This document shows, piece after piece, positions 1-40,094 of a DNA stretch of 40,094 nt. A model generated the notes under the pieces. It worked only from the letters and a program-made list of their open reading frames with translations, ran no database searches and had not been told where the DNA came from. The stretch lies in the IMG/VR virus record IMGVR_UViG_3300045988_174260, one strand, 5' to 3'. Source of the DNA: a virus. A program made the position numbers and the translations under genes. How positions within the stretch are numbered: the first letter of the stretch is position 1; the number at the start of each line of letters is the position of its first letter.

Positions 1-157
1 TTTTCTTCTCCATTGTTGTATCGGTTTTCTTCTCCATTGTTGTATCGGTTTTCTTCTTCATTGTTGTATCGGTTTTCTTCTCCATTGTTGTATCGGTTTT
101 CTTCTTCATTGTTGTATCGGTTTTCTTCTCCATTGTTGTATCGGTTTTCTTCTTCAT
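1..157. repeat. 24-bp tandem direct repeat with 6 full units plus a 13-nt partial unit. Consensus is TTTTCTTCTYCATTGTTGTATCGG, and position 10 is C or T in the pattern C,C,T,C,T,C,T.
   Basis: Read directly. Units lie at 1-24, 25-48, 49-72, 73-96, 97-120 and 121-144, with the partial unit at 145-157. There are no spacers between units. The array continues from the right end of the window. Confidence 0.97.
1..157 (-). CDS. N-terminal part of the octapeptide-repeat protein. The ORF starts at ATG 157-155 and continues across the circular junction into 40039..39771.
   Basis: The minus-strand frame through the 24-bp array is open and reads MKKKTDTT MEKKTDTT MKKKTDTT MEKKTDTT MKKKTDTT MEKKTDTT MEKK-. 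The ATG at 157-155 overlaps the TGA of the upstream micropeptide ORF (ATGA). Confidence 0.6.
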   Translation of the reverse strand, partial: MKKKTDTTMEKKTDTTMKKKTDTTMEKKTDTTMKKKTDTTMEKKTDTTMEKK

Positions 158-249
158 AGGCCGATTGCGTATAAAAAACTAATCCAAATTATTGCACCAG
201 CAATTAAAACAATTAAATCTTCTATTTTTTCTTTTATTTTTTTATTCAT
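154..249 (-). CDS. Unannotated 31-aa micropeptide, MNKKIKEKIEDLIVLIAGAIIWISFLYAIGL. It has a charged N-terminus followed by one predicted transmembrane helix.
   Basis: Hand translation of the minus strand. Its ATG (249-247) overlaps the TGA of the amidoligase ORF (ATGA). Its TGA (156-154) overlaps the ATG of the repeat protein (ATGA). It falls below the 60-aa cut-off of the ORF track. Confidence 0.5.
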   Translation of the reverse strand: MNKKIKEKIEDLIVLIAGAIIWISFLYAIGL

Positions 250-1496
250 ATATTTTCGAGTAATTTATATAATTCTTTTGTCATACATTTTTCTCTTAGA
301 AAAGATATATATTTCGGAGCAATCTCCTTTAATTCTAATAATGATATTTCTCTATTCTCCATCGCGAAGAGATAAGTAAAGTAGCAAAAATCTACTATTG
401 TTTTAATCCTTTCTTTTTTGACTGTTCCCTTGCCCCTCCTAAATTCTATTGTGGCATTATTACTGAAATTTAATTCACAATACCTATTATTCGAAATTTT
501 ATCAAAGAGGAGCTTTTGGCCTTTTGGGGATGCAGAAATAGGGTGGACGCCGTATTGTTTTAGCTCACAAACACCCGGAATTGTGAAACAGTATTGATTG
601 TTATCTCTTCCAAATATTTTATTAACCAGTTCGTAAGAAAGAGAGTAAAAACATTTTTTCAGCAAAAGTTCTACACTTCTTTCACACTTGATTCGTGAAA
701 CGTGAACATGTAGCCCCGTTTCTTTAGTTGATTGAGAATAAGAGCCGAATAACGGGAAAAATTCTTCGCATAGCAAATCAATAGCTCCATTTTTTTTCAA
801 CAATGATTCAATAGGCAAAGGTCGGGTAGTTAGTTCTGTTCCTCCTCTTTCGTCACGTAAGGAGCCGTCATGCTGGAAGTAAAAAAAATTAGAAAACTTA
901 TTGTAAATAGAACGGTTTTGGTGATAAAATTCTATTTCCAACCCTACAAGGGGAGCTTTTAGGGTTGAGTTTTCAGGGATCCAACCATGAGGCCGAAAGT
1001 GGTATCCGTTCATTTTTGTTTCTATCAAGTCTTTTTCCGAAAAATCACTTATAAGGAACTCCTTTGTGCTTAAATATCTCAAAGCCGGGAAGACATGCTC
1101 TATTATATAACTCCACTCTTTTTCCGGGATTTGTTTTAAAGTGAAGGCATCTAAGAAGCACTTAAAGATTTTTATAAAATCACTAGAGTATTTTTGTTTT
1201 TGGTTTAGCTCTTTGTCGGGAACTGGAATTATTGTTTGAGAAAAAAAATTACACATTGCCCATAGAGTTGCGTTCCTTATCAATTTAAAATTTTTTTTCT
1301 CAAGCACAATCCCGTTTAAATCTTTAACTCCTGCAAACCGCAAAAAAGCGGTTGCTTTTCTCCTTCTTAAATACAAGTCCTTTGCTTGTTGCGTCTTGTA
1401 GCCAAAATCAAAAATTTTATTTTCACAAAACAAATAGTAATTCTCTCTTACAAATTGTTTCAGAAATTCTACTTTATCTTTTTCTTTTTTATTCAT
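246..1496 (-). CDS. Amidoligase_2-type (glutamine-synthetase/GCS2-like) COOH-NH2 ligase with an unknown N-terminal domain of about 180 aa.
   Basis: The C-terminal half carries the ordered motifs GLEIEF, DGSLRDERGGTELTTRP, GLHVHVS, NRYCELN and ATIEFRRGKGT. These match my recollection of the Amidoligase_2 (PF12224) signature: GxExE, ExxS/TxP, GxHVH, RYxxxN, EFR. Confidence 0.72.
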   Translation of the reverse strand: MNKKEKDKVEFLKQFVRENYYLFCENKIFDFGYKTQQAKDLYLRRRKATAFLRFAGVKDLNGIVLEKKNFKLIRNATLWAMCNFFSQTIIPVPDKELNQKQKYSSDFIKIFKCFLDAFTLKQIPEKEWSYIIEHVFPALRYLSTKEFLISDFSEKDLIETKMNGYHFRPHGWIPENSTLKAPLVGLEIEFYHQNRSIYNKFSNFFYFQHDGSLRDERGGTELTTRPLPIESLLKKNGAIDLLCEEFFPLFGSYSQSTKETGLHVHVSRIKCERSVELLLKKCFYSLSYELVNKIFGRDNNQYCFTIPGVCELKQYGVHPISASPKGQKLLFDKISNNRYCELNFSNNATIEFRRGKGTVKKERIKTIVDFCYFTYLFAMENREISLLELKEIAPKYISFLREKCMTKELYKLLENI

Positions 1497-1497
1497 G

Positions 1498-2070
1498 TCA
1501 AATAATGATTCGGAGGTTTTCGTTTTTAGTATTCAGACCTGAATAAGTTTTCCATATGTCTCCAATAATTGAATTAGAATCGTGCAGTTTATAAAAGATA
1601 TTTTCGCTCAAATTCACCAACAACCCTTTTTTTTGTAAAATAATCCCACATTTTTTATAGTATTTTAGAGCTAAAAATTTGTTTGAAGAAAAGGCCCTAG
1701 TGATTGGATAGCTACTATTTAGTTTTTTTTCCTCATATTCGGGGAAATGGCCTAGGGTCGGTTTTGTTTTAAAACGGGCAGATGATAGCGGTTTAACCCC
1801 AACAATATAAACACCGGCGTTTTTTTTCCCGCCAGAAGTCCTAAGAACCGGCAAATAACCTAAAGTGTTTCCAAAAACAAAAATAGGGCTGATAAGCGTT
1901 TTTTGAGTTGTACCGGTATCTAAATTTTCTATTTTCGCGAAAAAATAAACGCTAATAAAGGATTGTAGGTCTCTAATTACAGAGCAATCATCTTGAGCGT
2001 GAATGGTTCCAGAATAAGCGGGAATTCTGCTTTTCGCGGTCCTGTATAGTTTTATTGAGTATTTATGCAT
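1498..2070 (-). CDS. Hypothetical protein (190 aa).
   Basis: Long ORF in a tightly packed minus-strand operon. There is 1 nt between its stop and the next start. No motif recognised. Confidence 0.6.
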   Translation of the reverse strand: MHKYSIKLYRTAKSRIPAYSGTIHAQDDCSVIRDLQSFISVYFFAKIENLDTGTTQKTLISPIFVFGNTLGYLPVLRTSGGKKNAGVYIVGVKPLSSARFKTKPTLGHFPEYEEKKLNSSYPITRAFSSNKFLALKYYKKCGIILQKKGLLVNLSENIFYKLHDSNSIIGDIWKTYSGLNTKNENLRIII

Positions 2071-2082
2071 GTTTTTTTAGAG

Positions 2083-2499
2083 TTATTCCCCGTAAAGGAA
2101 TTTTTTTGTGTTTAAAATTTCACCTTTATATGAAATTTTAAAATCTTTATTTTTCTCTACGCATAAGTGCGCATGAAGGAAAGCTTGCTCTTTTGTTAGT
2201 TTTATTGTTCGTGAGGGCAGGAACATAAATTTTTCTTCTAAAGCTTTATGCCAAATTTCATTTATTTCTCCAAATATCACTATTCCGAGACAAGGATAAT
2301 GTGCTTTTTCTTTGATTTGTATTTTTCTGTTTTTTTGCAAAATAAGAATTAGGCCTTTCTCTGTTTTTTTTAGTTCTTTAATTATTGTTACAACAGATAA
2401 AACGCTTCTTTTATTTTCTTTTAAAAAAATAATGATATGTGTTTTTTTTATTATTATTTTTTTTGAAGCATCTATAATGTTTTGAATTTCAACATTCAT
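2083..2499 (-). CDS. Hypothetical protein (138 aa).
   Basis: ORF in the same operon with AT-rich codon usage consistent with its neighbours. Confidence 0.55.
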   Translation of the reverse strand: MNVEIQNIIDASKKIIIKKTHIIIFLKENKRSVLSVVTIIKELKKTEKGLILILQKNRKIQIKEKAHYPCLGIVIFGEINEIWHKALEEKFMFLPSRTIKLTKEQAFLHAHLCVEKNKDFKISYKGEILNTKKFLYGE

Positions 2500-2782
2500 C
2501 GAGCGTCAAGGTTTTGAAGTTAAATCTATATTCTAATCCGTCCTTTAAAGGAGCCTTCCTAAAATCGCTCAATAAGTCTCCTTCGGGGCGGTTTTCTAGG
2601 CGAAAAATGAGCTTTCGAGGTTTTTTGGAGACGTCAAAAACCTCAATAATTGAGCCTAATCTCCAATCAGCTTTTATCATGCGGTGAAAGGTTCTAAGCC
2701 CGTGTGAAAAATTTAAATAAAGAACAGGGCAAACACGCCTTTCTTCTTGAGGGTTTTCAAACTCAAATTCAAAAACTTTCAT
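2489..2782 (-). CDS. Hypothetical protein (97 aa).
   Basis: ORF overlapping the downstream gene by 11 nt, which is typical operon packing. Confidence 0.55.
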   Translation of the reverse strand: MKVFEFEFENPQEERRVCPVLYLNFSHGLRTFHRMIKADWRLGSIIEVFDVSKKPRKLIFRLENRPEGDLLSDFRKAPLKDGLEYRFNFKTLTLDEC

Positions 2783-2786
2783 AGCT

Positions 2787-3134
2787 TCAAAAATATGCGA
2801 GATTATAAAAAATTAAATTTTCAAAAGGTGTTATCTTGTGCCATTTTATATAAATTCCAACTATTTCCGTTTTTGGTTCAAAGTGGTAATTATAAATAAA
2901 TTCCTTAAAATATTTATCTTCTTTCTTTTTTATTATTTCTATAGCATTAAATCTGATGCCGTTTAGCAAATCTATTAGTATTTTTTGTTCCAAAACGTTG
3001 GATAAGTTTTTTTTAAGCTGATATATTCGCCCTTGTTTTTCAAGGCTGATTTTTCCTTTTAGCTTTAAGTCTGTGTCTTTTCCTAAAAAATAGGCGACGG
3101 CTCCAAAATTTGTTGTATAATCAATAGAACTCAT
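2787..3134 (-). CDS. Hypothetical protein (115 aa).
   Basis: ORF in the operon. No motif recognised. Confidence 0.55.
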   Translation of the reverse strand: MSSIDYTTNFGAVAYFLGKDTDLKLKGKISLEKQGRIYQLKKNLSNVLEQKILIDLLNGIRFNAIEIIKKKEDKYFKEFIYNYHFEPKTEIVGIYIKWHKITPFENLIFYNLAYF

Positions 3135-3414
3135 ATTCCCTTTTCAAAAAAAACATATTGCTATAGTTAACGTCATAAAACAGTGAATTTCTTTTTTTCA
3201 AAATCTCTTCAAAGGATGATTTGCTTCTTTTTTGCTCTTCTATCATTGCGGATTCAGGGAAGGCATGAGCAAAATCAATATGCGCTTCGAGGTTTGGCAA
3301 TTCCTCCCCCGTTACTGGTCCTGCAAAGATAAAATAAATATTAGCGCGAACGAAAACAAAATACTTATCTTCTCTCTTTTTTTTAAAAACTTTCACAATA
3401 TGTTTAGCGTCCAT
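3121..3414 (-). CDS. Hypothetical protein (97 aa).
   Basis: ORF in the operon, overlapping the downstream gene by 14 nt. Confidence 0.55.
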   Translation of the reverse strand: MDAKHIVKVFKKKREDKYFVFVRANIYFIFAGPVTGEELPNLEAHIDFAHAFPESAMIEEQKRSKSSFEEILKKRNSLFYDVNYSNMFFLKREYEFY

Positions 3415-3446
3415 TAAGTGCGAAATTTACATGGTTAAAAAATTCT

Positions 3447-3593
3447 TCAGGCGATAAAAAAGTAAAGATAGTCTCGTAAGTCTTCTGCCTCCGTTACTAA
3501 TTCCAAAGCGTATTGTTTTACGCCTTTTTTCCATTTAGTTCGGGCGGGGCTTTTCAATATTTTTTTATTACTTCTTCTCTGTTGTTTTTTCAT
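3447..3593 (-). CDS. Unannotated small basic protein (48 aa): MKKQQRRSNKKILKSPARTKWKKGVKQYALELVTEAEDLRDYLYFFIA.
   Basis: Hand translation. Its ATG lies 1 nt downstream of the stop of the 3595..3834 ORF. It fills an otherwise empty 180-nt gap in a dense operon. Confidence 0.4.
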   Translation of the reverse strand: MKKQQRRSNKKILKSPARTKWKKGVKQYALELVTEAEDLRDYLYFFIA

Positions 3594-3594
3594 T

Positions 3595-3834
3595 TTATTT
3601 TATTCTTTTCTTCATGCCTTTTACTAACTCGCTCGCCCGTTTAGAGACGTTATCCTTAGTTCCTACGACAAAGGTTTGCCAACCGCAATTCATGCACCCG
3701 TATTCATAACTTCCCTTAGGGTTCTGCAATGTCTCATAAACCAAAACGTCCATCGGAAGCCGGCAAAATGGGCATCGCAACTTTTTAAATTTCTCTTGTT
3801 TCTTTTTTCCCATGTTTTTTGTTTTTTCTCTCAA
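3595..3834 (-). CDS. Small zinc-ribbon protein and first gene of the leftward operon. Possible nucleic-acid-binding regulator.
   Basis: Two Cys pairs, CPFC and CMNC, are spaced about 26 aa apart. Both termini are basic. Confidence 0.6.
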   Translation of the reverse strand: MREKTKNMGKKKQEKFKKLRCPFCRLPMDVLVYETLQNPKGSYEYGCMNCGWQTFVVGTKDNVSKRASELVKGMKKRIK

Positions 3835-3877
3835 GGGGTCTTTCTCTATTCTTCCTTCCGTCCCCTTTCATGTTTTT

Positions 3878-3905
3878 ATTCTATCTTTTTTCCCTCATAA
3901 GTCAA
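3878..3905 (-). promoter_or_regulatory. Sigma70-like promoter candidate for the leftward operon: TTGACT-N16-TAGAAT on the minus strand.
   Basis: The reverse complement of 3900-3905 is TTGACT and that of 3878-3883 is TAGAAT. The spacer is 16 nt. It lies about 45 nt upstream of ATG 3834. Relevance depends on the host, which may not use sigma70-type consensus promoters. Confidence 0.3.
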
Positions 3906-3975
3906 CAACTTTTATTTCTTTTTTTCTCAATTAGCAAGTTTTTTTCTCTCTCCCTCTAACCTCTTGTCAAACTGG

Positions 3976-4055
3976 TTTTTCCTCTTTCTCTTCCCTCCTC
4001 TTCCCTCCTCTTTCGCCTCCCTCCTCCCTCGGGGGGGGGCCTTTAGGGGGGGGGG
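3976..4055. repeat. Low-complexity, structure-prone tract. A 55-nt polypyrimidine run (one purine) contains TTCCCTCCTC twice. It is followed directly by G9, CCTTTA and G10.
   Basis: Read directly. 3976-4030 is all C/T except g4014. G9 is at 4031-4039 and G10 at 4046-4055. Confidence 0.9.
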
Positions 4056-4939
4056 CTACTCCTAACTCCATCGGATTTCTCCATCCTTTTTCTCGTTGCG
4101 GGTTCTTACCTCTTCCCGCTCCTCTTCGCTCTCTTGACCTTTCCATCGGTCAGGAGGGCGTAAGGGGGGATAAGCGGGGGAGTTAAACCCCGGCCGGGAC
4201 GAACCAGTTTGCCCTCTTCCTTAAAAATGGTTTCTCCCATAGTGGACCCTCTTTTGCCATTTTTACGTGTTTTTTTAGGCGGATCCGTCATAAGTAGCAA
4301 ACTGTTAGAGGCTAGCGAATTTTAAGAAAACCTGTGTTCCTAGGGCTTGCCAAAAATCGGGTTTTGTGCATGTTTCATGTTTATTTTCTCTAGATTGTCT
4401 CGCTCTTGAGTGTTTTTTTTGTAGAGCCTCGGCGATTCGGTGCGTGCTTTGAGCGGCCTTCAAACTGGCTCAAAAGCGTACCGATTCCGTTGCATTTGGG
4501 TGCCTTCTGCCTGCTTCTGCTTGTGTGCGCACCGACAATCTTCATAACTCGTTGACTGTCTATCATACTTCGCATAACACACATAATGCCAAATAGGGCA
4601 CATTTGAGGACAATCCCGAATATCGCGCTACAATGGGCCTAGCGCGCGCCGCATATCTGCCATGAGTAATGTATAGGCCCATCCTCTAAAAAGCCCGTGT
4701 GCGCAATCCTCGCAAGCCGTTTTTCGGGCAAATCGTAGTAATTAGAATAATTATTGAGGTTTTGCCCACTTTAGGCCATGTTGCGGCGTTGCTTCGGAGC
4801 CACCTAGCCATGAGGGACTGCAAGCCCGTCAGCACCGCACCACCCCTAGGTGCTTCTTGCTAGGACGTCCCTACAGGCGGGAGGCGGGGAAAAATCGCCG
4901 GGCGTTTCGCGCTGGACAAAGAAGGTATCACCCTGCATA

Positions 4940-5401
4940 ATGAGGGAAAAGGGAGAAGAGAAAGAGAAGAAAGAAATGGCGAGAAGAAGAGGAGACGTAG
5001 AGATGAACGTGAAATTAGTGAGAGAGTTGGTGGAAGAAGTGAGGGGGGAATTGGAGCGAGGGGAGGTGAGGACGGTAGAGGAGGCGTTATCGAAGCGAGG
5101 AGTGAGCCGGAAGCTGTTTAGGGAGATGGGGGGAATAGAGGAGTGGAAGGGAGAGAGGAGGAGAGGCGAGAGAGGAGGAGAGGAGCGGGAAGAGGAAGAG
5201 GAAATGGGGAAAGAGGAAATGGGGAAGTTTTTAAGTAGAGTGATAAGAGGGAGGGAGCTAGGGATGGGGGGAAAGGAGAAGATGAGTGCGGTAGGGTTGT
5301 ATATGAGGTTGAAGGGATGGGACAAGGTGAAAGAGGAGAGGGAGGAGCTGGTAGGAGAGGAGATGAGAGAGCTGCTGAAAAAAGACAAAGAAAAGAGTTG
5401 A
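4940..5401 (+). CDS. Highly charged E/R/K/G-rich protein (153 aa) with a possible helix-turn-helix.
   Basis: The ORF track gives 4850..5401. I moved the start to ATG 4940, where the purine-rich coding composition begins. A possible HTH is TVEEALSKRGVSRKLFRE. The frame choice is uncertain because stop codons are rare in all + frames here. Confidence 0.45.
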   Translation: MREKGEEKEKKEMARRRGDVEMNVKLVRELVEEVRGELERGEVRTVEEALSKRGVSRKLFREMGGIEEWKGERRRGERGGEEREEEEEMGKEEMGKFLSRVIRGRELGMGGKEKMSAVGLYMRLKGWDKVKEEREELVGEEMRELLKKDKEKS

Positions 5402-5436
5402 TGAAAGAGGAGGAGGAGAGATAAACTAAAGAGGAG

Positions 5437-6078
5437 ATGAGAAAAGGATTGGACGAAGTAAAGATAAGGAAAGAAGAGCTGGAACATGGCTTTTTGAGGG
5501 GGGTGAAGGAGATGGTGAGGCAGAAGGTGGAGATGGGGTTAATGCCATGGGGGCGGCGGGTATTTTATCCGAAGATGGTATTGAGGGCGAGGCCGCAGAA
5601 GTTGAGGGATTTTTTGATAGAGGAGGAGGTATGGGAGTTGCAGGAATGGAGCAAGGATTCATTGGAGAGCAATCCTGAGCGGCACCATTTGTACGAATGC
5701 GGAGGGAGGTATTATATGGGATTGTACTTTAAGAGTACGAGGGGGCGGAGCATAAGGAGGAAGCTAAGTTTAGGGACAAGGGAATTGGAAGAGGCGAAAG
5801 AGAGGAGGGACGAGTTTTATAAAGAGTGGAGAGGGAAGGGATTGAAATGGTATATGGCAGACGGGGCGAAATGGAATATGAAGTTACCGGGAGTGCCGGA
5901 GGTAGGAGAGTTGAGCAAATTAGACAAAAGGGCGCGGAAGGAGACGGAAGAGGCGGCGGTACAGGCGTTGAAGGAAGCGCGGGAGAGTTGGAAGAGGAGG
6001 AGGTGGGAGCAAGTGAGGAAGGAGGAGTATTGGGAGGCAGAGGAGAAGAGGAGCCGGAGTTTAAGGAAATGGAAATAG
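5437..6078 (+). CDS. Protein with an integrase Arm-type/AP2-like DNA-binding motif and an E/R/K-rich C-terminal helix. It has no recombinase catalytic domain.
   Basis: HHLYECGGRYYMGLYFKSTRGRSIRRKLSLGTRELEEAKERRDEF resembles the lambda Int N-terminal arm-binding pattern (LY..nGyY.yr...g....LG......A). The ORF is only 213 aa. Confidence 0.5.
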   Translation: MRKGLDEVKIRKEELEHGFLRGVKEMVRQKVEMGLMPWGRRVFYPKMVLRARPQKLRDFLIEEEVWELQEWSKDSLESNPERHHLYECGGRYYMGLYFKSTRGRSIRRKLSLGTRELEEAKERRDEFYKEWRGKGLKWYMADGAKWNMKLPGVPEVGELSKLDKRARKETEEAAVQALKEARESWKRRRWEQVRKEEYWEAEEKRSRSLRKWK

Positions 6079-6089
6079 GAGGTAAGGAG

Positions 6090-6287
6090 ATGGAAAAAGA
6101 AGTAGGAATAATGGTAAAGTTTGGGAAAGGAAAGGTAATGGAACTGCATTTGTTTCCGAACAAGGAGGCAATGAGGAAGTGGCGAGGAGAGGACAGCGAG
6201 CAAGACGCAGAGGGGGAGTACCGGGAGTGGAGCGTACCGTTGGAGGTGATAGAGGACTTATGGGCGGCGGCGATGGGAGAGGAATAA
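6090..6287 (+). CDS. Small hypothetical protein (65 aa).
   Basis: This is the distal part of track ORF 5826..6287. The proximal 250 nt overlap the 5437..6078 CDS in another frame. ATGs at 6069, 6090 and 6111 are all possible starts. Confidence 0.35.
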   Translation: MEKEVGIMVKFGKGKVMELHLFPNKEAMRKWRGEDSEQDAEGEYREWSVPLEVIEDLWAAAMGEE

Positions 6288-6311
6288 AAAATTAGAATAA
6301 TAATAAAAAGT

Positions 6312-6878
6312 ATGAAAATAATCGTAGACATAGGGCATGCGCGGAACACAGGAGCGCGAGGGAACGGGCTGGAAGAGCACGCAGTAAGCGAGGAGATAAG
6401 CAAAGAGTTGGTGAGGGAGTTAAAGGCGGCAGGGTATGAGGTAGTTGAGTTGGACTTTCCGCACCTTAGTAACGCGAAGGACTTGGAAGCGACGATAAAA
6501 GAGGCGAATCGGATGGGTTCGGATATAGGAATATCGTTGCACTGCGACAGTGCAAGTCATTGGGTAGGAGGGGAAGAAGAGGCGAACCCTAAGCCGCATG
6601 GAGGGCATGTGTGCTACTATCCTGGGAGCAGTAAGGGGAGGAAGTTGGCAGAGGCGGTAGGAGTGCGTCTTAGCGGGCTATTGCCTGGGCGAGCAGAGGC
6701 AGTGGTAGGGAGGAAGGACTTGGCGGTATTGAGGCGAACAAGGCCGGTATGGATATTGTGTGAGTGTGGATTTATAACGAATCCGGGAGATGCGGAGGTG
6801 ATGAGGGAGCATCCGGAGAAGATAGCGAGGGCGATAAGCGAAGGAGTGAAGGATTATTTGAAATATGCAAGAGATTGA
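6312..6878 (+). CDS. N-acetylmuramoyl-L-alanine amidase (Amidase_3-type), the endolysin.
   Basis: KIIVDIGHARNTGARG...EE, GISLHCDSA and WILCECGFITNPGDAEVM match the Amidase_3 pattern (iviDpGHGg.d.GA...E, fiSiH.Na, vLvE.GFisN..d). Confidence 0.8.
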   Translation: MKIIVDIGHARNTGARGNGLEEHAVSEEISKELVRELKAAGYEVVELDFPHLSNAKDLEATIKEANRMGSDIGISLHCDSASHWVGGEEEANPKPHGGHVCYYPGSSKGRKLAEAVGVRLSGLLPGRAEAVVGRKDLAVLRRTRPVWILCECGFITNPGDAEVMREHPEKIARAISEGVKDYLKYARD

Positions 6879-7356
6879 TAAAGAGGGAGTTGGAGAGCTT
6901 GTGCACAGCATTGCGCACGGGGACAAGTGGGAGGAGGTTGAGGACAGGAAGAGTTGTTGCGTATGGGTAATGAGGAGCAAGGACAAGTTTCTTGTGAGGG
7001 AGGGGGTATTAAAGAAATGGCCGAAAAGGGGCTGGAAGGGGCGAGCATTAAGCAAAGGAGGGAAATGCTATGCGCAATCGGCAGACAGCATATTGAAGGA
7101 GGCAGAGGTAGAATGGGAAAGGAAGCCGGAGTATGCGCACATGTACTATAGCGGGATGCTGGGAGGAAAGGCGGCGAAAGACGCGACGTGTTTTTTAGAG
7201 GAAGCCAGAGTATTTAAGATGCCATTGCCGAGGGGGAGGTATAACAGCGATGCGTGGGAGTTTGTAAGGTGCCGTCTTGTAGAGGAAGTGGTAGAGAAGC
7301 CGATGGACGACGAAATGGACATTTGGTTGAAGTACAGGAGGGACAAATGGTTTTAA
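6865..7356 (+). CDS. Hypothetical protein. Small terminase subunit candidate by position only.
   Basis: A 163-aa ORF immediately upstream of TerL. Its stop overlaps the TerL start region. No motif recognised. Confidence 0.35.
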   Translation: MQEIDKEGVGELVHSIAHGDKWEEVEDRKSCCVWVMRSKDKFLVREGVLKKWPKRGWKGRALSKGGKCYAQSADSILKEAEVEWERKPEYAHMYYSGMLGGKAAKDATCFLEEARVFKMPLPRGRYNSDAWEFVRCRLVEEVVEKPMDDEMDIWLKYRRDKWF

Positions 7357-8927
7357 GTGAAATAATAGAGTTGCTGAAAGACCCGATGTGGCGAATATCC
7401 CATTTGTATGAGATAAAATTGACGGATGGGAACATCATTCCTTATAAGCCGAGGAAGTTTCAGGAGGAGCTTCACAGGGCCTGTTACTGTGAGGGGAAGA
7501 GGAGGTTTTTAATACCTAAGAGTAGGCGGCAGGGTTGCTCTACGGCGATTGGAGTGATGATGGCTGACATGGCGGCGTTTGAGGAGGGGTGGAAGCTGGC
7601 TTTGGTGGACAGGACGTTAGGAGACGCGACGGAAAAGCTTACGGACATTGTGAGGGTAGCGTTGGACAGCTTGAAGAGGAAATTGCCTGGGATGTTCGAC
7701 ATAAGTTACAGCAAATCAAAGATAAACGTTAAGATGGTAGGAAGGAGGTCGAGCGAGATAGTTGGGGGTAAATATTTTCGAGGCAGTGGTCTTGGATTTG
7801 CGCACATATCCGAGCTTGGTACGATTGCGACCAGTGAGCCGAAGCGAGCTGCTGAAATCGTCAACGGCACATTCCCTGCGGCTAAGGATGGCTTTATCTT
7901 TGTGGAGACGACCGTACGAGGGGGGAAGCGAGGGGTATTCTATGAGAACGTGATGAATGCGCTAAGCGTGCCGGAGGGGAAGCGAGGTGAGAAAGATTTC
8001 CATGTAGTGTTTTTGCCGTGGTGGAGCGACGAGAATAATATATCGGAGGGGGTGGAGGAGATAACGCCAGCTACGGAGAGCTACTTTGAGACGCTTAGGA
8101 GCAAGAGCGGGATTGTCGTGACGGAGGCGCAAAAGAGGTGGTGGCAACAGGCCAAGCGGCAACATGGCGTATCAATGAATGAAGAGTACCCGTCCACCTT
8201 GGAAGAGGCTTTTGAGGTCCCTATGGAGGGGGCTATCTTGGAGGCGGTGTTGGACAGGGCCATGCAGGAGGGGGCTTTCAGGAACTTGGTTTACGATAAA
8301 ACGAAGCCGTGTTATTGCACATGGGATTTGGGTGCGCCCCTGAATACGATTAACCTTGTGTTTCAGTTGGACGGCCCCTTTATTAACGTCCTTGAGCTGG
8401 ACAGTGGTTTGCATGCGAGCGAGCGCGTAGCAGAGCGTGTAACGAGGCTTAAAAGCAAATATCCGACCTTACAGGCGAACTTCCTTCCGCATGACGGCGG
8501 GTATATGACGGACACAGGGATGACACAGGCGCAAATGTGGCAGGAGGCAGGGTTGCCGGGCATCCAGTTGTTGCCCAAATCGAAAGACAAATGGATTGGC
8601 ATCAATTACCTTTTAGGGATGTTCAACATGTTTCGGTTTGACACCAACGGTACGAGCAAAGCGTACAGTTACTGGTTGTCCTACAGGTGCAAGCCGGAGG
8701 TGGGAGAGGGAGGCGTGTTTAAGAATGAGATTGTACATGACAACGCATCCCATTGGGCAGACCCGTTGAGGTATGTTGCAGAGGCGAGGATGAACAACCT
8801 GTTGACGGCAGGAGTTGTAACGCAGGACAGCAAAGCCGGGATAACCTGTACCTTTGGGAAATATCATCGTGAGCAAAATGTTGGACATAACTGGCGGCGG
8901 GGGTTTGAGCATACTTGCCGCATCTGA
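7347..8927 (+). CDS. terL: Terminase large subunit (526 aa).
   Basis: PKSRRQGCST is a terminase-type Walker A-like motif (K.RQ.G.S/T). GFAHISE is Walker B-like. The C-terminal half has nuclease-like acidic motifs (CTWDLG, PHDGG, HWADPLRY). It sits just upstream of the portal. I moved the start from 7254 to ATG 7347, which overlaps the end of the upstream ORF. Confidence 0.85.
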   Translation: MVLSEIIELLKDPMWRISHLYEIKLTDGNIIPYKPRKFQEELHRACYCEGKRRFLIPKSRRQGCSTAIGVMMADMAAFEEGWKLALVDRTLGDATEKLTDIVRVALDSLKRKLPGMFDISYSKSKINVKMVGRRSSEIVGGKYFRGSGLGFAHISELGTIATSEPKRAAEIVNGTFPAAKDGFIFVETTVRGGKRGVFYENVMNALSVPEGKRGEKDFHVVFLPWWSDENNISEGVEEITPATESYFETLRSKSGIVVTEAQKRWWQQAKRQHGVSMNEEYPSTLEEAFEVPMEGAILEAVLDRAMQEGAFRNLVYDKTKPCYCTWDLGAPLNTINLVFQLDGPFINVLELDSGLHASERVAERVTRLKSKYPTLQANFLPHDGGYMTDTGMTQAQMWQEAGLPGIQLLPKSKDKWIGINYLLGMFNMFRFDTNGTSKAYSYWLSYRCKPEVGEGGVFKNEIVHDNASHWADPLRYVAEARMNNLLTAGVVTQDSKAGITCTFGKYHREQNVGHNWRRGFEHTCRI

Positions 8928-8952
8928 TGAGGCGTTAAGGCGTGACGCCGGC

Positions 8953-9324
8953 ATGGGACTAAGTGAGGCATGGAAGCTTCATGAGGGAGGCGTGCGGCTT
9001 TATACCGGAAACGGTCTTGTGCTGGGCCACTATTATCGCATCGAACCGGACAATGTACGGGTATGGGGCGAGGCGTCGGAGTTCTTGAGGACAAGACATA
9101 TAGAGGAGGCGTCGGTGAGCTATGAGGAGGCCAATGGCTTCTTTTTCTTTTTAGGGGTTGGAGACTATGTTGGTTTTTTAAGGCACTTGCAATTAAGCCC
9201 GCACATGCAATTTGGTAGTGGACATAGGCACGGGAAGCTGTATGTTTACTCACGTAAGGAGTTAGACTTATATATTAAACTTAAATTAAGGAGGAGTAAA
9301 TGTCAGGCGTTGGACAGGCAGTAG
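8953..9324 (+). CDS. Hypothetical protein (123 aa).
   Basis: The track ORF is 8854..9324. I chose ATG 8953 as the first start after the TerL stop at 8927. Confidence 0.45.
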   Translation: MGLSEAWKLHEGGVRLYTGNGLVLGHYYRIEPDNVRVWGEASEFLRTRHIEEASVSYEEANGFFFFLGVGDYVGFLRHLQLSPHMQFGSGHRHGKLYVYSRKELDLYIKLKLRRSKCQALDRQ

Positions 9325-9596
9325 GAGCAGTTGTCGGGACGGTAATCGCCCCCGGTGTAGGAACAATTATCGGCTCATCTATTGGTGGGCTGACAGACAG
9401 AGCAATCAACAAGAATAAAGACAAGGGGTCATCCGCCCCGGAAGCTCCAAAGCCCGTAGAGCAATACGAAACTCAACAGGAAGCAGTTCGTAGCAAAAAT
9501 GAGGCGAACAGGCGTCGGAGTTCTTTTTCAAATACCTTTGTTGCCTCTAGAGGGATTGGAACAAGTGGCGTAGGCAAAAGCTTTTTAGGCCAATAA
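9300..9596 (+). CDS. Glycine-zipper membrane-active small protein (98 aa).
   Basis: The N-terminus GQAVGAVVGTVIAPGVGTIIGSSIGG contains tandem GxxxG motifs. It has the only strong Shine-Dalgarno site in the late region (AAGGAGGAG 4 nt upstream of the ATG). Confidence 0.65.
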   Translation: MSGVGQAVGAVVGTVIAPGVGTIIGSSIGGLTDRAINKNKDKGSSAPEAPKPVEQYETQQEAVRSKNEANRRRSSFSNTFVASRGIGTSGVGKSFLGQ

Positions 9597-9597
9597 T

Positions 9598-11223
9598 ATG
9601 CTGTACAACAATCAGTTACCAAAGCAGAAGAGGGAACAGCTCTATTCGTATAGACAACGCTATGTATCTAACTGGCAACGAGTTGCGGAGTACGTAGAGC
9701 CGGACCGGAGGTTTAACCTGAACGGGGCTGTGCAGGAGGCTACTCCTAACAATGAGGCCTATATTGACACCACCCTTGAGCGAGCCTTGAGGCTGAACGC
9801 AACAGGCCAGCATGAGCTTGTGATGCCCAAAGCCAGCGAATGGTTTACGTTTACTCCACAAGCTAAGGCGGCAGATGCTGACGAAGTAAGTTCTACTATT
9901 GAGGACGAGTACGCCCTGACGGCAAGGGTAGTGTCCATGTTCATGAGGAACAGCAACCTGCATACAGCCAGCGAGCTTTTCTTCTGGGACAGGGCGGCTT
10001 ATGGCATTGGGGCATTTTGGGCAGAGTGGGACGCGAAGCAAAAGGGGTTTAATTTTTATTCTATACCAGTAGGGACATTCATGGTGGACAAAGACAAATT
10101 TGGCCGGATGAATATGTTTTGCTGGGACGATTGGATGAGGAACCAAGACATTGTGGCTACGTTCCCTGAGGGTAACTTGCCGCAAACTGTTAAGGATAAG
10201 TATATTGCAAACTCTAACAGTCCGGACAACTACCTTGTGTTCCACCTGTTGGAGCGAGTGGAGCGCACCGGAGATGAAGGACTTGTGAGGCGAGCCAAAG
10301 GAAAAGAGTGGGTGCTTCGTTCGGTGTATGACGCTACAGGAGACGTATTGCTTGAGCAATTCTTTGAGCAATGCCCCGTTATCTGTTGCAACTGTTTTGA
10401 TTTGCCTAACTCCCCGTATGGATATGGGTTTGGGAAGGTTTCATTGGCAGACCAGATTGAATTGGTTAATTGCCTTAAGGCTTTGGCAGAGGCGGCCCAA
10501 CAGAAGATTTTCCCGCCGATGCTTGTTCCGGAAGGATTTCAGGGTAATATCGGATATGGAGCGGGCGAGGTAACGACCTTTAACCCGTTGAACATTCAGG
10601 CAAGGCCGTCGCCCCTGTTCCAGCAGTCAGCCCAAACTTCCGATACCCAATGGCAAATTGAGCGTTTTGAGCGTGTCATCAATGAGGCGTGCGACGTTAA
10701 TTTGTTCATGCCGTTGTTGCAGGTGAAAGACCCGCAATACATGAAGGCCACGGTAGCGCAGATGATTGAATCCTACTCTGCCCGCATCAGCTCTACGGCG
10801 TACACGAGGCTGATTGAGCAATTCTTGCGGCCATTGGTTGACTTCTGTTATAATACGCTGGTAGCTCAAGGGTATATTCGTCCCCTGCGTGAGTATCACA
10901 TCCAGTTCTGCACGCCGTTCCAGATTCTTTTGGATAGGCATCAGCCGACGTTGTTCACAGAGTTCCTGCAAACGGTTGTCATTCCTCTGTCTCAAATTGA
11001 CCCGACGGTTCTTGATTCATTGGATGCTAACTATATTTTCCGAAGAAGCATGCTTGATATTGGATTGTCGCCCAAGTATGCTAGGCCTCAAGCTAAGGTG
11101 AACCAGATGCGAAAGGAAAGGGAGGCCGCCCAAAACGAAGCCAACCAGATGGCAAATGCCAAGACATTCTCCGAAGTGCAGAAGAACCTCGGCGCGGCAT
11201 CCAAAGACATGAATATCATTTAA
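9598..11223 (+). CDS. Portal (head-to-tail connector) protein, podovirus T7 gp8-like in size.
   Basis: 541 aa. It lies between TerL and the scaffold and capsid genes. The C-terminal tail is charged and Q/A-rich, as in T7-type connectors. Confidence 0.8.
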   Translation: MLYNNQLPKQKREQLYSYRQRYVSNWQRVAEYVEPDRRFNLNGAVQEATPNNEAYIDTTLERALRLNATGQHELVMPKASEWFTFTPQAKAADADEVSSTIEDEYALTARVVSMFMRNSNLHTASELFFWDRAAYGIGAFWAEWDAKQKGFNFYSIPVGTFMVDKDKFGRMNMFCWDDWMRNQDIVATFPEGNLPQTVKDKYIANSNSPDNYLVFHLLERVERTGDEGLVRRAKGKEWVLRSVYDATGDVLLEQFFEQCPVICCNCFDLPNSPYGYGFGKVSLADQIELVNCLKALAEAAQQKIFPPMLVPEGFQGNIGYGAGEVTTFNPLNIQARPSPLFQQSAQTSDTQWQIERFERVINEACDVNLFMPLLQVKDPQYMKATVAQMIESYSARISSTAYTRLIEQFLRPLVDFCYNTLVAQGYIRPLREYHIQFCTPFQILLDRHQPTLFTEFLQTVVIPLSQIDPTVLDSLDANYIFRRSMLDIGLSPKYARPQAKVNQMRKEREAAQNEANQMANAKTFSEVQKNLGAASKDMNII

Positions 11224-11501
11224 TGATGAGAACAGAAGAAAAGTTGGACGTAGTAAGGATTACCTCTCTTTTAGGAGATGAAATAGAGATTCCCAAAGAG
11301 GTTTACGACAAGGCCAAGGAAGTATTGGATTCCGACAGGGACAAATACATCCTGTTTGTACTCAAGGCTATTGCCAGCGGGAGCAGATATAAGCTTCCAG
11401 CCGCATTGAAATCCCACTTCGATGGAAACAAACTCTTCTACATTGAAGGCATTAACGCACTAATTGAAGTAATAGAAGCATTGTATGAGCGAAAACAATA
11501 A
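11223..11501 (+). CDS. Hypothetical protein (92 aa).
   Basis: Its ATG overlaps the portal stop (TAATGATG). It sits inside the head module. Confidence 0.55.
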   Translation: MMRTEEKLDVVRITSLLGDEIEIPKEVYDKAKEVLDSDRDKYILFVLKAIASGSRYKLPAALKSHFDGNKLFYIEGINALIEVIEALYERKQ

Positions 11502-12375
11502 CCCCTCTACGGGAGACACTACGCAGACACAGCAACCTCCGGCCCAAGAGCAGACGAAGATGCCGGGAACCATGTCATTGAGCGACCCTGCCTTAACTCA
11601 AAAACCGCAGGAACAGTTCACTATTGACAAGATTGTTAATAATGACGGGACGTTTAAGGAGGGCTGGAATTCCTCTGTCGAAGGCGGCGAGAGCTTGTCT
11701 AAGTACAACAATATCAATGACTTAATCAAAGGCTTCGTTAATGCAAACAAGCTTATTGGAAAGAAGCAGGAACAGATTTCCCGCCCCGGAGCAGACGCTA
11801 CGGACGAGCAAAGGAAAGCATGGCGTGAACACTTGGGCGTTCCGGAGAAAGCCGACGACTATCAAGTGCCTGATGAATATAAAGAGACGGTGGATGCGGA
11901 ATCTTTTAAGGAGTTCGCGCAGTTTGCTCACGAACACAACATTCCCGCCGATACCATGCAGGAGCTGTTGCGCTTTCAGGAAAGGTATGCGGCCAAACTT
12001 AATGAAGTAAACGCCAAGCGTATCGAAGAACAGGCGAAGGAAGCCAGGAAATATTTTCAGGCAGAGTGGGGAGGCTTGTATGAGCGCAACTTCAACTTGC
12101 TCAAAGACGGCCTTGTTCGCGCCGGAATTGACATCGAATCCCCGGAGATGTCTGGCGCATTGAACAATCCCTTCATTCTTTCTGCGCTGTTCGACAAGAT
12201 TTCCAGCATGCAGGACGGGACAATGCCTGTTCCCGGGTTCATGAAAGCCAGTGCCAGCGACGCAAAGGAACAAATCATGGGACTGATTAACAAGTATGGT
12301 TCCGTCAACCAGATGCCGCACGACGCAAGGGAGCTGTATCATAGGCTGTTGGCAAACAAAAATATCAAGTGGTAG
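11485..12375 (+). CDS. Scaffolding protein.
   Basis: 296 aa. The N-terminus is polar and low-complexity (Q/T/P-rich) and the body is helical and charged. It lies directly upstream of the major capsid gene, as in T7 gp9-gp10. Confidence 0.65.
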   Translation: MSENNNPSTGDTTQTQQPPAQEQTKMPGTMSLSDPALTQKPQEQFTIDKIVNNDGTFKEGWNSSVEGGESLSKYNNINDLIKGFVNANKLIGKKQEQISRPGADATDEQRKAWREHLGVPEKADDYQVPDEYKETVDAESFKEFAQFAHEHNIPADTMQELLRFQERYAAKLNEVNAKRIEEQAKEARKYFQAEWGGLYERNFNLLKDGLVRAGIDIESPEMSGALNNPFILSALFDKISSMQDGTMPVPGFMKASASDAKEQIMGLINKYGSVNQMPHDARELYHRLLANKNIKW

Positions 12376-12478
12376 TTTTGCATTGCATGCGCAAGCATTC
12401 AGTGGTATATCTACTTCTGCATTAGTGTGAGTTTTTTTACTCCGGTGTTTTGTCTCACACTAAAAAACAAAAAAATAG

Positions 12479-12530
12479 TGGAGGGCTGGGTTTCTTTGTT
12501 CTTCTTTACCAGCCCTCCATTATTTTTATT
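12479..12530 (+). terminator. Intrinsic terminator candidate: 11-bp stem and 19-nt loop followed by TTATTTTTATT.
   Basis: TGGAGGGCTGG (12479-12489) pairs with CCAGCCCTCCA (12509-12519). A T-rich tail follows. Confidence 0.55.
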
Positions 12531-12632
12531 GCATTCTCATGTCAGGCATGGCATATTACACCTGCTGTTGGGAAACAGCACAATATCATCAAAGGGATAA
12601 ATATCGAAGAGCGATAGCATGGAGAAAATGGG

Positions 12633-12672
12633 GCTGGGAACGTAGTGTGATGCGTTCCCAGCTTTCTTTTTT
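12633..12672 (+). terminator. Intrinsic terminator: 10-bp GC-rich stem and 10-nt loop followed by TTTCTTTTTT.
   Basis: GCTGGGAACG (12633-12642) pairs with CGTTCCCAGC (12653-12662), followed by a T-run. Confidence 0.75.
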
Positions 12673-12843
12673 GTTGATTTTATATTATGGTTAAGCTTTC
12701 TTGAGCTTAGAGCAACCCGTTTTGGACACTTGCTTTAACAACCACATAGTTAGAGGACAGCCGTCTTCCTCATTAAACAGCCCTGCTTTAAGGACACCTG
12801 TCGAACACATTGTGACGGTGAGAACTAAAAGTATAATTGAATT

Positions 12844-13836
12844 ATGGCAAATTACGGAAACTTCCAGACGCTTGCTGTAAACGAGTACACGCCCATGATT
12901 TATGCGGCTGTTCAGCAGACGCGTTCCCACACGGAGCGTTTCATGAGGGTTTACGGCATGAATTCCAGACAGCGCAGGTTCCAAATCATTGACCCTGTGA
13001 ACTCCACTCAAATCACCGACCTGTATGGCGCGACTAACCCGCAACAGGCCGAGTTCCGACAGAGGTGGCTTAAGACGAAAATCTTTAAGTCCACTCATGA
13101 AATTTCCCGCACGGAAATGCAACAGGCTGGAACCATTGATTCCCCTCTGCCCCGTATCGTTGACGCCGAACGCATGGAAATGCAACGCCGTCGCGACATG
13201 GTTGCGGTTGAAGGCCTCATTGGCACGGCATGGACTGGTGAGAACGGGGACATCCCTGTGACGTTTAACGAAAAGGCAAACACTATCCCTGTGGGATATG
13301 TGCGGACTGGCACTTACGTTGCGTCCGGTCTGACCTTTGACAAGATTGTGCGGGCCAAGACTATCTTCGGCATGCGCAACGTGCTTGGTCAGGATGTGGA
13401 ACGTCAGGACTTGGGCGGCCCCGAAATGGTGATTCTGTGTACGCATGAAGAACTGGCTGCTCTGTACGGCATCAAGGAATTCACGAATATCCTTTACTCC
13501 GACCAGAGACCCATTGCCAGTGGCTATATTGACAACGTGCTTGGCGTCCGCTTCATTGCTCTGACGGCCGACATGCTCCCGTTTGGCAGTCGTCCGCTTG
13601 GTGATGCGACCGACCCGACCAAGGGTTCTAGCACGGCAAACGTACGAAGCCTTGTCGCTTTCACGATGAACTCTGTTGCCTTTGGCGTGCTTGAAGAGTT
13701 GTTCGTGCGAATCGAAGAGCTTCCGACCAACCAGTATGTATGGCAGACCTACTCTGAAATCGCAATGGGCGCGACCCGAATCGAAGACAAGGGTGTGCTT
13801 AAGATTGACGTGGCGGGTTCTTCCGGCAACTTCTAA
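12844..13836 (+). CDS. Major capsid protein.
   Basis: 330 aa, comparable to the T7 gp10A size class. It is the first gene after the scaffold and a long leader. Its codon usage is balanced. Confidence 0.75.
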   Translation: MANYGNFQTLAVNEYTPMIYAAVQQTRSHTERFMRVYGMNSRQRRFQIIDPVNSTQITDLYGATNPQQAEFRQRWLKTKIFKSTHEISRTEMQQAGTIDSPLPRIVDAERMEMQRRRDMVAVEGLIGTAWTGENGDIPVTFNEKANTIPVGYVRTGTYVASGLTFDKIVRAKTIFGMRNVLGQDVERQDLGGPEMVILCTHEELAALYGIKEFTNILYSDQRPIASGYIDNVLGVRFIALTADMLPFGSRPLGDATDPTKGSSTANVRSLVAFTMNSVAFGVLEELFVRIEELPTNQYVWQTYSEIAMGATRIEDKGVLKIDVAGSSGNF

Positions 13837-13861
13837 TCCAACATAGAAAGGCAAAAAAGTT

Positions 13862-14404
13862 ATGGCAGAATATCCTTCTGTAGCAAAAGCGCAGGTTGAA
13901 GCCGGGATGCCTCCGTATTTGAGTGCACAGCTTCAACGAGGACAGGTCTTGAAAAAGACGATTGTGTACAAGGCAGGGGCTACTGCAACCCCTGCGTCTT
14001 CGACGATTGTTGACCTTCCCCTTCCTCCGGGAGTGGTGATTGACGTTTCCTCAATCGCTCTGACGCATGACGGGGTGGGTGCGGGTACTTACTCGCTCAA
14101 CATCCAAGTTCTAGACAAGGCGGGTAATGCCAAATATTCCGGAACCGGAATGTTGTCTTTGACGGCAACTGCAACCGCAGGAGAAATTGTGAGAGTTACC
14201 TCTACTTCCTCACTATCCCCCGCCGGTGCAATGATTTTTGACCCAGCGCAATATCTTGTCGATAATGGTATCGAGATTGACGGGGAAGGGATTACCTACG
14301 AACGCCTGAAAGAGAAGTACAATATTGCTTGTATCGTCTCTAATACTGCGTCGATCGCGGCCAATAAATCTCTCACCATTGTCATGGACCTAATCATCCC
14401 CTAA
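13862..14404 (+). CDS. Hypothetical virion protein (180 aa), possibly a capsid decoration or accessory protein.
   Basis: It lies between the capsid and adaptor genes. The composition is beta-rich and T/S/A/G-rich. Confidence 0.5.
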   Translation: MAEYPSVAKAQVEAGMPPYLSAQLQRGQVLKKTIVYKAGATATPASSTIVDLPLPPGVVIDVSSIALTHDGVGAGTYSLNIQVLDKAGNAKYSGTGMLSLTATATAGEIVRVTSTSSLSPAGAMIFDPAQYLVDNGIEIDGEGITYERLKEKYNIACIVSNTASIAANKSLTIVMDLIIP

Positions 14405-14416
14405 TCTGAAAAAACA

Positions 14417-15073
14417 ATGACTGACCTTGATATAGCTAACTACGCTTTGGGGTTGCTTGGACAGTACAAAATCCAGAGCTACCCGGAAGTAGGGAAAAAG
14501 TCAGTAGAAGGTCAGGCATTAGAGGCATATCTTCCATTCGCTATTCAAGACGTGATGATTGATGGCGAATGGAACTTCGCCCGGAAAAGGGTAATCATTG
14601 AGCCGTCACCGACAGAGGTGGCGGCCTTTGGTTATCATAACGCTTTCCCGAAGCCTGACGACCTAGTGACAATAATCTCCGTAAATGGGGAGCCTTGGAA
14701 TATTCAGGCGCAGTTTGTGCAGATTGAGGGAGAGTATATCTTGGCAAACGTTGACCAGTTAAGGCTGGTTTACATTGCCTCACCTACGGATGGCACAACG
14801 CTTCAAGGGATTCCAGACCAGTTAAAACCATTGGTAGGGATTCGATGGGCCTATCTTATCTGTGTTCGGATTACCAACAACATTGAGTTGTACAACATGA
14901 TAGCGGACATGTACCAGAGGGAATTGCACCGAATGCGTGATAATGACTTCATCAACAACACGGGTGGACGCTACAACTACCGCAACAAGCTCATGAGCCA
15001 GTCCACTTGGGGCCGCTATCCATTTGGGACGACCGCCCCGTATCACGGCTCGCCCACTTACATCCCAGACTAA
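14417..15073 (+). CDS. Tail adaptor (tail tubular protein A), T7 gp11-like.
   Basis: The N-terminus DIANYALGLLGQ...EWNFARK parallels T7 gp11 (NDILASIGEPP...RGWTFN, recalled from memory). It is 218 aa and lies immediately upstream of the nozzle gene. Confidence 0.7.
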   Translation: MTDLDIANYALGLLGQYKIQSYPEVGKKSVEGQALEAYLPFAIQDVMIDGEWNFARKRVIIEPSPTEVAAFGYHNAFPKPDDLVTIISVNGEPWNIQAQFVQIEGEYILANVDQLRLVYIASPTDGTTLQGIPDQLKPLVGIRWAYLICVRITNNIELYNMIADMYQRELHRMRDNDFINNTGGRYNYRNKLMSQSTWGRYPFGTTAPYHGSPTYIPD

Positions 15074-15093
15074 CCTAAAATTCATTCAGCTAT

Positions 15094-18000
15094 ATGACTA
15101 CAAATTCCCGGCAGTTTCAAATGCAACTCAACTTTAACGGGGGGCAAGTTTCCGAAAACTTCACTCCACGAGTTGACATGCAGAAATACCAGACAAGTTG
15201 CTCTGTGATGAGAAACTTCATTCCCAGACAGTTCGGCATGTTAAAGAGGCGTCCGGGATTTGGTTTTGTTGACAGCTTTAAAAATCCTTTTCGGATATTA
15301 AAATTCCCTTGTACCAACAACGAGGAATATATTGTCTGCGTACACTCTGACAACAAATATGAGAGCGGAGGATGCAAGCCGTTTGCGACCATTTATCAAT
15401 GCGGATATTTTGGAGACCAGACTAGAAGGTGGGAAGTAAATCTTGATATAGACCCCGTATTCATGCCGGGGGTTAATGGCTGGACTGCGGACAGTTCTTC
15501 TGAAAGGCATGGTAGGTTTTGGGATACGGACTTAGCTAAAATCAAATATGTATCTCAAAACGACAAGATGTGGATAGTGCATCCTGATTTCTTCCCTCTG
15601 GAATTAACAAGGACGGCGAAGCCAGCACAACTTCCGCAGACGTCGATGGCAGAGGACAAGTATGTTGTTGAGTTTGACACCTCCTCAAACACGAATCTTT
15701 CCACAAAAAACTCTTTGTGTTTTGGTTTGTATGGCGTTAATAGGCTAAATGCAAAAACACAACCTTTCTTTACCTTAAACTTTAAGGACAACAAATCTAT
15801 TGCTTTTGGTTTTAGCGGTAGTGGCGCCGATACGAAGTGGGCTATAACTACTTCGGATGGAGTTGTACATCAACTGGAAAACATTGGCGTTAGCTCTGAC
15901 CAGACTGTAGATTTTAGCGATTTCAATAAAAACATACCTATCAACATTTATTGCTTCCTGACGTGGCGAGGAAACAAGCTTTACGCAAGCATAGGATGTA
16001 ATAACAGTTATGGAACGTTAGGCCTCTATAAGTATTCCTCCTCCGAAGTCGAGGTTGATTCTTCTTTGGGCAACTTGTTAAGTTTTGTTATTGGGGGAAC
16101 TCCGGGGAGTTCGACCGATGCTCAATCTTATGTTTCTTTCAAAGAAACCTTTAGTTCTGGTTCAGATTTTAGCGGCATTGGGATTAAAGTGAATTTTGGA
16201 CAAGGAGATGTGCCTGATAAAAGCTTTAATAACAACGACCACAGGGTGTCGCTAATAATGGCTCAAATGTTTGGAGACACTTCGAGTGTGTTCAAGCTTA
16301 ATGATTGTCAAATCCAGCAATACAATAATTCCGTTTTCCCCATTAAGCGGATATACGAGAGCGGCACAAATATTTACACGGAAGAAACTGTCATTGATTT
16401 CAAGTTAACGACGATGGACTTCCTGACTTATCCGAAGAGCGACGACTACTATATTAACAACAAGAATCAGTCGAGCAATCCGGATAGCCCTATGTTTTGC
16501 CGCAACCACGAGACATACCCGGATATTCCGTATTATGTATATGAGGATAAAGACGTAGCACTTAATACTATTAACGCCGTATTCGGTGACAGGTTTTTCC
16601 TCTCTGATGGCTCTGTCTCACAAATTGCAGGGAATGACGGAACGCAAATAGCTGAATGGCTTAAAGACTATACGCCCGGAGATGTTGTCATTGGCTCTTG
16701 CCTGATGAACAAGACAGATGGGACATTGAATGGTAATATCTACAATTTTAGTACTGGCTCTAATGTAGGAATCCCCATTAACTTTTTCCGCATGGCTAAT
16801 ATTGTGTGCCGATACGTGCGAGGCGACTGGACTCTTAGCACAGACGCAGAAGTGGCGACAACCAAAGGGGTTCTTGTAAGTTATTTGGAGAATAGCAAGG
16901 TCTTTTCAGGCTATCCTTCTGGCGGCGGCTACACAGTCTTCCGAATCAACAATAACTGGTTCTCACAGCCGAGGAAGCTTAGCATGTCGGGAAGCGATAC
17001 TCCGGGAGTTTTTATAGGTCTTGTTTACATTGGCGAGAATGGGGAGGTAAGAACAGATACAGGAGATGCAGGGCAATCTATTGAAATAGATAATAGTAGC
17101 GGAGCTTACCATACAGACATCCCCTTTTCTGTGTGGCCTAATCAGAAAAGGCTCACATCCACCACTACTGATGCGACGGTATTCCAGAACCTGACCATTA
17201 TGCCGTTGATGTATGCTCCTGTGCTGGATGTTATATTTAAAAATTTTTCATCTAATTTCGGCAGAGGGAACTACCAGATAACCCAAACCGACATTAGTGC
17301 CACAAGTTACTATTCGGCTAAATTCAATGACTTGGTGAAGTGCGCCTTTTCTGTAGAGAAAGGCTATCCTTCCTGCATAGCGTTGCGTAATGGGCGGCTG
17401 ATATTGGCTTCAACCAAGGCCCAACCCCAAACAATATGGGCTTCCCGTGTTGACAGGTATAATGAGTTCTCTGTGGACGATATGGCAGATTCCGGCTGGG
17501 ATTTGACGATAGGTGCGAACCAGAGCCAAAAGATTCAATGGTTGTCTTCCTCTAAGGATTTGATAGTAGGAACAGACATTGGCGAATGGGTGCTGAACGA
17601 CAGCGACTCAAGCAATCCTGTACCCATTATTAAAGAACAATCCAGATGGGGTTCTTCTGTGGCGCAAGGGGAACTGATGACTGAAAGCCTGTTCTTTGTT
17701 CCTAGGGACACAAAAGGAGTTATTCAGTCTATCTACTCCTTCCAGATTGACGGTTATACCTCCGAGGACGTGACTATCATGGCATCGGATTTGTTTGATA
17801 GTGGGATTACGTCACACTCTATCCAAAAAGACCCTGACCCAATCTGGTGGGGTACTACTGGCGACGGAAGGCTTTTAGGGTTGCTGTATAACCGGGTGCA
17901 GGACATCAATGGCTGGTTCCAATGCGATATTCAAGGAGCCTTCATAAATCAGGTATGCTGTTACAATAACCCGGTAAAAGGCGAAGAAGGATTGATTGTT

Positions 18001-19386
18001 TCCGTAAAAGGTAAAGGCGAGAACGATTTCGTAAACGCCAATCAATACTTCCTCTCTTATATGGAGGACAGCAATCCTTGTGTTGACTTCTTCTCCACGG
18101 GGCAGACGAGCTACACAGATGCTCTGGCCTATGGAGGCTTTGTAAACAATTCGTGGAACAACTTCTCCACGGGGCAGACGAGCTACATAGATGCTCTTAA
18201 CACTCTAATTGTAAATGGCTACTTCAAGGAAAACACAAATAGTTCGCAACTCACAGTTCAGGCCAAAACCCCTACAACTCAAAGCTGGATATCAAGATTT
18301 TCTTTTTCCTTCGATGAGTCTGCTATTTTCAACAATCCGGTCGCTAGTGGGAGTGATGTTGAGATAGAATCTTTCCTTTTTGAGAACATGTACAGCCCTT
18401 CTCAAGAGGTATTAACCAAAGGGCCGTTCAGGATGTTTGTTTTCGACGCAGAGACGCAAGAATTCCTTACTTACTCTATTAACTCGATATTGTTGCCTGA
18501 CGACACAAATCAGTTGCCAATCCTTGAGTTCAGTTTCTTAGGGTTGGTGTTGAAGGCAAACCAGAAGATAAGGTGTTACTTCTCTTCGGCATCGGTTCCC
18601 TCATGGGAAGGTGCAGAACAGATTTTGCAGTTATCAGTCTTTGACGAGGCCGGCCATGATGTGCAATATGGATATTTCCCATACATGGATGTGAGAGTTA
18701 AAGCTACTACATCCAAGATAGAGTGGGACGAAACCAAGCCTGTATATCTGGACATCATTTCAGCTAACGGGCAAACAACCACAGGCTATTGCTTTGGCGG
18801 CAATGAGGTAAATAATAATTATTCTTATTACCAGCAAGCGCCGGAGGGTGAAGGCTTGTTCTCCCAGAGCCAAATCGTATTTAATGTTAAGTCTGAAATT
18901 GAAAACGATATTGGCCAAGCCGGGAACAGCGGATTTATTACTCCCCCGTCCAGCACCGCAGGGACTCTTCCAAACTTTGTTTTTGGGCTTCATATCTTCT
19001 CGGAGTTTATTTCAATGCCAATGGGGAATGCCAACAATTATGTCATTCCTGCGACCACTACGAAGATTAGCCAACTTAGGTATCAAGTATCACGGGATGA
19101 GAGCAACGACGTAACTCCTTCATCTTCATTCCTTAGTGATGACGGTCTGGCTTATGGTGCGCCAAGGATTCAGGCCACAGTTCAGGCATTGGACTATGAT
19201 GCCCCGATAGCTATGGAAAAGAGTAATTCCATGTCGGTATCAACAAACTTGTCTAACGGGAGAGACCATATTGTATTGAGTGGACAAAGCTCTACAGATA
19301 CAAGGCTGTACTTTTCTTTGGATGATGCTAAAAAAGTAAACATATTAGCGGCATACATTTTATATGATTCCACTCTCGTTAGCTGA
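15094..19386 (+). CDS. Tail nozzle (tail tubular protein B), T7 gp12-like, expanded to 1,430 aa.
   Basis: The N-terminus NFNGGQVSE...LKRRPG parallels T7 gp12 (NLKGGISQQP...QKRPP). The central RNGRLILAS..IWASRVDRYNEF..KIQWLSSSKDLIVGTDIGEWVL parallels gp12 RNRLGFLS...AKYFNF...EELLIWSDEAQFVL. Both T7 sequences are recalled from memory. Confidence 0.65.
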   Translation: MTTNSRQFQMQLNFNGGQVSENFTPRVDMQKYQTSCSVMRNFIPRQFGMLKRRPGFGFVDSFKNPFRILKFPCTNNEEYIVCVHSDNKYESGGCKPFATIYQCGYFGDQTRRWEVNLDIDPVFMPGVNGWTADSSSERHGRFWDTDLAKIKYVSQNDKMWIVHPDFFPLELTRTAKPAQLPQTSMAEDKYVVEFDTSSNTNLSTKNSLCFGLYGVNRLNAKTQPFFTLNFKDNKSIAFGFSGSGADTKWAITTSDGVVHQLENIGVSSDQTVDFSDFNKNIPINIYCFLTWRGNKLYASIGCNNSYGTLGLYKYSSSEVEVDSSLGNLLSFVIGGTPGSSTDAQSYVSFKETFSSGSDFSGIGIKVNFGQGDVPDKSFNNNDHRVSLIMAQMFGDTSSVFKLNDCQIQQYNNSVFPIKRIYESGTNIYTEETVIDFKLTTMDFLTYPKSDDYYINNKNQSSNPDSPMFCRNHETYPDIPYYVYEDKDVALNTINAVFGDRFFLSDGSVSQIAGNDGTQIAEWLKDYTPGDVVIGSCLMNKTDGTLNGNIYNFSTGSNVGIPINFFRMANIVCRYVRGDWTLSTDAEVATTKGVLVSYLENSKVFSGYPSGGGYTVFRINNNWFSQPRKLSMSGSDTPGVFIGLVYIGENGEVRTDTGDAGQSIEIDNSSGAYHTDIPFSVWPNQKRLTSTTTDATVFQNLTIMPLMYAPVLDVIFKNFSSNFGRGNYQITQTDISATSYYSAKFNDLVKCAFSVEKGYPSCIALRNGRLILASTKAQPQTIWASRVDRYNEFSVDDMADSGWDLTIGANQSQKIQWLSSSKDLIVGTDIGEWVLNDSDSSNPVPIIKEQSRWGSSVAQGELMTESLFFVPRDTKGVIQSIYSFQIDGYTSEDVTIMASDLFDSGITSHSIQKDPDPIWWGTTGDGRLLGLLYNRVQDINGWFQCDIQGAFINQVCCYNNPVKGEEGLIVSVKGKGENDFVNANQYFLSYMEDSNPCVDFFSTGQTSYTDALAYGGFVNNSWNNFSTGQTSYIDALNTLIVNGYFKENTNSSQLTVQAKTPTTQSWISRFSFSFDESAIFNNPVASGSDVEIESFLFENMYSPSQEVLTKGPFRMFVFDAETQEFLTYSINSILLPDDTNQLPILEFSFLGLVLKANQKIRCYFSSASVPSWEGAEQILQLSVFDEAGHDVQYGYFPYMDVRVKATTSKIEWDETKPVYLDIISANGQTTTGYCFGGNEVNNNYSYYQQAPEGEGLFSQSQIVFNVKSEIENDIGQAGNSGFITPPSSTAGTLPNFVFGLHIFSEFISMPMGNANNYVIPATTTKISQLRYQVSRDESNDVTPSSSFLSDDGLAYGAPRIQATVQALDYDAPIAMEKSNSMSVSTNLSNGRDHIVLSGQSSTDTRLYFSLDDAKKVNILAAYILYDSTLVS
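18090..18197 (+). repeat. In-frame 36-nt direct duplication with 1 mismatch and a 72-nt period, inside the nozzle gene.
   Basis: CTTCTCCACGGGGCAGACGAGCTACA[C/T]AGATGCTCT occurs at 18090-18125 and 18162-18197. It encodes FSTGQTSY(T/I)DAL twice. Confidence 0.9.
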
Positions 19387-20269
19387 CACTTCTGGGCTTA
19401 CTAGTGATGGGCTTCTTCCTATCACTGGCTTCCCGTCATGGATGTGGGGAAGCGGATTTCTTAACGACCAGTTAAACAACATCCCGGAAATCGCAGAACC
19501 CGCCTATAATGAGTTGTGGACAGACCCCACAACAGGAGTAACTAATGCTCTCCTGCCTTCGATAAGGAGTGATTCTTATCTTGATGGGATATATGACACG
19601 GACTATCAGACGGGCTATCCGGAGATGCCGCAACCTCCGACATATAATCCTAACACAAGTTATTTGCCGTCAGCGGCTTCTACGAATATATGGCAAGAGA
19701 AATCCAGTCCAAACAAAATAGGTTGGGATGACACCTTCGACGGATTTGGGTTTAACTCTACTACTCTAAAAGGGTTCGGAAGTGTCCTTTCGGATATTTC
19801 TTCTTCGTTTAGTAAGAAGAAAGAGTATGCCAATTATGTTGCCAGTTACGAAAATAAGGCGCAAGCGTTAAGGAATCAGGCAGAATCAGCCTATAAGATT
19901 GCGGGAATAAATATGTCCCGCCTTAGAGGCAATCAGGCTAAATATCTGGCACAGCAACAGGTTTCTGCGGTGCGTACAGGGTTCGCCCCCACATCAGGTT
20001 CTATTAGTGCTGTACAGAAGGCGACGATGAGCCAGTTCGAGCAACAAATAGGAGACGCTTGGTTGGAGGCAGAGCAGAGGAGGCAAAACACCATGTATCA
20101 AGCGAGCGTTGCGGATTGGCGTGCAAGTCAGGCTAGACAAGCCAGCAAGAGGAGTTCTAAAGGGTTCCTCGGCTCTTTGATTGGTTCGGGGGTTGGCGCC
20201 TACTTTGGCGGCCCGACAGGCATGGCTATTGGCTCTAAAATAGGCACATCATTAAACGGGTTATTCTAA
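19364..20269 (+). CDS. Internal virion/ejection protein candidate (301 aa) with a C-terminal glycine zipper.
   Basis: It follows the nozzle gene, in the position of T7 gp13/14. The C-terminus reads GFLGSLIGSGVGAYFGGPTGMAIGSKIG. Confidence 0.55.
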   Translation: MIPLSLADTSGLTSDGLLPITGFPSWMWGSGFLNDQLNNIPEIAEPAYNELWTDPTTGVTNALLPSIRSDSYLDGIYDTDYQTGYPEMPQPPTYNPNTSYLPSAASTNIWQEKSSPNKIGWDDTFDGFGFNSTTLKGFGSVLSDISSSFSKKKEYANYVASYENKAQALRNQAESAYKIAGINMSRLRGNQAKYLAQQQVSAVRTGFAPTSGSISAVQKATMSQFEQQIGDAWLEAEQRRQNTMYQASVADWRASQARQASKRSSKGFLGSLIGSGVGAYFGGPTGMAIGSKIGTSLNGLF

Positions 20270-22222
20270 ATGGCGACCTACGACACAAGAGATATTAGGA
20301 TGGGTGTTACCGGTTCGAATAAGGAGGGGTTGCTTACTTCTCCGTCTAACAGGTACTTGCGCTCTACTTACGATACGGCGAGATATGTTCCTATCGGCAA
20401 CGAGTTTGACAAGGAAAGCCGGGAAAGGGAGCTGGGTAATCTAGGAGAAGGTTTGTCCCTATGGGCCAAAGCACAGGCCGAGGTGGAGACGACTAACGAC
20501 AGTATCCAGTCGAGGCGCATGGCGGCAGAGTACATGGAAGCCTCAACGCAGGTTTTCAACCAGTTGCAAAACGACCCAAGCACGATGAACAACCCTGCCG
20601 TGTGGCTGGACGTGTACACGGAGGAAATGACATCAAGGATTGCGGAGATAAATAATAATTATTCTAAATCTTTTTATGTTGGTCGCAATCAACTCATGTC
20701 TAACGAGCAACTTAATTTGCTGTTAAAAAAGGAGAAGAATAATGTGGCCCTGATGGCGGCAGACCGGGTATCAAAAATGGCTGCTGACGAGACAAACGCC
20801 TCCCTGAAAGTGGCAATAGCTAACAGGGATTTCGGACTGGCTAAGGAGATAAACCAAAGTCCCTACTTAACTCCTGCCCAAAAGATTTTGAATGAGAATG
20901 AAATCACTGGTGCTCAAACACAGGATATAATTCAGCAGTCAGTCTTGAGAGACCCGTGGGGCGTTGTAGAGGAAGTGAACAGGGATGGGTCCGTACAACG
21001 TCGAGAACTCACCTATGAGCAACAGCAGTACGCAATGAATCAAGCGCAGGGGCAGATAAGCACGACTCAAAAGCAATCGTACGATTCTCTCGTACAGAAG
21101 TTTTTGTTTAACCCGGAAGAGTTTGACTTGAACGTGGCAAACAAGTTGCTGAAAAACAACCATTTGACTACCCAGCAATACGTTAATCTTCTGAACATGA
21201 AGAAAAAAATGAGCGCCAAGGTAGAGCCGACGCCGATGCAGTTTAAGGCAATGTCGGAATGGGCAACGAAGCTGTCAGAGGGATATGCCAAGGAATCTCC
21301 CGAAGGCAAAGCAAATATCCTTTCGCAAGCCGAACGTCTTTTTGACAGCATGAATTTCAGCACCAGCGACAAGAATGCTCTGGTTAAGCTGGTAACGCAA
21401 AAGATTTCCCCTGAAACGTTCAATCAGGCTGACAAGTTGGTAGAGAAGTTTTGGGATAACGGCCAACTACCTCTGACCAAGACAGCGGATTACACCGGAA
21501 CTCAAGGAGGAACTACTCCGATTTATTTGACGGAGGGAGAGTTTAATACGCAGTTCAAAGAGAGGAAGAACCAGTTTTTCTTAGACAAAAGCAGGACATA
21601 CCTAGACCCGAAAACGGCAAAAGAACGTTTTGCTGTGATGGAGTATGTGCCGGACTCGAACAATCTGTTCCTGCAAGAAAAGATAAAAAGCGAAGTTCGT
21701 TCCGTCCTTTCTGATAAGATTGCTGAATATAGGGCAGAACACAATGGGAAATCTCCTACCGGACAAGAGCTTTATGAGCTTGTTTTTTTCGCACAAGAAG
21801 AGGCGTTCTCCCGGAATAATATCAGCAGTATTGACCCATTATCTTCTGCCTCTGTTTATCCTTCTGGACAGCAAGACAGAGACGAAAGAAAGGCGACATT
21901 TATTCCGAACAACGTTAGAGTGTCGGCTATATCGAATAAAGCTTCTATAGATATTCCGACTAATGGTGCTTTTATTGTTTGGGCCGGAAGTAACTCTTTC
22001 ATTACAAACGAGAAAGACTACTTGAGCATATATAAACGGGCCGGGGCGCCCCCTCAAGGATTTATCGTAGCAGATGAATCTTTCCTCCAAGCTCCACACA
22101 AAGATTTAATGGATGTGCAAGCTATGATTTCGGCCAAAGCGATAGCGGCGAAAGCTGGATTAGATGCACAAGGAGAGCAGGGAATTTATTGTGCATTGCT
22201 TTCCTATTGGAATAATTTATAA
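20270..22222 (+). CDS. Internal virion/ejection protein candidate (650 aa).
   Basis: It occupies the T7 gp15-like position. Its start abuts the upstream stop (TAAATG). No catalytic motif recognised. Confidence 0.55.
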   Translation: MATYDTRDIRMGVTGSNKEGLLTSPSNRYLRSTYDTARYVPIGNEFDKESRERELGNLGEGLSLWAKAQAEVETTNDSIQSRRMAAEYMEASTQVFNQLQNDPSTMNNPAVWLDVYTEEMTSRIAEINNNYSKSFYVGRNQLMSNEQLNLLLKKEKNNVALMAADRVSKMAADETNASLKVAIANRDFGLAKEINQSPYLTPAQKILNENEITGAQTQDIIQQSVLRDPWGVVEEVNRDGSVQRRELTYEQQQYAMNQAQGQISTTQKQSYDSLVQKFLFNPEEFDLNVANKLLKNNHLTTQQYVNLLNMKKKMSAKVEPTPMQFKAMSEWATKLSEGYAKESPEGKANILSQAERLFDSMNFSTSDKNALVKLVTQKISPETFNQADKLVEKFWDNGQLPLTKTADYTGTQGGTTPIYLTEGEFNTQFKERKNQFFLDKSRTYLDPKTAKERFAVMEYVPDSNNLFLQEKIKSEVRSVLSDKIAEYRAEHNGKSPTGQELYELVFFAQEEAFSRNNISSIDPLSSASVYPSGQQDRDERKATFIPNNVRVSAISNKASIDIPTNGAFIVWAGSNSFITNEKDYLSIYKRAGAPPQGFIVADESFLQAPHKDLMDVQAMISAKAIAAKAGLDAQGEQGIYCALLSYWNNL

Positions 22223-22229
22223 ACAAATC

Positions 22230-25200
22230 ATGGAAGAGCTTTCAGAACAACCCGAAGATTCTATCCTGTTGGATGAAATAAAGAAAATGAATTCGGGCCT
22301 CGCTTCTAATAAGGAGCAACCTGAAATAACAGAAGAGGATTTAGAAGCAAATCCTCAAGCTTACTCTTCTGAACAAATTGAAGGGGTTTTAAGAAACAAG
22401 AGAAGTATTCGCACAAAGCTTGACGATTATTTAAGGATGTCGTCTAGCTTGCTTCCTACTACTCCGCGAGAAGCCTTAGATGCCGTAGGGACATTGCGTG
22501 AGGAACTGCAAGCAAATGGTATAGACCCGGAGTATGAGAGGTATCGTGAGAAGATAAAAAGAAACGAAGATATAGTTTATTCGGTTACTAGGTATATCAA
22601 TCCAACAACAGGCTTGTTTGGGGATGTTCCTGCACAAGATGTAACAAACAATAAGCTGGAAAAAATACTTAGTGCTGAGCAAATTAGGGATTTCAATAAT
22701 GCCCCGCAGTTTATGCGAGACAAATATGTTTTCAATCGCATTGTTGAAAACTTTTTCCCGGAAGGGGAGATGGATAAAGGGTATGCACTAGAACTCCTGA
22801 AAAAGCATTATCAAACCGACTCAATGCACGGAGTTGTCAGCAAATACGCTCAAGAGCTTCAAAGGAACAAGGATGAGGAGACAGCATACAATGAAGCCTC
22901 TACCAGATTTTTCGATTCCTTTATAGAAACAGGAGGCGATTACCAGAAAGCAATCGACAGCTTGGAAGGCAATCTAAACCTGTATGCGGAAAACATTTTC
23001 AACCAAGAACCTGCGCTTAAATACATTTACCAGCGTGCGTATAACTCCGTCTCATGGATTAAAGATGAATACATAGAAAGCGGAGAGCTGGATTGGGACA
23101 AGATGGCAGACAGGTTGTTGAAGCTTGGGGAAGGAGAGACGTTCTCTCTAGCCATTCAGATGCTTCCCTACATGTTGCCCAAAGACGACAGGACTTGGCT
23201 AACCCAAGCCATAGACGACACCGCCTCTGATGTCTCCCGCTTTGCTAGGCTCATGGTTGACGGAGGAGGTGATAGCGCCCAAGCAGAACGCCTTGCGTTG
23301 GCTATCCAGCAGGAATATCGTCAGGGCCGAGACATGCCTACATCGTGGATAGGGAGAGCTTTTAAGGCGGCGACAGACCAAGTTCCGAAGGTGGCGGCAG
23401 TAACCGGAAGCTCTCTTTTGGCTTCACCGGGTGGGCCTGTAGCAATGGCCGCCACAGGAACAGCTGTCGGCTCAATGGTGTATGGTTCAACGGTAGGTCT
23501 TGAGGCATATAGGACGAATTCTTCTAGGGCAGGAGCATTGACATATGGTGTTACTGTTGGGGCCTTGGAAGGTCTCCTTGAAAACGTAACTCTTGGCGTT
23601 GGTGCTTTGGCCTCCAAAGGTATTAAGGTGGCAGAGGCAGGTAGGAAAATGGCCTCTGTTGCCGGAAGAGTTCCCGCTACCGTAAGAGGTGCGGCGGCTG
23701 GTGCTTTGTCTGAATATACCCAAGAAGTCATTGCTGACCCAATTTATGTTGGATTGGAGAATGTAATGCGCTCTGCGGGGTTTGAGCTTACCCAGCAAAA
23801 CACCCTTAAAAACTGGTGGGAAACATTGGACTTCACATCCCCTGAACTATTGGGGGCTACAGCCATTCTTGGAGGCTCCATTGGTGCTGTTGGGGGCTAT
23901 CAAGCTAACCACCTCATCAACCGAGTAGGAAGAAGCGCTTCGGCTCTTCAAGCTTATGGTGTACCCGAATCGGAAGCTGTGGCTATTGCCGAAATGCCAG
24001 ACGGCAAGGAGCGCACAAACAGGCTTATATCGGCCCTTCGCAATAACCGGGTAAGCCCCGACGTGCAAATAACAAACCAGCAAGCGGGGATATTCCTGAA
24101 CTTTTTAGCTAAGAATGCAGAGAGGTTTAAGGATGTTGAGCTGATGCCGGAGATATCCGACAACGGGGACGGAACCTTTAATATTGTTGAGAGAGACCCG
24201 GTAAGTGGAGCTGAAAAAGTAACCACAGTAACAGACGAAATCGCAGGGACGTTCATGTCTCAAGCGTTGCAGTCAAATCCGGGATTTATCAGGGCATTAA
24301 ATATTTTCGCCCAAGAAGAGATAGAGTCAGGGGTGGGCAAGGAGACGAAGATAAAGAGCTATACTCCTGACGAACTCCGAGCAAAAATCCAATCCACAGA
24401 AGACAACAATGCAACTATAGCACGACTTAGGGCTTTGGCTGTAATTAACCAAGACCCGGAATTGTTGCAGAGTTTTCGTGATGGGAAAGTAAGTATTGAA
24501 GATGTAGCAAATGAGCTGGAAATTGTATCTGCATATAGAGATGGCACGATTGCTGTTGCGAGGGGTGAAGCGAATCCTCTCAATATTCTCGAAGAAATAA
24601 TTCATGCCCGCGCCATATCTGATTTGGAGAGCGGCGTTATTTCCAGAGATGTTATTGAAACACAGGTAAGGAATTACTTGGAATTCTTGGGCCGCAGTAG
24701 CGAAGAAATAGGGGACTTGAGCAATGACGTTCTGTTGCAGGAGCATCTTGCCAATATGGGGAAAGCTTTAGCTACAACGCCAGAGTTGTTTTCCTCCATG
24801 CCGGGGAATGTTCAGACAATTTTGGAGTGGCAGAAAGACGCCATTGCGGAAGTCGGCAATATTTTTGAAGAAGGCAATCTGATAAGAGAAGCCATTGAGC
24901 AGGGAGTTGTCTCTTCCGATTTTGTTAAATGGTCTAAATCGTTGGCGACAATGGCCGAGCGTCGTGATGGACAGGACGTTGGCGAGCTTATCAATGGAGC
25001 AACGGGCGAAAACATTTTGCCGATGGGGAAAACTCTTCCTTCTGCGAGGAGGAGAGGAACAATAGATGTAACTCCTTCTATTAAAACCATTAACGAAGCT
25101 ATCAAGAGCATTGTTGAAGGGACATCGGAAAGGGCAGTAGGACAGCTTCATAAATTGCAGAGAAGCATGACCAAGCTTTCCGAAAGGTTTTCACAAGGCA

Positions 25201-28200
25201 AGCTAACAGAGAGGGGACAGCAGAAAGCATTGCTGAACTCTGTCCTCTCTATCGCTAATGCTATGGCTTCGGGGAGCCGGAAGTTTATTTCTAACCAACT
25301 TGCTGACAGGCTGGCTAATCCGAAAAGCAATGAGGCCTTCAATGCGGACATGAAAACAGCTCTTGATGCGACCGTTAGAGCGTTGAATGAAAGGGCAGAG
25401 GAAGCAAGCCGAAAGCAACTGGAACGTCTTATTCAGGACGAAATAAAGAGGCGTGTTGAACAAGCTGACGCTAAAGCTAAGAAGGATTTCAGCAGGGAAA
25501 TGAAGTTCCTGCGTAGTCTTATCTCGAAAGAAATCCGCAAGGACATTAAGGAAGAAAGAGCAGAGGCGGCGGCAGAGAAGAAGCTTGCTACTAAAAGCAT
25601 AGAGAGCTTGCGGAGGTTAGCGGAAAATGCCTTCAAAGACACTAAAGGACGTTCGCGTTCTTTAGACGCACAAGCTAGAGAGGAAACTATGGACGCTCTG
25701 ACGGTTATGGCTATGTCTCCCGAAGAGGTTGCAGTCCAGCTGGAAACCTTGGATAGCACCATAGATGAGCTTCAAAACCAGAAGGCATCAGAAGAGAATG
25801 CTCTAGAGTTGGAAAACTTGGAAAACCAAAAGAACCTCCTCGAGGTATTTGGGAGTGCGTTGTATCGGGAAAGGATGCCCAACGGAAGGTACAAATACGC
25901 ACTTAATGCTCAACAGCTCGCAGAAGCGGTTAAGACACTGAAAGAGCTACAGCGAGAAGGACGGCTTCGGAGAAAGAAAGTTAATGAGCAGATTGAGCGT
26001 TTCTATAACAAATTCAACGCAGTCATCAACGAGCGGGTAGGAGGGGAGAATAATCGTGATGCCCTTAGAAAGGCTGTATTGGAGCGAGACCAAAGAGGCA
26101 CAGGCTTTTTGGACAGAATCTTTACAGGATTCATGAGCCTTCAACAGCTCCTTGAAGTTCTCTCTTCGATGAAAGACTTTAAGGATATAGGAACGTTCTT
26201 GCAAAATAATGTTCAATACGCAGAACAACAGCGAGGAGTAGAGAAGGAAAAGGCTACGTCTCATGCCGTTCGTATCATGCGGGGAATGATGGAGAGAGCG
26301 GGGCAGAATTCGCCTAGGTATTTTGACCAGCTTTCCACCAAAACCATATCCTTCATGGGCCACGAATTAACCAAGTATGGCCTAGTCAAAGTCTATCAGA
26401 CGTTAAGGGAAAAGGACGGCTTAGACGTATTGCGGGAAAACCTTGGCAACAAGGGCATGGATTTTGGCAATTATCGAAAATATCAGCAAGAGCTTGAGGC
26501 CTTAAACAAAGGCCTTGCTGATGGCGCCTTAACTTCCGAAGAGTATGACGCCAATGCGGAAGTTATTGAAAACGAATACCTTGAGAGAAAAGAAAAGGAT
26601 ATTTCCAAGCTTTTGGAAATCCTTGGTCCGGACGGCCTGTATTTAGCGGACGAACTGCAAAACCTGTATCGAGAAAAAGGTGAGAAGCTTCGGGCGTTCA
26701 TGGCAGAGAACTATGGACAAACGGTAATTCTAGATGACTACTATACGCCCCGCAACATCGCGGCTTACAACACCATGCAAGAAGGCGACATGGAAAGTTA
26801 CAGCAAGGGCCACATTTCAAGAACAGGATTACCCTCTTACGCGAAGCATAGAAACACGCCGTCTTCCGCAGCCTTGTCTTTGGAGATAAACCCTCTTGGA
26901 GAGTATCTTCGGTACAGCTCTATCATGGAAGGGTGGATGACAGCCTACGAACTAGTCAACTTCAACAACCGAGTTTGGGCTAATCCTACCACCAACGCAC
27001 AGTTACAGAAATTATTAGGCCCTGCCAATTATGAGACGGCCAATAAAGACCTTTATTACTTCATCAATGAAGGCCGTGTGTATGCGCAAAAGAGTGTGTT
27101 GGCAGAGGTGATGGGGAAAGTGTTTCAAGTGTTAGCTAAGACTAGGATTGCCTTCTCTTTAGCTTCTTTGGTGCGCTCTGGGGCGGCTATATTCAACCCT
27201 CTTGTGGGAAGCAATTTCTCATCAATGGAAATCATTAGAGGGTTTGCAGGCATCGCTTCTGGGAACTATAAGGGGTTCTCGATTGAAGAGCTTAGGGACT
27301 TGGAAGCCATGAAGGAGCGCAAATACAGAGGATGGGAAGACCGTGTGCTGGCTGAAAAAGCATTAAGCATACCCCTGAAAAAACAAGCGCAATGGGGATA
27401 TTGGCAGGAAGCCGGCATGAGCGGGTTAATTGGTTTCGACTGGTGGAGTATTTCAAGGGCTAACATGCTAACGTCTCACATGCTTGCAAAGCGTGGTTTG
27501 TCACATGAACAGATAAGGTGGGAGCTTAATAAGAATATCTATCAGACAGCACAGCCTTTATCAACTTCGGCCAAAGCTTCGCACTTGTTAGGCGGTAGTG
27601 CTTTTGAGGCATCCCAATTCTTATTCCTTTCCGACGTAATGAACAAATTCGGCATGGTTGTAATGCAGGGCAAAAAGGGCGATTGGCTAGGCGCATTCCG
27701 AGTTTATACTATTGCGGCTATAGCTAATGGCCTTTTCAATGGTTTGGCAACTGCTTTGTTTGGAGACAAGGATAAAGAGGATGAATTTGTGGACAACCTC
27801 TTCTTCACAGCCGTCCTAAGCCCGATAGTTTCAGTCCCGATGTTTGGAGGCTTTGCGGAATGGGTATTGTCCGAATTGAGCGGAAAACAATATTCGCTTG
27901 GACGGGCTGACATGGCTGACCTTTCAAGCACGATTCAGAACCTAGTCAGAAGTATTGTAAAAACATACGAAACAGTTTCAGAGAAATGGGATAAGGAAGG
28001 AGCTTTGACTTTCAATGATTACGCCGATATGGTTTCTTACTTAGGAAAGAACATTGGTAGTGTGGCGACTGTTTCAACTGCTTTTGGTTCTTCTGGACAG
28101 AGCGTAACTAAATCTCTGGAAATGGTAGGCGCATTGTCGAATGCCCTTTCTCAAGTGAAGACGACCGCTCAAAAGGCACTCCCGGAGCCAATCAACCCGC

Positions 28201-28364
28201 TTTATACGGAGAAGGAGGAAATGAAGGAAAGAGCGCGACAGCTCAAGAAAGCTAAGAGAGAAGCGAAGAGGGAAAACGGCGAAAGGTCAGCAACCTACAG
28301 AAAACTTTCTAGGGAATTAAGACAAATAAACAAACTACTCAAGATTAGAGGCTGGGAAGACTAG
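22230..28364 (+). CDS. Giant internal virion/ejection protein (2,044 aa) in the T7 gp16-like position.
   Basis: I moved the start to ATG 22230, just after the upstream stop at 22222. Gly/Ala-rich hydrophobic segments lie near residues 400-520. A long charged coiled-coil region lies near residues 1030-1200. Hydrophobic segments lie near the C-terminus (IAAIANGLFNGLATALFG, AVLSPIVSVPMFGGF). Confidence 0.6.
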   Translation: MEELSEQPEDSILLDEIKKMNSGLASNKEQPEITEEDLEANPQAYSSEQIEGVLRNKRSIRTKLDDYLRMSSSLLPTTPREALDAVGTLREELQANGIDPEYERYREKIKRNEDIVYSVTRYINPTTGLFGDVPAQDVTNNKLEKILSAEQIRDFNNAPQFMRDKYVFNRIVENFFPEGEMDKGYALELLKKHYQTDSMHGVVSKYAQELQRNKDEETAYNEASTRFFDSFIETGGDYQKAIDSLEGNLNLYAENIFNQEPALKYIYQRAYNSVSWIKDEYIESGELDWDKMADRLLKLGEGETFSLAIQMLPYMLPKDDRTWLTQAIDDTASDVSRFARLMVDGGGDSAQAERLALAIQQEYRQGRDMPTSWIGRAFKAATDQVPKVAAVTGSSLLASPGGPVAMAATGTAVGSMVYGSTVGLEAYRTNSSRAGALTYGVTVGALEGLLENVTLGVGALASKGIKVAEAGRKMASVAGRVPATVRGAAAGALSEYTQEVIADPIYVGLENVMRSAGFELTQQNTLKNWWETLDFTSPELLGATAILGGSIGAVGGYQANHLINRVGRSASALQAYGVPESEAVAIAEMPDGKERTNRLISALRNNRVSPDVQITNQQAGIFLNFLAKNAERFKDVELMPEISDNGDGTFNIVERDPVSGAEKVTTVTDEIAGTFMSQALQSNPGFIRALNIFAQEEIESGVGKETKIKSYTPDELRAKIQSTEDNNATIARLRALAVINQDPELLQSFRDGKVSIEDVANELEIVSAYRDGTIAVARGEANPLNILEEIIHARAISDLESGVISRDVIETQVRNYLEFLGRSSEEIGDLSNDVLLQEHLANMGKALATTPELFSSMPGNVQTILEWQKDAIAEVGNIFEEGNLIREAIEQGVVSSDFVKWSKSLATMAERRDGQDVGELINGATGENILPMGKTLPSARRRGTIDVTPSIKTINEAIKSIVEGTSERAVGQLHKLQRSMTKLSERFSQGKLTERGQQKALLNSVLSIANAMASGSRKFISNQLADRLANPKSNEAFNADMKTALDATVRALNERAEEASRKQLERLIQDEIKRRVEQADAKAKKDFSREMKFLRSLISKEIRKDIKEERAEAAAEKKLATKSIESLRRLAENAFKDTKGRSRSLDAQAREETMDALTVMAMSPEEVAVQLETLDSTIDELQNQKASEENALELENLENQKNLLEVFGSALYRERMPNGRYKYALNAQQLAEAVKTLKELQREGRLRRKKVNEQIERFYNKFNAVINERVGGENNRDALRKAVLERDQRGTGFLDRIFTGFMSLQQLLEVLSSMKDFKDIGTFLQNNVQYAEQQRGVEKEKATSHAVRIMRGMMERAGQNSPRYFDQLSTKTISFMGHELTKYGLVKVYQTLREKDGLDVLRENLGNKGMDFGNYRKYQQELEALNKGLADGALTSEEYDANAEVIENEYLERKEKDISKLLEILGPDGLYLADELQNLYREKGEKLRAFMAENYGQTVILDDYYTPRNIAAYNTMQEGDMESYSKGHISRTGLPSYAKHRNTPSSAALSLEINPLGEYLRYSSIMEGWMTAYELVNFNNRVWANPTTNAQLQKLLGPANYETANKDLYYFINEGRVYAQKSVLAEVMGKVFQVLAKTRIAFSLASLVRSGAAIFNPLVGSNFSSMEIIRGFAGIASGNYKGFSIEELRDLEAMKERKYRGWEDRVLAEKALSIPLKKQAQWGYWQEAGMSGLIGFDWWSISRANMLTSHMLAKRGLSHEQIRWELNKNIYQTAQPLSTSAKASHLLGGSAFEASQFLFLSDVMNKFGMVVMQGKKGDWLGAFRVYTIAAIANGLFNGLATALFGDKDKEDEFVDNLFFTAVLSPIVSVPMFGGFAEWVLSELSGKQYSLGRADMADLSSTIQNLVRSIVKTYETVSEKWDKEGALTFNDYADMVSYLGKNIGSVATVSTAFGSSGQSVTKSLEMVGALSNALSQVKTTAQKALPEPINPLYTEKEEMKERARQLKKAKREAKRENGERSATYRKLSRELRQINKLLKIRGWED

Positions 28365-28396
28365 CCAACAATCTTTAACCAAGACAACATTGACCA

Positions 28397-29269
28397 ATGA
28401 CTGCAAAAAAAAAGACAACCGCCCGTACAACCGGGCTAACTGGCAATCAGTTTGCTAGCGTTGAGCAAGGTCGTTCTTATGTTCTGTCAGTAAACTCTCC
28501 CACTGGGGCAGGAGAGATAGAACTATTGGCGGCCGATAGCGACCAACAGAGCGAGCCGGATATGTTTAGCATGCTTTACGAGAAAATTGAAACAGCTAGG
28601 CAAATCCCGTTTGTTGCAATTTCTCCCTTTGTTTTTGTAAACGTGGGGAGTAGCGATGTACAATGGCTGGTTACTCCGGCAAATTTTAGTATCGCCGTCC
28701 CCGGTGCGTCGTCCGGCGGCGGCTCAAGCTTTGACCCGGAAGCGCCCCAAGAGATTTCAGGTGACTGGCAGTTTACAGGCGAATTAATTAGAACGGTAAA
28801 GGCATCCCCAGCGGCCAATGATGTCTTGAACAAGGAAATGGGGGATAACGCTTACTTACAGTTAGCAACGCCAAATCTACAAACGGTAGCCTCCGATGTT
28901 ATTTTTCAATCACCTTTAGGGGTAGGTGAACCAGTAGATTTAAACCATGCTGTCTCTAAGGGATATTCGGAAAATAATTTTGTAACAACTTCCACCTCTC
29001 AAACAATTACAGGCGGCAAGACTTTTGCTGATGGGGGGACGCTTCAAGTTCCTATTCCGACCTCACAAGGAATGGCCGCAAATAAACAATATGTTGATAC
29101 GTCCGTTGTTACTGGAATAGACCAACTAGCTATCAAGTTTAGCTCTCTAACCAAGGCAGAATATGACGCTTTTGAAACGAAGAGCAATTCAACCATTTAC
29201 TTTTTAACCGACCAGAATATGTGGGCTATCGGTGACAAGAAAATTGTCACGTCGGATATGCCTGCGTAA
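28397..29269 (+). CDS. Tail fibre protein (290 aa).
   Basis: It is the last large gene of the virion module. It repeats fibre-type motifs (AANDVLNKEMGDNAY, LNHAVSKGYSENNFV, GMAANKQYVDTSV). Confidence 0.65.
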   Translation: MTAKKKTTARTTGLTGNQFASVEQGRSYVLSVNSPTGAGEIELLAADSDQQSEPDMFSMLYEKIETARQIPFVAISPFVFVNVGSSDVQWLVTPANFSIAVPGASSGGGSSFDPEAPQEISGDWQFTGELIRTVKASPAANDVLNKEMGDNAYLQLATPNLQTVASDVIFQSPLGVGEPVDLNHAVSKGYSENNFVTTSTSQTITGGKTFADGGTLQVPIPTSQGMAANKQYVDTSVVTGIDQLAIKFSSLTKAEYDAFETKSNSTIYFLTDQNMWAIGDKKIVTSDMPA

Positions 29270-29322
29270 TAGCCCCCTCTCCCGATTTCGGGGGGGGCAT
29301 AACTCTTTTATAATCAATAGCA

Positions 29323-29772
29323 ATGTACTTATATAATACAACAATCCAATCAGCTGAATTAGCCACAGGCAGTGCTGTTGCTGTGACACTCCCAGAAGAT
29401 GCTCCAGAGGGCATGTATGAAATACGCTTCATTAGTGCAACACCAACAGGAACTGGACTATCTGTGCAGCCGTCCGAGTTTCGTGTGAAAGTAACTTCCT
29501 CTAATCCTCCAGGAACGCAGCTTGCAAATACTGCGACGGCCCTCGGAAAAAGCAATCTCATTATTTATGAGGACGAAAACGGAAGTCTAAAGAAAGTTGT
29601 TCTCTCCATGGGAATGCTATATAAAATCCCTGCAAATTGTACTGTTGTGTCTGCTCAACAGTACATGTATCACGTTCAAGGAGGCTCTGATAAAGTTTCT
29701 TTTTCAATGCCTTCAATCGCAGAAGAGGTAACTCCCAATTCTGTGAATATTACATTTATTCAAATAGCCTAA
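29323..29772 (+). CDS. Hypothetical protein (149 aa), possibly fibre-associated.
   Basis: ORF directly downstream of the tail fibre gene. The composition is beta-rich. Confidence 0.5.
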   Translation: MYLYNTTIQSAELATGSAVAVTLPEDAPEGMYEIRFISATPTGTGLSVQPSEFRVKVTSSNPPGTQLANTATALGKSNLIIYEDENGSLKKVVLSMGMLYKIPANCTVVSAQQYMYHVQGGSDKVSFSMPSIAEEVTPNSVNITFIQIA

Positions 29773-29785
29773 TATAATTTTCGTT

Positions 29786-30163
29786 ATGATGGTGAAAATA
29801 TTTTTTCAAGAGCTTGGTGAATATGATAAAGCCACATTTGTTTGTCTTCGACACAGCGATTGTCAAGACAAGACCCCAGAAGATTTGCCGGAGGATAAGC
29901 GAGAAGTATGGGAAAAACTCAAACAGGAACTTGCCTCATTAAAAGAGGATTGGATTGTCACGGAAGCTGTGCTTTTCCCGAGCCTTGATGAACCGACAGA
30001 AACGGTAGAAATAAAAGTTTCTGCTAGACACGTCTCAATAGAACTTCCTGCGCCTCGCGTAGCTGTAAAAATTTTCACGTCACGCGAGATTCCTGCTCTA
30101 AAAAAGAAAGACAAGGATTTGATGGAGTTCTTAAAATGGATAGCAGGAACAAAGTCAGAATAA
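29786..30163 (+). CDS. Hypothetical acidic protein (125 aa).
   Basis: Last ORF before the strong terminator at 30253-30289. Confidence 0.5.
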   Translation: MMVKIFFQELGEYDKATFVCLRHSDCQDKTPEDLPEDKREVWEKLKQELASLKEDWIVTEAVLFPSLDEPTETVEIKVSARHVSIELPAPRVAVKIFTSREIPALKKKDKDLMEFLKWIAGTKSE

Positions 30164-30252
30164 ATACTCGACATGAACAACACTTCATCCTAGTATACCA
30201 ACAGTTGCTATTCCCGTAGCCACTGTATATAGGTGTTTCAATGTCATACGGA

Positions 30253-30289
30253 CAGGGCCTCTGTTAAAAGCGGAGGCCCTGTTTTTTAT
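30253..30289 (+). terminator. Intrinsic terminator ending the late operon.
   Basis: CAGGGCCTC (30253-30261) pairs with GAGGCCCTG (30273-30281) across an 11-nt loop, followed by TTTTTTAT. Confidence 0.8.
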
Positions 30290-30300
30290 GCGTGTTCGGG

Positions 30301-30356
30301 CAACTTGTAAGGAAAGCTTACAAGTTGGATGAACTGTAAAGAAAAACTTTACAGTT
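30301..30356. promoter_or_regulatory. Two adjacent, related perfect inverted repeats, each with a 5-nt spacer. They are operator-like DNA sites or RNA hairpins.
   Basis: CAACTTGTAAG-gaaag-CTTACAAGTTG lies at 30301-30327. AACTGTAAAG-aaaaa-CTTTACAGTT lies at 30332-30356. Their centres are 30 nt apart. Confidence 0.6.
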
Positions 30357-30429
30357 GACCAAGGGAACAGGATTTGGTCTAATGCTCTTGGAAGAATTCT
30401 TTTCTTCTTTCGTTGTGCATATTCGAGCG

Positions 30430-30485
30430 GAGCAGCTTCGGGGTTTTTTCTCATGTTTTACCCGAAGCTGCTCTTCTTTTTTGTC
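30430..30485 (+). terminator. Second intrinsic terminator: 13-bp perfect stem and 18-nt loop with a T-rich tail.
   Basis: GAGCAGCTTCGGG (30430-30442) pairs with CCCGAAGCTGCTC (30461-30473), followed by TTCTTTTTTTG. Confidence 0.7.
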
Positions 30486-30791
30486 TTGAAACAGGCCTGA
30501 TGTAAAAAATATGTGTTGTATGACACAACTATAATTAACTAATAACCATATACTTATGTCACACAATGTTCCGTTTCGAGCGTTTTCGATGTCAAACTTT
30601 AGGCTTGATTTTTTGAGGGGTCAGTTGTTAAAATCTTGTTCAAGGAACAGGGCGGTTAAGTTGATTGTCTTCCTTTAACCTCTCCGGGGCTAGAAAGAAA
30701 AAGAGTTCGGATATGGCAAGCATATCCTTCATGATTTTTCAAAAGTTTTGATTTACGCCTATCGGCTATGGAGCCAAACAAAGTTGTGGGC

Positions 30792-30982
30792 TTGGTTAGA
30801 GAAACAACGGGATTAGAAAAGAATTGGTTTAAAAACATTTCTAATTTGGAACACGTTGGTTAGAGAAAGTAGGTTAGAATAAACCTTTTAATATTTATAC
30901 TTATTGATTTATTCCTTCGTTCGGCTAACAGGTTGCATAGAGAGGTTAACAAGAGTTCCAAGTTCGAAGGTATTAGAGAAAC
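30792..30982 (+). repeat. Cluster of dispersed direct repeats of TTGGTTAGAGAAA and degenerate copies. These are iteron-like or operator-like sites.
   Basis: Exact 13-mers lie at 30792-30804 and 30856-30868. Degenerate copies are GATTAGAAAA (about 30810), GGTTAGAATAAA (about 30872), GAGGTTAACAA (about 30942) and GGTATTAGAGAAA (30969-30981). Confidence 0.7.
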
Positions 30983-31223
30983 GATAACATAGACCACTTC
31001 GAAGCTATTAACTACCGTCTCCAACCACAAAGGACGTTACACCGTATATACGCGCGTGCGAATTTATAAGAGAGCAGAAAAAACTTTTTTCCAGTGTGTA
31101 TGACAATTCTAAAAGAAAAAAACATTGATTACCCTGTCGTTTCTGTTATTGTGAAGAGGTCGCAAGGAACTAAAGCGTTAGTTTTAGGATAGTAAGCGAT
31201 AAACAATAACCACTAAAAATAAT

Positions 31224-31757
31224 ATGGCATATAAAAAAATAAACGGAGAAGACTTTCCTCAAGATAAAGTCTCAGGCTTAATCGCTCTACTGAATAGTAA
31301 TCCGATTAAATCAGCCTTTTTCGTCAAAGAGTTTGAGGATATAGTTAAATCTGGCTGGGATTTGGAACCTGACTGTAATGTTTGGTACAAGGTAAAACCG
31401 TCAGTTCTTCAAGAAATAGATGAGCTGGACGTTTCCGAAAAAGAAAAGGAAGCACTCAAGGCAAAAGTTGCAACGTTTGTCGGATGTCCTGTTTTTTATG
31501 TTGGCAAAAGAGCAGAAGGAGACGAAATTATGGCTGCTGGCATGGTAGAAGGACGCGTTTTTGGTTTTAACAAGAAACACTTCCGCAAGATTGAATCTGA
31601 TGTTTATTCTAAAAATCTGAAAAAGGCCCTTTTTGTGTCCGAAAACTGGGACAAGTTCATCAAACCTCTTATTTGGGTGATTCGCGGTTTTGAGCTTGAT
31701 GACTGCTCAAGTTTCCCTACCATTGTTGCGCCTAAGCTTTGTGATGAAGAAGATTAA
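31224..31757 (+). CDS. Hypothetical protein (177 aa).
   Basis: First ORF after the 1-kb non-coding region. No motif recognised. Confidence 0.55.
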   Translation: MAYKKINGEDFPQDKVSGLIALLNSNPIKSAFFVKEFEDIVKSGWDLEPDCNVWYKVKPSVLQEIDELDVSEKEKEALKAKVATFVGCPVFYVGKRAEGDEIMAAGMVEGRVFGFNKKHFRKIESDVYSKNLKKALFVSENWDKFIKPLIWVIRGFELDDCSSFPTIVAPKLCDEED

Positions 31758-32115
31758 CCTGACAGTATTGAATAACTTTTTAACGTTCCTGAATAATGTT
31801 CATGAGCTAACCGAGAGGGGCTGGGTTCATGAAGCTACAGGAACAATGTACAAAAAGTGTTCAAAGCTATTCGACACATTCAAGGAATCCTATTCAGGTA
31901 ACTCTCTAAGCCCTGAAAAAGATATTGTCTTTGAGGAGGTTTCCTTAACAGAGACACCTAATGATGAAGACGTCCTCGACGTACTTAGGGAAGAATGTGA
32001 CGAAATCTGTGATTATCTTTACGATGTAGCAGGACAAGAATCATTTTTAGTCTCACAAGTAGATGAGATTAAAACTGTTTTAAGTCAGCAGCTATTTGTT
32101 GCTAGGAAGGTGTAG
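31744..32115 (+). CDS. Hypothetical acidic protein (123 aa).
   Basis: The track ORF is 31690..32115. I moved the start to ATG 31744 (MKKINL), which overlaps the upstream stop by 14 nt. Confidence 0.5.
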   Translation: MKKINLTVLNNFLTFLNNVHELTERGWVHEATGTMYKKCSKLFDTFKESYSGNSLSPEKDIVFEEVSLTETPNDEDVLDVLREECDEICDYLYDVAGQESFLVSQVDEIKTVLSQQLFVARKV

Positions 32116-32238
32116 CAAAAGAACAACCTAGAAGTCTAGGAGCTGTTCTAAAAATTAACAACATAAACAACAAACAAATATAGTAGAAAAGGGTGGAATA
32201 ATCCAATATGGTTAGCCTTCCCTGCTACATTGCAAAGC

Positions 32239-32290
32239 ACCACCCTGCAAACGGGCAATATCCTATTTGCGGGGTGGTTGTTTTTATTTG
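32239..32290 (+). terminator. Intrinsic terminator: 13-bp stem with one G-U pair, 14-nt loop and T-rich tail.
   Basis: ACCACCCTGCAAA (32239-32251) pairs with TTTGCGGGGTGGT (32266-32278), followed by TGTTTTTATTTG. Confidence 0.65.
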
Positions 32291-32302
32291 TAGGAAGGTC
32301 TT

Positions 32303-32695
32303 ATGAATGTTATTTGTCCATGTATGAAAACAACTCATACCTTCGATGCATTAGTGGAGGCTGTGGCAAATCAGGTTGGGCTTGATACCAGCATCCCAGA
32401 AGACCACACTAAAGCGTGCGAGCTTGTCACTTGGATGCTTGATGAAGGATATTCTTCTATCGTGTTGACACATGCGGCAGAGTTTGCCGAAGAGAAGGGA
32501 GTTCCGGGAAAATGGATTGCTCTTGTGAGTGCTATCATTGGTGCGCTCATTACCTTTTTCTGTACTACAGGGTGCGCTAATACCTCTTTCACCTTGTCCG
32601 GAGAACAGGGAGGCCAAATCAGCTACAGCGTTGACGAAAACGGGAATCTGATTATATACGGGAAGCCTCCTGTCGTTCAAACTAAGGGGAAATAA
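32303..32695 (+). CDS. Membrane protein with one central TM helix (130 aa). Possible lysis accessory protein.
   Basis: The hydrophobic segment is WIALVSAIIGALITFFCTTGC. Confidence 0.5.
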   Translation: MNVICPCMKTTHTFDALVEAVANQVGLDTSIPEDHTKACELVTWMLDEGYSSIVLTHAAEFAEEKGVPGKWIALVSAIIGALITFFCTTGCANTSFTLSGEQGGQISYSVDENGNLIIYGKPPVVQTKGK

Positions 32696-32699
32696 GAAG

Positions 32700-32951
32700 A
32701 TGTGCCAGCTCTCACAAGTACCAAAATACTTTTTAGAGTTTGCTAAGCAATCCCCTATGTTCGCTTGCCTTATGATGTCGCTGGCGATATGTGGAGGAGC
32801 ATGTTGGTATATTGGAGAACTGGTCAGCCACCACAATGACCGCCTTTGTAATTTGATGACCATGCAGACGCAGGCCCAAGTGGAAACAGCAAAGGCAATT
32901 CAACTGTTAGCTATTCGAGTTGAAGGAATAGAAAGAAAGATAAAAGAATGA
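32700..32951 (+). CDS. Small membrane protein with an N-terminal TM helix and a C-terminal coiled coil (83 aa). The architecture is i-spanin-like or holin-like.
   Basis: The TM segment is MFACLMMSLAICGGACWYIG. It is followed by the helical stretch QTQAQVETAKAIQLLAIRVEGIERKIKE. Confidence 0.5.
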   Translation: MCQLSQVPKYFLEFAKQSPMFACLMMSLAICGGACWYIGELVSHHNDRLCNLMTMQTQAQVETAKAIQLLAIRVEGIERKIKE

Positions 32952-33442
32952 ATGTTCTGATTGCGATTGACAAACAGGATAAGGTTTTAACTCACATTGG
33001 TCAGAGCTTGGAAAGCTTTCTGGATAAGGGATTTTTTACCTCAATAAATGAGGTAGTGCCGACCACAAAAGAAATTAACCTATTTATGACTAATAGGTGG
33101 GACAATATGGGAATAGAGTTTATTTTGAGGTTGCGAACTTCCTCTGTTACCTCTGATAGAGCCACGCATCAAAAACTTGTCTCTTCAAACACACAAACGC
33201 CATTTGGTTTTAGGCTCCTGCATACAGCAAATACCCTTTTGCAAAAAGAGGGTTGGGGCGAATTTGGGTTTAACCCATGCACGGAATTTAAGGGGTTGCC
33301 GGGTTGGATAGACTTTATTGATATTGAAATTGCCAATGTGGCAGACAAGAAAGACCTCTCTGCTCTAGGGGACGGAAAAGTTTTTGCAAGTAGCGTTGCT
33401 AAATGGATGAATAAGGCCGCAAAATATCTTCAAACAAGGTGA
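32948..33442 (+). CDS. Hypothetical protein (164 aa).
   Basis: Its ATG overlaps the upstream stop (ATGA). Confidence 0.5.
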   Translation: MNVLIAIDKQDKVLTHIGQSLESFLDKGFFTSINEVVPTTKEINLFMTNRWDNMGIEFILRLRTSSVTSDRATHQKLVSSNTQTPFGFRLLHTANTLLQKEGWGEFGFNPCTEFKGLPGWIDFIDIEIANVADKKDLSALGDGKVFASSVAKWMNKAAKYLQTR

Positions 33443-33802
33443 TTATAAATCCTTGTTGAACAAATAATCATCAATAACCTTACACTCTCTCATAGACAAC
33501 GGGGATTGCTTGTAATACATGCGAATCCCCGTTCTTTTTGCACTTCTTACATCTAGATATGACAGAGGCATACACCTGTTTGTCCTATAGAGTTTTTTAA
33601 AGCGGGCAGAACGCCATTCTCTGTTCCTGCGGGCGGCTATGCAAAAATCCAGAGCCTTTACTGCATCTCCTGTTAATGTTTTTTGTATAAACTTGGTTGG
33701 AGAATAAGACCTCTGTCTTAGAAGCGCAGATAATGGGTTGCCCACAGAAAAAAGTTCCAGTATTTCGTAAAACTCTTTATCCGTAAGCCTGTTTAACTTC
33801 AT
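33443..33802 (-). CDS. Hypothetical protein (119 aa).
   Basis: Last gene of the minus-strand replication and recombination operon. Confidence 0.5.
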   Translation of the reverse strand: MKLNRLTDKEFYEILELFSVGNPLSALLRQRSYSPTKFIQKTLTGDAVKALDFCIAARRNREWRSARFKKLYRTNRCMPLSYLDVRSAKRTGIRMYYKQSPLSMRECKVIDDYLFNKDL

Positions 33803-34371
33803 TATGCTAGCTGGAATTTTTTAGATGCCTCTTTTTGAAAGGAGGTGTAAATGGACGGGTGGCACAAGCAATGCCCCATTCGAGACAACACATACGCATC
33901 TGCTTCGTTATTGTTTTTAGAATCTATCTGCCACCTTTTAAGAACAGCGGTCATTATAAGTCCTTTTTCTCCAACACCTTTTCCGGTAGCAAATTTCTTT
34001 AGGGTTGTTGGAGGGAAAACAATTATATTTGAAATCCCTGATGAAAAAAGGATGTGTTTTACCACTCCTCCAAGCTCTCCCAAATGAACGATTTTGCCGA
34101 ACCGCGAAAAGGCATAATTCTCTATACATACCAGAACCTTTTCCGCTGGCGTCTGCGCTAGGATTGTGTCCTTGATGTTCTCTAGTTGGTTGGCAAAATC
34201 AGAAAGCCTCTGGGGGCCTTTGTGAGGGCTTGAAAGGGTGGTTGTATAATCAGAGGCTACTCCTGACTTATGATGAAACACAGAACACCCTGTAGCGGTT
34301 AGTGAGAGGTCTAAACCCAGAAAACAGTTGAACCCTTCAAAAAGCTTTGTTTCTACTTTGTTTTCTTCCAT
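33802..34371 (-). CDS. RuvC-like Holliday junction resolvase.
   Basis: The catalytic-motif series is GLDLSLTATG, CIENYAF and NNNEADAYVLSRMG, corresponding to the RuvC pattern D...E...(D/E)AxDA. Confidence 0.7.
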   Translation of the reverse strand: MEENKVETKLFEGFNCFLGLDLSLTATGCSVFHHKSGVASDYTTTLSSPHKGPQRLSDFANQLENIKDTILAQTPAEKVLVCIENYAFSRFGKIVHLGELGGVVKHILFSSGISNIIVFPPTTLKKFATGKGVGEKGLIMTAVLKRWQIDSKNNNEADAYVLSRMGHCLCHPSIYTSFQKEASKKFQLA

Positions 34372-34613
34372 GATTTTTTCTCTGATGAAGCGAATCTAAA
34401 ATCTACTAGTTCAAAACGCGATTCTTTTTGAGCCATTACTATTCCTCCATTGTAGCTCTTCTTGAGGACAACAACGCCAAACGGAGAACTTTGCTCGAAT
34501 TCGGCCTCATTGTTTTTCTGAATAGCGGCGATAGCTTCGGCTGTGGTGAACCAAACATCGTCCTCTGTTTCTTTTCTCTTAGGGGGGCGCCCCCTTCTGC
34601 TTTCACTTTTCAT
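34353..34613 (-). CDS. Small protein with an AT-hook-like motif (86 aa).
   Basis: The N-terminus contains RRGRPPKRK. Confidence 0.45.
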   Translation of the reverse strand: MKSESRRGRPPKRKETEDDVWFTTAEAIAAIQKNNEAEFEQSSPFGVVVLKKSYNGGIVMAQKESRFELVDFRFASSEKKSWKKTK

Positions 34614-34977
34614 TATCTAATTCTTCCTTTGCTAACCTATATGCCTCTGCTCCTTCCATTGCTGGATTATTGTTATATATTTCCACCGCTTTGCGTAATC
34701 TTTTTTTTACTATCTCACCTTTCTCTGTAATTATTTCCAAAGGATTTTTGTAGCCCAATTTAATTAGAATACGCATGGAGAGAATAATAATATCCGCGCA
34801 TTCAAAAGCCATATCTTTTTTTGTTTTTGCCGAGATGAGTTCTTCCACCTCTTGTTTGAGATGACCAATTAGGGCTTCTTTAGTTTCTTCAACTCCTAGA
34901 AAATTTTTAAAGACGGTTGTTATCTCTCTGGAAATATTATAAATCCTAGTGTTTCTTTCGTTCTCGAAAAGATTCAT
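34603..34977 (-). CDS. mazG: MazG-like all-alpha nucleoside triphosphate pyrophosphohydrolase.
   Basis: LKQEVEELISA....FECADIIIL matches the MazG metal-binding pattern ExxE(x)nExxD. The 124-aa size fits. Confidence 0.65.
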   Translation of the reverse strand: MNLFENERNTRIYNISREITTVFKNFLGVEETKEALIGHLKQEVEELISAKTKKDMAFECADIIILSMRILIKLGYKNPLEIITEKGEIVKKRLRKAVEIYNNNPAMEGAEAYRLAKEELDNEK

Positions 34978-35027
34978 AGTTTAATTCTCTCCGTAAATAA
35001 TTCTATCGATATATTTTTTAATTTCAC

Positions 35028-35336
35028 TTAGTGCCATAACATAGTTTTTTTGACAAATCGGGGTCTTCCTTCACCAATGAAAAGTTTAGCTTTTAATTCT
35101 TTAGTGTTGTCTTTTTCTCTTGTTTTTAACAAGGTTTTTGCATATTCCATGGCAAAATTCTCTCTATAAAACTCTTTCCCTTCTACCGACCACTTTTTTA
35201 GAATAGTGGGACATTTAAAATCTGGTTTTAAAAAAGTAGGAACATTAATTTTTACTACTCGCGTATAATTGTTTCTATTGTTCTTATCACATACTAAGAA
35301 ACAATTTTCTGATTCAATAGTGGTTTCGTATTCCAT
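35028..35336 (-). CDS. Hypothetical protein (102 aa).
   Basis: The track ORF is 35028..35537. I moved the start to ATG 35336 (MEYETT), immediately after the stop of the upstream 117-aa ORF. Confidence 0.45.
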   Translation of the reverse strand: MEYETTIESENCFLVCDKNNRNNYTRVVKINVPTFLKPDFKCPTILKKWSVEGKEFYRENFAMEYAKTLLKTREKDNTKELKAKLFIGEGRPRFVKKTMLWH

Positions 35337-35340
35337 ACAA

Positions 35341-35694
35341 TTAGACTTTTGGTTGCCAGTTGTCACAGAACCCTTCATAAGCTTGTGCAAAGGGACAGCG
35401 AAAACACTCACTACAGGGGGTAGCGTAGGGATGCGTCCCTTCGTGAGCACAGTTCTCACAGATTCGTTCTGCTTGCGGAGTAGTCCACATTCTGTATCTA
35501 CGGCGGCATTTCCACGCTTCCCGAACAACCATTCCATAGCTACATTCTTTATCTCTAAAGTGATGAAGCAATTCTGTGTTTATTTGGTAGCCACGGTCTT
35601 TCAATACACTACGAACATGGGTGTGAAAAACAGAGGCTCCGCCCCATGTCACTCCAAAGTCGTAAAAAGCTTTCTGTTCAGGCGTCATTTTCAT
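35341..35694 (-). CDS. Cys/His-rich small protein (117 aa), probably metal-binding.
   Basis: The cluster is CENCAHEGTHPYATPCSECFRCPF. Its function is not recognised. Confidence 0.5.
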   Translation of the reverse strand: MKMTPEQKAFYDFGVTWGGASVFHTHVRSVLKDRGYQINTELLHHFRDKECSYGMVVREAWKCRRRYRMWTTPQAERICENCAHEGTHPYATPCSECFRCPFAQAYEGFCDNWQPKV

Positions 35695-35793
35695 TTTTTT
35701 CTTTTATTTTGAATAAAATATATTGAATTAGCATGCAAATTGCCAATGCGAGTGATAGCAAAAATGCAACAATATCCCATAAATTAACGACAA

Positions 35794-36912
35794 TCATTTC
35801 TTCACAATCCTTTCTTTTTGTTTTCTTTCTTCAATAAAGTCGCCAAATATTTTATTGAATTGCTCATTCGATATTTTTCTTGTTTGCTTGCCGTTCACGA
35901 TATTCTGATGCTTGTGAAAAGCATCTTCCAACTTAGCTACAGAAATAGCAATAGCATCTATGAAGTCTTCTTGAGGAATAACTTGCTGACATCTAGCTAT
36001 ACCTTCCTTCTTAAACGTTCTTACAGTGTTTCCCTCCTTTAGGGCAAGACCGTCAATCTCTTCACCGTTTTTCAGGAGTTCAAAGCACGAATCTTCAATT
36101 TCTTTGGCGACTTTTTGTGCAAGTTTCGCCGTAAAAAACAATTTACTCCTTTCGGAGGGATTCATTTGTATCAGACTGGAAGAAAACTTTGTAGAAGGTA
36201 CTGCAATCGTCTGCATCGCATTGATAGGGGCCTTGCAACGTGAGAACCCTTTGCAGTATTGACAATGGGCATTAGCAATGGGTTCGCTATTCTCTTTAGT
36301 TCTCCTGCATATCTCCACTACCTCTTGTTCAGCCTCCTTAATATCCTCTTCACTGTACCTTACTATCACAGGATAAGAGGTGACAAGGGGTTGAACAATG
36401 GCGCATGAGACCGATTTTATGTGGCAGTCATGATAATTCCTTTCAATATGTTGCTTACAGCATAGGGCTAACCCTCTAATCTGGTGATTAGTTTGGGTAG
36501 ATTCTTGCTCTATGGGTCCCGTTTTGTAATCAATAATCAACAAATGGAATCCTTCTTCATTGTGTTTGCCAAAAACCAAGTCAGGTTTTCCAGAAAAAAG
36601 AGGCTCTTCACCCTTTAAAAAGAAGCATCTTTCTTCCTTCATAACCTCCTCAAACTTATCATCCCCTGCCCAAATAGAAGCAACTTCTGTTGCAATCCTT
36701 TTACAGGCAATCATTAGCTTCGTTTCTTCCTCATTGAGATGAATGTTTTGGTAAGCAAGATATTGATGAATGCGGTTGCCTCTTTCTGCCATTTCGGAGG
36801 TTGAGCCGTTATCTTCTATGTCGTATTTCAAGGAGTATGGACAACAGGCTAAGCGAGCCAAGCTTGAGCATGAAGGAAGTCCTTGTCTTTCTGTGTTTTT
36901 TTTCGTGTTCAT
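35794..36912 (-). CDS. PD-(D/E)XK exonuclease with a Cas4/AddB-type 4Fe-4S cysteine cluster.
   Basis: GKPDLVF...LLIIDYKTG carries the D...(D/E)xK core. The N-terminal Cys lie in LARLACCPYS. The C-terminal CQYCKGFSRC has the CX2CX5C spacing. Confidence 0.7.
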   Translation of the reverse strand: MNTKKNTERQGLPSCSSLARLACCPYSLKYDIEDNGSTSEMAERGNRIHQYLAYQNIHLNEEETKLMIACKRIATEVASIWAGDDKFEEVMKEERCFFLKGEEPLFSGKPDLVFGKHNEEGFHLLIIDYKTGPIEQESTQTNHQIRGLALCCKQHIERNYHDCHIKSVSCAIVQPLVTSYPVIVRYSEEDIKEAEQEVVEICRRTKENSEPIANAHCQYCKGFSRCKAPINAMQTIAVPSTKFSSSLIQMNPSERSKLFFTAKLAQKVAKEIEDSCFELLKNGEEIDGLALKEGNTVRTFKKEGIARCQQVIPQEDFIDAIAISVAKLEDAFHKHQNIVNGKQTRKISNEQFNKIFGDFIEERKQKERIVKK

Positions 36913-37001
36913 ATCTTTATTTATTATTAGAATCTATATCTCTCATACATATTTTATCAATAATGACTATGATTCCACACGTGATTATAGTCATAACAAC
37001 A

Positions 37002-37880
37002 TCATTCATTCCCTTCTTTCTTTCTGAATATAGGTTGTTCTTCTACTTTGTTATTATCGTCAGAAAAAGCTTCCTCTTTGGAAATTGCGCCTGTCTTGAT
37101 AGCATTAAAAAGGCCAATCAGCATGACAATTTCTGATTCCTTGCAACTCTCTATCTTGTGCTTCAAATAAGCTTCAAGCATTTCTTTTGTGACCCCTATC
37201 TTCGAGAAAGCTATTACACAGTCTTCTACCCTTTGCAAAAGCGGCTTATCAGAGGCTCTAAGGGTGTTTTGGCACGCCTCGGAAGCCTCTTGTCTGATGA
37301 AGTCCGGGAGAACTGACCAAATGCACGCACGAATGCGCCTTGATGCCATGTTTGCGCAAATTTCATATATATCCCTGTCCGAGTAAAGAGCATAGCCGCC
37401 TTCTTTAGTATCTCTCCAATGAGGAACGGAAAAAGCAATCTCTCTTCTAATGTTGTTTTCTTTGTCCCAGCAGAATGCTATGCAGTCAGAGCAAATGCGG
37501 CCTTTTTCGTCCACATGTTCTCCAATCTTCCTCCAACCCGCCTCCGCATTCCCATACGCCGTTAGGCAAGCGTTTGCTAAATGGATTGTCTCTCCGGAAA
37601 TGGAAGAACCACCTCTTTTGTATTCAAAGAAAGCCGTGTTCGCTAAATGCCGAAAAGAGCAAAGCTGGCGTATCTTAGAAGAAACTTCCAGCATATTTCT
37701 CGGCATTTGTTTTGCTATATATATAGAGGCGAGAGCTTCCAAAGATTCTTTGTTAGAAAGGACGTTGGCTAGAGGATTCCCAGCGAGAGGAGCAATCATG
37801 GGCATACTATCGCCAGCCGCAAATGGTATTGATTCGTTTGTTTCTGACATGGCCTCATAATATCGTTTTTCCCTCCGCAT
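37002..37880 (-). CDS. Rad52/Sak-like single-strand annealing protein (tentative).
   Basis: ISGETIHLANACLTAYGNAEAGW resembles the Rad52 motif IEGHRVINLANEMFGYNGW, recalled from memory. It lies directly upstream of the exonuclease gene, the usual exo plus SSAP pairing. The start could be Met11 at 37850. Confidence 0.45.
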   Translation of the reverse strand: MRREKRYYEAMSETNESIPFAAGDSMPMIAPLAGNPLANVLSNKESLEALASIYIAKQMPRNMLEVSSKIRQLCSFRHLANTAFFEYKRGGSSISGETIHLANACLTAYGNAEAGWRKIGEHVDEKGRICSDCIAFCWDKENNIRREIAFSVPHWRDTKEGGYALYSDRDIYEICANMASRRIRACIWSVLPDFIRQEASEACQNTLRASDKPLLQRVEDCVIAFSKIGVTKEMLEAYLKHKIESCKESEIVMLIGLFNAIKTGAISKEEAFSDDNNKVEEQPIFRKKEGNE

Positions 37881-37909
37881 GCAATATTTTTCTTTTTTTT
37901 TTCTTGCGT

Positions 37910-38326
37910 ATGACAGGTGACATGTCTATAAATAGCCGCATGCAGAAAGAACTACCACAAGAACAACTGTCGGCATTTTCTAAGTTTGCAGTCCAGAACG
38001 AAGAGTTGTGCAAGCTCATGATGCAAAGAGTGGGATTCAAAATCACTCCAATGGTTTGGAACAAAGCGAAATGGAATCCGGCTCAAATGTCTGTCAAAAA
38101 GCTCACCCACCTCCGCGCCTTTTATCCTGCGGCATTTGGGTTAGAGGATGAGCCTAATAGCGATTTTTTGAAGTCTCTGTACTACCTCCACATTTCCAAC
38201 AGAATACTTTCAGGAGAAATTGAACCTCTTATTGAAGATAAGGATTTTGCGACCTATATGCCTTACGCCCATTTTGTTTTACCGATAGACGATTTTACAA
38301 AAAACGCCCTTTCTAAATTCATGTAA
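37910..38326 (+). CDS. Hypothetical protein (138 aa), possibly a replication initiation partner by position.
   Basis: The track ORF is 37823..38326. I moved the start to ATG 37910 to clear the divergent 37002..37880 gene. It lies upstream of the DnaC-like ATPase. Confidence 0.45.
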   Translation: MTGDMSINSRMQKELPQEQLSAFSKFAVQNEELCKLMMQRVGFKITPMVWNKAKWNPAQMSVKKLTHLRAFYPAAFGLEDEPNSDFLKSLYYLHISNRILSGEIEPLIEDKDFATYMPYAHFVLPIDDFTKNALSKFM

Positions 38327-38335
38327 AAAACGAAA

Positions 38336-38968
38336 ATGAACTATCCACTTGACGACTATCCGCTAGAAGAAATGGAACGAAAATCTGTTCCGAGGTTGGT
38401 AAAAGACATTTTAGATTTAGACCAATTATTGAAAGGGTTAGATAAAATACCGCTAACAAGTGAAGAAGAAAAGGAAGAGTGGAGAAGGAAGGAAAAAGAG
38501 AAAGAAAGGGTGAAAGGCTGGGAAAAACGGCTAAAAGAATCAGGCGTTCCTTTAGCGTTTTACCAAGCTTGCGTTCAAAAAAAAATCGTTCAATGCAAGC
38601 TTTTCCCGGGGATGAATCAAGTAAAAGCTCGTAGCTGGTTTTTTGCCTCTTCGAAGAAAGGGAAAACCTTTTCCGCTTGCAACCTAATTGCGAAAGAATT
38701 GTGGGAGGGAAGAAGAGGGTTGTATTTAAAGGCCGTCGACCTAGAAAGAGAATTATCAAGTTTTCGTCCTCAAGAAGAACTCTTAAGGAAATATCAAAGA
38801 GTACCTTTTCTTGTAGTGGACGATTTTGAAGGAATGCGGATGAGTGTGAATTCATCCTGCAATTTTATAGCATTCCTCAAAAAAAGAAACGATTCCGGAT
38901 TGTGCTCTTTTATTATAATGAGAGAACGTACTTTTTTTGCGGAACAGATAGAACGGGCGACTACTTGA
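38336..38968 (+). CDS. DnaC/IstB-like AAA+ ATPase, a putative helicase loader.
   Basis: Walker A is ASSKKGKT (AxxxxGKT) and Walker B is FLVVDDFE. The 210-aa size fits. Confidence 0.55.
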   Translation: MNYPLDDYPLEEMERKSVPRLVKDILDLDQLLKGLDKIPLTSEEEKEEWRRKEKEKERVKGWEKRLKESGVPLAFYQACVQKKIVQCKLFPGMNQVKARSWFFASSKKGKTFSACNLIAKELWEGRRGLYLKAVDLERELSSFRPQEELLRKYQRVPFLVVDDFEGMRMSVNSSCNFIAFLKKRNDSGLCSFIIMRERTFFAEQIERATT

Positions 38969-39008
38969 GCAAAACAATAAGTAACACGGAATAAGATTGT
39001 TATAAAAA

Positions 39009-39041
39009 AGCCCTGTAGCCATTTTCGTAGGCTACAGGGCT
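39009..39041 (-). terminator. Intrinsic terminator for the leftward (amidoligase/GATase) operon. It may act weakly in both directions.
   Basis: AGCCCTGTAGCC (39009-39020) pairs with GGCTACAGGGCT (39030-39041) as a 12-bp perfect stem with a 9-nt loop. On the minus strand the stem is followed by TTTTTTATA. Confidence 0.8.
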
Positions 39042-39065
39042 TGAATGCCGGATTTTTATGACAGA

Positions 39066-39755
39066 CTATTGCACTCTCTTTTCAGGTATTAAAACGTTAT
39101 TTAATGAATAGTATTTTTTTGTATAGTGATATTTTTTAGAATACTTTGAATAACCTAAATTGTGATTGTAGTAAAGTTCATCTCCATACGATGAACAAGT
39201 GTATTTAGCATTATACTTTAGATAAGAAGAGTTAGAGAAATAGGCAAATTTATTTTTATCTGGTCTTTGAAAATCGCCATAAAAAAGCATCTCTCCTTTT
39301 TTCCAAAATACAAATTTATTTGAGCCGAGGACGGCATTAACCATGTTGTCTATATCGTCATTGTTTTCCTGGATGCAATACTCACCAAAAGCTGGCAAAA
39401 ATAGGTATCGGAAAAAAGTTTCGCTATCTGTTAGATCGTCTTTGTTTTTAATGCTCAAGATTCCATTATGGCAAAAGTACCAGCCATTTCCATTCCAGCC
39501 ATGAACGTTTTTTTCTGAAATTGAGCCATGCGTTTTGATGCGAGCATGCAAGAGGACAACATAATCTTTTGGGATTGTGTTCCACAAATTAACAATTTCT
39601 TTTTTTAAAAGGGTACGAATAAAATATTCTGGCTTTTCTTGGCATGTACCTCTTTTAAATGCGGCTAAAAAGAAGCCGTCAGGGTTGTTTGTGATGCAAT
39701 TTTGAAAATGTTGATTGCCAATATCTTTTTTGATTCCGTACGCGATAATACACAT
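39066..39755 (-). CDS. YafJ-type class-II glutamine amidotransferase-like Cys-Ntn amidohydrolase.
   Basis: The N-terminus is Met-Cys (MCIIAYG). The motifs LLHARIKTHG, NVHGW, FCHNGIL and LTDSETFFRY line up by eye with E. coli YafJ (AHIRQANRG, THPF, AHNGQL, ETDSEKAF, recalled from memory). Confidence 0.78.
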   Translation of the reverse strand: MCIIAYGIKKDIGNQHFQNCITNNPDGFFLAAFKRGTCQEKPEYFIRTLLKKEIVNLWNTIPKDYVVLLHARIKTHGSISEKNVHGWNGNGWYFCHNGILSIKNKDDLTDSETFFRYLFLPAFGEYCIQENNDDIDNMVNAVLGSNKFVFWKKGEMLFYGDFQRPDKNKFAYFSNSSYLKYNAKYTCSSYGDELYYNHNLGYSKYSKKYHYTKKYYSLNNVLIPEKRVQ

Positions 39756-39770
39756 ATTGTTTTTTCTAGT

Positions 39771-40094
39771 TTAGTTTTTTCCGTATTTATCAATGATAGA
39801 TTTAACGCCTAGAGTTAATTCTAGGGCTAATTTTTCTTCTTCTTGTGTTTCGTAAAATATTTTTATGAAAGTATATTGCCATTGAGGTGAATATGACATT
39901 TTCATGCCTTTTTTGATTAAATAGTTTATGACGTCCTGCCTTATCTTTCCAAATGTTTCTGCTGATAGTGTTTTTTTGTAAACATTTACAAATTCAATGT
40001 TTAAACTGCCAACCAAGGAAGAGATGCAACACTCTAGCTTTTTCTTCTCCATTGTTGTATCGGTTTTCTTCTCCATTGTTGTATCGGTTTTCTT
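39771..40094 (-). CDS. Body of the octapeptide-repeat protein. The reconstructed circular ORF is 39771..40039 plus 1..157, about 141 aa. No recognisable domain.
   Basis: The ORF track gives 39771..40076. The frame stays open to the window edge (KKTDTT precedes Met 40076). The C-terminal roughly 90 aa are non-repetitive (KLECCISSLVGSLNIEF...). Confidence 0.65.
   Translation of the reverse strand, partial: KKTDTTMEKKTDTTMEKKKLECCISSLVGSLNIEFVNVYKKTLSAETFGKIRQDVINYLIKKGMKMSYSPQWQYTFIKIFYETQEEEKLALELTLGVKSIIDKYGKN
40040..40094. repeat. Exact 55-nt copy of window positions 1-55. This is a terminal overlap of a circularly closed contig.
   Basis: 40040-40094 compared base by base with 1-55: identical. 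The window ends before the next position can be compared (position 56 is c). Confidence 0.95.

Follow-up and report, generated by a model that had tools for sequence, protein, structure and literature searches.

A four-gene cassette across a circular junction

The window, by which we mean the whole stretch of 40,094 nucleotides analysed here, comes from an uncultured, podovirus-like phage of about 40 kb, and its phage genes include those for a T7-type head-tail connector, a capsid protein, Amidase_3, a PD-(D/E)XK nuclease and RuvC. Its first 55 nt match its last 55 nt exactly, which indicates a circular molecule of 40,039 bp; the duplicate of positions 1-55 at 40040..40094 (no strand assigned) is an assembler overlap at the circular closure and lies inside a tandem repeat. 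The original prediction had placed four open reading frames (ORFs) around this junction, and all four were confirmed at the same positions on the minus strand. They encode a carboxylate-amine ligase of 416 aa (246..1496), a single-pass membrane micropeptide of 31 aa (154..249), a small protein of 141 aa (5' part at 1..157, 3' part at 39771..40039) and a standalone GATase-like amidohydrolase of 229 aa (39066..39755).

The 141-aa protein had been proposed to run across the junction, and this proved correct. Joining 157..1 to 40039..39771 gives an in-frame ORF of 141 aa, and independent contigs of about 40 kb that were cut elsewhere (e.g., L002, L005 and L025) keep ligase, micropeptide, small protein and GATase contiguous in the same uninterrupted order, so the end-join is genuine. 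At least eight related contigs also break inside the tandem repeat, and because the closure of the window falls within it, the repeat copy number in the window is uncertain.

The four genes are as tightly packed as predicted: the ligase stop overlaps the micropeptide start and the micropeptide stop overlaps the small-protein start, both as ATGA, and the gap from the small-protein stop to the GATase start is 15 nt. The two overlaps suggest co-translation. The cassette forms the distal end of an AT-rich leftward operon, which is presumably early, and recombination and replication genes lie near it. The intrinsic terminator expected after the GATase gene was also recovered (39002..39042, minus strand), with a 13-bp GC-rich stem, a 9-nt loop and a U6 tail; it ends the leftward operon and folds at -25.3 kcal/mol (z = -6.33), and none of 200 shuffled sequences folded equally well. 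A simple terminator scan limited to loops of 3-8 nt did not pick it up, probably because the 9-nt loop falls outside that limit. Beyond the terminator lies a convergent 210-aa gene on the opposite strand.

At the other end of the cassette, a gene for a 190-aa protein (1498..2070, minus strand) stops 1 nt from the ligase start. A gene for 190-191 aa is likewise found there in each clade relative examined (L001, L002, L003, L004, L005, L006, L008 and L014), and in distant phages the 190-aa gene is not found upstream of the ligase. The protein had no match in Pfam, PHROG, PADLOC, NCBIfam or PDB, and is a possible fifth member of a clade-specific module.

The ligase and the hydrolase

The first gene was originally assigned to Amidoligase_2 from a series of five motifs (GLEIEF, GGTELTTRP, GLHVHVS, RYCELN and IEFRRGKGT), each of which was recovered and falls on invariant columns when the family is aligned. 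The catalytic domain covers approximately residues 150-416, and the N-terminal ~150 residues are helical and clade-specific. The invariant residues are G185, E187, E189, D210, S212, G219, E221, G261, H263, H265, R297, T349, E351, F352 and R353, and among 81 sequences the motif series of ExE strand, E, HxH, R and ExR (E187, E189, E221, H263, H265, R297, E351 and R353) does not vary. By analogy with glutamine synthetase (GS), these invariant residues may bind metal and ATP.

A Pfam match had been expected for both enzymes. Alone, the ligase remained below the gathering cut-off of Amidoligase_2 (PF12224; 14.9 bits against 22, E = 0.025), but PF12224 matched 49 of 81 wider relatives (E ≤ 0.001, best E = 5.6e-12) and 7 of 10 close relatives (E ≤ 0.01). 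The ligase matched PHROG amidoligase families 7469 and 2443 with E of about 5e-6, its profile matched 10,149 representatives (50% clustering) at E ≤ 1e-3, and a tblastn search of 50,697 GenBank phage records returned no match to it. The AlphaFold model of the ligase (pLDDT 95, pTM 0.92) had significant Foldseek matches in PDB only to GS, YbdK, GmaS, glutamate-cysteine ligase (GCL) and PafA (probability 0.9-1.0, E from 4e-4), with 1-naphthylamine GS also among the fold neighbours; the TM-scores to solved GS and YbdK were low (~0.3) despite a probability of 1.0. In BFVD, 51 viral models matched at E ≤ 1e-3, down to 3e-11, and most of the named ones are annotated as amidoligases, including that of Pseudomonas phage tf. 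These profiles, relatives and structural matches agree with the original assignment and describe a divergent Amidoligase_2 of GS/GCS2 fold. The protein carries the full conserved acidic, His and Arg set expected of an ATP-dependent carboxylate-amine ligase, which would act via an acyl-phosphate.

The fourth gene had been read as a Cys-Ntn GATase-like amidohydrolase, and homologue profiles and conserved residues identify a standalone class II (Ntn) enzyme of the YafJ/EgtC type (GATase_4). Alone, it too fell short of its Pfam model (PF13230; 17.7 bits, gathering cut-off 23, E = 0.0017), but it has more than 253 homologues, many of which, at 33-43% identity, carry PF13230. Both identities therefore rest on homologue profiles and structure, and we regard the two together as very probable. 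The homologue profile of the hydrolase matched the standalone class II GATase 3mdn (1.8e-7), GlmS 1xff (2e-4) and 1te5 (1.7e-3) in PDB, with HARIKTHG opposite HTRWATHG and HNG opposite HNG, and hhalign against the GlmS N-terminal domain gave 88% probability (E = 2.9e-6). The N-terminus is MCIIAYG, with Cys directly after the initiator Met; of 32 aligned homologues, 30 have this C2 and the remaining two are without the first ~8 residues. R72, N97, G98 and D110-S-E are invariant, R72 aligning with GlmS Arg73 and N97-G98 with GlmS Asn98-Gly99, residues that in GlmS bind the glutamine alpha-carboxylate and form the oxyanion hole. D110 (TDSE) is probably the equivalent of GlmS Asp123, which binds the alpha-amino group, an equivalence based on the motif because the GlmS alignments end before Asp123. 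Beyond about residue 178 conservation gives way to a variable tail, and no synthase domain is fused to the protein. We read the protein as a standalone class II Ntn amidohydrolase that has kept the nucleophilic Cys and, of the glutamine pocket, no fewer than the Arg and Asn-Gly residues. No characterised member of the PF12224 family, and no characterised PF12224 and GATase_4 pair, was found in the literature searched.

Conservation of the pair and of the small genes

The two enzymes are co-conserved in related genomes, as the original prediction held. In 24 of 24 loci with enough flank (window included) the GATase lies downstream of the ligase, and loci reached from the ligase and loci reached from the GATase gave the same outcome. 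The Pfam description of Amidoligase_2 notes a conserved neighbourhood with a GATase-like thiol (Ntn) hydrolase, and the loci here show this arrangement. The pair is already known, having long been predicted and widely annotated in phages: it was predicted and analysed by Iyer et al. 2009 (Mol Biosyst 5:1636), PF12224 with a GATase was reported in OM43 phages (PMC10580990), and a ligase with a class II GATase-like partner is annotated in LUZ24-like phages, tf, UFV-P2, phiEco32, the OM43 phages MEP401/402, mycobacteriophage Marvin and others. Other partners have also been reported. A PHROG-2443 amidoligase is partnered by a gamma-glutamyl cyclotransferase in Firmicute prophages (PMC11318856), and one phage has GATase, amidoligase, glutathione-synthase-like and gamma-glutamylcyclotransferase genes (PMC10945688).

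What is new at this locus is the presence of two clade-confined small genes between the enzymes, together with the hypervariable repeat tail of the small protein. In distant phages the ligase and GATase abut with no gene between them, and in the cultured OM43 phage MEP402 the GATase overlaps an upstream 548-aa gene. The micropeptide and the ~100-aa small protein are confined to one clade of ~40-kb phages, in all members of which they are conserved; in a Bacteroidales MAG (L034), the ligase and GATase genes are likewise separated by two small ORFs, which are unrelated. The small ORFs sought in the neighbourhood survey are thus conserved, real genes within the clade but are absent in distant relatives. 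The original prediction named no characterised phage system with four such genes; the small genes are found only in the clade, but the enzyme pair is not new.

The micropeptide has a basic N-terminus and a C-terminal hydrophobic segment of 19-20 residues ending YAIGL. Its description as a transmembrane peptide fits the sequences: every clade locus that reaches its position has an ORF of 31-38 aa there, these fall into three sequence types that all end (Y/F)A(I/L)G(L/F), and their best 19-residue Kyte-Doolittle mean hydropathy is 2.5-2.7. Profile searches, Pfam and PHROG among them, gave no family match. The 31-aa ORF is the one element that would point to a membrane association of the system.

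The small protein combines a Lys/Glu-rich N-terminal tail, encoded by a 24-nt tandem array in the 5' part of the gene, with a conserved alpha/beta core of ~90 residues, which is encoded with the last repeat units in the 3' part. The array specifies M(K/E)KKTDTT octapeptides, with the same repeat unit at both window ends, and the original count of about seven units was accurate: there are six full units (MKKKTDTT or MEKKTDTT) and a partial seventh, and Tandem Repeats Finder (TRF) gave a period of 24, 6.5 copies, 96% matches and a score of 293. The core, with the pattern LECCISSL...FIKIFYET.EEEKLAL...IIDKYGKN, has 23 invariant positions across the clade. AlphaFold gave pLDDT values below 50 for the tail, consistent with disorder, and a weak model of the core at ~70-82; no significant fold or sequence match to the small protein was found in PDB.

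The tail had been proposed to supply the carboxylates and amines joined by the ligase, and its variation argues against this as an obligatory role. Close relatives have 1-4 units of MKKKTDTT, MKEKTNKP, MKEKTEPT or MKKKTEPT, another subclade has 1-10 tetrapeptide units (MKEQ, KKEQ or KKEP), and L001, L031 and P0283 have essentially no repeat. Across the clade, the tail ranges from 5 to 53 residues, in units of 4 or 8 residues whose sequence differs between genomes. As the repeat is not conserved in the clade, it is unlikely to be an obligatory substrate, and we infer a slippage-prone, disordered and dispensable tail.

Possible functions and comparison with known systems

We propose that the cassette is an early-expressed system that would make and cleave gamma-glutamyl-type amides, maybe at the membrane, a reading to which we assign a probability of about 0.55. 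The ligase would form a gamma-glutamyl-type amide on an amine acceptor, which may be a polyamine, a lysine of a protein or an amine of the envelope or peptidoglycan, and the hydrolase would cleave this amide. We favour this predicted chemistry by a little over even odds because all solved structural neighbours of the ligase activate a glutamate at its gamma-carboxylate, whether the Glu is free or C-terminal in Pup, because the hydrolase appears to keep a glutamine or gamma-glutamyl pocket, and because the partner in Firmicute prophages is a gamma-glutamyl cyclotransferase. With a writer and an eraser alone, the cycle would be futile unless the two act at different times, in different places or on different substrates. 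Most likely, the micropeptide and the ~100-aa protein would serve the enzymes as accessory subunits that provide membrane localisation and an adaptor or regulatory function, and a functional link between them and the enzymes is fairly probable. They had been suggested as substrates, tags or anchors; a universal substrate role probably does not apply, because distant phages have the pair but neither small gene, and a role of the small protein as substrate or tag is improbable.

There is a smaller but real chance that the four genes are not one unit, the micropeptide and small protein being unrelated passengers (e.g., a superinfection-exclusion peptide and a regulator) that came by chance to lie between the enzymes in one lineage, while the enzymes work as elsewhere. 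The small genes occur in a single clade, with only 11 small-protein homologues, all from that clade, among 5.8 billion sequences, and the enzymes abut in other phages. Tight packing is no mark of a unit by itself, since it extends to all genes of the operon. However, no clade member departs from the gene order or lacks the small genes, even where ligase identity falls to 38-43%, their start/stop overlaps suggest co-translation, and L034 shows an analogous arrangement.

A two-subunit glutamine-dependent amidotransferase appears rather unlikely. Here the GATase would feed ammonia to the ligase, which would amidate an activated carboxylate, such as that of D-isoGlu or mDAP in peptidoglycan or a different one in the envelope, with an outcome like that of MurT/GatD or AsnB. 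Ammonia is the native nucleophile of GS-fold enzymes, and the class II glutaminase residues kept by the hydrolase (Cys1, Arg73 and Asn98-Gly99 equivalents) are no less compatible with its supplying the ligase with ammonia. Subunits of a complex are typically encoded by strictly adjacent, often overlapping genes, and the membrane micropeptide would suit an envelope target. Nevertheless, in the clade two genes lie between the supposed subunits, and no ligase-GATase fusion was present among 150 family representatives. To our knowledge, the characterised standalone YafJ/EgtC-type enzymes are gamma-glutamyl amidohydrolases and not ammonia donors, and we know of no GS-fold enzyme with channelled GATase ammonia; one relative of the hydrolase (P0070) weakly matches the EgtC and GlmS NCBIfam models. 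For the phiEco32 pair, papers citing Iyer 2009 propose a role in cell-wall modification and in superinfection exclusion. The partner reported in Firmicute prophages (PMC11318856) is a gamma-glutamyl cyclotransferase, an enzyme that cannot supply ammonia. MurT/GatD (PMC3267633) likewise has separate ligase and glutaminase subunits side by side and an envelope carboxylate target, but its ligase MurT has the Mur-ligase fold and its glutaminase GatD belongs to the class I GATases, and both folds differ from those of the window enzymes.

Protein or peptide tagging in the manner of Pup/PafA/Dop, the logic invoked by the original prediction, would make the small protein, by its Lys/Glu-rich tail or its core, the substrate of isopeptide bonds formed by the ligase, or else a tag for host targets, with the Ntn hydrolase reversing the modification. 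We consider this improbable. PafA has a GS-like ligase fold and belongs to the fold superfamily of the ligase, although it ranks only 40 among the fold matches (E = 0.039), and the concept of a small protein, a ligase and a reversing enzyme is shared. A translationally coupled, clade-conserved protein with a disordered Lys/Glu-rich tail between the enzymes would suit this concept, as would the two small ORFs of L034. However, the enzymes abut without a small ORF in distant phages, the tail is as short as 5-16 residues in some members, with a single Lys in L031, and the small protein has neither a fusion nor a profile link to ligase or GATase homologues. The hydrolase pocket suits a glutamyl group with free alpha-amino and alpha-carboxyl groups and not an internal peptide bond. 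Instead of the conserved GGQ/GGE end of Pup, the small protein has a folded core, a variable N-terminal tail and C-termini that vary between GKN, GKK, NKQ, ENQ, KNQ and KKQ, so a Pup-like tag is not supported. Dop is a paralogue of PafA, whereas the partner here is an Ntn hydrolase and the cassette has a single GS-fold gene with no proteasome link. The more specific scheme, in which a ligase tethered to the membrane by the micropeptide reversibly gamma-glutamylates or isopeptide-links the small protein, or reaches host envelope targets with its help as adaptor or tag, and the slippage-prone tail tunes how many acceptor or donor sites there are, is similarly improbable.

DNA base hypermodification, in which the enzymes would tailor an amino-acid-derived group on phage DNA, is very improbable: amidoligase and glutaminotransferase Pfam domains are co-associated with 5-HMUDK/aGPT-Pplase clusters in viral metagenomes (Lee et al., PMC8989533) and the early operon of the cassette has recombination and replication genes nearby, but a membrane micropeptide is ill-suited to a DNA target, and Pfam and PHROGs searches of 37 window proteins, which very divergent versions might escape, recognised no 5-hmdU kinase, aGPT-Pplase, dUMP hydroxymethylase, TET/JBP, PLP or radical-SAM enzyme.

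Among phage enzyme modules whose roles are still putative, the Amidoligase_2/GATase pair is comparatively common, and phage papers have annotated it since 2009 with proposed roles in cell-wall modification, auxiliary metabolism or DNA hypermodification. With its two strictly co-conserved small proteins, the clade puts forward specific candidates for an interaction partner or a substrate and hints at a location at the membrane. Should the small protein be a substrate or adaptor, it would give a first handle on the role of the whole family, and as a dedicated partner it would define a reversible phage-encoded protein-modification system of a new type; if it were neither, the cassette would be one more divergent member of a known module.

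Among cellular systems, the preferred gamma-glutamyl reading has its closest analogies in pairs that add a gamma-glutamyl group and later remove it. In mycobacterial ergothioneine biosynthesis, EgtA/EgtC likewise joins a GS/GCS2-fold ligase to a short standalone GATase_4/6-type Ntn hydrolase with a glutamine pocket, which the window hydrolase appears to keep, and YbdK/GCS2 is among the top fold matches of our ligase; the window, however, has no EgtB/EgtD-like enzymes, the similarity is remote and the setting is a phage early operon, which makes this an analogy and not membership. In GmaS with N-methylglutamate synthase (MgsA) and in PuuA/PuuD, a GS-like ligase also makes a gamma-glutamyl amide that a GATase-like subunit cleaves later, but these have intermediate processing enzymes and belong to cellular metabolism, and PuuD is a class I and not a class II GATase. 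The known phage Amidoligase_2 and GATase pairs differ in that the window enzymes are divergent enough to fall below Pfam thresholds alone, and in that the window has two small genes between the enzymes and a 190-aa gene upstream; unlike in LUZ24-like phages, the scan of window proteins brought up neither an ATP-grasp nor a COOH-NH2_lig partner. They share the same two families, the order of ligase then GATase, and a location in an early or replication-proximal region. The cassette is therefore a clade-specific elaboration of the widespread phage pair of Amidoligase_2 and GATase_4.

Linkage of the two enzymes and gene order

The ligase, which has a glutamine synthetase (GS) fold and is predicted to be ATP-dependent, and the class II Ntn amidohydrolase, which has a predicted glutamine-type pocket, were obligately linked. 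In the clade of ~40-kb phages related to the window, a predicted membrane peptide and a small alpha/beta protein were conserved together with the pair. We collected 35 loci through ligase, hydrolase and pattern scans and searched their ORFs with ligase, hydrolase and small-protein profiles; the ligase gene was followed by the hydrolase gene in 24 of the 24 loci with enough flank, as the original prediction had anticipated for related genomes. Within the clade the order was invariant (190-aa protein, ligase, micropeptide, small protein, hydrolase) down to a ligase identity of 38-43%. In distant phages (41-98-kb contigs L010-L013, L029, L030 and L033), and likewise in the cultured OM43 phage MEP402, no gene separates the two enzymes, whose genes abut or overlap. 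One of these, the 48-kb IMG/VR contig L029, carries a tandem ligase, GATase, ligase, GATase array (4647-8500), a sign that the module may have been duplicated and then diversified. A scan of genome contigs gave one relative, a locus in a Bacteroidales MAG (WFMA01000206.1, L034, region 4821-5714), where two ORFs, one of 100 aa and a hydrophobic one of 39 aa, lie between a ligase of 30% identity and the GATase. Neither ORF is related by sequence to the small proteins of the window, and the two may represent an independent insertion of small genes into the pair; the MAG is also the sole, weak hint of a host. No ligase-GATase fusion was found among 150 family representatives.

The four predicted ORFs are all present on the minus strand: the ligase (246-1496, 416 aa), the micropeptide (154-249, 31 aa), the small protein (157..1 joined to 40039..39771, uninterrupted and in frame, 141 aa) and the hydrolase (39066-39755, 229 aa). 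At two of the junctions stop and start overlap as ATGA, and at the third the genes are 15 nt apart. The terminator expected beyond the final gene is a strong one (stem of 13 bp, -25.3 kcal/mol, z = -6.3). The 55 nt at the window start equal the 55 nt at its end, which marks a circular assembly of 40,039 bp, and the join is considered genuine because related ~40-kb contigs with other cut points keep the four genes contiguous.

The replicon is a podovirus-like phage; its proteins include a T7-type head-tail connector (E = 2e-49), a Phage_capsid_2 major capsid protein, an Amidase_3 endolysin, a PD-(D/E)XK/DUF2800 nuclease and a RuvC-like resolvase, and no near relative among GenBank phages was matched by megablast with half the window. 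The cassette forms the distal end of a leftward, presumably early, AT-rich operon of small genes, with a GC content of 26-36% (window 1-3600 plus 38000-40094) against 44-56% in the rightward lysis/structural module (4000-30000), a sharp split that could reflect mosaic origin or a bias specific to strand and expression. The G-over-C skew is unusually strong (0.36-0.76) at 4800-7600 in the rightward module. Between operon and module, ~1 kb (3835-4845) lacks any ORF of at least 75 aa and has short G/A-rich tandem arrays on either side (3988-4030 and 5137-5226 are also recorded for this observation); in the related loci L001 and L002, comparable stretches of ~1.2 kb with no gene calls are located 2.3-3.1 kb upstream of the ligase. 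This region may be regulatory or an origin; Rfam gave zero matches anywhere in the window, this stretch included. The cassette operon also encodes a 79-aa zinc-ribbon protein (3595-3834, minus strand) weakly matching the PHROG 'Lar-like restriction alleviation protein' (E = 0.004), which would be consistent with an early, host-takeover or anti-defence region.

Family and pocket of the two enzymes

Assignment of the 416-aa protein to Amidoligase_2 is secure despite a sub-threshold Pfam score: the protein by itself reached 14.9 bits against a threshold of 22, but it matched PHROG amidoligase families (E~5e-6), 49 of its 81 relatives matched PF12224 (E<=1e-3), and the fold agreed. The motifs quoted in the original prediction correspond to invariant columns (E187/E189, D210, E221, H263/H265, R297 and E351/R353). 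Residues ~150-416 form the catalytic domain, and the N-terminal 150 residues are helical and clade-specific. Searching the ligase profile against PDB sequences gave nothing meaningful, and a fold search was used instead; with the AlphaFold model (81-sequence alignment, pLDDT 95, pTM 0.92), the significant PDB matches were all GS, YbdK/GCS2, gamma-glutamylmethylamide synthetase (GmaS), 1-naphthylamine GS, glutamate-cysteine ligase (GCL) and PafA (rank 40). Among viral models the ligase matched ~50 proteins, the named ones mostly annotated as amidoligase, including that of Pseudomonas phage tf. The clade ligase profile retrieved 10,149 representatives among 1.84 billion proteins; tblastn against phages gave zero matches for the ligase and only 3 weak ones for the GATase. 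As a separate observation, ligase residues 333-411 (window 246-500) weakly matched the PADLOC candidate defence model PDC-S58 (E = 1.6e-4), and therefore amidoligase-like proteins occur also in candidate anti-phage systems.

The predicted Cys-Ntn GATase-like nature of the hydrolase was supported by its MCIIAYG N-terminus, by its more than 253 homologues, many with PF13230 GATase_4, and by family profile matches to 3mdn, a standalone class II GATase structure (1.8e-7), the GlmS glutaminase domain (2e-4; hhalign probability 88%) and 1te5 (1.7e-3). Conserved positions comprise the nearly invariant C2, H70-A-R72-I-x-T-H-G, H96-N97-G98 and D107-x-T-D110-S-E, and the profile alignments placed HARIKTHG opposite HTRWATHG and HNG opposite HNG. 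In GlmS, Arg73 contacts the glutamine alpha-carboxylate and Asn98-Gly99 form the oxyanion hole; we take the hydrolase motifs to correspond to these residues. The TDSE motif probably supplies the equivalent of GlmS Asp123, although the alignments end short of it. Judged by these motifs, the enzyme therefore looks built to hold a glutamine or gamma-glutamyl group whose alpha-amino and alpha-carboxyl groups are free, and unlike a general peptidase.

Small genes and the tandem repeat

Micropeptides of the clade (31-38 aa) fall into three sequence types, all of which have a basic N-terminus and close with a hydrophobic segment of 19-20 residues that ends in (Y/F)A(I/L)G(L/F) and averages 2.5-2.7 on the Kyte-Doolittle scale. 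These features are a hint that the cassette may act at the membrane or envelope. The small protein has a conserved core of ~90 residues with 23 invariant positions, a hypervariable N-terminal tail and a C-terminus that is not conserved. Only 11 homologues were found in 5.8 billion proteins, all within the clade; nothing rose above noise in Pfam, PHROG, PADLOC and NCBIfam, and PDB sequences gave zero matches. Its AlphaFold model was mediocre (pLDDT 63) with a best Foldseek E of only 0.66, and a weak match to part of a GS chain (E = 1.1) was treated as noise. The 190-aa protein upstream of the ligase had zero matches in Pfam, PHROG, PADLOC, NCBIfam and PDB.

The array of about seven octapeptides noted in the original prediction is real, but only six units are complete (MKKKTDTT alternating with MEKKTDTT) and the seventh is partial; the encoding array has a 24-nt unit and 6.5 copies, a number uncertain for the window (96% matches, Tandem Repeats Finder score 293). 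This Lys/Glu-rich repeat is a recurrent assembly breakpoint of the clade, since the 55-nt closure of the window falls within the array, at least eight related contigs (L003, L004, L014, L016, L018, L021, L023 and L026) stop at their 3' ends ~100-200 nt past the ligase, and three others (L007, L009 and L015) start just ahead of the small-protein core. Clade contigs labelled 'complete circular' often have their cut point precisely at this repeat, and database copy numbers are probably underestimates. Tails in the window's subclade have 1-6 octapeptide units (MKKKTDTT, MKEKTNKP, MKEKTEPT or MKKKTEPT), those in the other subclade have 1-10 tetrapeptide units (MKEQ, KKEQ, KKEP), and the relatives L001, L031 and P0283 have a small protein without the repeat. 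Non-coding iterons were thought unlikely because 24 and 12 nt, the unit lengths in the two subclades, are both divisible by three, the array begins at the ATGA overlap with the preceding stop, and the Lys/Glu-rich frame is kept while the unit sequence changes. A 48-aa plus-strand ORF (window 13-159, MLYRFSSPLLYRFSSS...) is a reverse-frame reading of the repeat, and no gene call is warranted.

Proposed activity and known systems

The Amidoligase_2 and GATase pair is already known from phages, where it is widely annotated as a module, reportedly predicted computationally by Iyer and colleagues in 2009, and no experimental characterisation of it was found in the searchable literature. What is new is that these enzymes form a very divergent branch and that two clade-specific small genes, one with a hypervariable Lys/Glu-rich tandem-repeat tail, are inserted between them, possibly with a third gene upstream.

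Most likely, the pair would form and cleave a gamma-glutamyl-type amide on an amine acceptor. This activity is proposed because all solved ligase neighbours activate the glutamate gamma-carboxylate, the partner hydrolase is predicted to recognise a gamma-glutamyl or glutamine group, Firmicute prophages replace the GATase partner by a gamma-glutamyl cyclotransferase (PMC11318856), and some phages add glutathione-synthase-like and gamma-glutamylcyclotransferase genes (PMC10945688). The chief competing reading is that the enzymes are the two subunits of a glutamine-dependent amidotransferase; the intact glutaminase residues suit it as well as they suit gamma-glutamyl amide turnover. The Pup-like tagging suggested originally, in which the enzymes act with the small protein as tag or substrate, is weakened: the small genes are missing from distant phages, the tail is dispensable, the C-terminus varies, and neither a fusion nor a profile link was found when a Rosetta-stone test compared the small-protein profile with every homologue of the ligase and the GATase and every ORF of the loci. 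We regard a dedicated reversible protein-modification system using the small protein as improbable. DNA hypermodification, suggested by Lee et al. (PMC8989533), found no supporting genes in Pfam and PHROG scans of 37 window proteins.

Later papers credit Iyer et al. (2009) with a cell-wall or superinfection-exclusion role, with which the membrane or envelope hint from the micropeptide agrees. The formation and cleavage of a gamma-glutamyl amide is further favoured because EgtA/EgtC, GmaS with N-methylglutamate synthase, and PuuA/PuuD follow the same form-and-cleave logic as that proposed for this pair.

What the first reader, a model, noticed from the sequence alone, without database searches (positions are those of the whole stretch)
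1..157. 24-bp tandem array with a dual reading: iteron-type origin inside a gene, or a copy-number-variable octapeptide N-terminus with seven nested start codons
**Seen in the sequence**
- There are 6.5 head-to-tail copies of TTTTCTTCTYCATTGTTGTATCGG, with a single alternating C/T polymorphism.
- On the minus strand every unit encodes M(E/K)KKTDTT. Seven in-frame ATGs therefore lie exactly 24 nt apart.
- The array abuts an 88-nt stretch (158-245) that is about 75-80% A+T.

**Reading 1: replication origin**
- Direct repeats of about 18-24 bp next to an AT-rich segment are the classic architecture of iteron origins.
- In phage lambda the origin iterons lie inside the initiator gene O.
- A DnaC-like loader gene lies about 1 kb away, at 38336..38968.

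**Reading 2: variable protein N-terminus**
- The array may be a slippage-prone module that tunes the N-terminal length of a cassette protein.

The array is longer than the 55-nt terminal overlap of the contig, so the true copy number may have been collapsed by assembly.
Basis: partly seen in the sequence, partly recalled or inferred. Interest (0 to 1): 0.6.

Follow-up and report, generated by a model that had tools for sequence, protein, structure and literature searches.

The report
Variable coding repeat at gene start
The 24-base repeat is a fast-changing, in-frame expansion of the very start of a small gut-phage gene, giving a floppy lysine-rich tail with many start codons; it is not a replication origin, and its main practical effect is to break phage genome assemblies.

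Summary
There are six exact 24-nt units plus a 13-nt partial unit, found nowhere else in the window, and the contig's 55-nt terminal overlap lies inside the array.

The origin reading is not supported:
- The "AT-rich flank" is a conserved 31-codon membrane micro-ORF, joined by ATGA overlaps to the amidoligase-like gene upstream and the repeat gene downstream.
- GC- and purine-skew extremes lie at 4.87 and 33.4 kb, not at the array.
- Unit sequence and period differ between phages whose candidate replication proteins are 90-100% identical.
- A distant syntenic relative has no array.

The coding reading is supported:
- More than 60 related human-gut phage assemblies carry an array at the same site, with 24-nt units in the window's clade and 12-nt E[QP][KM]K units in a sister clade.
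- All length differences are multiples of 3.
- No methionine lies between the array and the conserved 89-aa α/β domain.
- The tail is predicted to be disordered.
- Phages 99.56% identical in flanking DNA differ in unit number (6 versus 4).

The function of the tail is unknown. This is an ordinary kind of element (a coding minisatellite) in an unusual position.

The parts
14..157 (-). Six full 24-nt units, ATG[A/G]AGAAGAAAACCGATACAACA, each encoding M(K/E)KKTDTT. The ATG at 157 is the first start codon of the 141-codon ORF and overlaps the micro-ORF stop (ATGA).
1..13 (-). Partial seventh unit (ATGGAGAAGAAAA). It is probably the ancestral start of the gene, and it runs on into KLECC... across the contig junction.
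   Evidence: relatives end their arrays in the same way
40040..40094 (-). Assembly overlap, an exact duplicate of 1-55. It is not extra sequence.
39771..40039 (-). Unique part of the repeat-bearing gene, with its stop codon. It encodes an 89-aa conserved alpha/beta domain (strand-helix-helix-strand-strand-helix) of a family confined to this phage group.
154..249 (-). 31-codon micro-ORF, MNKKIKEKIEDLIVLIAGAIIWISFLYAIGL, with one hydrophobic helix. Its ATG overlaps the TGA of the upstream gene, and its TGA overlaps the first ATG of the array.
246..1496 (-). 416-aa amidoligase-like protein, the upstream gene of the coupled chain. The similarity is weak and below curated thresholds.
39066..39755 (-). 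229-aa class-II glutamine-amidotransferase-like (Ntn) protein, the last gene of the leftward operon. The similarity is weak and below curated thresholds.
37910..38968 (+). Oppositely oriented pair: a 138-aa ORF of unknown function and a 210-aa DnaC/IstB-type AAA+ protein. These are the only candidate replication-initiation genes near the array, and they do not co-vary with the array unit.

Best explanation
**What it is**
The array is a coding minisatellite. It arose by repeated in-frame tandem duplication of the translation start region and the first codons of a small phage gene, most likely through replication slippage or unequal recombination. That gene sits in a translationally coupled chain: amidoligase-like gene, then a 31-codon membrane micro-ORF, then the repeat gene, then an Ntn/GATase-like gene.

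**What it makes**
Each unit adds eight polar or charged residues, M(K/E)KKTDTT, to a disordered N-terminal tail ahead of a conserved 89-aa alpha/beta domain. Each unit also adds another in-frame AUG in an unstructured, A-rich leader without a Shine-Dalgarno (SD) ribosome-binding motif.

**How it is probably read**
Ribosomes finishing the micro-ORF can restart at the overlapping first AUG. Free ribosomes can probably start at any unit. The expected product is one protein, or a ladder of proteins, with tails of 0 to 6 or more octapeptides.

**How it evolves**
Unit number and unit sequence turn over quickly and are homogenised within each genome. The ancestral state is a unique lysine-rich tail.

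**Shown**
- The anatomy of the array and its neighbours.
- Conservation of the site across relatives.
- Length changes only in multiples of 3.
- Rapid turnover of the array.
- Predicted disorder of the tail.
- Absence of origin signatures.

**Inferred**
- Slippage as the generating mechanism.
- That the array is actually translated, and which start codon is used.
- That tail length is tolerated or only tunes dosage, rather than being essential.
For: **Same site, many relatives**
- Close homologues are 141 aa minus n x 8 aa (125, 117, 109, 101). Their units are lineage-specific: MKKKTEPT, MKEKTEPT, MKEKTNKP.
- Members of the >=90%-identity cluster of the closest homologue are 101, 109, 117 and 125 aa.
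- All 41 loci of a sister clade (56-64% identity in the conserved domain) carry in-frame 12-nt units, E[QP][KM]K, at the same site. These often alternate with a 24-nt super-period.
- The distance from the micro-ORF stop to the conserved LEC motif is 35+24n in the window's clade and 46+12n (n = 0-14) in the sister clade.

**Ancestral state**
- A distant relative (41% identity) has the same gene order and the same ATGA overlap, but a unique tail, MKDNKKTEQKKVNTLT, and no tandem repeat.

**Start codon must lie in the array**
- No Met lies between the array and the conserved domain in any clade.

**Fast turnover**
- The window and locus L001 are 99.56% identical over 6.4 kb, yet their arrays have 6 versus 4 units and a different K/E order.

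**Structure**
- AlphaFold gives mean pLDDT 86 for the domain and below 50 for tail residues 1-10.

**Translation context**
- The array RNA has no predicted base pairs in the centroid structure.
- Only about 5 of 38 phage genes have an SD-like motif at a workable distance (-15 to -5) from the start; most have none within 25 nt.
- The array ATGs score at the 31st-53rd percentile of true starts and the 88th-95th percentile of internal ATGs.
- In SD-blind Bacteroidetes, extra AUGs near starts are normally avoided because they compete as start sites (PMC6847099). All the extra AUGs here are in frame.

**Micro-ORF is coding**
- Among 10 distinct sequences there are 13 synonymous against 6 conservative non-synonymous variant codons.
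- The ...GL-stop ending is conserved across clades.
- Its own ATG has a high start score.
Against: - There is no direct evidence of translation or of start-site use.
- Copy numbers come from short-read assemblies, which collapse or break at the array.
  - k=31 Logan assemblies nearly always give the minimum length.
  - One scaffold has an N-gap inside the array.
  - About 18 of 41 contigs end in the array.
  - Part of the apparent variation is therefore artefact.
- In many sister-clade loci the first 1-3 units lack an ATG and so lie upstream of the first start. The repeat therefore persists partly outside the translated frame. Homogenisation at the DNA level, rather than selection on the peptide, could maintain it.
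- The second half of the unit is poorly conserved (TDTT, TEPT, TNKP, KKEP), so no specific peptide function is evident.
- An array is present in nearly all members of both clades. That hints at a benefit that this explanation does not identify.
Confidence: 0.8

Rival explanations
1. Iteron-type replication origin inside a gene, as in lambda ori within gene O. On this reading the 24-bp repeats bind an initiator and the adjacent A+T-rich DNA melts.
For: - Direct repeats of about the right size lie next to the most A+T-rich 88 nt of the neighbourhood (24% G+C).
- A weak DnaC/IstB-like AAA+ gene lies 1.1 kb away.
- No other iteron-like array was found in 30-40 kb.
- From my own knowledge, lambdoid iterons are also lineage-specific and are translated as part of a protein.
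Against: - The A+T-rich flank is a conserved micro-ORF with mostly synonymous variation and ATGA overlaps at both ends.
- Cumulative GC- and purine-skew extremes lie at 4872-4874 and 33416-33449, which are the transcription strand-switch points. None lies at the array.
- Unit sequence and period differ (24 versus 12 nt; TDTT, TNKP, TEP) between phages whose 138-aa ORF and DnaC-like protein are 92-100% and 90-99.5% identical.
- A syntenic 40-kb relative has no array.
- All periods and length differences are multiples of 3.
- There is no dyad symmetry and no dispersed copies.
- The protein carrying the array has no recognisable DNA-binding fold.
Confidence: 0.04
2. The repeated Lys/Glu/Asp/Thr tail is a multivalent substrate or acceptor of the neighbouring amidoligase-like and Ntn-hydrolase-like enzymes. 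This would be a peptide-modification or tagging module in which copy number sets the number of modification sites.
For: - The gene order amidoligase-like, micro-ORF, repeat gene, Ntn-like is invariant and tightly coupled in all clades, including the distant relative.
- Every unit in every lineage keeps both Lys and an acidic residue, the groups joined by carboxylate-amine ligases.
- Phage amidoligase/GATase cassettes have been predicted to make unusual amide or peptide bonds (PMC5498523, citing Iyer et al. and Hardies et al.).
- Multi-core precursors processed by ligases are known for microviridins (PMC5934393).
Against: - Both enzyme assignments are weak and below Pfam cut-offs: Amidoligase_2 E=0.025, GATase_4 E=0.0017.
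- The repeat family is confined to this phage group, whereas the enzyme pair is widespread in phages that lack it.
- The unit sequence is not conserved beyond its composition.
- There is no leader peptide or recognition motif.
- Units upstream of the first ATG are not translated in many loci.
Confidence: 0.1
3. The array is selected mainly as an RNA-level, copy-number-tunable translation-initiation pad. Multiple equivalent AUGs in an unstructured A-rich leader would raise output of the downstream domain, and the peptide itself would be irrelevant.
For: - The phage's genes are SD-poor.
- The array RNA is unstructured.
- The array ATGs are start-like.
- 54% of sister-clade units carry ATG, and Pro is strongly linked with Met: EPMK 67 against EPKK 6.
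- AUG context matters in SD-blind hosts (PMC6847099).
Against: - The start scores are only average for this phage.
- The first ATG is already coupled to the micro-ORF by an ATGA overlap.
- A distant relative manages with a single start and a unique tail.
- No expression data exist.
Confidence: 0.2
4. The array marks the physical genome ends (a direct terminal repeat) or a packaging signal. Alternatively, it is an assembly artefact.
For: - Many contigs of about 40 kb begin or end in the array.
- IMG/VR classes one such record as having direct terminal repeats.
Against: - The terminal "repeat" of that record is the tandem array itself, at 1-62 and 40376-40425.
- The window's overlap is exactly 55 nt, a typical assembler k-mer length (my inference), and lies within the array.
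- Other assemblies read straight through the array inside long contigs.
- The array sits inside a translationally coupled operon.
- It appears in more than 60 independent assemblies from several pipelines, so it is not an artefact.
Confidence: 0.03

Closest known systems
In-frame coding minisatellites (VNTRs) made by slipped-strand mispairing, for example the 24-bp octapeptide Xr repeats of Staphylococcus aureus protein A used in spa typing (from my own knowledge)
   Same: - 24-nt units encoding polar or charged octapeptides.
- Copy number and unit variants differ between near-identical genomes.
- Units are homogenised within a genome.
- The encoded segment is disordered.
   Different: - Here the unit contains the start codon and sits at the extreme 5' end of the gene, so each copy also adds a potential start site.
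- The gene belongs to a phage accessory operon and does not encode a surface protein.
- A sister clade uses a 12-nt unit at the same site.
Lambda-type origin iterons inside the initiator gene O, and plasmid iteron origins (from my own knowledge)
   Same: - Tandem direct repeats of about 20 bp inside an ORF, next to A+T-rich DNA.
- Repeat sequences are lineage-specific.
   Different: - The carrier protein has no recognisable initiator or DNA-binding domain.
- The A+T-rich flank is itself a conserved gene.
- The repeats have no dyad symmetry.
- The period varies (24 or 12 nt), always in multiples of 3.
- No skew switch lies at the array.
- A relative lacks the array.
- The unit does not co-vary with the candidate replication proteins.
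Multi-core RiPP precursors such as microviridin/graspetide precursors (PMC5934393, PMC8939145)
   Same: - Tandem repeated short peptides rich in Thr, Asp/Glu and Lys.
- Encoded next to a putative carboxylate-amine ligase.
   Different: - The neighbouring enzyme is, at best, a glutamine-synthetase-like Amidoligase_2 and not an ATP-grasp ligase.
- The repeats are N-terminal to a folded domain and have no leader peptide.
- The core motif is not conserved between lineages.
- Some units lie upstream of the start codon.
Phage amidoligase / glutamine-amidotransferase ('unusual peptide bond' or peptidoglycan-modification) cassette of phiEco32-, LUZ24- and RIO-1-like podoviruses (PMC5498523, PMC3890496)
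   Same: An amidoligase-like gene and a class-II GATase-like gene lie in one accessory or early operon of a podovirus of about 40 kb.
   Different: - This version is reduced and very divergent, with no ATP-grasp, COOH-NH2 ligase or cyclotransferase genes detected.
- The micro-ORF and the repeat-tailed protein between the two enzymes are specific to this gut-phage group.

Membership tests
Iteron-type replication origin | Several direct repeats of about 17-24 bp at one locus | tested here: met
   Six exact 24-nt units plus a partial unit.
Iteron-type replication origin | Adjacent non-coding A+T-rich DNA-unwinding element | tested here: not met
   - Positions 158-245 lie within a 31-codon micro-ORF that is conserved across clades.
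- Among its variant codons, 13 are synonymous and 6 are conservative replacements. It has ATGA overlaps at both ends.
Iteron-type replication origin | A cognate initiator encoded at or next to the repeats, co-varying with the repeat sequence | tested here: not met
   - The carrier protein has no known DNA-binding domain or fold.
- The nearby 138-aa ORF and DnaC-like protein are 92-100% and 90-99.5% identical between phages with different units.
Iteron-type replication origin | Strand-composition (skew) switch at the origin | tested here: not met
   GC- and purine-skew extremes lie at 4872-4874 and 33416-33449. In phages the skew largely follows transcription direction, so this test is weak.
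Iteron-type replication origin | Element conserved and required in related replicons | tested here: not met
   - A syntenic relative (L048) has no tandem repeat at the site.
- Period and sequence differ between clades.
Iteron-type replication origin | Initiator binding and origin activity | not testable with these tools
   This needs EMSA or footprinting and origin mapping.
In-frame coding tandem repeat (coding VNTR) | Period is a multiple of 3 and is in frame with a conserved downstream ORF | tested here: met
   - Units of 24 and 12 nt.
- Distances follow 35+24n and 46+12n.
- No in-frame stop occurs in 49 arrays.
In-frame coding tandem repeat (coding VNTR) | Copy number differs between closely related genomes | tested here: met
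   - 6 versus 4 units at 99.56% flank identity.
- Cluster members of 101, 109, 117 and 125 aa.
- 1-15 units in the sister clade.
- Caveat: short-read assemblies collapse arrays.
In-frame coding tandem repeat (coding VNTR) | The repeat is translated | tested here: inconclusive
   - The start codon must lie in the array, because there is no Met downstream.
- Which ATG is used is unknown, and no expression data could be obtained.
- Units upstream of the first ATG exist in many loci.
Multi-core RiPP precursor | Conserved core motif, a leader peptide and a cognate ATP-grasp or other modifying enzyme | tested here: not met
   - The unit is conserved only in composition.
- No leader peptide is present.
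- No ATP-grasp match was found among the neighbouring proteins scanned.

The most novel reading that the evidence does not exclude
The lysine- and acid-rich repeat tail is the built-in, multivalent acceptor of the adjacent amidoligase-like and Cys-Ntn enzymes. This would be a phage-encoded protein-tagging or isopeptide-forming module, anchored by the membrane micro-protein. Minisatellite copy number would set how many modifications one protein carries, and that would finally give a substrate to the long-predicted but untested phage amidoligase cassette.
Probability: 0.1. Interest if true: 0.7.

Novelty: new member of a known kind. Interest (0 to 1): 0.3.

Why it matters
**For biology**
- The result removes a false origin candidate from this phage genome.
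- It shows that a widespread group of roughly 40-kb human-gut podophages keeps a hypervariable, start-codon-bearing minisatellite at one fixed gene boundary, inside a putative amide-bond-forming cassette.
- The repeat-tailed protein and its membrane micro-ORF partner are the obvious first things to co-express with the two enzymes when that cassette is tested.

**For genomics**
- The array is the point where assemblers break or close these genomes.
- It can be misread as a direct terminal repeat in completeness calls.
- It makes short-read copy numbers unreliable.

Tried and rejected
**Ideas tested and rejected**
- **Programmed +1 frameshift fusing the micro-ORF to the repeat protein.** The sister clade ends its micro-ORF with CUU UGA C, the RF2 (prfB) shift heptamer, and the array is in the +1 frame.
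  - The ending varies: CTT TGA A, TTT TGA A, CTT TAA A.
  - Three loci carry an extra base just after the stop, which changes the frame relation.
  - The window's clade uses a -1 ATGA overlap.
- **The array as a mosaic or recombination boundary.** Identity profiles show a diverged amidoligase gene. There is no consistent abrupt step at the array.

**Searches that found nothing useful**
- Known RNA family: nothing meaningful in 1-600.
- Function of the 89-aa domain: no Pfam hit and no PDB fold match, with best Foldseek E = 2.8. The family is confined to this phage group.
- Annotated phage relatives: none by megablast or tblastn.
- Bacterial genomes: no copy.
- More distant family members P0010 and P0015 in viral contigs: none.
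- An exact 101-aa product of the window in public assemblies: none.
- Other iteron-like arrays in 30-40 kb: none convincing.

**Things that were unavailable**
- The window's own assembly is not held, and the nearest virus record lacks the region.
- The Iyer et al. 2009 paper is not held.

Full report
**1. The observation**

The repeat is real.
- Tandem Repeats Finder reports 1-157, period 24, 6.5 copies, 96% matches, score 293.
- A pattern search finds six exact full units on the minus strand at 14-157, reading ATG[A/G]AGAAGAAAACCGATACAACA. No further copy lies anywhere in the window, and none is expected by chance.
- Bases 1-13 are a partial seventh unit.

The first and last 55 nt of the window are identical and lie inside the array. 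The contig is therefore a circular assembly of 40,039 nt that was closed through the repeat.

On the closed molecule the minus strand carries a 141-codon ORF. It reads six times M(K/E)KKTDTT, then MEKKK, then a unique 89-residue part.

The window is a podovirus-like phage genome. It encodes terminase, portal, major head protein, tail proteins and an amidase endolysin. Its relatives come from human-gut metagenomes.

**2. The "AT-rich flank" is a gene**

Positions 158-245 are 24% G+C. They lie within a minus-strand ORF of 31 codons (249..154), MNKKIKEKIEDLIVLIAGAIIWISFLYAIGL, which has one hydrophobic helix.
- Its ATG overlaps the TGA of the upstream 416-aa gene.
- Its TGA overlaps the first ATG of the array. 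Both overlaps are ATGA.

The micro-ORF is conserved.
- It is present in close relatives, where gene callers also annotate it.
- It is present in a sister clade as 34 codons with the same ...GL-stop ending.
- It is present in a distant relative, which ends ...YAIGL-stop and again has an ATGA overlap.

Two further points mark it as a real gene.
- Among ten distinct sister-clade sequences, 13 variant codons are synonymous and 6 are conservative replacements.
- Its start context scores at the 86th percentile of this phage's true starts.

This removes the proposed DNA-unwinding element.

**3. What relatives show about the array**

*The window's clade.*
- Close homologues of the 141-aa protein are shorter by whole units: 125, 117, 109 and 101 aa.
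- Their units are lineage-specific (MKKKTEPT, MKEKTEPT, MKEKTNKP), while the 89-aa part stays 85-98% identical.
- Members of the >=90%-identity cluster of the closest homologue are 101, 109, 117 and 125 aa.
- The window and locus L001 are 99.56% identical over 6.4 kb. Their arrays nevertheless differ in unit number (6 versus 4) and in the order of K and E units.

*The sister clade.*
- Forty-one loci (56-64% identity in the conserved domain) all carry an in-frame array of 12-nt units at the same place.
- Unit counts are EQKK 98, EPMK 67, EQMK 56 and EPKK 6. The units often alternate, which restores a 24-nt super-period.

*Spacing.* The distance from the micro-ORF stop to the conserved LEC motif is 35+24n in the window's clade and 46+12n (n = 0-14) in the sister clade.

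*Homology of the arrays.* By my own hand comparison of the sequences printed, the 24-nt unit of locus L002 and the sister-clade super-unit share about 18 of 24 bases. The arrays therefore look homologous.

*A relative without an array.* A distant relative (41% identity, 40,041-nt contig) has the same gene order. Its tail is unique, MKDNKKTEQKKVNTLT, and it has no tandem repeat. That tail contains both KKTE and EQKK. Both arrays therefore look like expansions of an ancestral lysine-rich N-terminus.

**4. Coding reading**

- Every period and every length difference is a multiple of 3.
- No array contains an in-frame stop.
- No Met lies between the array and the conserved domain in any clade. The start codon must therefore lie in the array.
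- AlphaFold models the domain with confidence (mean pLDDT 86; strand-helix-helix-strand-strand-helix). It leaves the tail disordered, with pLDDT below 50 for residues 1-10.
- The fold has no PDB match.
- The family is confined to this phage group: 16 hits among 1.84 billion representative proteins, several of which are fragments or low-complexity proteins.

**5. Nested starts**

- Only about 5 of the 38 phage genes examined have a Shine-Dalgarno-like motif at a workable distance (-15 to -5) from the start. Most have none within 25 nt, and the leaders are A-rich.
- The array RNA has no predicted base pairs in its centroid structure.
- With a position matrix built from this phage's own starts, the array ATGs score at the 31st-53rd percentile of true starts and the 88th-95th percentile of internal ATGs. 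They are plausible starts but not exceptional ones.
- In Shine-Dalgarno-blind Bacteroidetes, AUG triplets near starts are normally depleted because they compete as start sites (PMC6847099). Here all the extra AUGs are in frame and so do no harm.
- The first ATG can be reached by termination-reinitiation from the micro-ORF.
- In loci L002 and L003 the first start is GTG, and the micro-ORF's TGA is kept.
- In many sister-clade loci the first one to three units lack an ATG and so precede the first start. The repeat therefore persists at the DNA level even where it is not translated.

**6. Origin reading**

Besides the loss of the flank (section 2), the following points count against an origin.
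- Cumulative GC- and purine-skew extremes lie at 4872-4874 and 33416-33449. These are the points where transcription switches strand, and neither is at the array.
- The candidate replication pair is only weakly assigned. It consists of a 138-aa ORF and a DnaC/IstB-like AAA+ protein at 37910-38968 on the plus strand.
- Between phages whose array units differ, the 138-aa ORF is 92-100% identical and the DnaC-like protein 90-99.5% identical.
- The units have no dyad symmetry and no dispersed copies.
- A syntenic relative has no array at all.

I put this reading at about 4%.

**7. Assembly caveat**

- About 18 of the 41 sister-clade contigs, most of them about 40 kb long, begin or end inside the array.
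- One scaffold has an N-gap inside the array.
- Logan k=31 assemblies nearly always give the minimum length.
- One IMG/VR record is classed as having direct terminal repeats, but its terminal repeat is the array itself.
- The window's own array has a 48-nt super-period that is shorter than its 55-nt overlap. By my reasoning its count of six units is therefore not secure.

**8. Context and function**

- The repeat gene sits between a 416-aa amidoligase-like gene and a 229-aa class-II GATase/Ntn-like gene.
  - Amidoligase-like gene: PHROG "amidoligase" E=5e-6; Pfam Amidoligase_2 E=0.025, below the cut-off.
  - GATase/Ntn-like gene: GATase_4 E=0.0017, below the cut-off.
- Such enzyme pairs are known in phiEco32-, LUZ24- and RIO-1-like podoviruses. 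They have been predicted, but never shown, to make unusual amide bonds or to modify peptidoglycan (PMC3890496, PMC5498523).
- The micro-ORF and the repeat-tailed protein are additions specific to this gut-phage group.
- Each unit keeps Lys and an acidic residue. The tail could therefore be a multivalent substrate of the ligase. I rate this at about 10%, for three reasons:
  - the unit is conserved only in composition;
  - the enzyme assignments are weak;
  - the enzyme pair is widespread in phages that lack this protein.

**9. Verdict**

The origin reading is not supported, and the variable-N-terminus reading is supported.

The element is a coding minisatellite, which is a known kind of element. 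Its unusual feature is that the unit includes the start codon and lies at a conserved gene boundary across diverged clades. Its function is unknown. It may be near-neutral, or it may tune protein dosage. Interest is modest.

Noticed in passing
L009 (IMG/VR record of 40,429 nt), positions 1-62 and 40376-40425: IMG/VR classes this record as having direct terminal repeats. The terminal repeat is the 12-nt tandem array itself. DTR-based circularity or completeness calls for this phage group therefore rest on a minisatellite.
   Followed up: partly
L007, L011-L016 and others, at the micro-ORF stop (for example L007 about 2355-2365): In the sister clade the micro-ORF ends CUU UGA C, the RF2 (prfB) +1 frameshift heptamer, and the array is in the +1 frame. 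I rejected a frameshift fusion because both the ending and the frame relation vary between loci.
   Followed up: yes
L045:1398-1760: This copy has no ATG anywhere in its array (EQKKEQKKEK) and also has a frameshifted 3' end. It is probably a defective allele or an assembly error. P0009 shows a similar 3' frameshift.
   Followed up: partly
window 246-1496 (minus strand) compared with L002 and L004: The amidoligase-like protein is the most diverged gene of the cassette. It is 80-82% identical between close relatives, against 90-99% for the genes downstream of the array.
   Followed up: partly
whole window, gene starts: Most of the 38 predicted genes have no Shine-Dalgarno-like motif within 25 nt of the start, and only about five have one at -15 to -5. 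Leaders are A-rich, which suggests a host with SD-independent initiation.
   Followed up: partly
window 4846-7356: This block has extreme purine and GC skew (GC skew +0.59, G+C 51%). Both the GC- and purine-skew minima fall at its left edge, about 4873. The leftward accessory operon at 1-3834 has only 33% G+C.
   Followed up: no
window 140-185, minus-strand RNA: The first ATG (157) is predicted to pair with the U-rich end of the micro-ORF in a weak hairpin, whereas the internal ATGs are unpaired.
   Followed up: no
sister-clade arrays (L007-L047): There is strong linkage within units. Pro almost always comes with Met (EPMK 67 against EPKK 6), while Gln comes with either Lys or Met (EQKK 98, EQMK 56).
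   Followed up: no
L006:1-40: One lineage appears to have a 21-nt unit, MKKKTEP, through a 3-nt deletion. Its contig starts only 15 nt upstream of the gene, so the period could not be confirmed.
   Followed up: no

Follow-up and report, generated by a model that had tools for sequence, protein, structure and literature searches.

A graded purine-rich, cytosine-poor block at the head of the predicted late operon of a gut phage

Szybalski's transcription-direction rule and Forsdyke's purine loading hold that purines are in excess on the mRNA-synonymous strand. Strong purine loading was classically tied to thermophily, an explanation inapplicable to a gut phage. GC-skewed, promoter-proximal R-loop regions include CpG-island promoters, immunoglobulin switch regions, ColE1 RNA II and the T4 ori(uvsY). 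In vertebrate mitochondrial DNA, strand-compositional gradients result from the time spent single-stranded. Phages have antitermination systems, such as lambda N/nut and Q/qut, HK022 put and P4 Psu, in which a protein factor or a folded RNA modifies the polymerase or inhibits Rho.

The closest described system is a purine bias of bacterial coding strands, for which experiments demonstrated a protection of transcripts against Rho-dependent termination (Dierksheide, Taggart, Johnson and Li, Nat Microbiol 2026, PMC13323073). Rho was triggered by T-richness and by an excess of C over G, in stretches of more than 150 nt, and synonymous purine recoding rescued expression. Phages were named by the authors among the elements facing the Rho barrier. 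The defining features of this system include a bias that tracks transcription and not replication, Rho-dependent termination after pyrimidine recoding, and loss of the bias in the absence of rho. In phyla with runaway transcription the bias is mild and genome-wide (~54% purine). The PVC phyla, including Verrucomicrobiota, are absent from the list of runaway phyla. They would therefore belong to the 'coupled' group, in which a strong purine bias is unexpected; the expectation is drawn from the literature for the phylum, not from data on Akkermansia.

The window analysed here is the whole 40,094-nt stretch of IMG/VR record IMGVR_UViG_3300045988_174260. It belongs to a gut phage with a ~40-kb genome, the host of which is probably Akkermansia. 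A sequence-only reading had marked a purine-loaded, cytosine-starved block at 4940-7350, and had known of no described function for it. That statement has been superseded by the experimental link between purine bias and protection from Rho (PMC13323073). The block would form the promoter-proximal part of a single rightward late transcript, ~28 kb long. The features of the region are collected in Table 1.

Table 1 Features of the purine block and its surroundings in the window.
Feature	Coordinates	Strand	Basis or composition
Mirror tract, purine-rich on minus strand	3906..4030	-	Composition and promoter scan
Conserved element, two G8-10 runs around CCTTTAGG	4033..4056	+	Alignment, motif scan
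Predicted sigma-70-like promoter (TGGACA, 17-nt spacer, CATAAT)	4913..4941	+	Consensus scan
5' leader, purine-only	4942..4975	+	Run scan
orfA, 141 aa, first late gene	4976..5401	+	Purine 82%, fourfold-site purine 0.97
GA-rich tandem repeats, 15-20 nt units	5137..5226	+	Tandem Repeats Finder
orfB, 213 aa, no assigned function	5437..6078	+	Fourfold-site purine 0.96
orfC, 65 aa, no assigned function	6090..6287	+	Fourfold-site purine 1.00
N-acetylmuramoyl-L-alanine amidase (endolysin)	6312..6878	+	Fourfold-site purine 0.92, C 0.00
orfE, 163 aa, no assigned function	6865..7356	+	Fourfold-site purine 0.90
Large terminase subunit (terL)	7347..8927	+	PHROG 2; purine 59.5%, fourfold-site purine 0.66

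The first gene, orfA, was taken to start at 4976, because the ATG at 4940 falls partly within the -10 hexamer. Its helical product resembles a helix-turn-helix in the N-terminal part, and from its position and conservation it may be the small terminase subunit. No matches were found in Pfam, PHROG or PDB sequences, and a fold search with its AlphaFold model (pLDDT 69.5) gave none either. In each of the four clades a homologue stands at the block head, and a C-terminal motif (LS.IIRG..G..K..A..LYM.L.GW.K) is common to them. The tandem repeats encode the low-complexity linker of orfA (GERRRGERGGEEREEEEEMGKEEMGK), which varies among relatives in the alignment. The 11 homologues of orfB all lie on contigs up to ~40 kb, and the gene was seen only in this phage lineage. 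It had no match in Pfam or PHROG, and its poor model (pLDDT 56.6) had none in the fold search. Relative L009 has a 69-aa counterpart of orfC. It also keeps orfE, which has no family match in Pfam or PHROG and is weakly similar to a 115-aa ORF preceding terL in L060. The amidase named by the sequence-only reading is genuine, as revealed by a full-length match to Pfam Amidase_3 (E = 1.7e-23) and a match to PHROG 435 endolysin (4e-36). TerL is 31% identical to podophage terminases (tblastn), and its ATG agrees with the protein starts in relatives.

The computed composition of 4941-5400 (A 36.1%, C 4.3%, G 47.0%, T 12.6%; purine 83.0%) matched the earlier hand counts of ~4% C and ~82-83% purine. 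Over 4940-7350, purine made up 73.4% and C 9.9%, compared with 52.8% and 19.7% in the whole window. The block was a clear outlier in 200-nt sliding windows, with a mean purine fraction of 0.733 vs 0.511 ± 0.067 outside (z ~3.3 for the block mean and ~5 for the maximum). Compared with 33 other genes, sense-strand purine had z-scores of 6.2 (orfA), 4.3 (orfB), 4.3 (orfC), 2.9 (amidase), 3.2 (orfE) and 1.1 (terL). Relative to the remaining strand, C was lower by 0.11 and T by 0.08, and G was higher by 0.16. In all other genes, sense-strand purine averaged 54.6%. Both divergent modules were purine-rich on their sense strands (54.5% and 54.3%), as in the rule of Szybalski and Forsdyke, from which the block differs in magnitude and localisation.

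Directly 3' of the predicted promoter, the GC skew was 0.6-0.85, with 41-51% G. Per kilobase from the promoter, the C-minus-G skew was -0.72, -0.54, -0.41, -0.25, -0.17, -0.11, -0.06 and -0.04. The bias thus decays through terL, the tail of the gradient, as had been read from the sequence, and the G-over-C skew is about zero by the capsid gene. The dinucleotide TC was depleted beyond the base-composition expectation in the blocks of three clades (observed/expected 0.33-0.50, vs 0.93-0.95 elsewhere). Stop codons, described as rare in all plus frames, were only moderately so (33, 36 and 46 per frame, with 40-72 in non-coding frames of a control region). The minus strand clearly had few of them, as had been proposed (9-15 vs 21-61 in the control region).

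The bias was not only a matter of protein composition. Fourfold-degenerate sites were 0.90-1.00 purine in the five block genes and 0.51 in other plus-strand genes; downstream of terL, the portal gene had 0.59 and the capsid gene 0.42. At these sites, C was 0.00-0.05 in block genes vs 0.22 elsewhere, and T was 0-0.08 in the block, where overall T was 12-17%. The amidase gene was indeed written with purine-ending codons (Arg AGG 7/14, Leu TTG 10/15, Glu GAG 15/20, Lys AAG 8/12, Gly GGR 19/20), and all 19 of its Ala codons were GCR. The remaining block ORFs were rich in Glu, Arg, Lys and Gly, as noted before, these four making up 51% of residues. Protein-level selection cannot explain the bias, because silent sites and untranslated leaders carry it. 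In codon families forced to a pyrimidine ending, C:T was ~45:55 in the block, the same as elsewhere, so the pressure in this genome is for purines and is not C-specific. The codon endings of the capsid gene and of the host (fourfold-site C 0.45) were avoided in the block, and this codon choice points to low translation.

A purine block precedes terL in every relative with at least 65% TerL identity, and the genes within it differ. Non-homologous head genes of different clades all had a fourfold-site C of at most 0.07. The amidase gene at the operon head had 0.80-0.92 purine and 0-0.09 C at fourfold sites. In contrast, a 55%-identical amidase at the operon tail of a sister clade had 0.48-0.51 purine and 0.21-0.24 C, and the homologue in an Akkermansia Mu-like prophage had 0.25 and 0.66. 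Judging from these comparisons, the bias follows position, not gene lineage. A comparison with related phages had been proposed to tell a conserved block from mosaic DNA. The block lay at the same place across 65-100% TerL identity and is thus not an imported island. A horizontally acquired compositional island was rejected on this ground and from the normal composition of amidase homologues elsewhere. Head gene content varies between clades, so the region does exchange genes, and the block might have come from a phage lineage with a purine-loaded whole genome. Such an import is hardly credible, given the shared location of the block and the ordinary amidase homologues in other contexts. The bias also continues unbroken into the vertically inherited terL, and no donor of similar composition was found, GenBank phages giving no DNA match.

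The start site was predicted at ~4947-4949, at the beginning of an unbroken purine run of 35 nt (4942-4976). A sigma-70 consensus match alone is not significant here (4 sites found vs 2.7 expected). For the predicted promoter, the 100% and 91% clades keep both hexamers and the AAGAAGGTATCAC spacer, and a related promoter sequence was read by eye in the 66% clade L014. The promoter would drive the rightward late operon. Both sub-clades of the clade containing the window have the 5' edge of the block at this conserved predicted promoter. A co-linear relative shows a jump of the skew in the intergenic region before the late genes, with the strand unchanged. Equivalent leaders in the 91% clade are 49-213 nt long, variable by indels, 83-96% purine and 0-6% C. 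On the other side, the mirror tract lies upstream of a predicted leftward promoter (3905-3878), and minus-strand purine is 80% in 3801-4000. Among relatives, the alignment showed that its plus-strand CT composition is kept, but not the sequence itself. The adjoining conserved element holds the only canonical G-quadruplex motif on the plus strand besides the one in the block.

The block resembles the bias reported by Dierksheide et al. (PMC13323073) in its sense-strand purine excess, its purine wobble positions in fourfold families and its enrichment in purine-encoded amino acids such as Glu. It also shares the pyrimidine-rich antisense strand, and the Rho triggers (C>G stretches and T-richness) are missing from it. 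Counting from the predicted start at 4947, 4.4 kb pass without a 150-nt window in which C exceeds G; the first such window is at 9347. Over the initial 3 kb, T peaks at 0.23-0.27. Per 150 nt, there are 1.8 YC dinucleotides in the first kilobase and 12-17 farther on, compared with 45 on the antisense strand. The rest of the phage, at 54.5% purine, is close to the genome-wide level of the runaway phyla. Unlike that bias, the block is a graded local extreme (73-83%) confined to the first 2.4 kb after the predicted promoter in a single phage operon, and the phage's host phylum is outside the runaway phyla of that paper.

We tentatively favour, at somewhat less than even confidence, a reading in which the leader and the first genes, the latter probably weakly translated, are held free of Rho loading sites by selection. 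The composition, its presence at silent sites, its link to position, its coincidence with the predicted promoter and its conservation are observed, whereas promoter activity, a role of Rho and weak translation of the block genes are inferred. Selection on the nascent RNA would strip pyrimidines, chiefly C, from the untranslated leader and from orfA, orfB, orfC, the endolysin, orfE and the terminase, genes for which little translation probably suffices. Rho loading requires C-rich, G-poor, ribosome-free RNA with YC dinucleotides. Without pyrimidines, no loading site would arise ahead of the portal and capsid genes, where translation is heavy. The block would then act in cis as a composition-based antitermination device, a local extreme of the bacterial coding-strand purine bias. 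Termination at the operon tail, where the sister-clade amidase lies, would cost nothing downstream. By-products would be the unfolded RNA, the scarcity of palindromes and the pyrimidine-rich antisense strand, an ideal Rho target. Farther along the late operon, C>G windows are common (20-58% of those in each kb), so shielding just the head takes the added assumption that the block genes are weakly translated.

The skew declines smoothly over ~8 kb and several genes away from the promoter, which also suits a physical or mutational gradient. A strand exposed as single-stranded DNA, either the non-template or the displaced one, could accrue damage such as C deamination through heavy transcription, R-loops or asymmetric replication, and a neutral gradient would follow. 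Strong GC skew of either sign is found across the phage family. The clade with 48-50% TerL identity (clade D) is G+T-rich, not purine-rich, over most of the stretch examined, and both C and A are low at its fourfold sites, a classical deamination signature. Two Verrucomicrobiales prophages have C-rich coding strands (skew -0.2 to -0.5). These non-uniform distant relatives count against the Rho reading. Rare variants in the block comprised 13 C>T vs 4 T>C, despite fewer C sites, and the stationary composition derived from substitutions (0.65-0.71 purine, 0.08 C) equalled that observed (0.71 and 0.11). The latter match also speaks for the Rho reading, as a sign that the composition is being kept up. 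However, rare variants in terL were mostly purine-to-pyrimidine (21 vs 8 in reverse), as expected under purging of pyrimidines. The polymorphism data fit selection and mutation bias alike.

Other observations make strand-asymmetric mutation an unlikely cause. Deamination would raise T, which is low throughout the block and nearly absent from its fourfold sites. The compositional shift would need strand-specific C-to-G and T-to-A transversions, and we know of no single-strand damage signature that gives them. The 5' boundary is abrupt and located at the predicted promoter, and composition is kept in leaders without sequence conservation. The monotonic asymmetry, and the G+T-rich, A+C-poor clade D, recall the vertebrate mitochondrial gradient, but this genome is enriched in A and depleted in T, the reverse of what deamination would leave.

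The transcript had been expected to form almost no stable structure. This was true of its first 0.5-0.6 kb (minimum free energy -5 to -13 kcal/mol per 150 nt, vs -36 ± 7 elsewhere), but not of the whole block, since 6450-6750 folded normally (-42 to -43). Comparison with shuffles, as had been proposed, showed that the unfoldedness is an effect of composition only (z = -0.4). An open purine mRNA could aid ribosome loading in a host seldom relying on Shine-Dalgarno sequences. Read by eye, the 25 nt before most gene starts outside the block are A-rich and have no such sequence, which fits, as does the unstructured first 0.5 kb. Nevertheless, ~30-50 nt of open RNA at each start would be enough for initiation, far less than 2.4 kb, and the folding energy of the amidase gene is normal despite 92% purine at its fourfold sites. 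Alternatively, purine-ending codons might throttle or time the synthesis of terminase, lysin and regulators, in line with the avoidance of the C-ending codons of the host and the pyrimidine-ending ones of the capsid gene. Throttling leaves unexplained the purine-only untranslated leaders and the like treatment of functionally very different genes. Overall, we regard a function in translation as quite unlikely.

The sequence-only reading had also considered the block prone to R-loops and triplexes. R-loop propensity is plausible from the composition; the potential for triplexes or H-DNA is limited, with only two purine runs of at least 20 nt (35 and 22 nt). As in known R-loop regions, the non-template strand is G-rich after the promoter (41-43% G, GC skew 0.61-0.71), G-clusters (GGG or longer) are enriched (3.1 per 100 nt vs 1.1 elsewhere), and the skew falls with distance. 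Unlike them, the block is protein-coding, presumably translated and A- as well as G-rich, and it is far longer than bacterial or phage R-loop origins. Hybrids of purine-rich RNA with a pyrimidine-rich DNA template are unusually stable, R-loops are used by the ColE1 and phage T4 origins, and terminase genes lie within or adjoin the block. A hybrid could prime replication, mark the packaging start or hold the late promoter open. We consider this very unlikely. For a primer or packaging signal, tens to hundreds of bases would suffice, without a 2.4-4.4 kb gradient that remodels five genes. Canonical G-quadruplex motifs (only one in the block) and long homopurine runs are scarce, and coupling would suppress R-loops if the genes are translated. 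A better origin candidate is the iteron-like array of 24-bp repeats at 1-157 and 40040-40094 (Tandem Repeats Finder). The assembly is circular, and its break falls in this array, ~4.9 kb from the block. The idea that the block end enters the cell or is packaged first is thus unsupported.

Restriction-type sites were depleted, as the sequence-only reading had suggested, with 2 six-base palindromes vs 11.4 ± 3.0 and 47 four-base ones vs 65.8 ± 6.6. Most characterised mRNA interferases cut pyrimidine-containing motifs. Pyrimidine-poor RNA might escape the endoribonucleases of toxin or abortive-infection systems, and a purine-only strand would offer no palindromic restriction sites. As the main cause of the block, nuclease evasion is highly improbable. 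Protecting 6% of a genome against restriction gains nothing as long as the remainder can be cut, and the circular assembly gives no sign that the block enters first. The graded decay would have no rationale, and we know of no host nuclease with the pyrimidine specificity needed.

A broader form of the Rho reading is possible, though we hold it with more reserve. The head of the late operon would be a positional 'purine zone', where any arriving gene is recoded at silent and amino-acid-changing sites to yield almost pyrimidine-free RNA, so that leader and weakly translated first genes would be invisible to Rho and perhaps also to pyrimidine-specific endoribonucleases. Its proposed purpose, bringing the polymerase through a long operon despite Rho, is that of lambda N/nut and Q/qut, HK022 put and P4 Psu, and its site just 3' of the operon promoter is similar. 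Unlike put or nut, the leader is nearly unfolded (folding energy near zero), not conserved in sequence and variable by indels. An Rfam search gave nothing at gathering thresholds, and no antiterminator protein was recognisable in Pfam or PHROG searches. In contrast to N, Q, put and Psu, protection by the block would be passive. If true, the purine zone would be a passive, composition-based form of antitermination, with the purpose of the lambdoid N, Q or put systems.

The purine excess and low cytosine that had been counted by hand at the head of the rightward late operon were borne out by computation. Between 4941 and 5400, the plus strand consisted of 36.1% A, 4.3% C, 47.0% G and 12.6% T (83% purine). 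Purines made up 73.4% and C 9.9% of the whole block, and 52.8% and 19.7% of the window. The mean purine content of 200-nt sliding windows was 0.733 within the block vs 0.511 ± 0.067 outside (z ~3.3, maximum z ~5). By gene, sense-strand purine was 0.82 in orfA, 0.74 in orfB and orfC, 0.68 in the amidase, 0.69 in orfE and 0.60 in terL; the 33 other genes had 0.546 ± 0.044.

The sequence-only reading had also held that the bias goes beyond protein composition, and silent sites agreed. Purine at fourfold-degenerate sites reached 0.90-1.00 in the five block genes (orfA 0.97, orfB 0.96, orfC 1.00, amidase 0.92, orfE 0.90), so the block is not an artefact of protein composition. The values were 0.66 for terL, 0.59 for the portal gene, 0.42 for the capsid gene and 0.51 for the other plus-strand genes pooled. 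C occupied 0-0.05 of fourfold sites in the block vs 0.22 elsewhere. The term cytosine starvation was right in that C is low, but codons forced to end in a pyrimidine used C and T about equally, as elsewhere. The pressure in this genome is for purines, not against C alone. Evasion of nucleases or restriction enzymes, as a reason for the composition, is poorly supported and very unlikely.

The amidase is genuine, with a full-length Amidase_3 domain. The other proteins of the block consist half of E, R, K and G. Neither Pfam nor PHROG gave a match for orfA, orfB or orfE, even with orthologues from three other clades included, and a profile search against PDB sequences gave only noise. AlphaFold models were mediocre (pLDDT 69.5 for orfA, 56.6 for orfB), and Foldseek of these two models against PDB returned nothing with E below 0.4. 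A small terminase for orfA and an integrase arm-type DNA-binding fold for orfB are unsupported guesses. The 650-aa and 2066-aa proteins of the late operon also lacked Pfam and PHROG matches; the sister clade (B) has a 2029-aa counterpart of the latter. Scans of the window for tRNAs and Rfam families found nothing. The predicted stop-free shadow ORFs on the pyrimidine strand were present and rich in S, P, L and F. They had no family matches and exist only because stop codons are scarce on that strand.

The window spans an entire phage genome of ~40 kb, assembled as a circle. It encodes a large terminase, a portal, an HK97-type capsid protein, tail proteins and a PD-(D/E)XK exonuclease, in two divergent modules (see table). 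The termini share a 55-nt overlap inside an array of a 24-bp repeat, and the window is therefore a circular assembly broken in this array. That the block end enters the cell first is thus unsupported. The ends of several related contigs seem to lie about as far upstream of terL as the array does. The array resembles iterons, which makes it a candidate origin of replication. The left edge of the block lies where a sigma-70-like promoter is predicted to start transcription, and an uninterrupted 35-nt purine run begins at 4942. At the other edge, the mechanically listed terL start overlaps orfE; relatives indicate that the true start is probably the ATG overlapping the orfE stop codon (ATGGTTTTAA). 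Reading 25 nt upstream of gene starts by eye, we found those outside 4940-9600 mostly without a Shine-Dalgarno motif and A-rich upstream. Strong AGGAG-like motifs ahead of start codons occurred almost only inside the block, where they may simply reflect composition.

Coordinates of features in the window
Feature	Position	Strand	Remark
24-bp tandem repeat TTTTCTTCTCCATTGTTGTATCGG	1-157 and 40040-40094		6.5 plus 2.3 copies
Minus-strand module	3834 down to 246, then 40076 to 33443	-	
CT-rich tract	3906-4030	+	between divergent promoters; 39-nt pure pyrimidine run at 3976-4014
G-run element	4033-4056	+	two G8-10 runs either side of CCTTTAGG; kept in all clade A relatives
Noncoding islands	4541-4595, 4705-4775, 4775-4900		
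Predicted sigma-70-like promoter	4913-4941	+	TGGACA-17-CATAAT; kept in relatives
Plus-strand module	~4976 to 33442	+	
Purine-rich block	4940-7350	+	
orfA	4976-5401	+	
orfB	5437-6078	+	
orfC	6090-6287	+	
Amidase (endolysin)	6312-6878	+	
orfE	6865-7356	+	
terL as mechanically listed	from 7254	+	GTG start
terL, probable true extent	7347-8927	+	ATG start
650-aa protein	20270-22222		late operon
2066-aa protein	22164-28364		late operon
Shadow ORFs antisense to block	4846-5487, 5729-6403, 6678-7055	-	213, 224 and 125 aa

The region between the divergent modules had features of its own. The CT-rich tract lies upstream of the predicted leftward promoter, and relatives kept its composition, not its sequence. 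By eye, the noncoding islands were better conserved than the adjacent genes. TTATGCGAAGTA occurs in one of them and again in clade D (L058, ~9055-9075), there facing the other way with respect to the late operon; in one, the palindrome AATAATTATT comes after a GCCG-TTTTT-CGGC hairpin. At 4775-4900, several predicted pairs were altered on both sides between sub-clades, which may point to a conserved structure. The plus strand has only two canonical G-quadruplex motifs, and the G-run element is one of them; clade D also has a G-run cluster upstream of the late genes (L058, ~8926-9040). G-quadruplexes or H-DNA were ruled out as the main explanation of the block, given few canonical motifs and few long perfect homopurine runs. 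A functional R-loop would be compatible with the GC skew and the G-clusters, but the block far exceeds any known priming element in size and the iteron-like array elsewhere is the better origin candidate; we regard this explanation as quite improbable.

Relatives were collected by TerL searches (20 IMG/VR loci and further contigs) and grouped by TerL identity to the window: A1 (about 100%; L001-3), A2 (90-94%; L004-12, L019), C (70%; L060), an unnamed group (67%; L049), B (66%; L013-18, the same phages as L036-38) and D (48-50%; L057, L058). A wider IMG/VR homologue search with TerL alignment added only one new locus. No DNA relatives were matched among GenBank phages, and TerL was only about 31% identical to that of isolated podophages. 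Every genome with at least 65% TerL identity had a purine-rich or C-poor block immediately upstream of terL, 1.0-2.7 kb long and with 2-8% C. The genes in this position differed: orfB and orfC are confined to clade A, and unrelated ORFs are present in clade B (one of 165 aa) and clade C (two of 85 aa). C at fourfold sites was at most 0.07 in all of these clade-specific genes. The relatives thus show a bias that goes with position, not with genes. Mosaic import of the block is poorly supported and highly improbable.

The clearest test of position dependence is the amidase at the head vs the tail of the operon. At the head (clades A and C), its fourfold purine was 0.80-0.92 and C 0-0.09. The clade B homologue, 55% identical and located at the opposite end of this operon, had 0.48-0.51 and 0.21-0.24. 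The amidase of an Akkermansia Mu-like prophage (59% identical) was host-like, with fourfold purine of 0.25 and C of 0.66. In L036-L038, a TnpB gene (OrfB_IS605, Cas12f-like; 8676-10004) lies directly upstream of the tail amidase, with a 4-nt overlap.

The untranslated leader between promoter and orfA in clade A2 was 49-213 nt long and indel-variable, with 83-96% purine and 0-6% C; its composition is conserved, its sequence is not. Explanations at the level of translation leave both these leaders and the 2.4-kb extent unexplained, and we consider them improbable. Recent substitutions in ten A2 genomes gave a stationary composition of 0.65-0.71 purine and 0.08 C, close to the observed 0.71 and 0.11. 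Block composition thus appears to be maintained, a match that by itself fits selection or mutation bias. Among rare variants, a pyrimidine minor allele was only slightly commoner than a purine one in the block plus terL (48 vs 26); in downstream genes the numbers were 91 vs 92 (10 genomes, 91% clade, for both counts).

The C-minus-G skew per kb from the predicted start site was -0.72, -0.54, -0.41, -0.25, -0.17, -0.11, -0.06 and -0.04, coming to zero around the capsid gene. Clade D was G+T-rich across most of the 21.5 kb examined, with fourfold sites of 0.65-0.75 G, about 0.2 T and at most 0.09 each of A and C, a pattern resembling a deamination signature. A mutational origin of the block would fit the smooth 8-kb decay, clade D and the C-rich Verrucomicrobiales prophages; it does not fit the window's genome, which is short of T and has changed on balance from C to G and from T to A. 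We consider it unlikely. APOBEC-like or deaminase hypermutation was ruled out for this genome, as T is depleted, not enriched. Coding-strand GC skew was very strong, with varying sign, in the more distant relatives from Verrucomicrobiota genomes (L057, L058, L064, L065, L066): clade D, with its link to Akkermansia, had +0.45 to +0.55, a Luteolibacter prophage +0.35, and two Verrucomicrobiales prophages with C-rich coding strands -0.2 to -0.5.

Among named cellular homologues, those closest to the amidase came from Akkermansia and Akkermansiaceae. Clade D is embedded in a 244-kb contig that belongs to a metagenome-assembled genome of an uncultured Akkermansia. TerL relatives at greater distance were mostly in other Verrucomicrobiota genomes, with two in contigs labelled Rickettsiales and Alphaproteobacteria. 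Purine loading of the thermophile type was ruled out, since samples include Human Microbiome Project material and relatives are Akkermansia-linked. Genes of the host, probably Akkermansia, have C at 45% of fourfold sites, which makes the block codons the least host-like.

For loading, the transcription terminator Rho requires RNA that is free of ribosomes and of structure, rich in C and poor in G, and its contacts are with YC dinucleotides. The block sequence is the extreme opposite of such a site. C exceeded G in no 150-nt window over the first 4.4 kb from the predicted start site. YC dinucleotides numbered 1.8 per 150 nt in the block, 12-17 downstream and 45 on the block's antisense strand, and in three clades TC fell short of the number expected from base composition. 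Over its first 0.5 kb the RNA hardly folds (-5 to -13 kcal/mol per 150 nt vs -36 ± 7 elsewhere), as composition predicts, and folding is back to normal within the amidase. We propose that the leader and first genes would be thinly translated, as few copies would be needed of a possible small terminase, small proteins, lysin and terminase. Naked RNA would thereby be exposed, termination there would leave the whole structural operon unexpressed, and the removal of pyrimidines would take this risk away. A 2026 study reported that Rho is triggered by C excess over G and by T-richness, that synonymous pyrimidine enrichment turns a gene into a Rho target while purine recoding rescues a foreign gene, and that the evolutionary response is a purine bias of the sense strand, wobble purines included; phages were named as subject to the Rho barrier (PMC13323073).

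Escape from Rho would explain where the block lies and why its edge falls at the promoter, the signal at silent sites, leaders made only of purines, an amidase of ordinary composition at the operon tail, and the decay toward the heavily translated capsid gene. Against it, the PVC superphylum is not among the listed runaway-transcription phyla (PMC13323073), the rest of the operon has many windows with C>G, a smooth decay over 8 kb suits a physical gradient too, and relatives are heterogeneous (G+T-rich clade D, two C-rich Verrucomicrobiales prophages). Rho involvement, promoter activity and low translation are what we infer, and we hold the reading as a whole tentatively, as plausible but short of probable.

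The window obeys the transcription-direction purine rule genome-wide (54.5% purine on both sense strands), and the block stands out as a local extreme of it, graded and dependent on position. Literature searches on Akkermansia podophages and phage purine loading yielded no account of a block of this kind. It would work like an antitermination device, yet falls outside the N, Q and put families, as folded RNA and a recognisable factor are absent. Such blocks mislead gene callers through opposite-strand shadow ORFs (213 and 224 aa) and distort composition-based host prediction, and the purine rule could inform how expression constructs for Akkermansia are designed. Were the mutational reading true, the gradient would be a readout of unusually asymmetric transcription or replication in these phages. 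If the Rho reading is true, one amidase, native or recoded, at the operon head or tail, would offer an experimental handle. The 2026 purine-bias model would then reach from averages over whole Bacillota genomes to a sharp feature that depends on position, in the phage of a Gram-negative bacterium of the gut. On that reading, nature would here offer a clear example of long-operon polarity overcome by a virus through nucleotide composition alone, and the block would show how far this pressure reaches into codons (90-100% purine at fourfold sites) and proteins (half E, R, K and G).

Follow-up and report, generated by a model that had tools for sequence, protein, structure and literature searches.

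A divergent amidoligase and Cys-Ntn hydrolase pair in an early operon of a circular 40-kb phage genome

In mycobacterial ergothioneine biosynthesis, EgtA, a gamma-glutamylcysteine ligase of the amidoligase fold class, puts on a gamma-glutamyl group that is later taken off by the stand-alone Cys-Ntn enzyme EgtC, which is class-II GATase-like. PuuA and PuuD work by the ATP-dependent gamma-glutamylation of an amine and its later hydrolysis by a GATase-like thiol hydrolase. Nearly all characterised ligases with the glutamine-synthetase (GS)/gamma-glutamylcysteine-synthetase fold activate the gamma-carboxylate of glutamate. For phages, Iyer, Abhiman, Burroughs and Aravind reportedly predicted in 2009 a gene pair composed of Amidoligase_2 (PF12224) and a class-II GATase-like gene. 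PMC10580990 and PMC11318856 quote Iyer et al. (2009) for the prediction of a phage amidoligase and GATase-like pair. The pairing is not new, being annotated in phiEco32-, LUZ24-, tf-, Marvin- and MEP401/402-type phages, and it is known from Pseudomonas, Mycobacterium and marine OM43 phages as well as from viral and MAG contigs, including those of Bacteroidales and Akkermansia. LUZ24-like phages carry both the GATase-like gene and a gamma-glutamyl cyclotransferase (PMC3890496), while in Clostridium clostridioforme prophages the PHROG amidoligase 2443 is found two genes from a gamma-glutamyl cyclotransferase and not from a GATase-like gene (PMC11318856). The pair has been annotated as nitrogen-metabolism auxiliary metabolic genes (PMC10945688; PMC10580990), and the published roles, cell-wall modification and nitrogen auxiliary metabolism, are deductions from annotation. 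Literature searches returned no biochemical data on any family member.

The window, that is the whole stretch of DNA analysed (40,094 nt), represents a circular phage genome of 40,039 bp, as its last 55 nt are identical to its first 55 nt and bases 1-55 thus duplicate 40040-40094. The genome contains terminase, portal-type connector, major head protein and tail genes, and no tRNAs were found. The initial annotation had an N-terminal-nucleophile (Ntn) hydrolase gene closing an amidoligase operon, a description which is valid only after circularisation because the ligase (246..1496, minus strand) lies upstream across the junction. Once the window is closed, the Ntn gene indeed ends an operon running from the Amidoligase_2 ligase through a 31-aa membrane micro-ORF and a repeat protein to the Ntn gene. 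The same gene order is directly visible in a non-permuted relative (L007), with a 418-aa ligase, a 115-aa repeat protein and a 228-aa Ntn protein. Ligase and Ntn gene belong to one early, AT-rich phage operon, the features of which are, in the order of the minus strand:

1498..2070, minus strand: 190-aa protein without an assigned function, 1 nt separating it from the ligase that follows
246..1496, minus strand: divergent Amidoligase_2 of 416 aa, a predicted ATP-dependent carboxylate-amine ligase of the glutamine-synthetase / gamma-glutamylcysteine-synthetase fold
154..249, minus strand: predicted hydrophobic TM micro-ORF of 31 aa, MNKKIKEKIEDLIVLIAGAIIWISFLYAIGL
1..157, minus strand: N-terminal part of the repeat protein with a 24-nt VNTR, (M[E/K]KKTDTT)n; start codon at 157-155
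39771..40094, minus strand: C-terminal alpha/beta domain (~90 aa) and last repeat units of the repeat protein, continuing at 56-157 across the junction
39066..39755, minus strand: putative Cys-Ntn class-II GATase-like hydrolase gene, 229 aa
39004..39040, minus strand: intrinsic terminator at the operon end, with an 11-12 bp G+C-rich stem, a 9-nt loop and U6

The micro-ORF shares an ATGA start/stop overlap with each of its neighbours, and a similar micro-ORF occupies the equivalent position in L007. With the 55-nt overlap removed, the repeat-protein ORF reads through in frame and encodes 141 aa. A spacer of 15 nt (39756-39770) separates its end at 39771 from the Ntn ORF, and the terminator begins 25 nt past the Ntn stop codon; the short gap and the terminator directly behind the gene had both been described beforehand. 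On the minus strand the terminator reads GCCCUGUAGCC, a 9-nt loop, GGCUACAGGGC and U6, and the 81-nt stretch that contains it (38990-39070) folds with -27.8 kcal/mol (z = -5.95), a value that none of 200 shuffled sequences reached. A simple terminator scanner, which allows loops of up to 8 nt, therefore gave no match here. At the other end of the operon, the 190-aa protein has no Pfam, PHROG or PADLOC match; it is 48% identical to the 191-aa ORF preceding the ligase in L007, and the position is thus kept in a sister lineage.

The initial annotation had based a YafJ-type, class-II GATase-like Cys-Ntn assignment on a 229-aa Met-Cys ORF with four motifs. This ORF is present with HARIKTHG at residues 70-77, HGW at 85-87, HNGIL at 96-100 and DSETFF at 110-115, and profile, AlphaFold model and Foldseek all agree with the assignment, giving an Ntn class-II GATase fold and no unrelated one. 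The N-terminus of the protein is MCIIAYG with the Cys directly behind the initiator Met, and 240 of the 247 N-terminally complete family members start with MC. In an alignment of 29 homologues, down to 33% identity, the (near-)invariant positions are C2, R72, T75, H76, G77, H96, N97, G98, D110, S111 and E112, a degree of conservation beyond chance. The putative Cys nucleophile, oxyanion Asn-Gly and glutamine-binding Arg/Thr (alpha-carboxylate) and Asp (alpha-amino) are invariant family-wide. R72, T75, H76, N97 and G98 align with GlmS R73, T76, H77, N98 and G99 both in the profile comparison against the PDB and in hhalign, in which the alignment reaches residue 108 only. Because hhalign stops there, we infer from the motif position and the Pfam match (residues 53-117) that the invariant D110 of the TDSE motif probably corresponds to GlmS D123.

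The Ntn protein consists of a catalytic core (residues 1-180) and a Tyr-rich disordered tail of 49 aa (181-229) that is missing from three close relatives (P0007, P0008 and P0010). The core of ~180 aa is, by a hand count, probably ~12 residues shorter than GlmS between HNG and TDSE. The AF2 model (pLDDT 81.7, pTM 0.76; residues 1-180 mostly >90) has the predicted four-layer alpha-beta-beta-alpha fold. Foldseek pairs it with a probability of 1.0 with the GlmS glutaminase domain, EgtC, PurF and the YafJ-like structures 1te5 and 3mdn, as well as with phage Gn_AT_II/YafJ models; the TM-scores are modest at 0.45-0.56. EgtC (4zfj, 4zfk and 4zfl), with its natural gamma-glutamyl substrate, is among the best of these matches, with ~13-14% identity and a TM-score of ~0.45-0.5 that is no better than that of GlmS. 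A profile search of the PDB retrieved 3mdn (2e-6), GlmS 1xff (1e-3) and 1te5.

In Pfam, GATase_4 is matched by 28 of the 29 Ntn homologues (E <= 0.01; best 5.3e-11) and GATase_6 by only seven. As the GATase_4 score of the window protein itself (17.7 bits) is below the curated gathering score of 23, its placement leans on profile and structure. NCBIfam gave no match for the window protein, the EgtC equivalog TIGR03442 scored only 21 bits on one homologue (L002) against a cut-off of 218.65, and nothing in the defence-system library matches the Ntn protein. Taken together, the profiles and the model show the product to be a predicted stand-alone N-terminal-nucleophile Cys amidohydrolase of the class-II glutamine-amidotransferase superfamily, with the YafJ/EgtC type (GATase_4) as its nearest sequence family. 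That the protein has this identity and also belongs to the phage module can be regarded as almost certain.

The ligase matches the PHROG amidoligase families 7469 and 2443 with E ~5e-6. Against Pfam Amidoligase_2 it reaches E = 0.025, which is below the cut-off, while 12 of 13 aligned relatives match, the best with 2.8e-8. The motifs GxExE, DGS, GxE, GLHVH, R and TxEFR are invariant. Searches of PDB sequences with the ligase sequence or profile gave nothing meaningful, no match was obtained by tblastn against cultured phages, and a locus search with the ligase profile recovered close relatives almost exclusively. One weak match to the defence-system library, PDC-S58 (E = 1.6e-4), was recorded.

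The locus agrees with the predicted phage module in its two families, in their shared orientation with the ligase preceding the Ntn gene, in its place in the early/accessory region of a tailed-phage genome and in the lack of an acceptor synthase domain. Unlike in other phage modules, both proteins fall below the Pfam cut-offs, and the partners are separated by the TM micro-ORF and the VNTR protein. Pfam and PHROG showed none of the companions of the LUZ24-type module (a second COOH-NH2 ligase, an ATP-grasp protein and AIG2/GGCT) in the operon. By its sequences and models, the locus adds a divergent new representative to a known phage module with predicted chemistry.

The Ntn protein shares with the glutaminase domains of GlmS and PurF the Ntn fold, Cys1, Arg-x-x-Thr-His, the oxyanion Asn-Gly and T-D-S/T-E, but it has no fused SIS, PRTase or AsnB-type synthase domain and is followed by its tail and then the terminator. 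Unlike the EgtA/EgtC pathway, the operon contains no recognisable EgtB, EgtD or EgtE-like enzyme and none that would modify an intermediate. PuuD-type hydrolases are class-I (triad) GATase-like enzymes, whereas the Ntn protein is class-II, and pathways of the PuuA/PuuD type hold oxidising enzymes between the two steps, of which none is evident in the operon. GATases have also been counted among the thymidine-hypermodification machinery (PMC13229309). We abandoned this idea, since the window ORFs that were scanned included no recognisable kinase, dioxygenase or amino-acid:DNA transferase.

At E <= 1e-30, the Ntn family comprises 254 clusters (50% identity). A further 71 viral loci from IMG/VR hold 75 Ntn genes, and for 67 of these an amidoligase is encoded on the same strand no more than 1 kb away; in five of the eight exceptions the upstream sequence is missing or the overlap cut-off missed the ligase (L036). 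Linkage to a ligase approaches all Ntn genes when contig ends are discounted and is thus near-obligate. Most gaps between the two genes are -10 to +37 nt and start/stop overlaps are frequent. A gene between them is found in this clade only; in most other viral loci both abut or overlap, and in some loci two Ntn genes flank one ligase. Three additional distant viral loci carry the pair as well, as do MAG loci from Bacteroidales and Akkermansia. Among cultured phages, the Ntn protein matched only MEP401, MEP402 and one unannotated faecal phage record, all with ~31% identity. In mycobacteriophage Marvin the amidoligase gp105 is followed by the GATase-like gp106; a GATase-ligase fusion in gp105, as suggested by its annotation, was rejected, gp105 being a plain amidoligase and gp106 separate. 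The Ntn protein is a dedicated partner of the ATP-dependent Amidoligase_2 enzyme.

Our preferred reading, which we put at roughly 45%, is that the Ntn protein is a gamma-glutamyl/glutamine-type amide hydrolase acting on the product of the ligase. With Met1 cleaved off, the thiol of the now N-terminal Cys would attack the gamma-amide of the substrate. The acyl part of this substrate would be a glutamyl residue, its alpha-amino and alpha-carboxylate groups both free, which R72/T75 and D110 would hold in place, and N97/G98 would stabilise the oxyanion. An acyl part of this kind implies that the substrate would be glutamine or, more likely, a gamma-glutamyl-amine (gamma-Glu-NH-R). As ligases of this fold activate the glutamate gamma-carboxylate, the ligase would be expected to make a gamma-glutamyl amide on some host or phage amine, and the Ntn enzyme would then remove or turn over the gamma-glutamyl group following the logic of EgtA/EgtC and PuuA/PuuD. 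Host takeover, a change of the cell envelope or superinfection exclusion are possible purposes.

A ligase followed by a deamidating or cleaving enzyme was also what the initial annotation proposed. This order of events has real precedents and is retained here, but the peptidase role offered with it is disfavoured by the binding pocket: the invariant Arg, Thr and Asp would argue for a gamma-glutamyl/glutamine-type acyl group over a general peptidase that trims polypeptides. A cyclotransferase cleaves gamma-glutamyl amides and cannot supply ammonia, and the swap of the partner to gamma-glutamyl cyclotransferase in other phages therefore counts in favour of amide cleavage. As only the ligase and the hydrolase are universally conserved, a simple pair that ligates and then cleaves would seem pointless without some host enzyme or target at work between the two reactions, and no such intermediate step was identified. 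The glutamine-binding residues may fit a plain glutaminase equally well, and the frequent start/stop overlaps between the two genes would suit a two-subunit enzyme.

The most serious competitor, though a doubtful one, is such a two-component glutamine-dependent amidotransferase, in which the Ntn protein as glutaminase subunit would feed NH3 to the amidoligase and the latter would use ATP to turn a carboxylate, for example of a cell-wall peptide or metabolite, into a primary amide. An amidotransferase had been discounted beforehand on the ground that no synthase adjoins the gene. It is correct that no acceptor or synthase domain of the classical type is fused or adjacent to the Ntn protein in the window or among 282 family proteins, but the conclusion overlooks the ATP-dependent amidoligase as a possible acceptor of NH3. 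Every glutamine-binding and catalytic residue of true class-II amidotransferases is invariant in the Ntn family, the nearly constant adjacency, shared direction and frequent overlap of the genes are typical of subunits in a fixed ratio, and the two-gene unit would be chemically self-sufficient. An amidoligase lacking an Ntn partner, as expected if free NH3 can substitute, exists in the C. difficile phage AR1086-1, where the neighbours are DUF1653 and RlaP and neither Ntn nor AIG2/GGCT is present. On the other hand, we know of no case in which a GATase partner supplies ammonia to a ligase of the GS fold. Fusion is the rule for class-II amidotransferases, yet none of the 282 family proteins is an Ntn-ligase fusion, and no Pfam domains were found in the long N- or C-terminal extensions of the Ntn proteins (members of 400-559 aa included) or of the ligases. 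Against this rival also stand the sequence affinity, which is highest for the stand-alone YafJ/EgtC type, the other phages in which a gamma-glutamyl cyclotransferase takes the place of the GATase-like gene or is found beside it, and the loci with two Ntn genes around one ligase. The pair is widespread in phages and this case alone reveals no new biology; it is a compact, divergent two-enzyme version with clear predicted catalytic residues in a small 40-kb genome, and therefore a convenient minimal system for separating ligation and cleavage from ammonia transfer.

It is unlikely that the module is a new enzyme system, either a glutamine-dependent amidotransferase built on the GS fold or a switch of gamma-glutamylation and de-glutamylation on a macromolecular target, deployed at an early stage of infection to take over the host or exclude superinfection. 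Targets of such a switch could be the hypervariable Lys/Glu/Thr-rich repeat protein of this clade or a host envelope or defence component. We consider it improbable that the Ntn protein has a role of its own apart from the ligase, namely as an auxiliary metabolic glutaminase or a host gamma-glutamyl hydrolase that would reshape nitrogen and glutamate pools: the active site is compatible with glutamine and the pair carries nitrogen auxiliary-metabolism annotations (PMC10945688; PMC10580990), but these claims come from annotation and not from enzyme assays, and the linkage to the ligase is near-obligate (67/75).

The repeat protein, which the initial annotation implied as the substrate, gave a TRF result of period 24 with 6.5 copies and 96% matches. 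Its homologues are confined to a close clade, in which the copy number ranges from 0 to ~10 and the unit is KKKTDTT, KKKTEPT, KEKTNKP or KEQ/KEP; this restriction of the gene and the variability of the repeats weaken its case as a substrate. A RiPP-like or protein-tagging cassette, with the ligase modifying the repeats and the Ntn enzyme trimming, activating or reversing the modification, is very improbable, since the tight operon (ligase, micro-ORF, repeat protein, 15 nt, Ntn), the richness of the repeats in Lys, Glu, Asp and Thr as possible isopeptide or ester partners and the general precedent of variable-copy multi-core precursors in other peptide natural products are set against a precursor-like gene restricted to one clade where ligase and Ntn adjoin directly in most other viral loci, both enzymes kept with zero repeats in P0136, L001 and L022, a unit of variable sequence, an invariant Arg/Asp pocket that would expect a free glutamyl alpha-amino acid moiety rather than an in-chain residue, and the absence from the repeat protein of a conserved C-terminal Gln/Glu as in Pup. 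Foldseek searches with its C-terminal domain returned generic or de novo ferredoxin-like matches only, none with E <= 1e-3, and the best AF2 model of this domain, built from a shallow alignment, has a pLDDT of 80 and a predicted beta-beta-alpha-beta-beta-alpha order.

The 229-aa Met-Cys reading frame reported in the initial annotation is present at 39066-39755 on the minus strand, starts MCIIAYG and contains all four motifs named there (HARIKTHG, HGW, HNGIL and DSETFF). The window sequence scores 17.7 bits with Pfam GATase_4, under the cut-off of 23; among 29 aligned homologues with identities down to 33%, GATase_4 is matched by 28 (best 5e-11) and GATase_6 by only 7. The large protein collection holds 253 homologues, the family comprises 254 clusters at E ≤ 1e-30, and 240 of its 247 N-terminally complete proteins start with MC. 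Invariant or nearly so across the 29 homologues are C2, N24, G27, F28, H70, R72, T75, H76, G77, H85, H96, N97, G98, D107 and T109-D-S-E-T-F114. Among solved structures the family profile picks out 3mdn (2e-6), 1te5 and the glutaminase domain of GlmS (1e-3), and the alignment places R72, T75, H76, N97 and G98 on GlmS R73, T76, H77, N98 and G99, known as the α-carboxylate-binding residues and the oxyanion hole. From its position in the TDSE motif, D110 would be the Asp that binds the α-amino group. The proposed class-II GATase/YafJ-like identity, for which a profile search and a structure prediction had been suggested as checks, is borne out by both: the AlphaFold model (pLDDT 81.7 overall, residues 1-180 mostly >90) matches GlmS, EgtC, PurF, 1te5 and 3mdn in Foldseek at probability 1.0, and phage “Gn_AT_II” and YafJ models are also returned. 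Sequence and modelling together establish, to the extent that they can, a Cys-Ntn glutamine-type amidohydrolase fold with its predicted catalytic apparatus. The tail (residues 181-229, encoded at 39066-39212) is predicted to be disordered and has Tyr at 11 of 49 positions; close relatives are 188-190-aa versions lacking it. Other family members have Trp/Asp-rich tails or extensions of 200-350 aa with no known domain.

The window termini (1-55 and 40040-40094) are identical, with 55 nt as the maximal overlap, a typical assembler overlap that makes the true genome a closed circle of 40,039 bp. The break point lies inside a 24-nt tandem repeat; contigs of the relatives L011, L014, L019 and L087 break at the same place, and such breaks are frequent among relatives. 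Closing the window into a circle defines the amidoligase operon, which reads in the following order:

1498-2070, minus strand: protein of unassigned function, 190 aa, first in the operon
246-1496, minus strand: ligase, 416 aa, second
154-249, minus strand: hydrophobic micro-ORF, 31 aa, third, with ATGA overlaps with both neighbours
157 to 1, then 40039 to 39771, minus strand: repeat protein, 141 aa, fourth
39066-39755, minus strand: Ntn ORF, after a 15-nt spacer
39004-39040, minus strand: intrinsic terminator, last; G+C-rich hairpin stem of 11-12 bp, 9-nt loop, then U6

The 15-nt gap described earlier is found between the stop of the preceding minus-strand ORF at 39771 and the Ntn gene, and the terminator said to follow directly is a hairpin 25 nt beyond the stop codon. 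The 81-nt terminator region has a folding energy of -27.8 kcal/mol, equalled by none of 200 shuffles; a pattern scanner skipped it solely because its loop limit was 8 nt. Next comes a convergent DnaC-like gene. The claim that no synthase is fused or adjacent agrees with what was found, as no candidate for such a domain lies downstream in the window and none is recognisable in the 400-559-aa family members. In the relative L007, whose contig is uncut at this site, the identical gene order can be read directly, and its 191-aa upstream protein shares 48% identity with the 190-aa protein. The micro-ORF also has a counterpart there.

The ligase matches two PHROG “amidoligase” families (E about 5e-6). 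Pfam Amidoligase_2 matches it weakly (E = 0.025) and is matched by 12 of 13 aligned relatives (best 2.8e-8), with retention of the acidic and His/Arg motifs GxExE, DGS, GxE, GLHVH, R and TxEFR. Residues 333-411 weakly match the PADLOC candidate defence family PDC-S58 (E = 1.6e-4), which may be mere shared amidoligase ancestry. In a distant relative (L002-L004), the N-terminal half of the ligase (4447-5931) is packed with CxxC pairs and resembles repeated zinc ribbons, a region that the window ligase lacks, and some ligases in other phages reach 630-970 aa with N-terminal regions of no assigned identity.

When 71 IMG/VR loci encoding Ntn relatives were fetched and scanned with profiles of both proteins, 59 of 75 Ntn genes were found to have a same-strand amidoligase upstream at a distance of ≤1 kb, mostly with gaps of -10 to +37 nt, and 8 more to have one only downstream. 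The 8 genes without one include four contig-end cuts, L036, where it was lost to the overlap cut-off, and at least one other, L030, with a short ligase-like ORF upstream. The adjacency recurs in mycobacteriophage Marvin, in MAG loci from Bacteroidales and Akkermansia, and in another three viral loci that are distant; some phages carry two ligase-Ntn pairs, ligase-Ntn-ligase or Ntn-ligase-Ntn (L005, L006, L027; L043, L045, L056, L057, L067, L069; L063, L066, L076). A phage module of Amidoligase_2 with a GATase-like protein was reportedly described computationally in 2009, and many phage genomes carry it in their annotation. The window pair is a divergent member of it, differing in an unusually small Ntn core and in two genes inserted between the partners. 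It does not amount to a new kind of system, nor is it an ordinary biosynthetic amidotransferase. It is useful mainly as a minimal system in which the chemistry of this widespread phage module could be settled.

Judged from sequence, two readings fit the Ntn active site: cleavage of a γ-glutamyl amide, or a two-subunit amidotransferase. The former is preferred, at a probability of about 0.45; the ligase would form a γ-glutamyl amide and the Ntn enzyme would then hydrolyse a γ-glutamyl amide related to that product. This preference follows from the chemistry of the fold, as nearly all characterised ligases of this kind activate the γ-carboxylate of glutamate, from the nearest sequence family, which is of the stand-alone YafJ/EgtC type, and from the absence of synthase domains and of fusions, no ligase-Ntn fusion occurring in the family members examined. 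EgtA/EgtC and PuuA/PuuD are precedents. A γ-glutamyl cyclotransferase can cleave γ-glutamyl amides and cannot deliver ammonia. The preference is strengthened by the company that this enzyme keeps, since the same PHROG amidoligase lies near one in Clostridium prophages (PMC11318856), and LUZ24-like phages carry both a GATase-like gene and a cyclotransferase (PMC3890496).

The two-subunit amidotransferase, formed by the Ntn protein with the ligase, would make the two-gene unit chemically self-sufficient and is consistent with the frequent overlaps of the two genes; it is the main rival, less probable than the preferred reading. The initial interpretation stands in part: a Cys-Ntn amidohydrolase is paired with an amidoligase in the absence of a synthase, while the stand-alone enzyme that it favoured is only the likelier of the two readings. 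No experimental work on any module member was found in the literature. An independent metabolic role of the Ntn protein and action of the two enzymes on the repeat protein are both improbable; the latter is weakened by the restriction of that protein to one clade and by the variation of its repeats in copy number and unit sequence.

The repeat protein is a clade-specific insertion, with homologues in the close clade only. Its N-terminus is encoded by a variable-number 24-nt tandem repeat with which the gene starts on the minus strand (1-157 and 40040-40094), with 0 to about 10 copies between close relatives and units of KKKTDTT, KKKTEPT, KEKTNKP or KEQ/KEP depending on the lineage. Every unit contains an in-frame ATG; the array may offer alternative start sites, may make the length phase-variable, or may simply reflect slippage. 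The conserved domain of roughly 90 aa models as β-β-α-β-β-α and returned no informative structural match.

Genes for a terminase, a portal-type connector (PHROG “head-tail adaptor”), a major head protein, tail proteins, a RuvC-like resolvase and a PD-(D/E)XK nuclease identify the virus as a tailed phage. Two tail-region ORFs, of 2066 aa (22164-28364) and 650 aa (20270-22222), have no PHROG match. The ligase/Ntn operon region (1-4000 and 38000-40094) has a G+C content of 33-36% against 44-51% in the structural module (4000-30000), a sharp split that suggests mosaic origin or differing constraints on early genes; the operon itself occupies a block of 33% G+C. The operon start codons are preceded by A-rich sequence with no clear Shine-Dalgarno motif (39756-39770 and others), which, together with the distant homologues in Bacteroidales and Akkermansia MAGs, hints at a gut Bacteroidota-type host. 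A purine-rich tandem-repeat tract of the GAGGAG type lies at 5137-5226.
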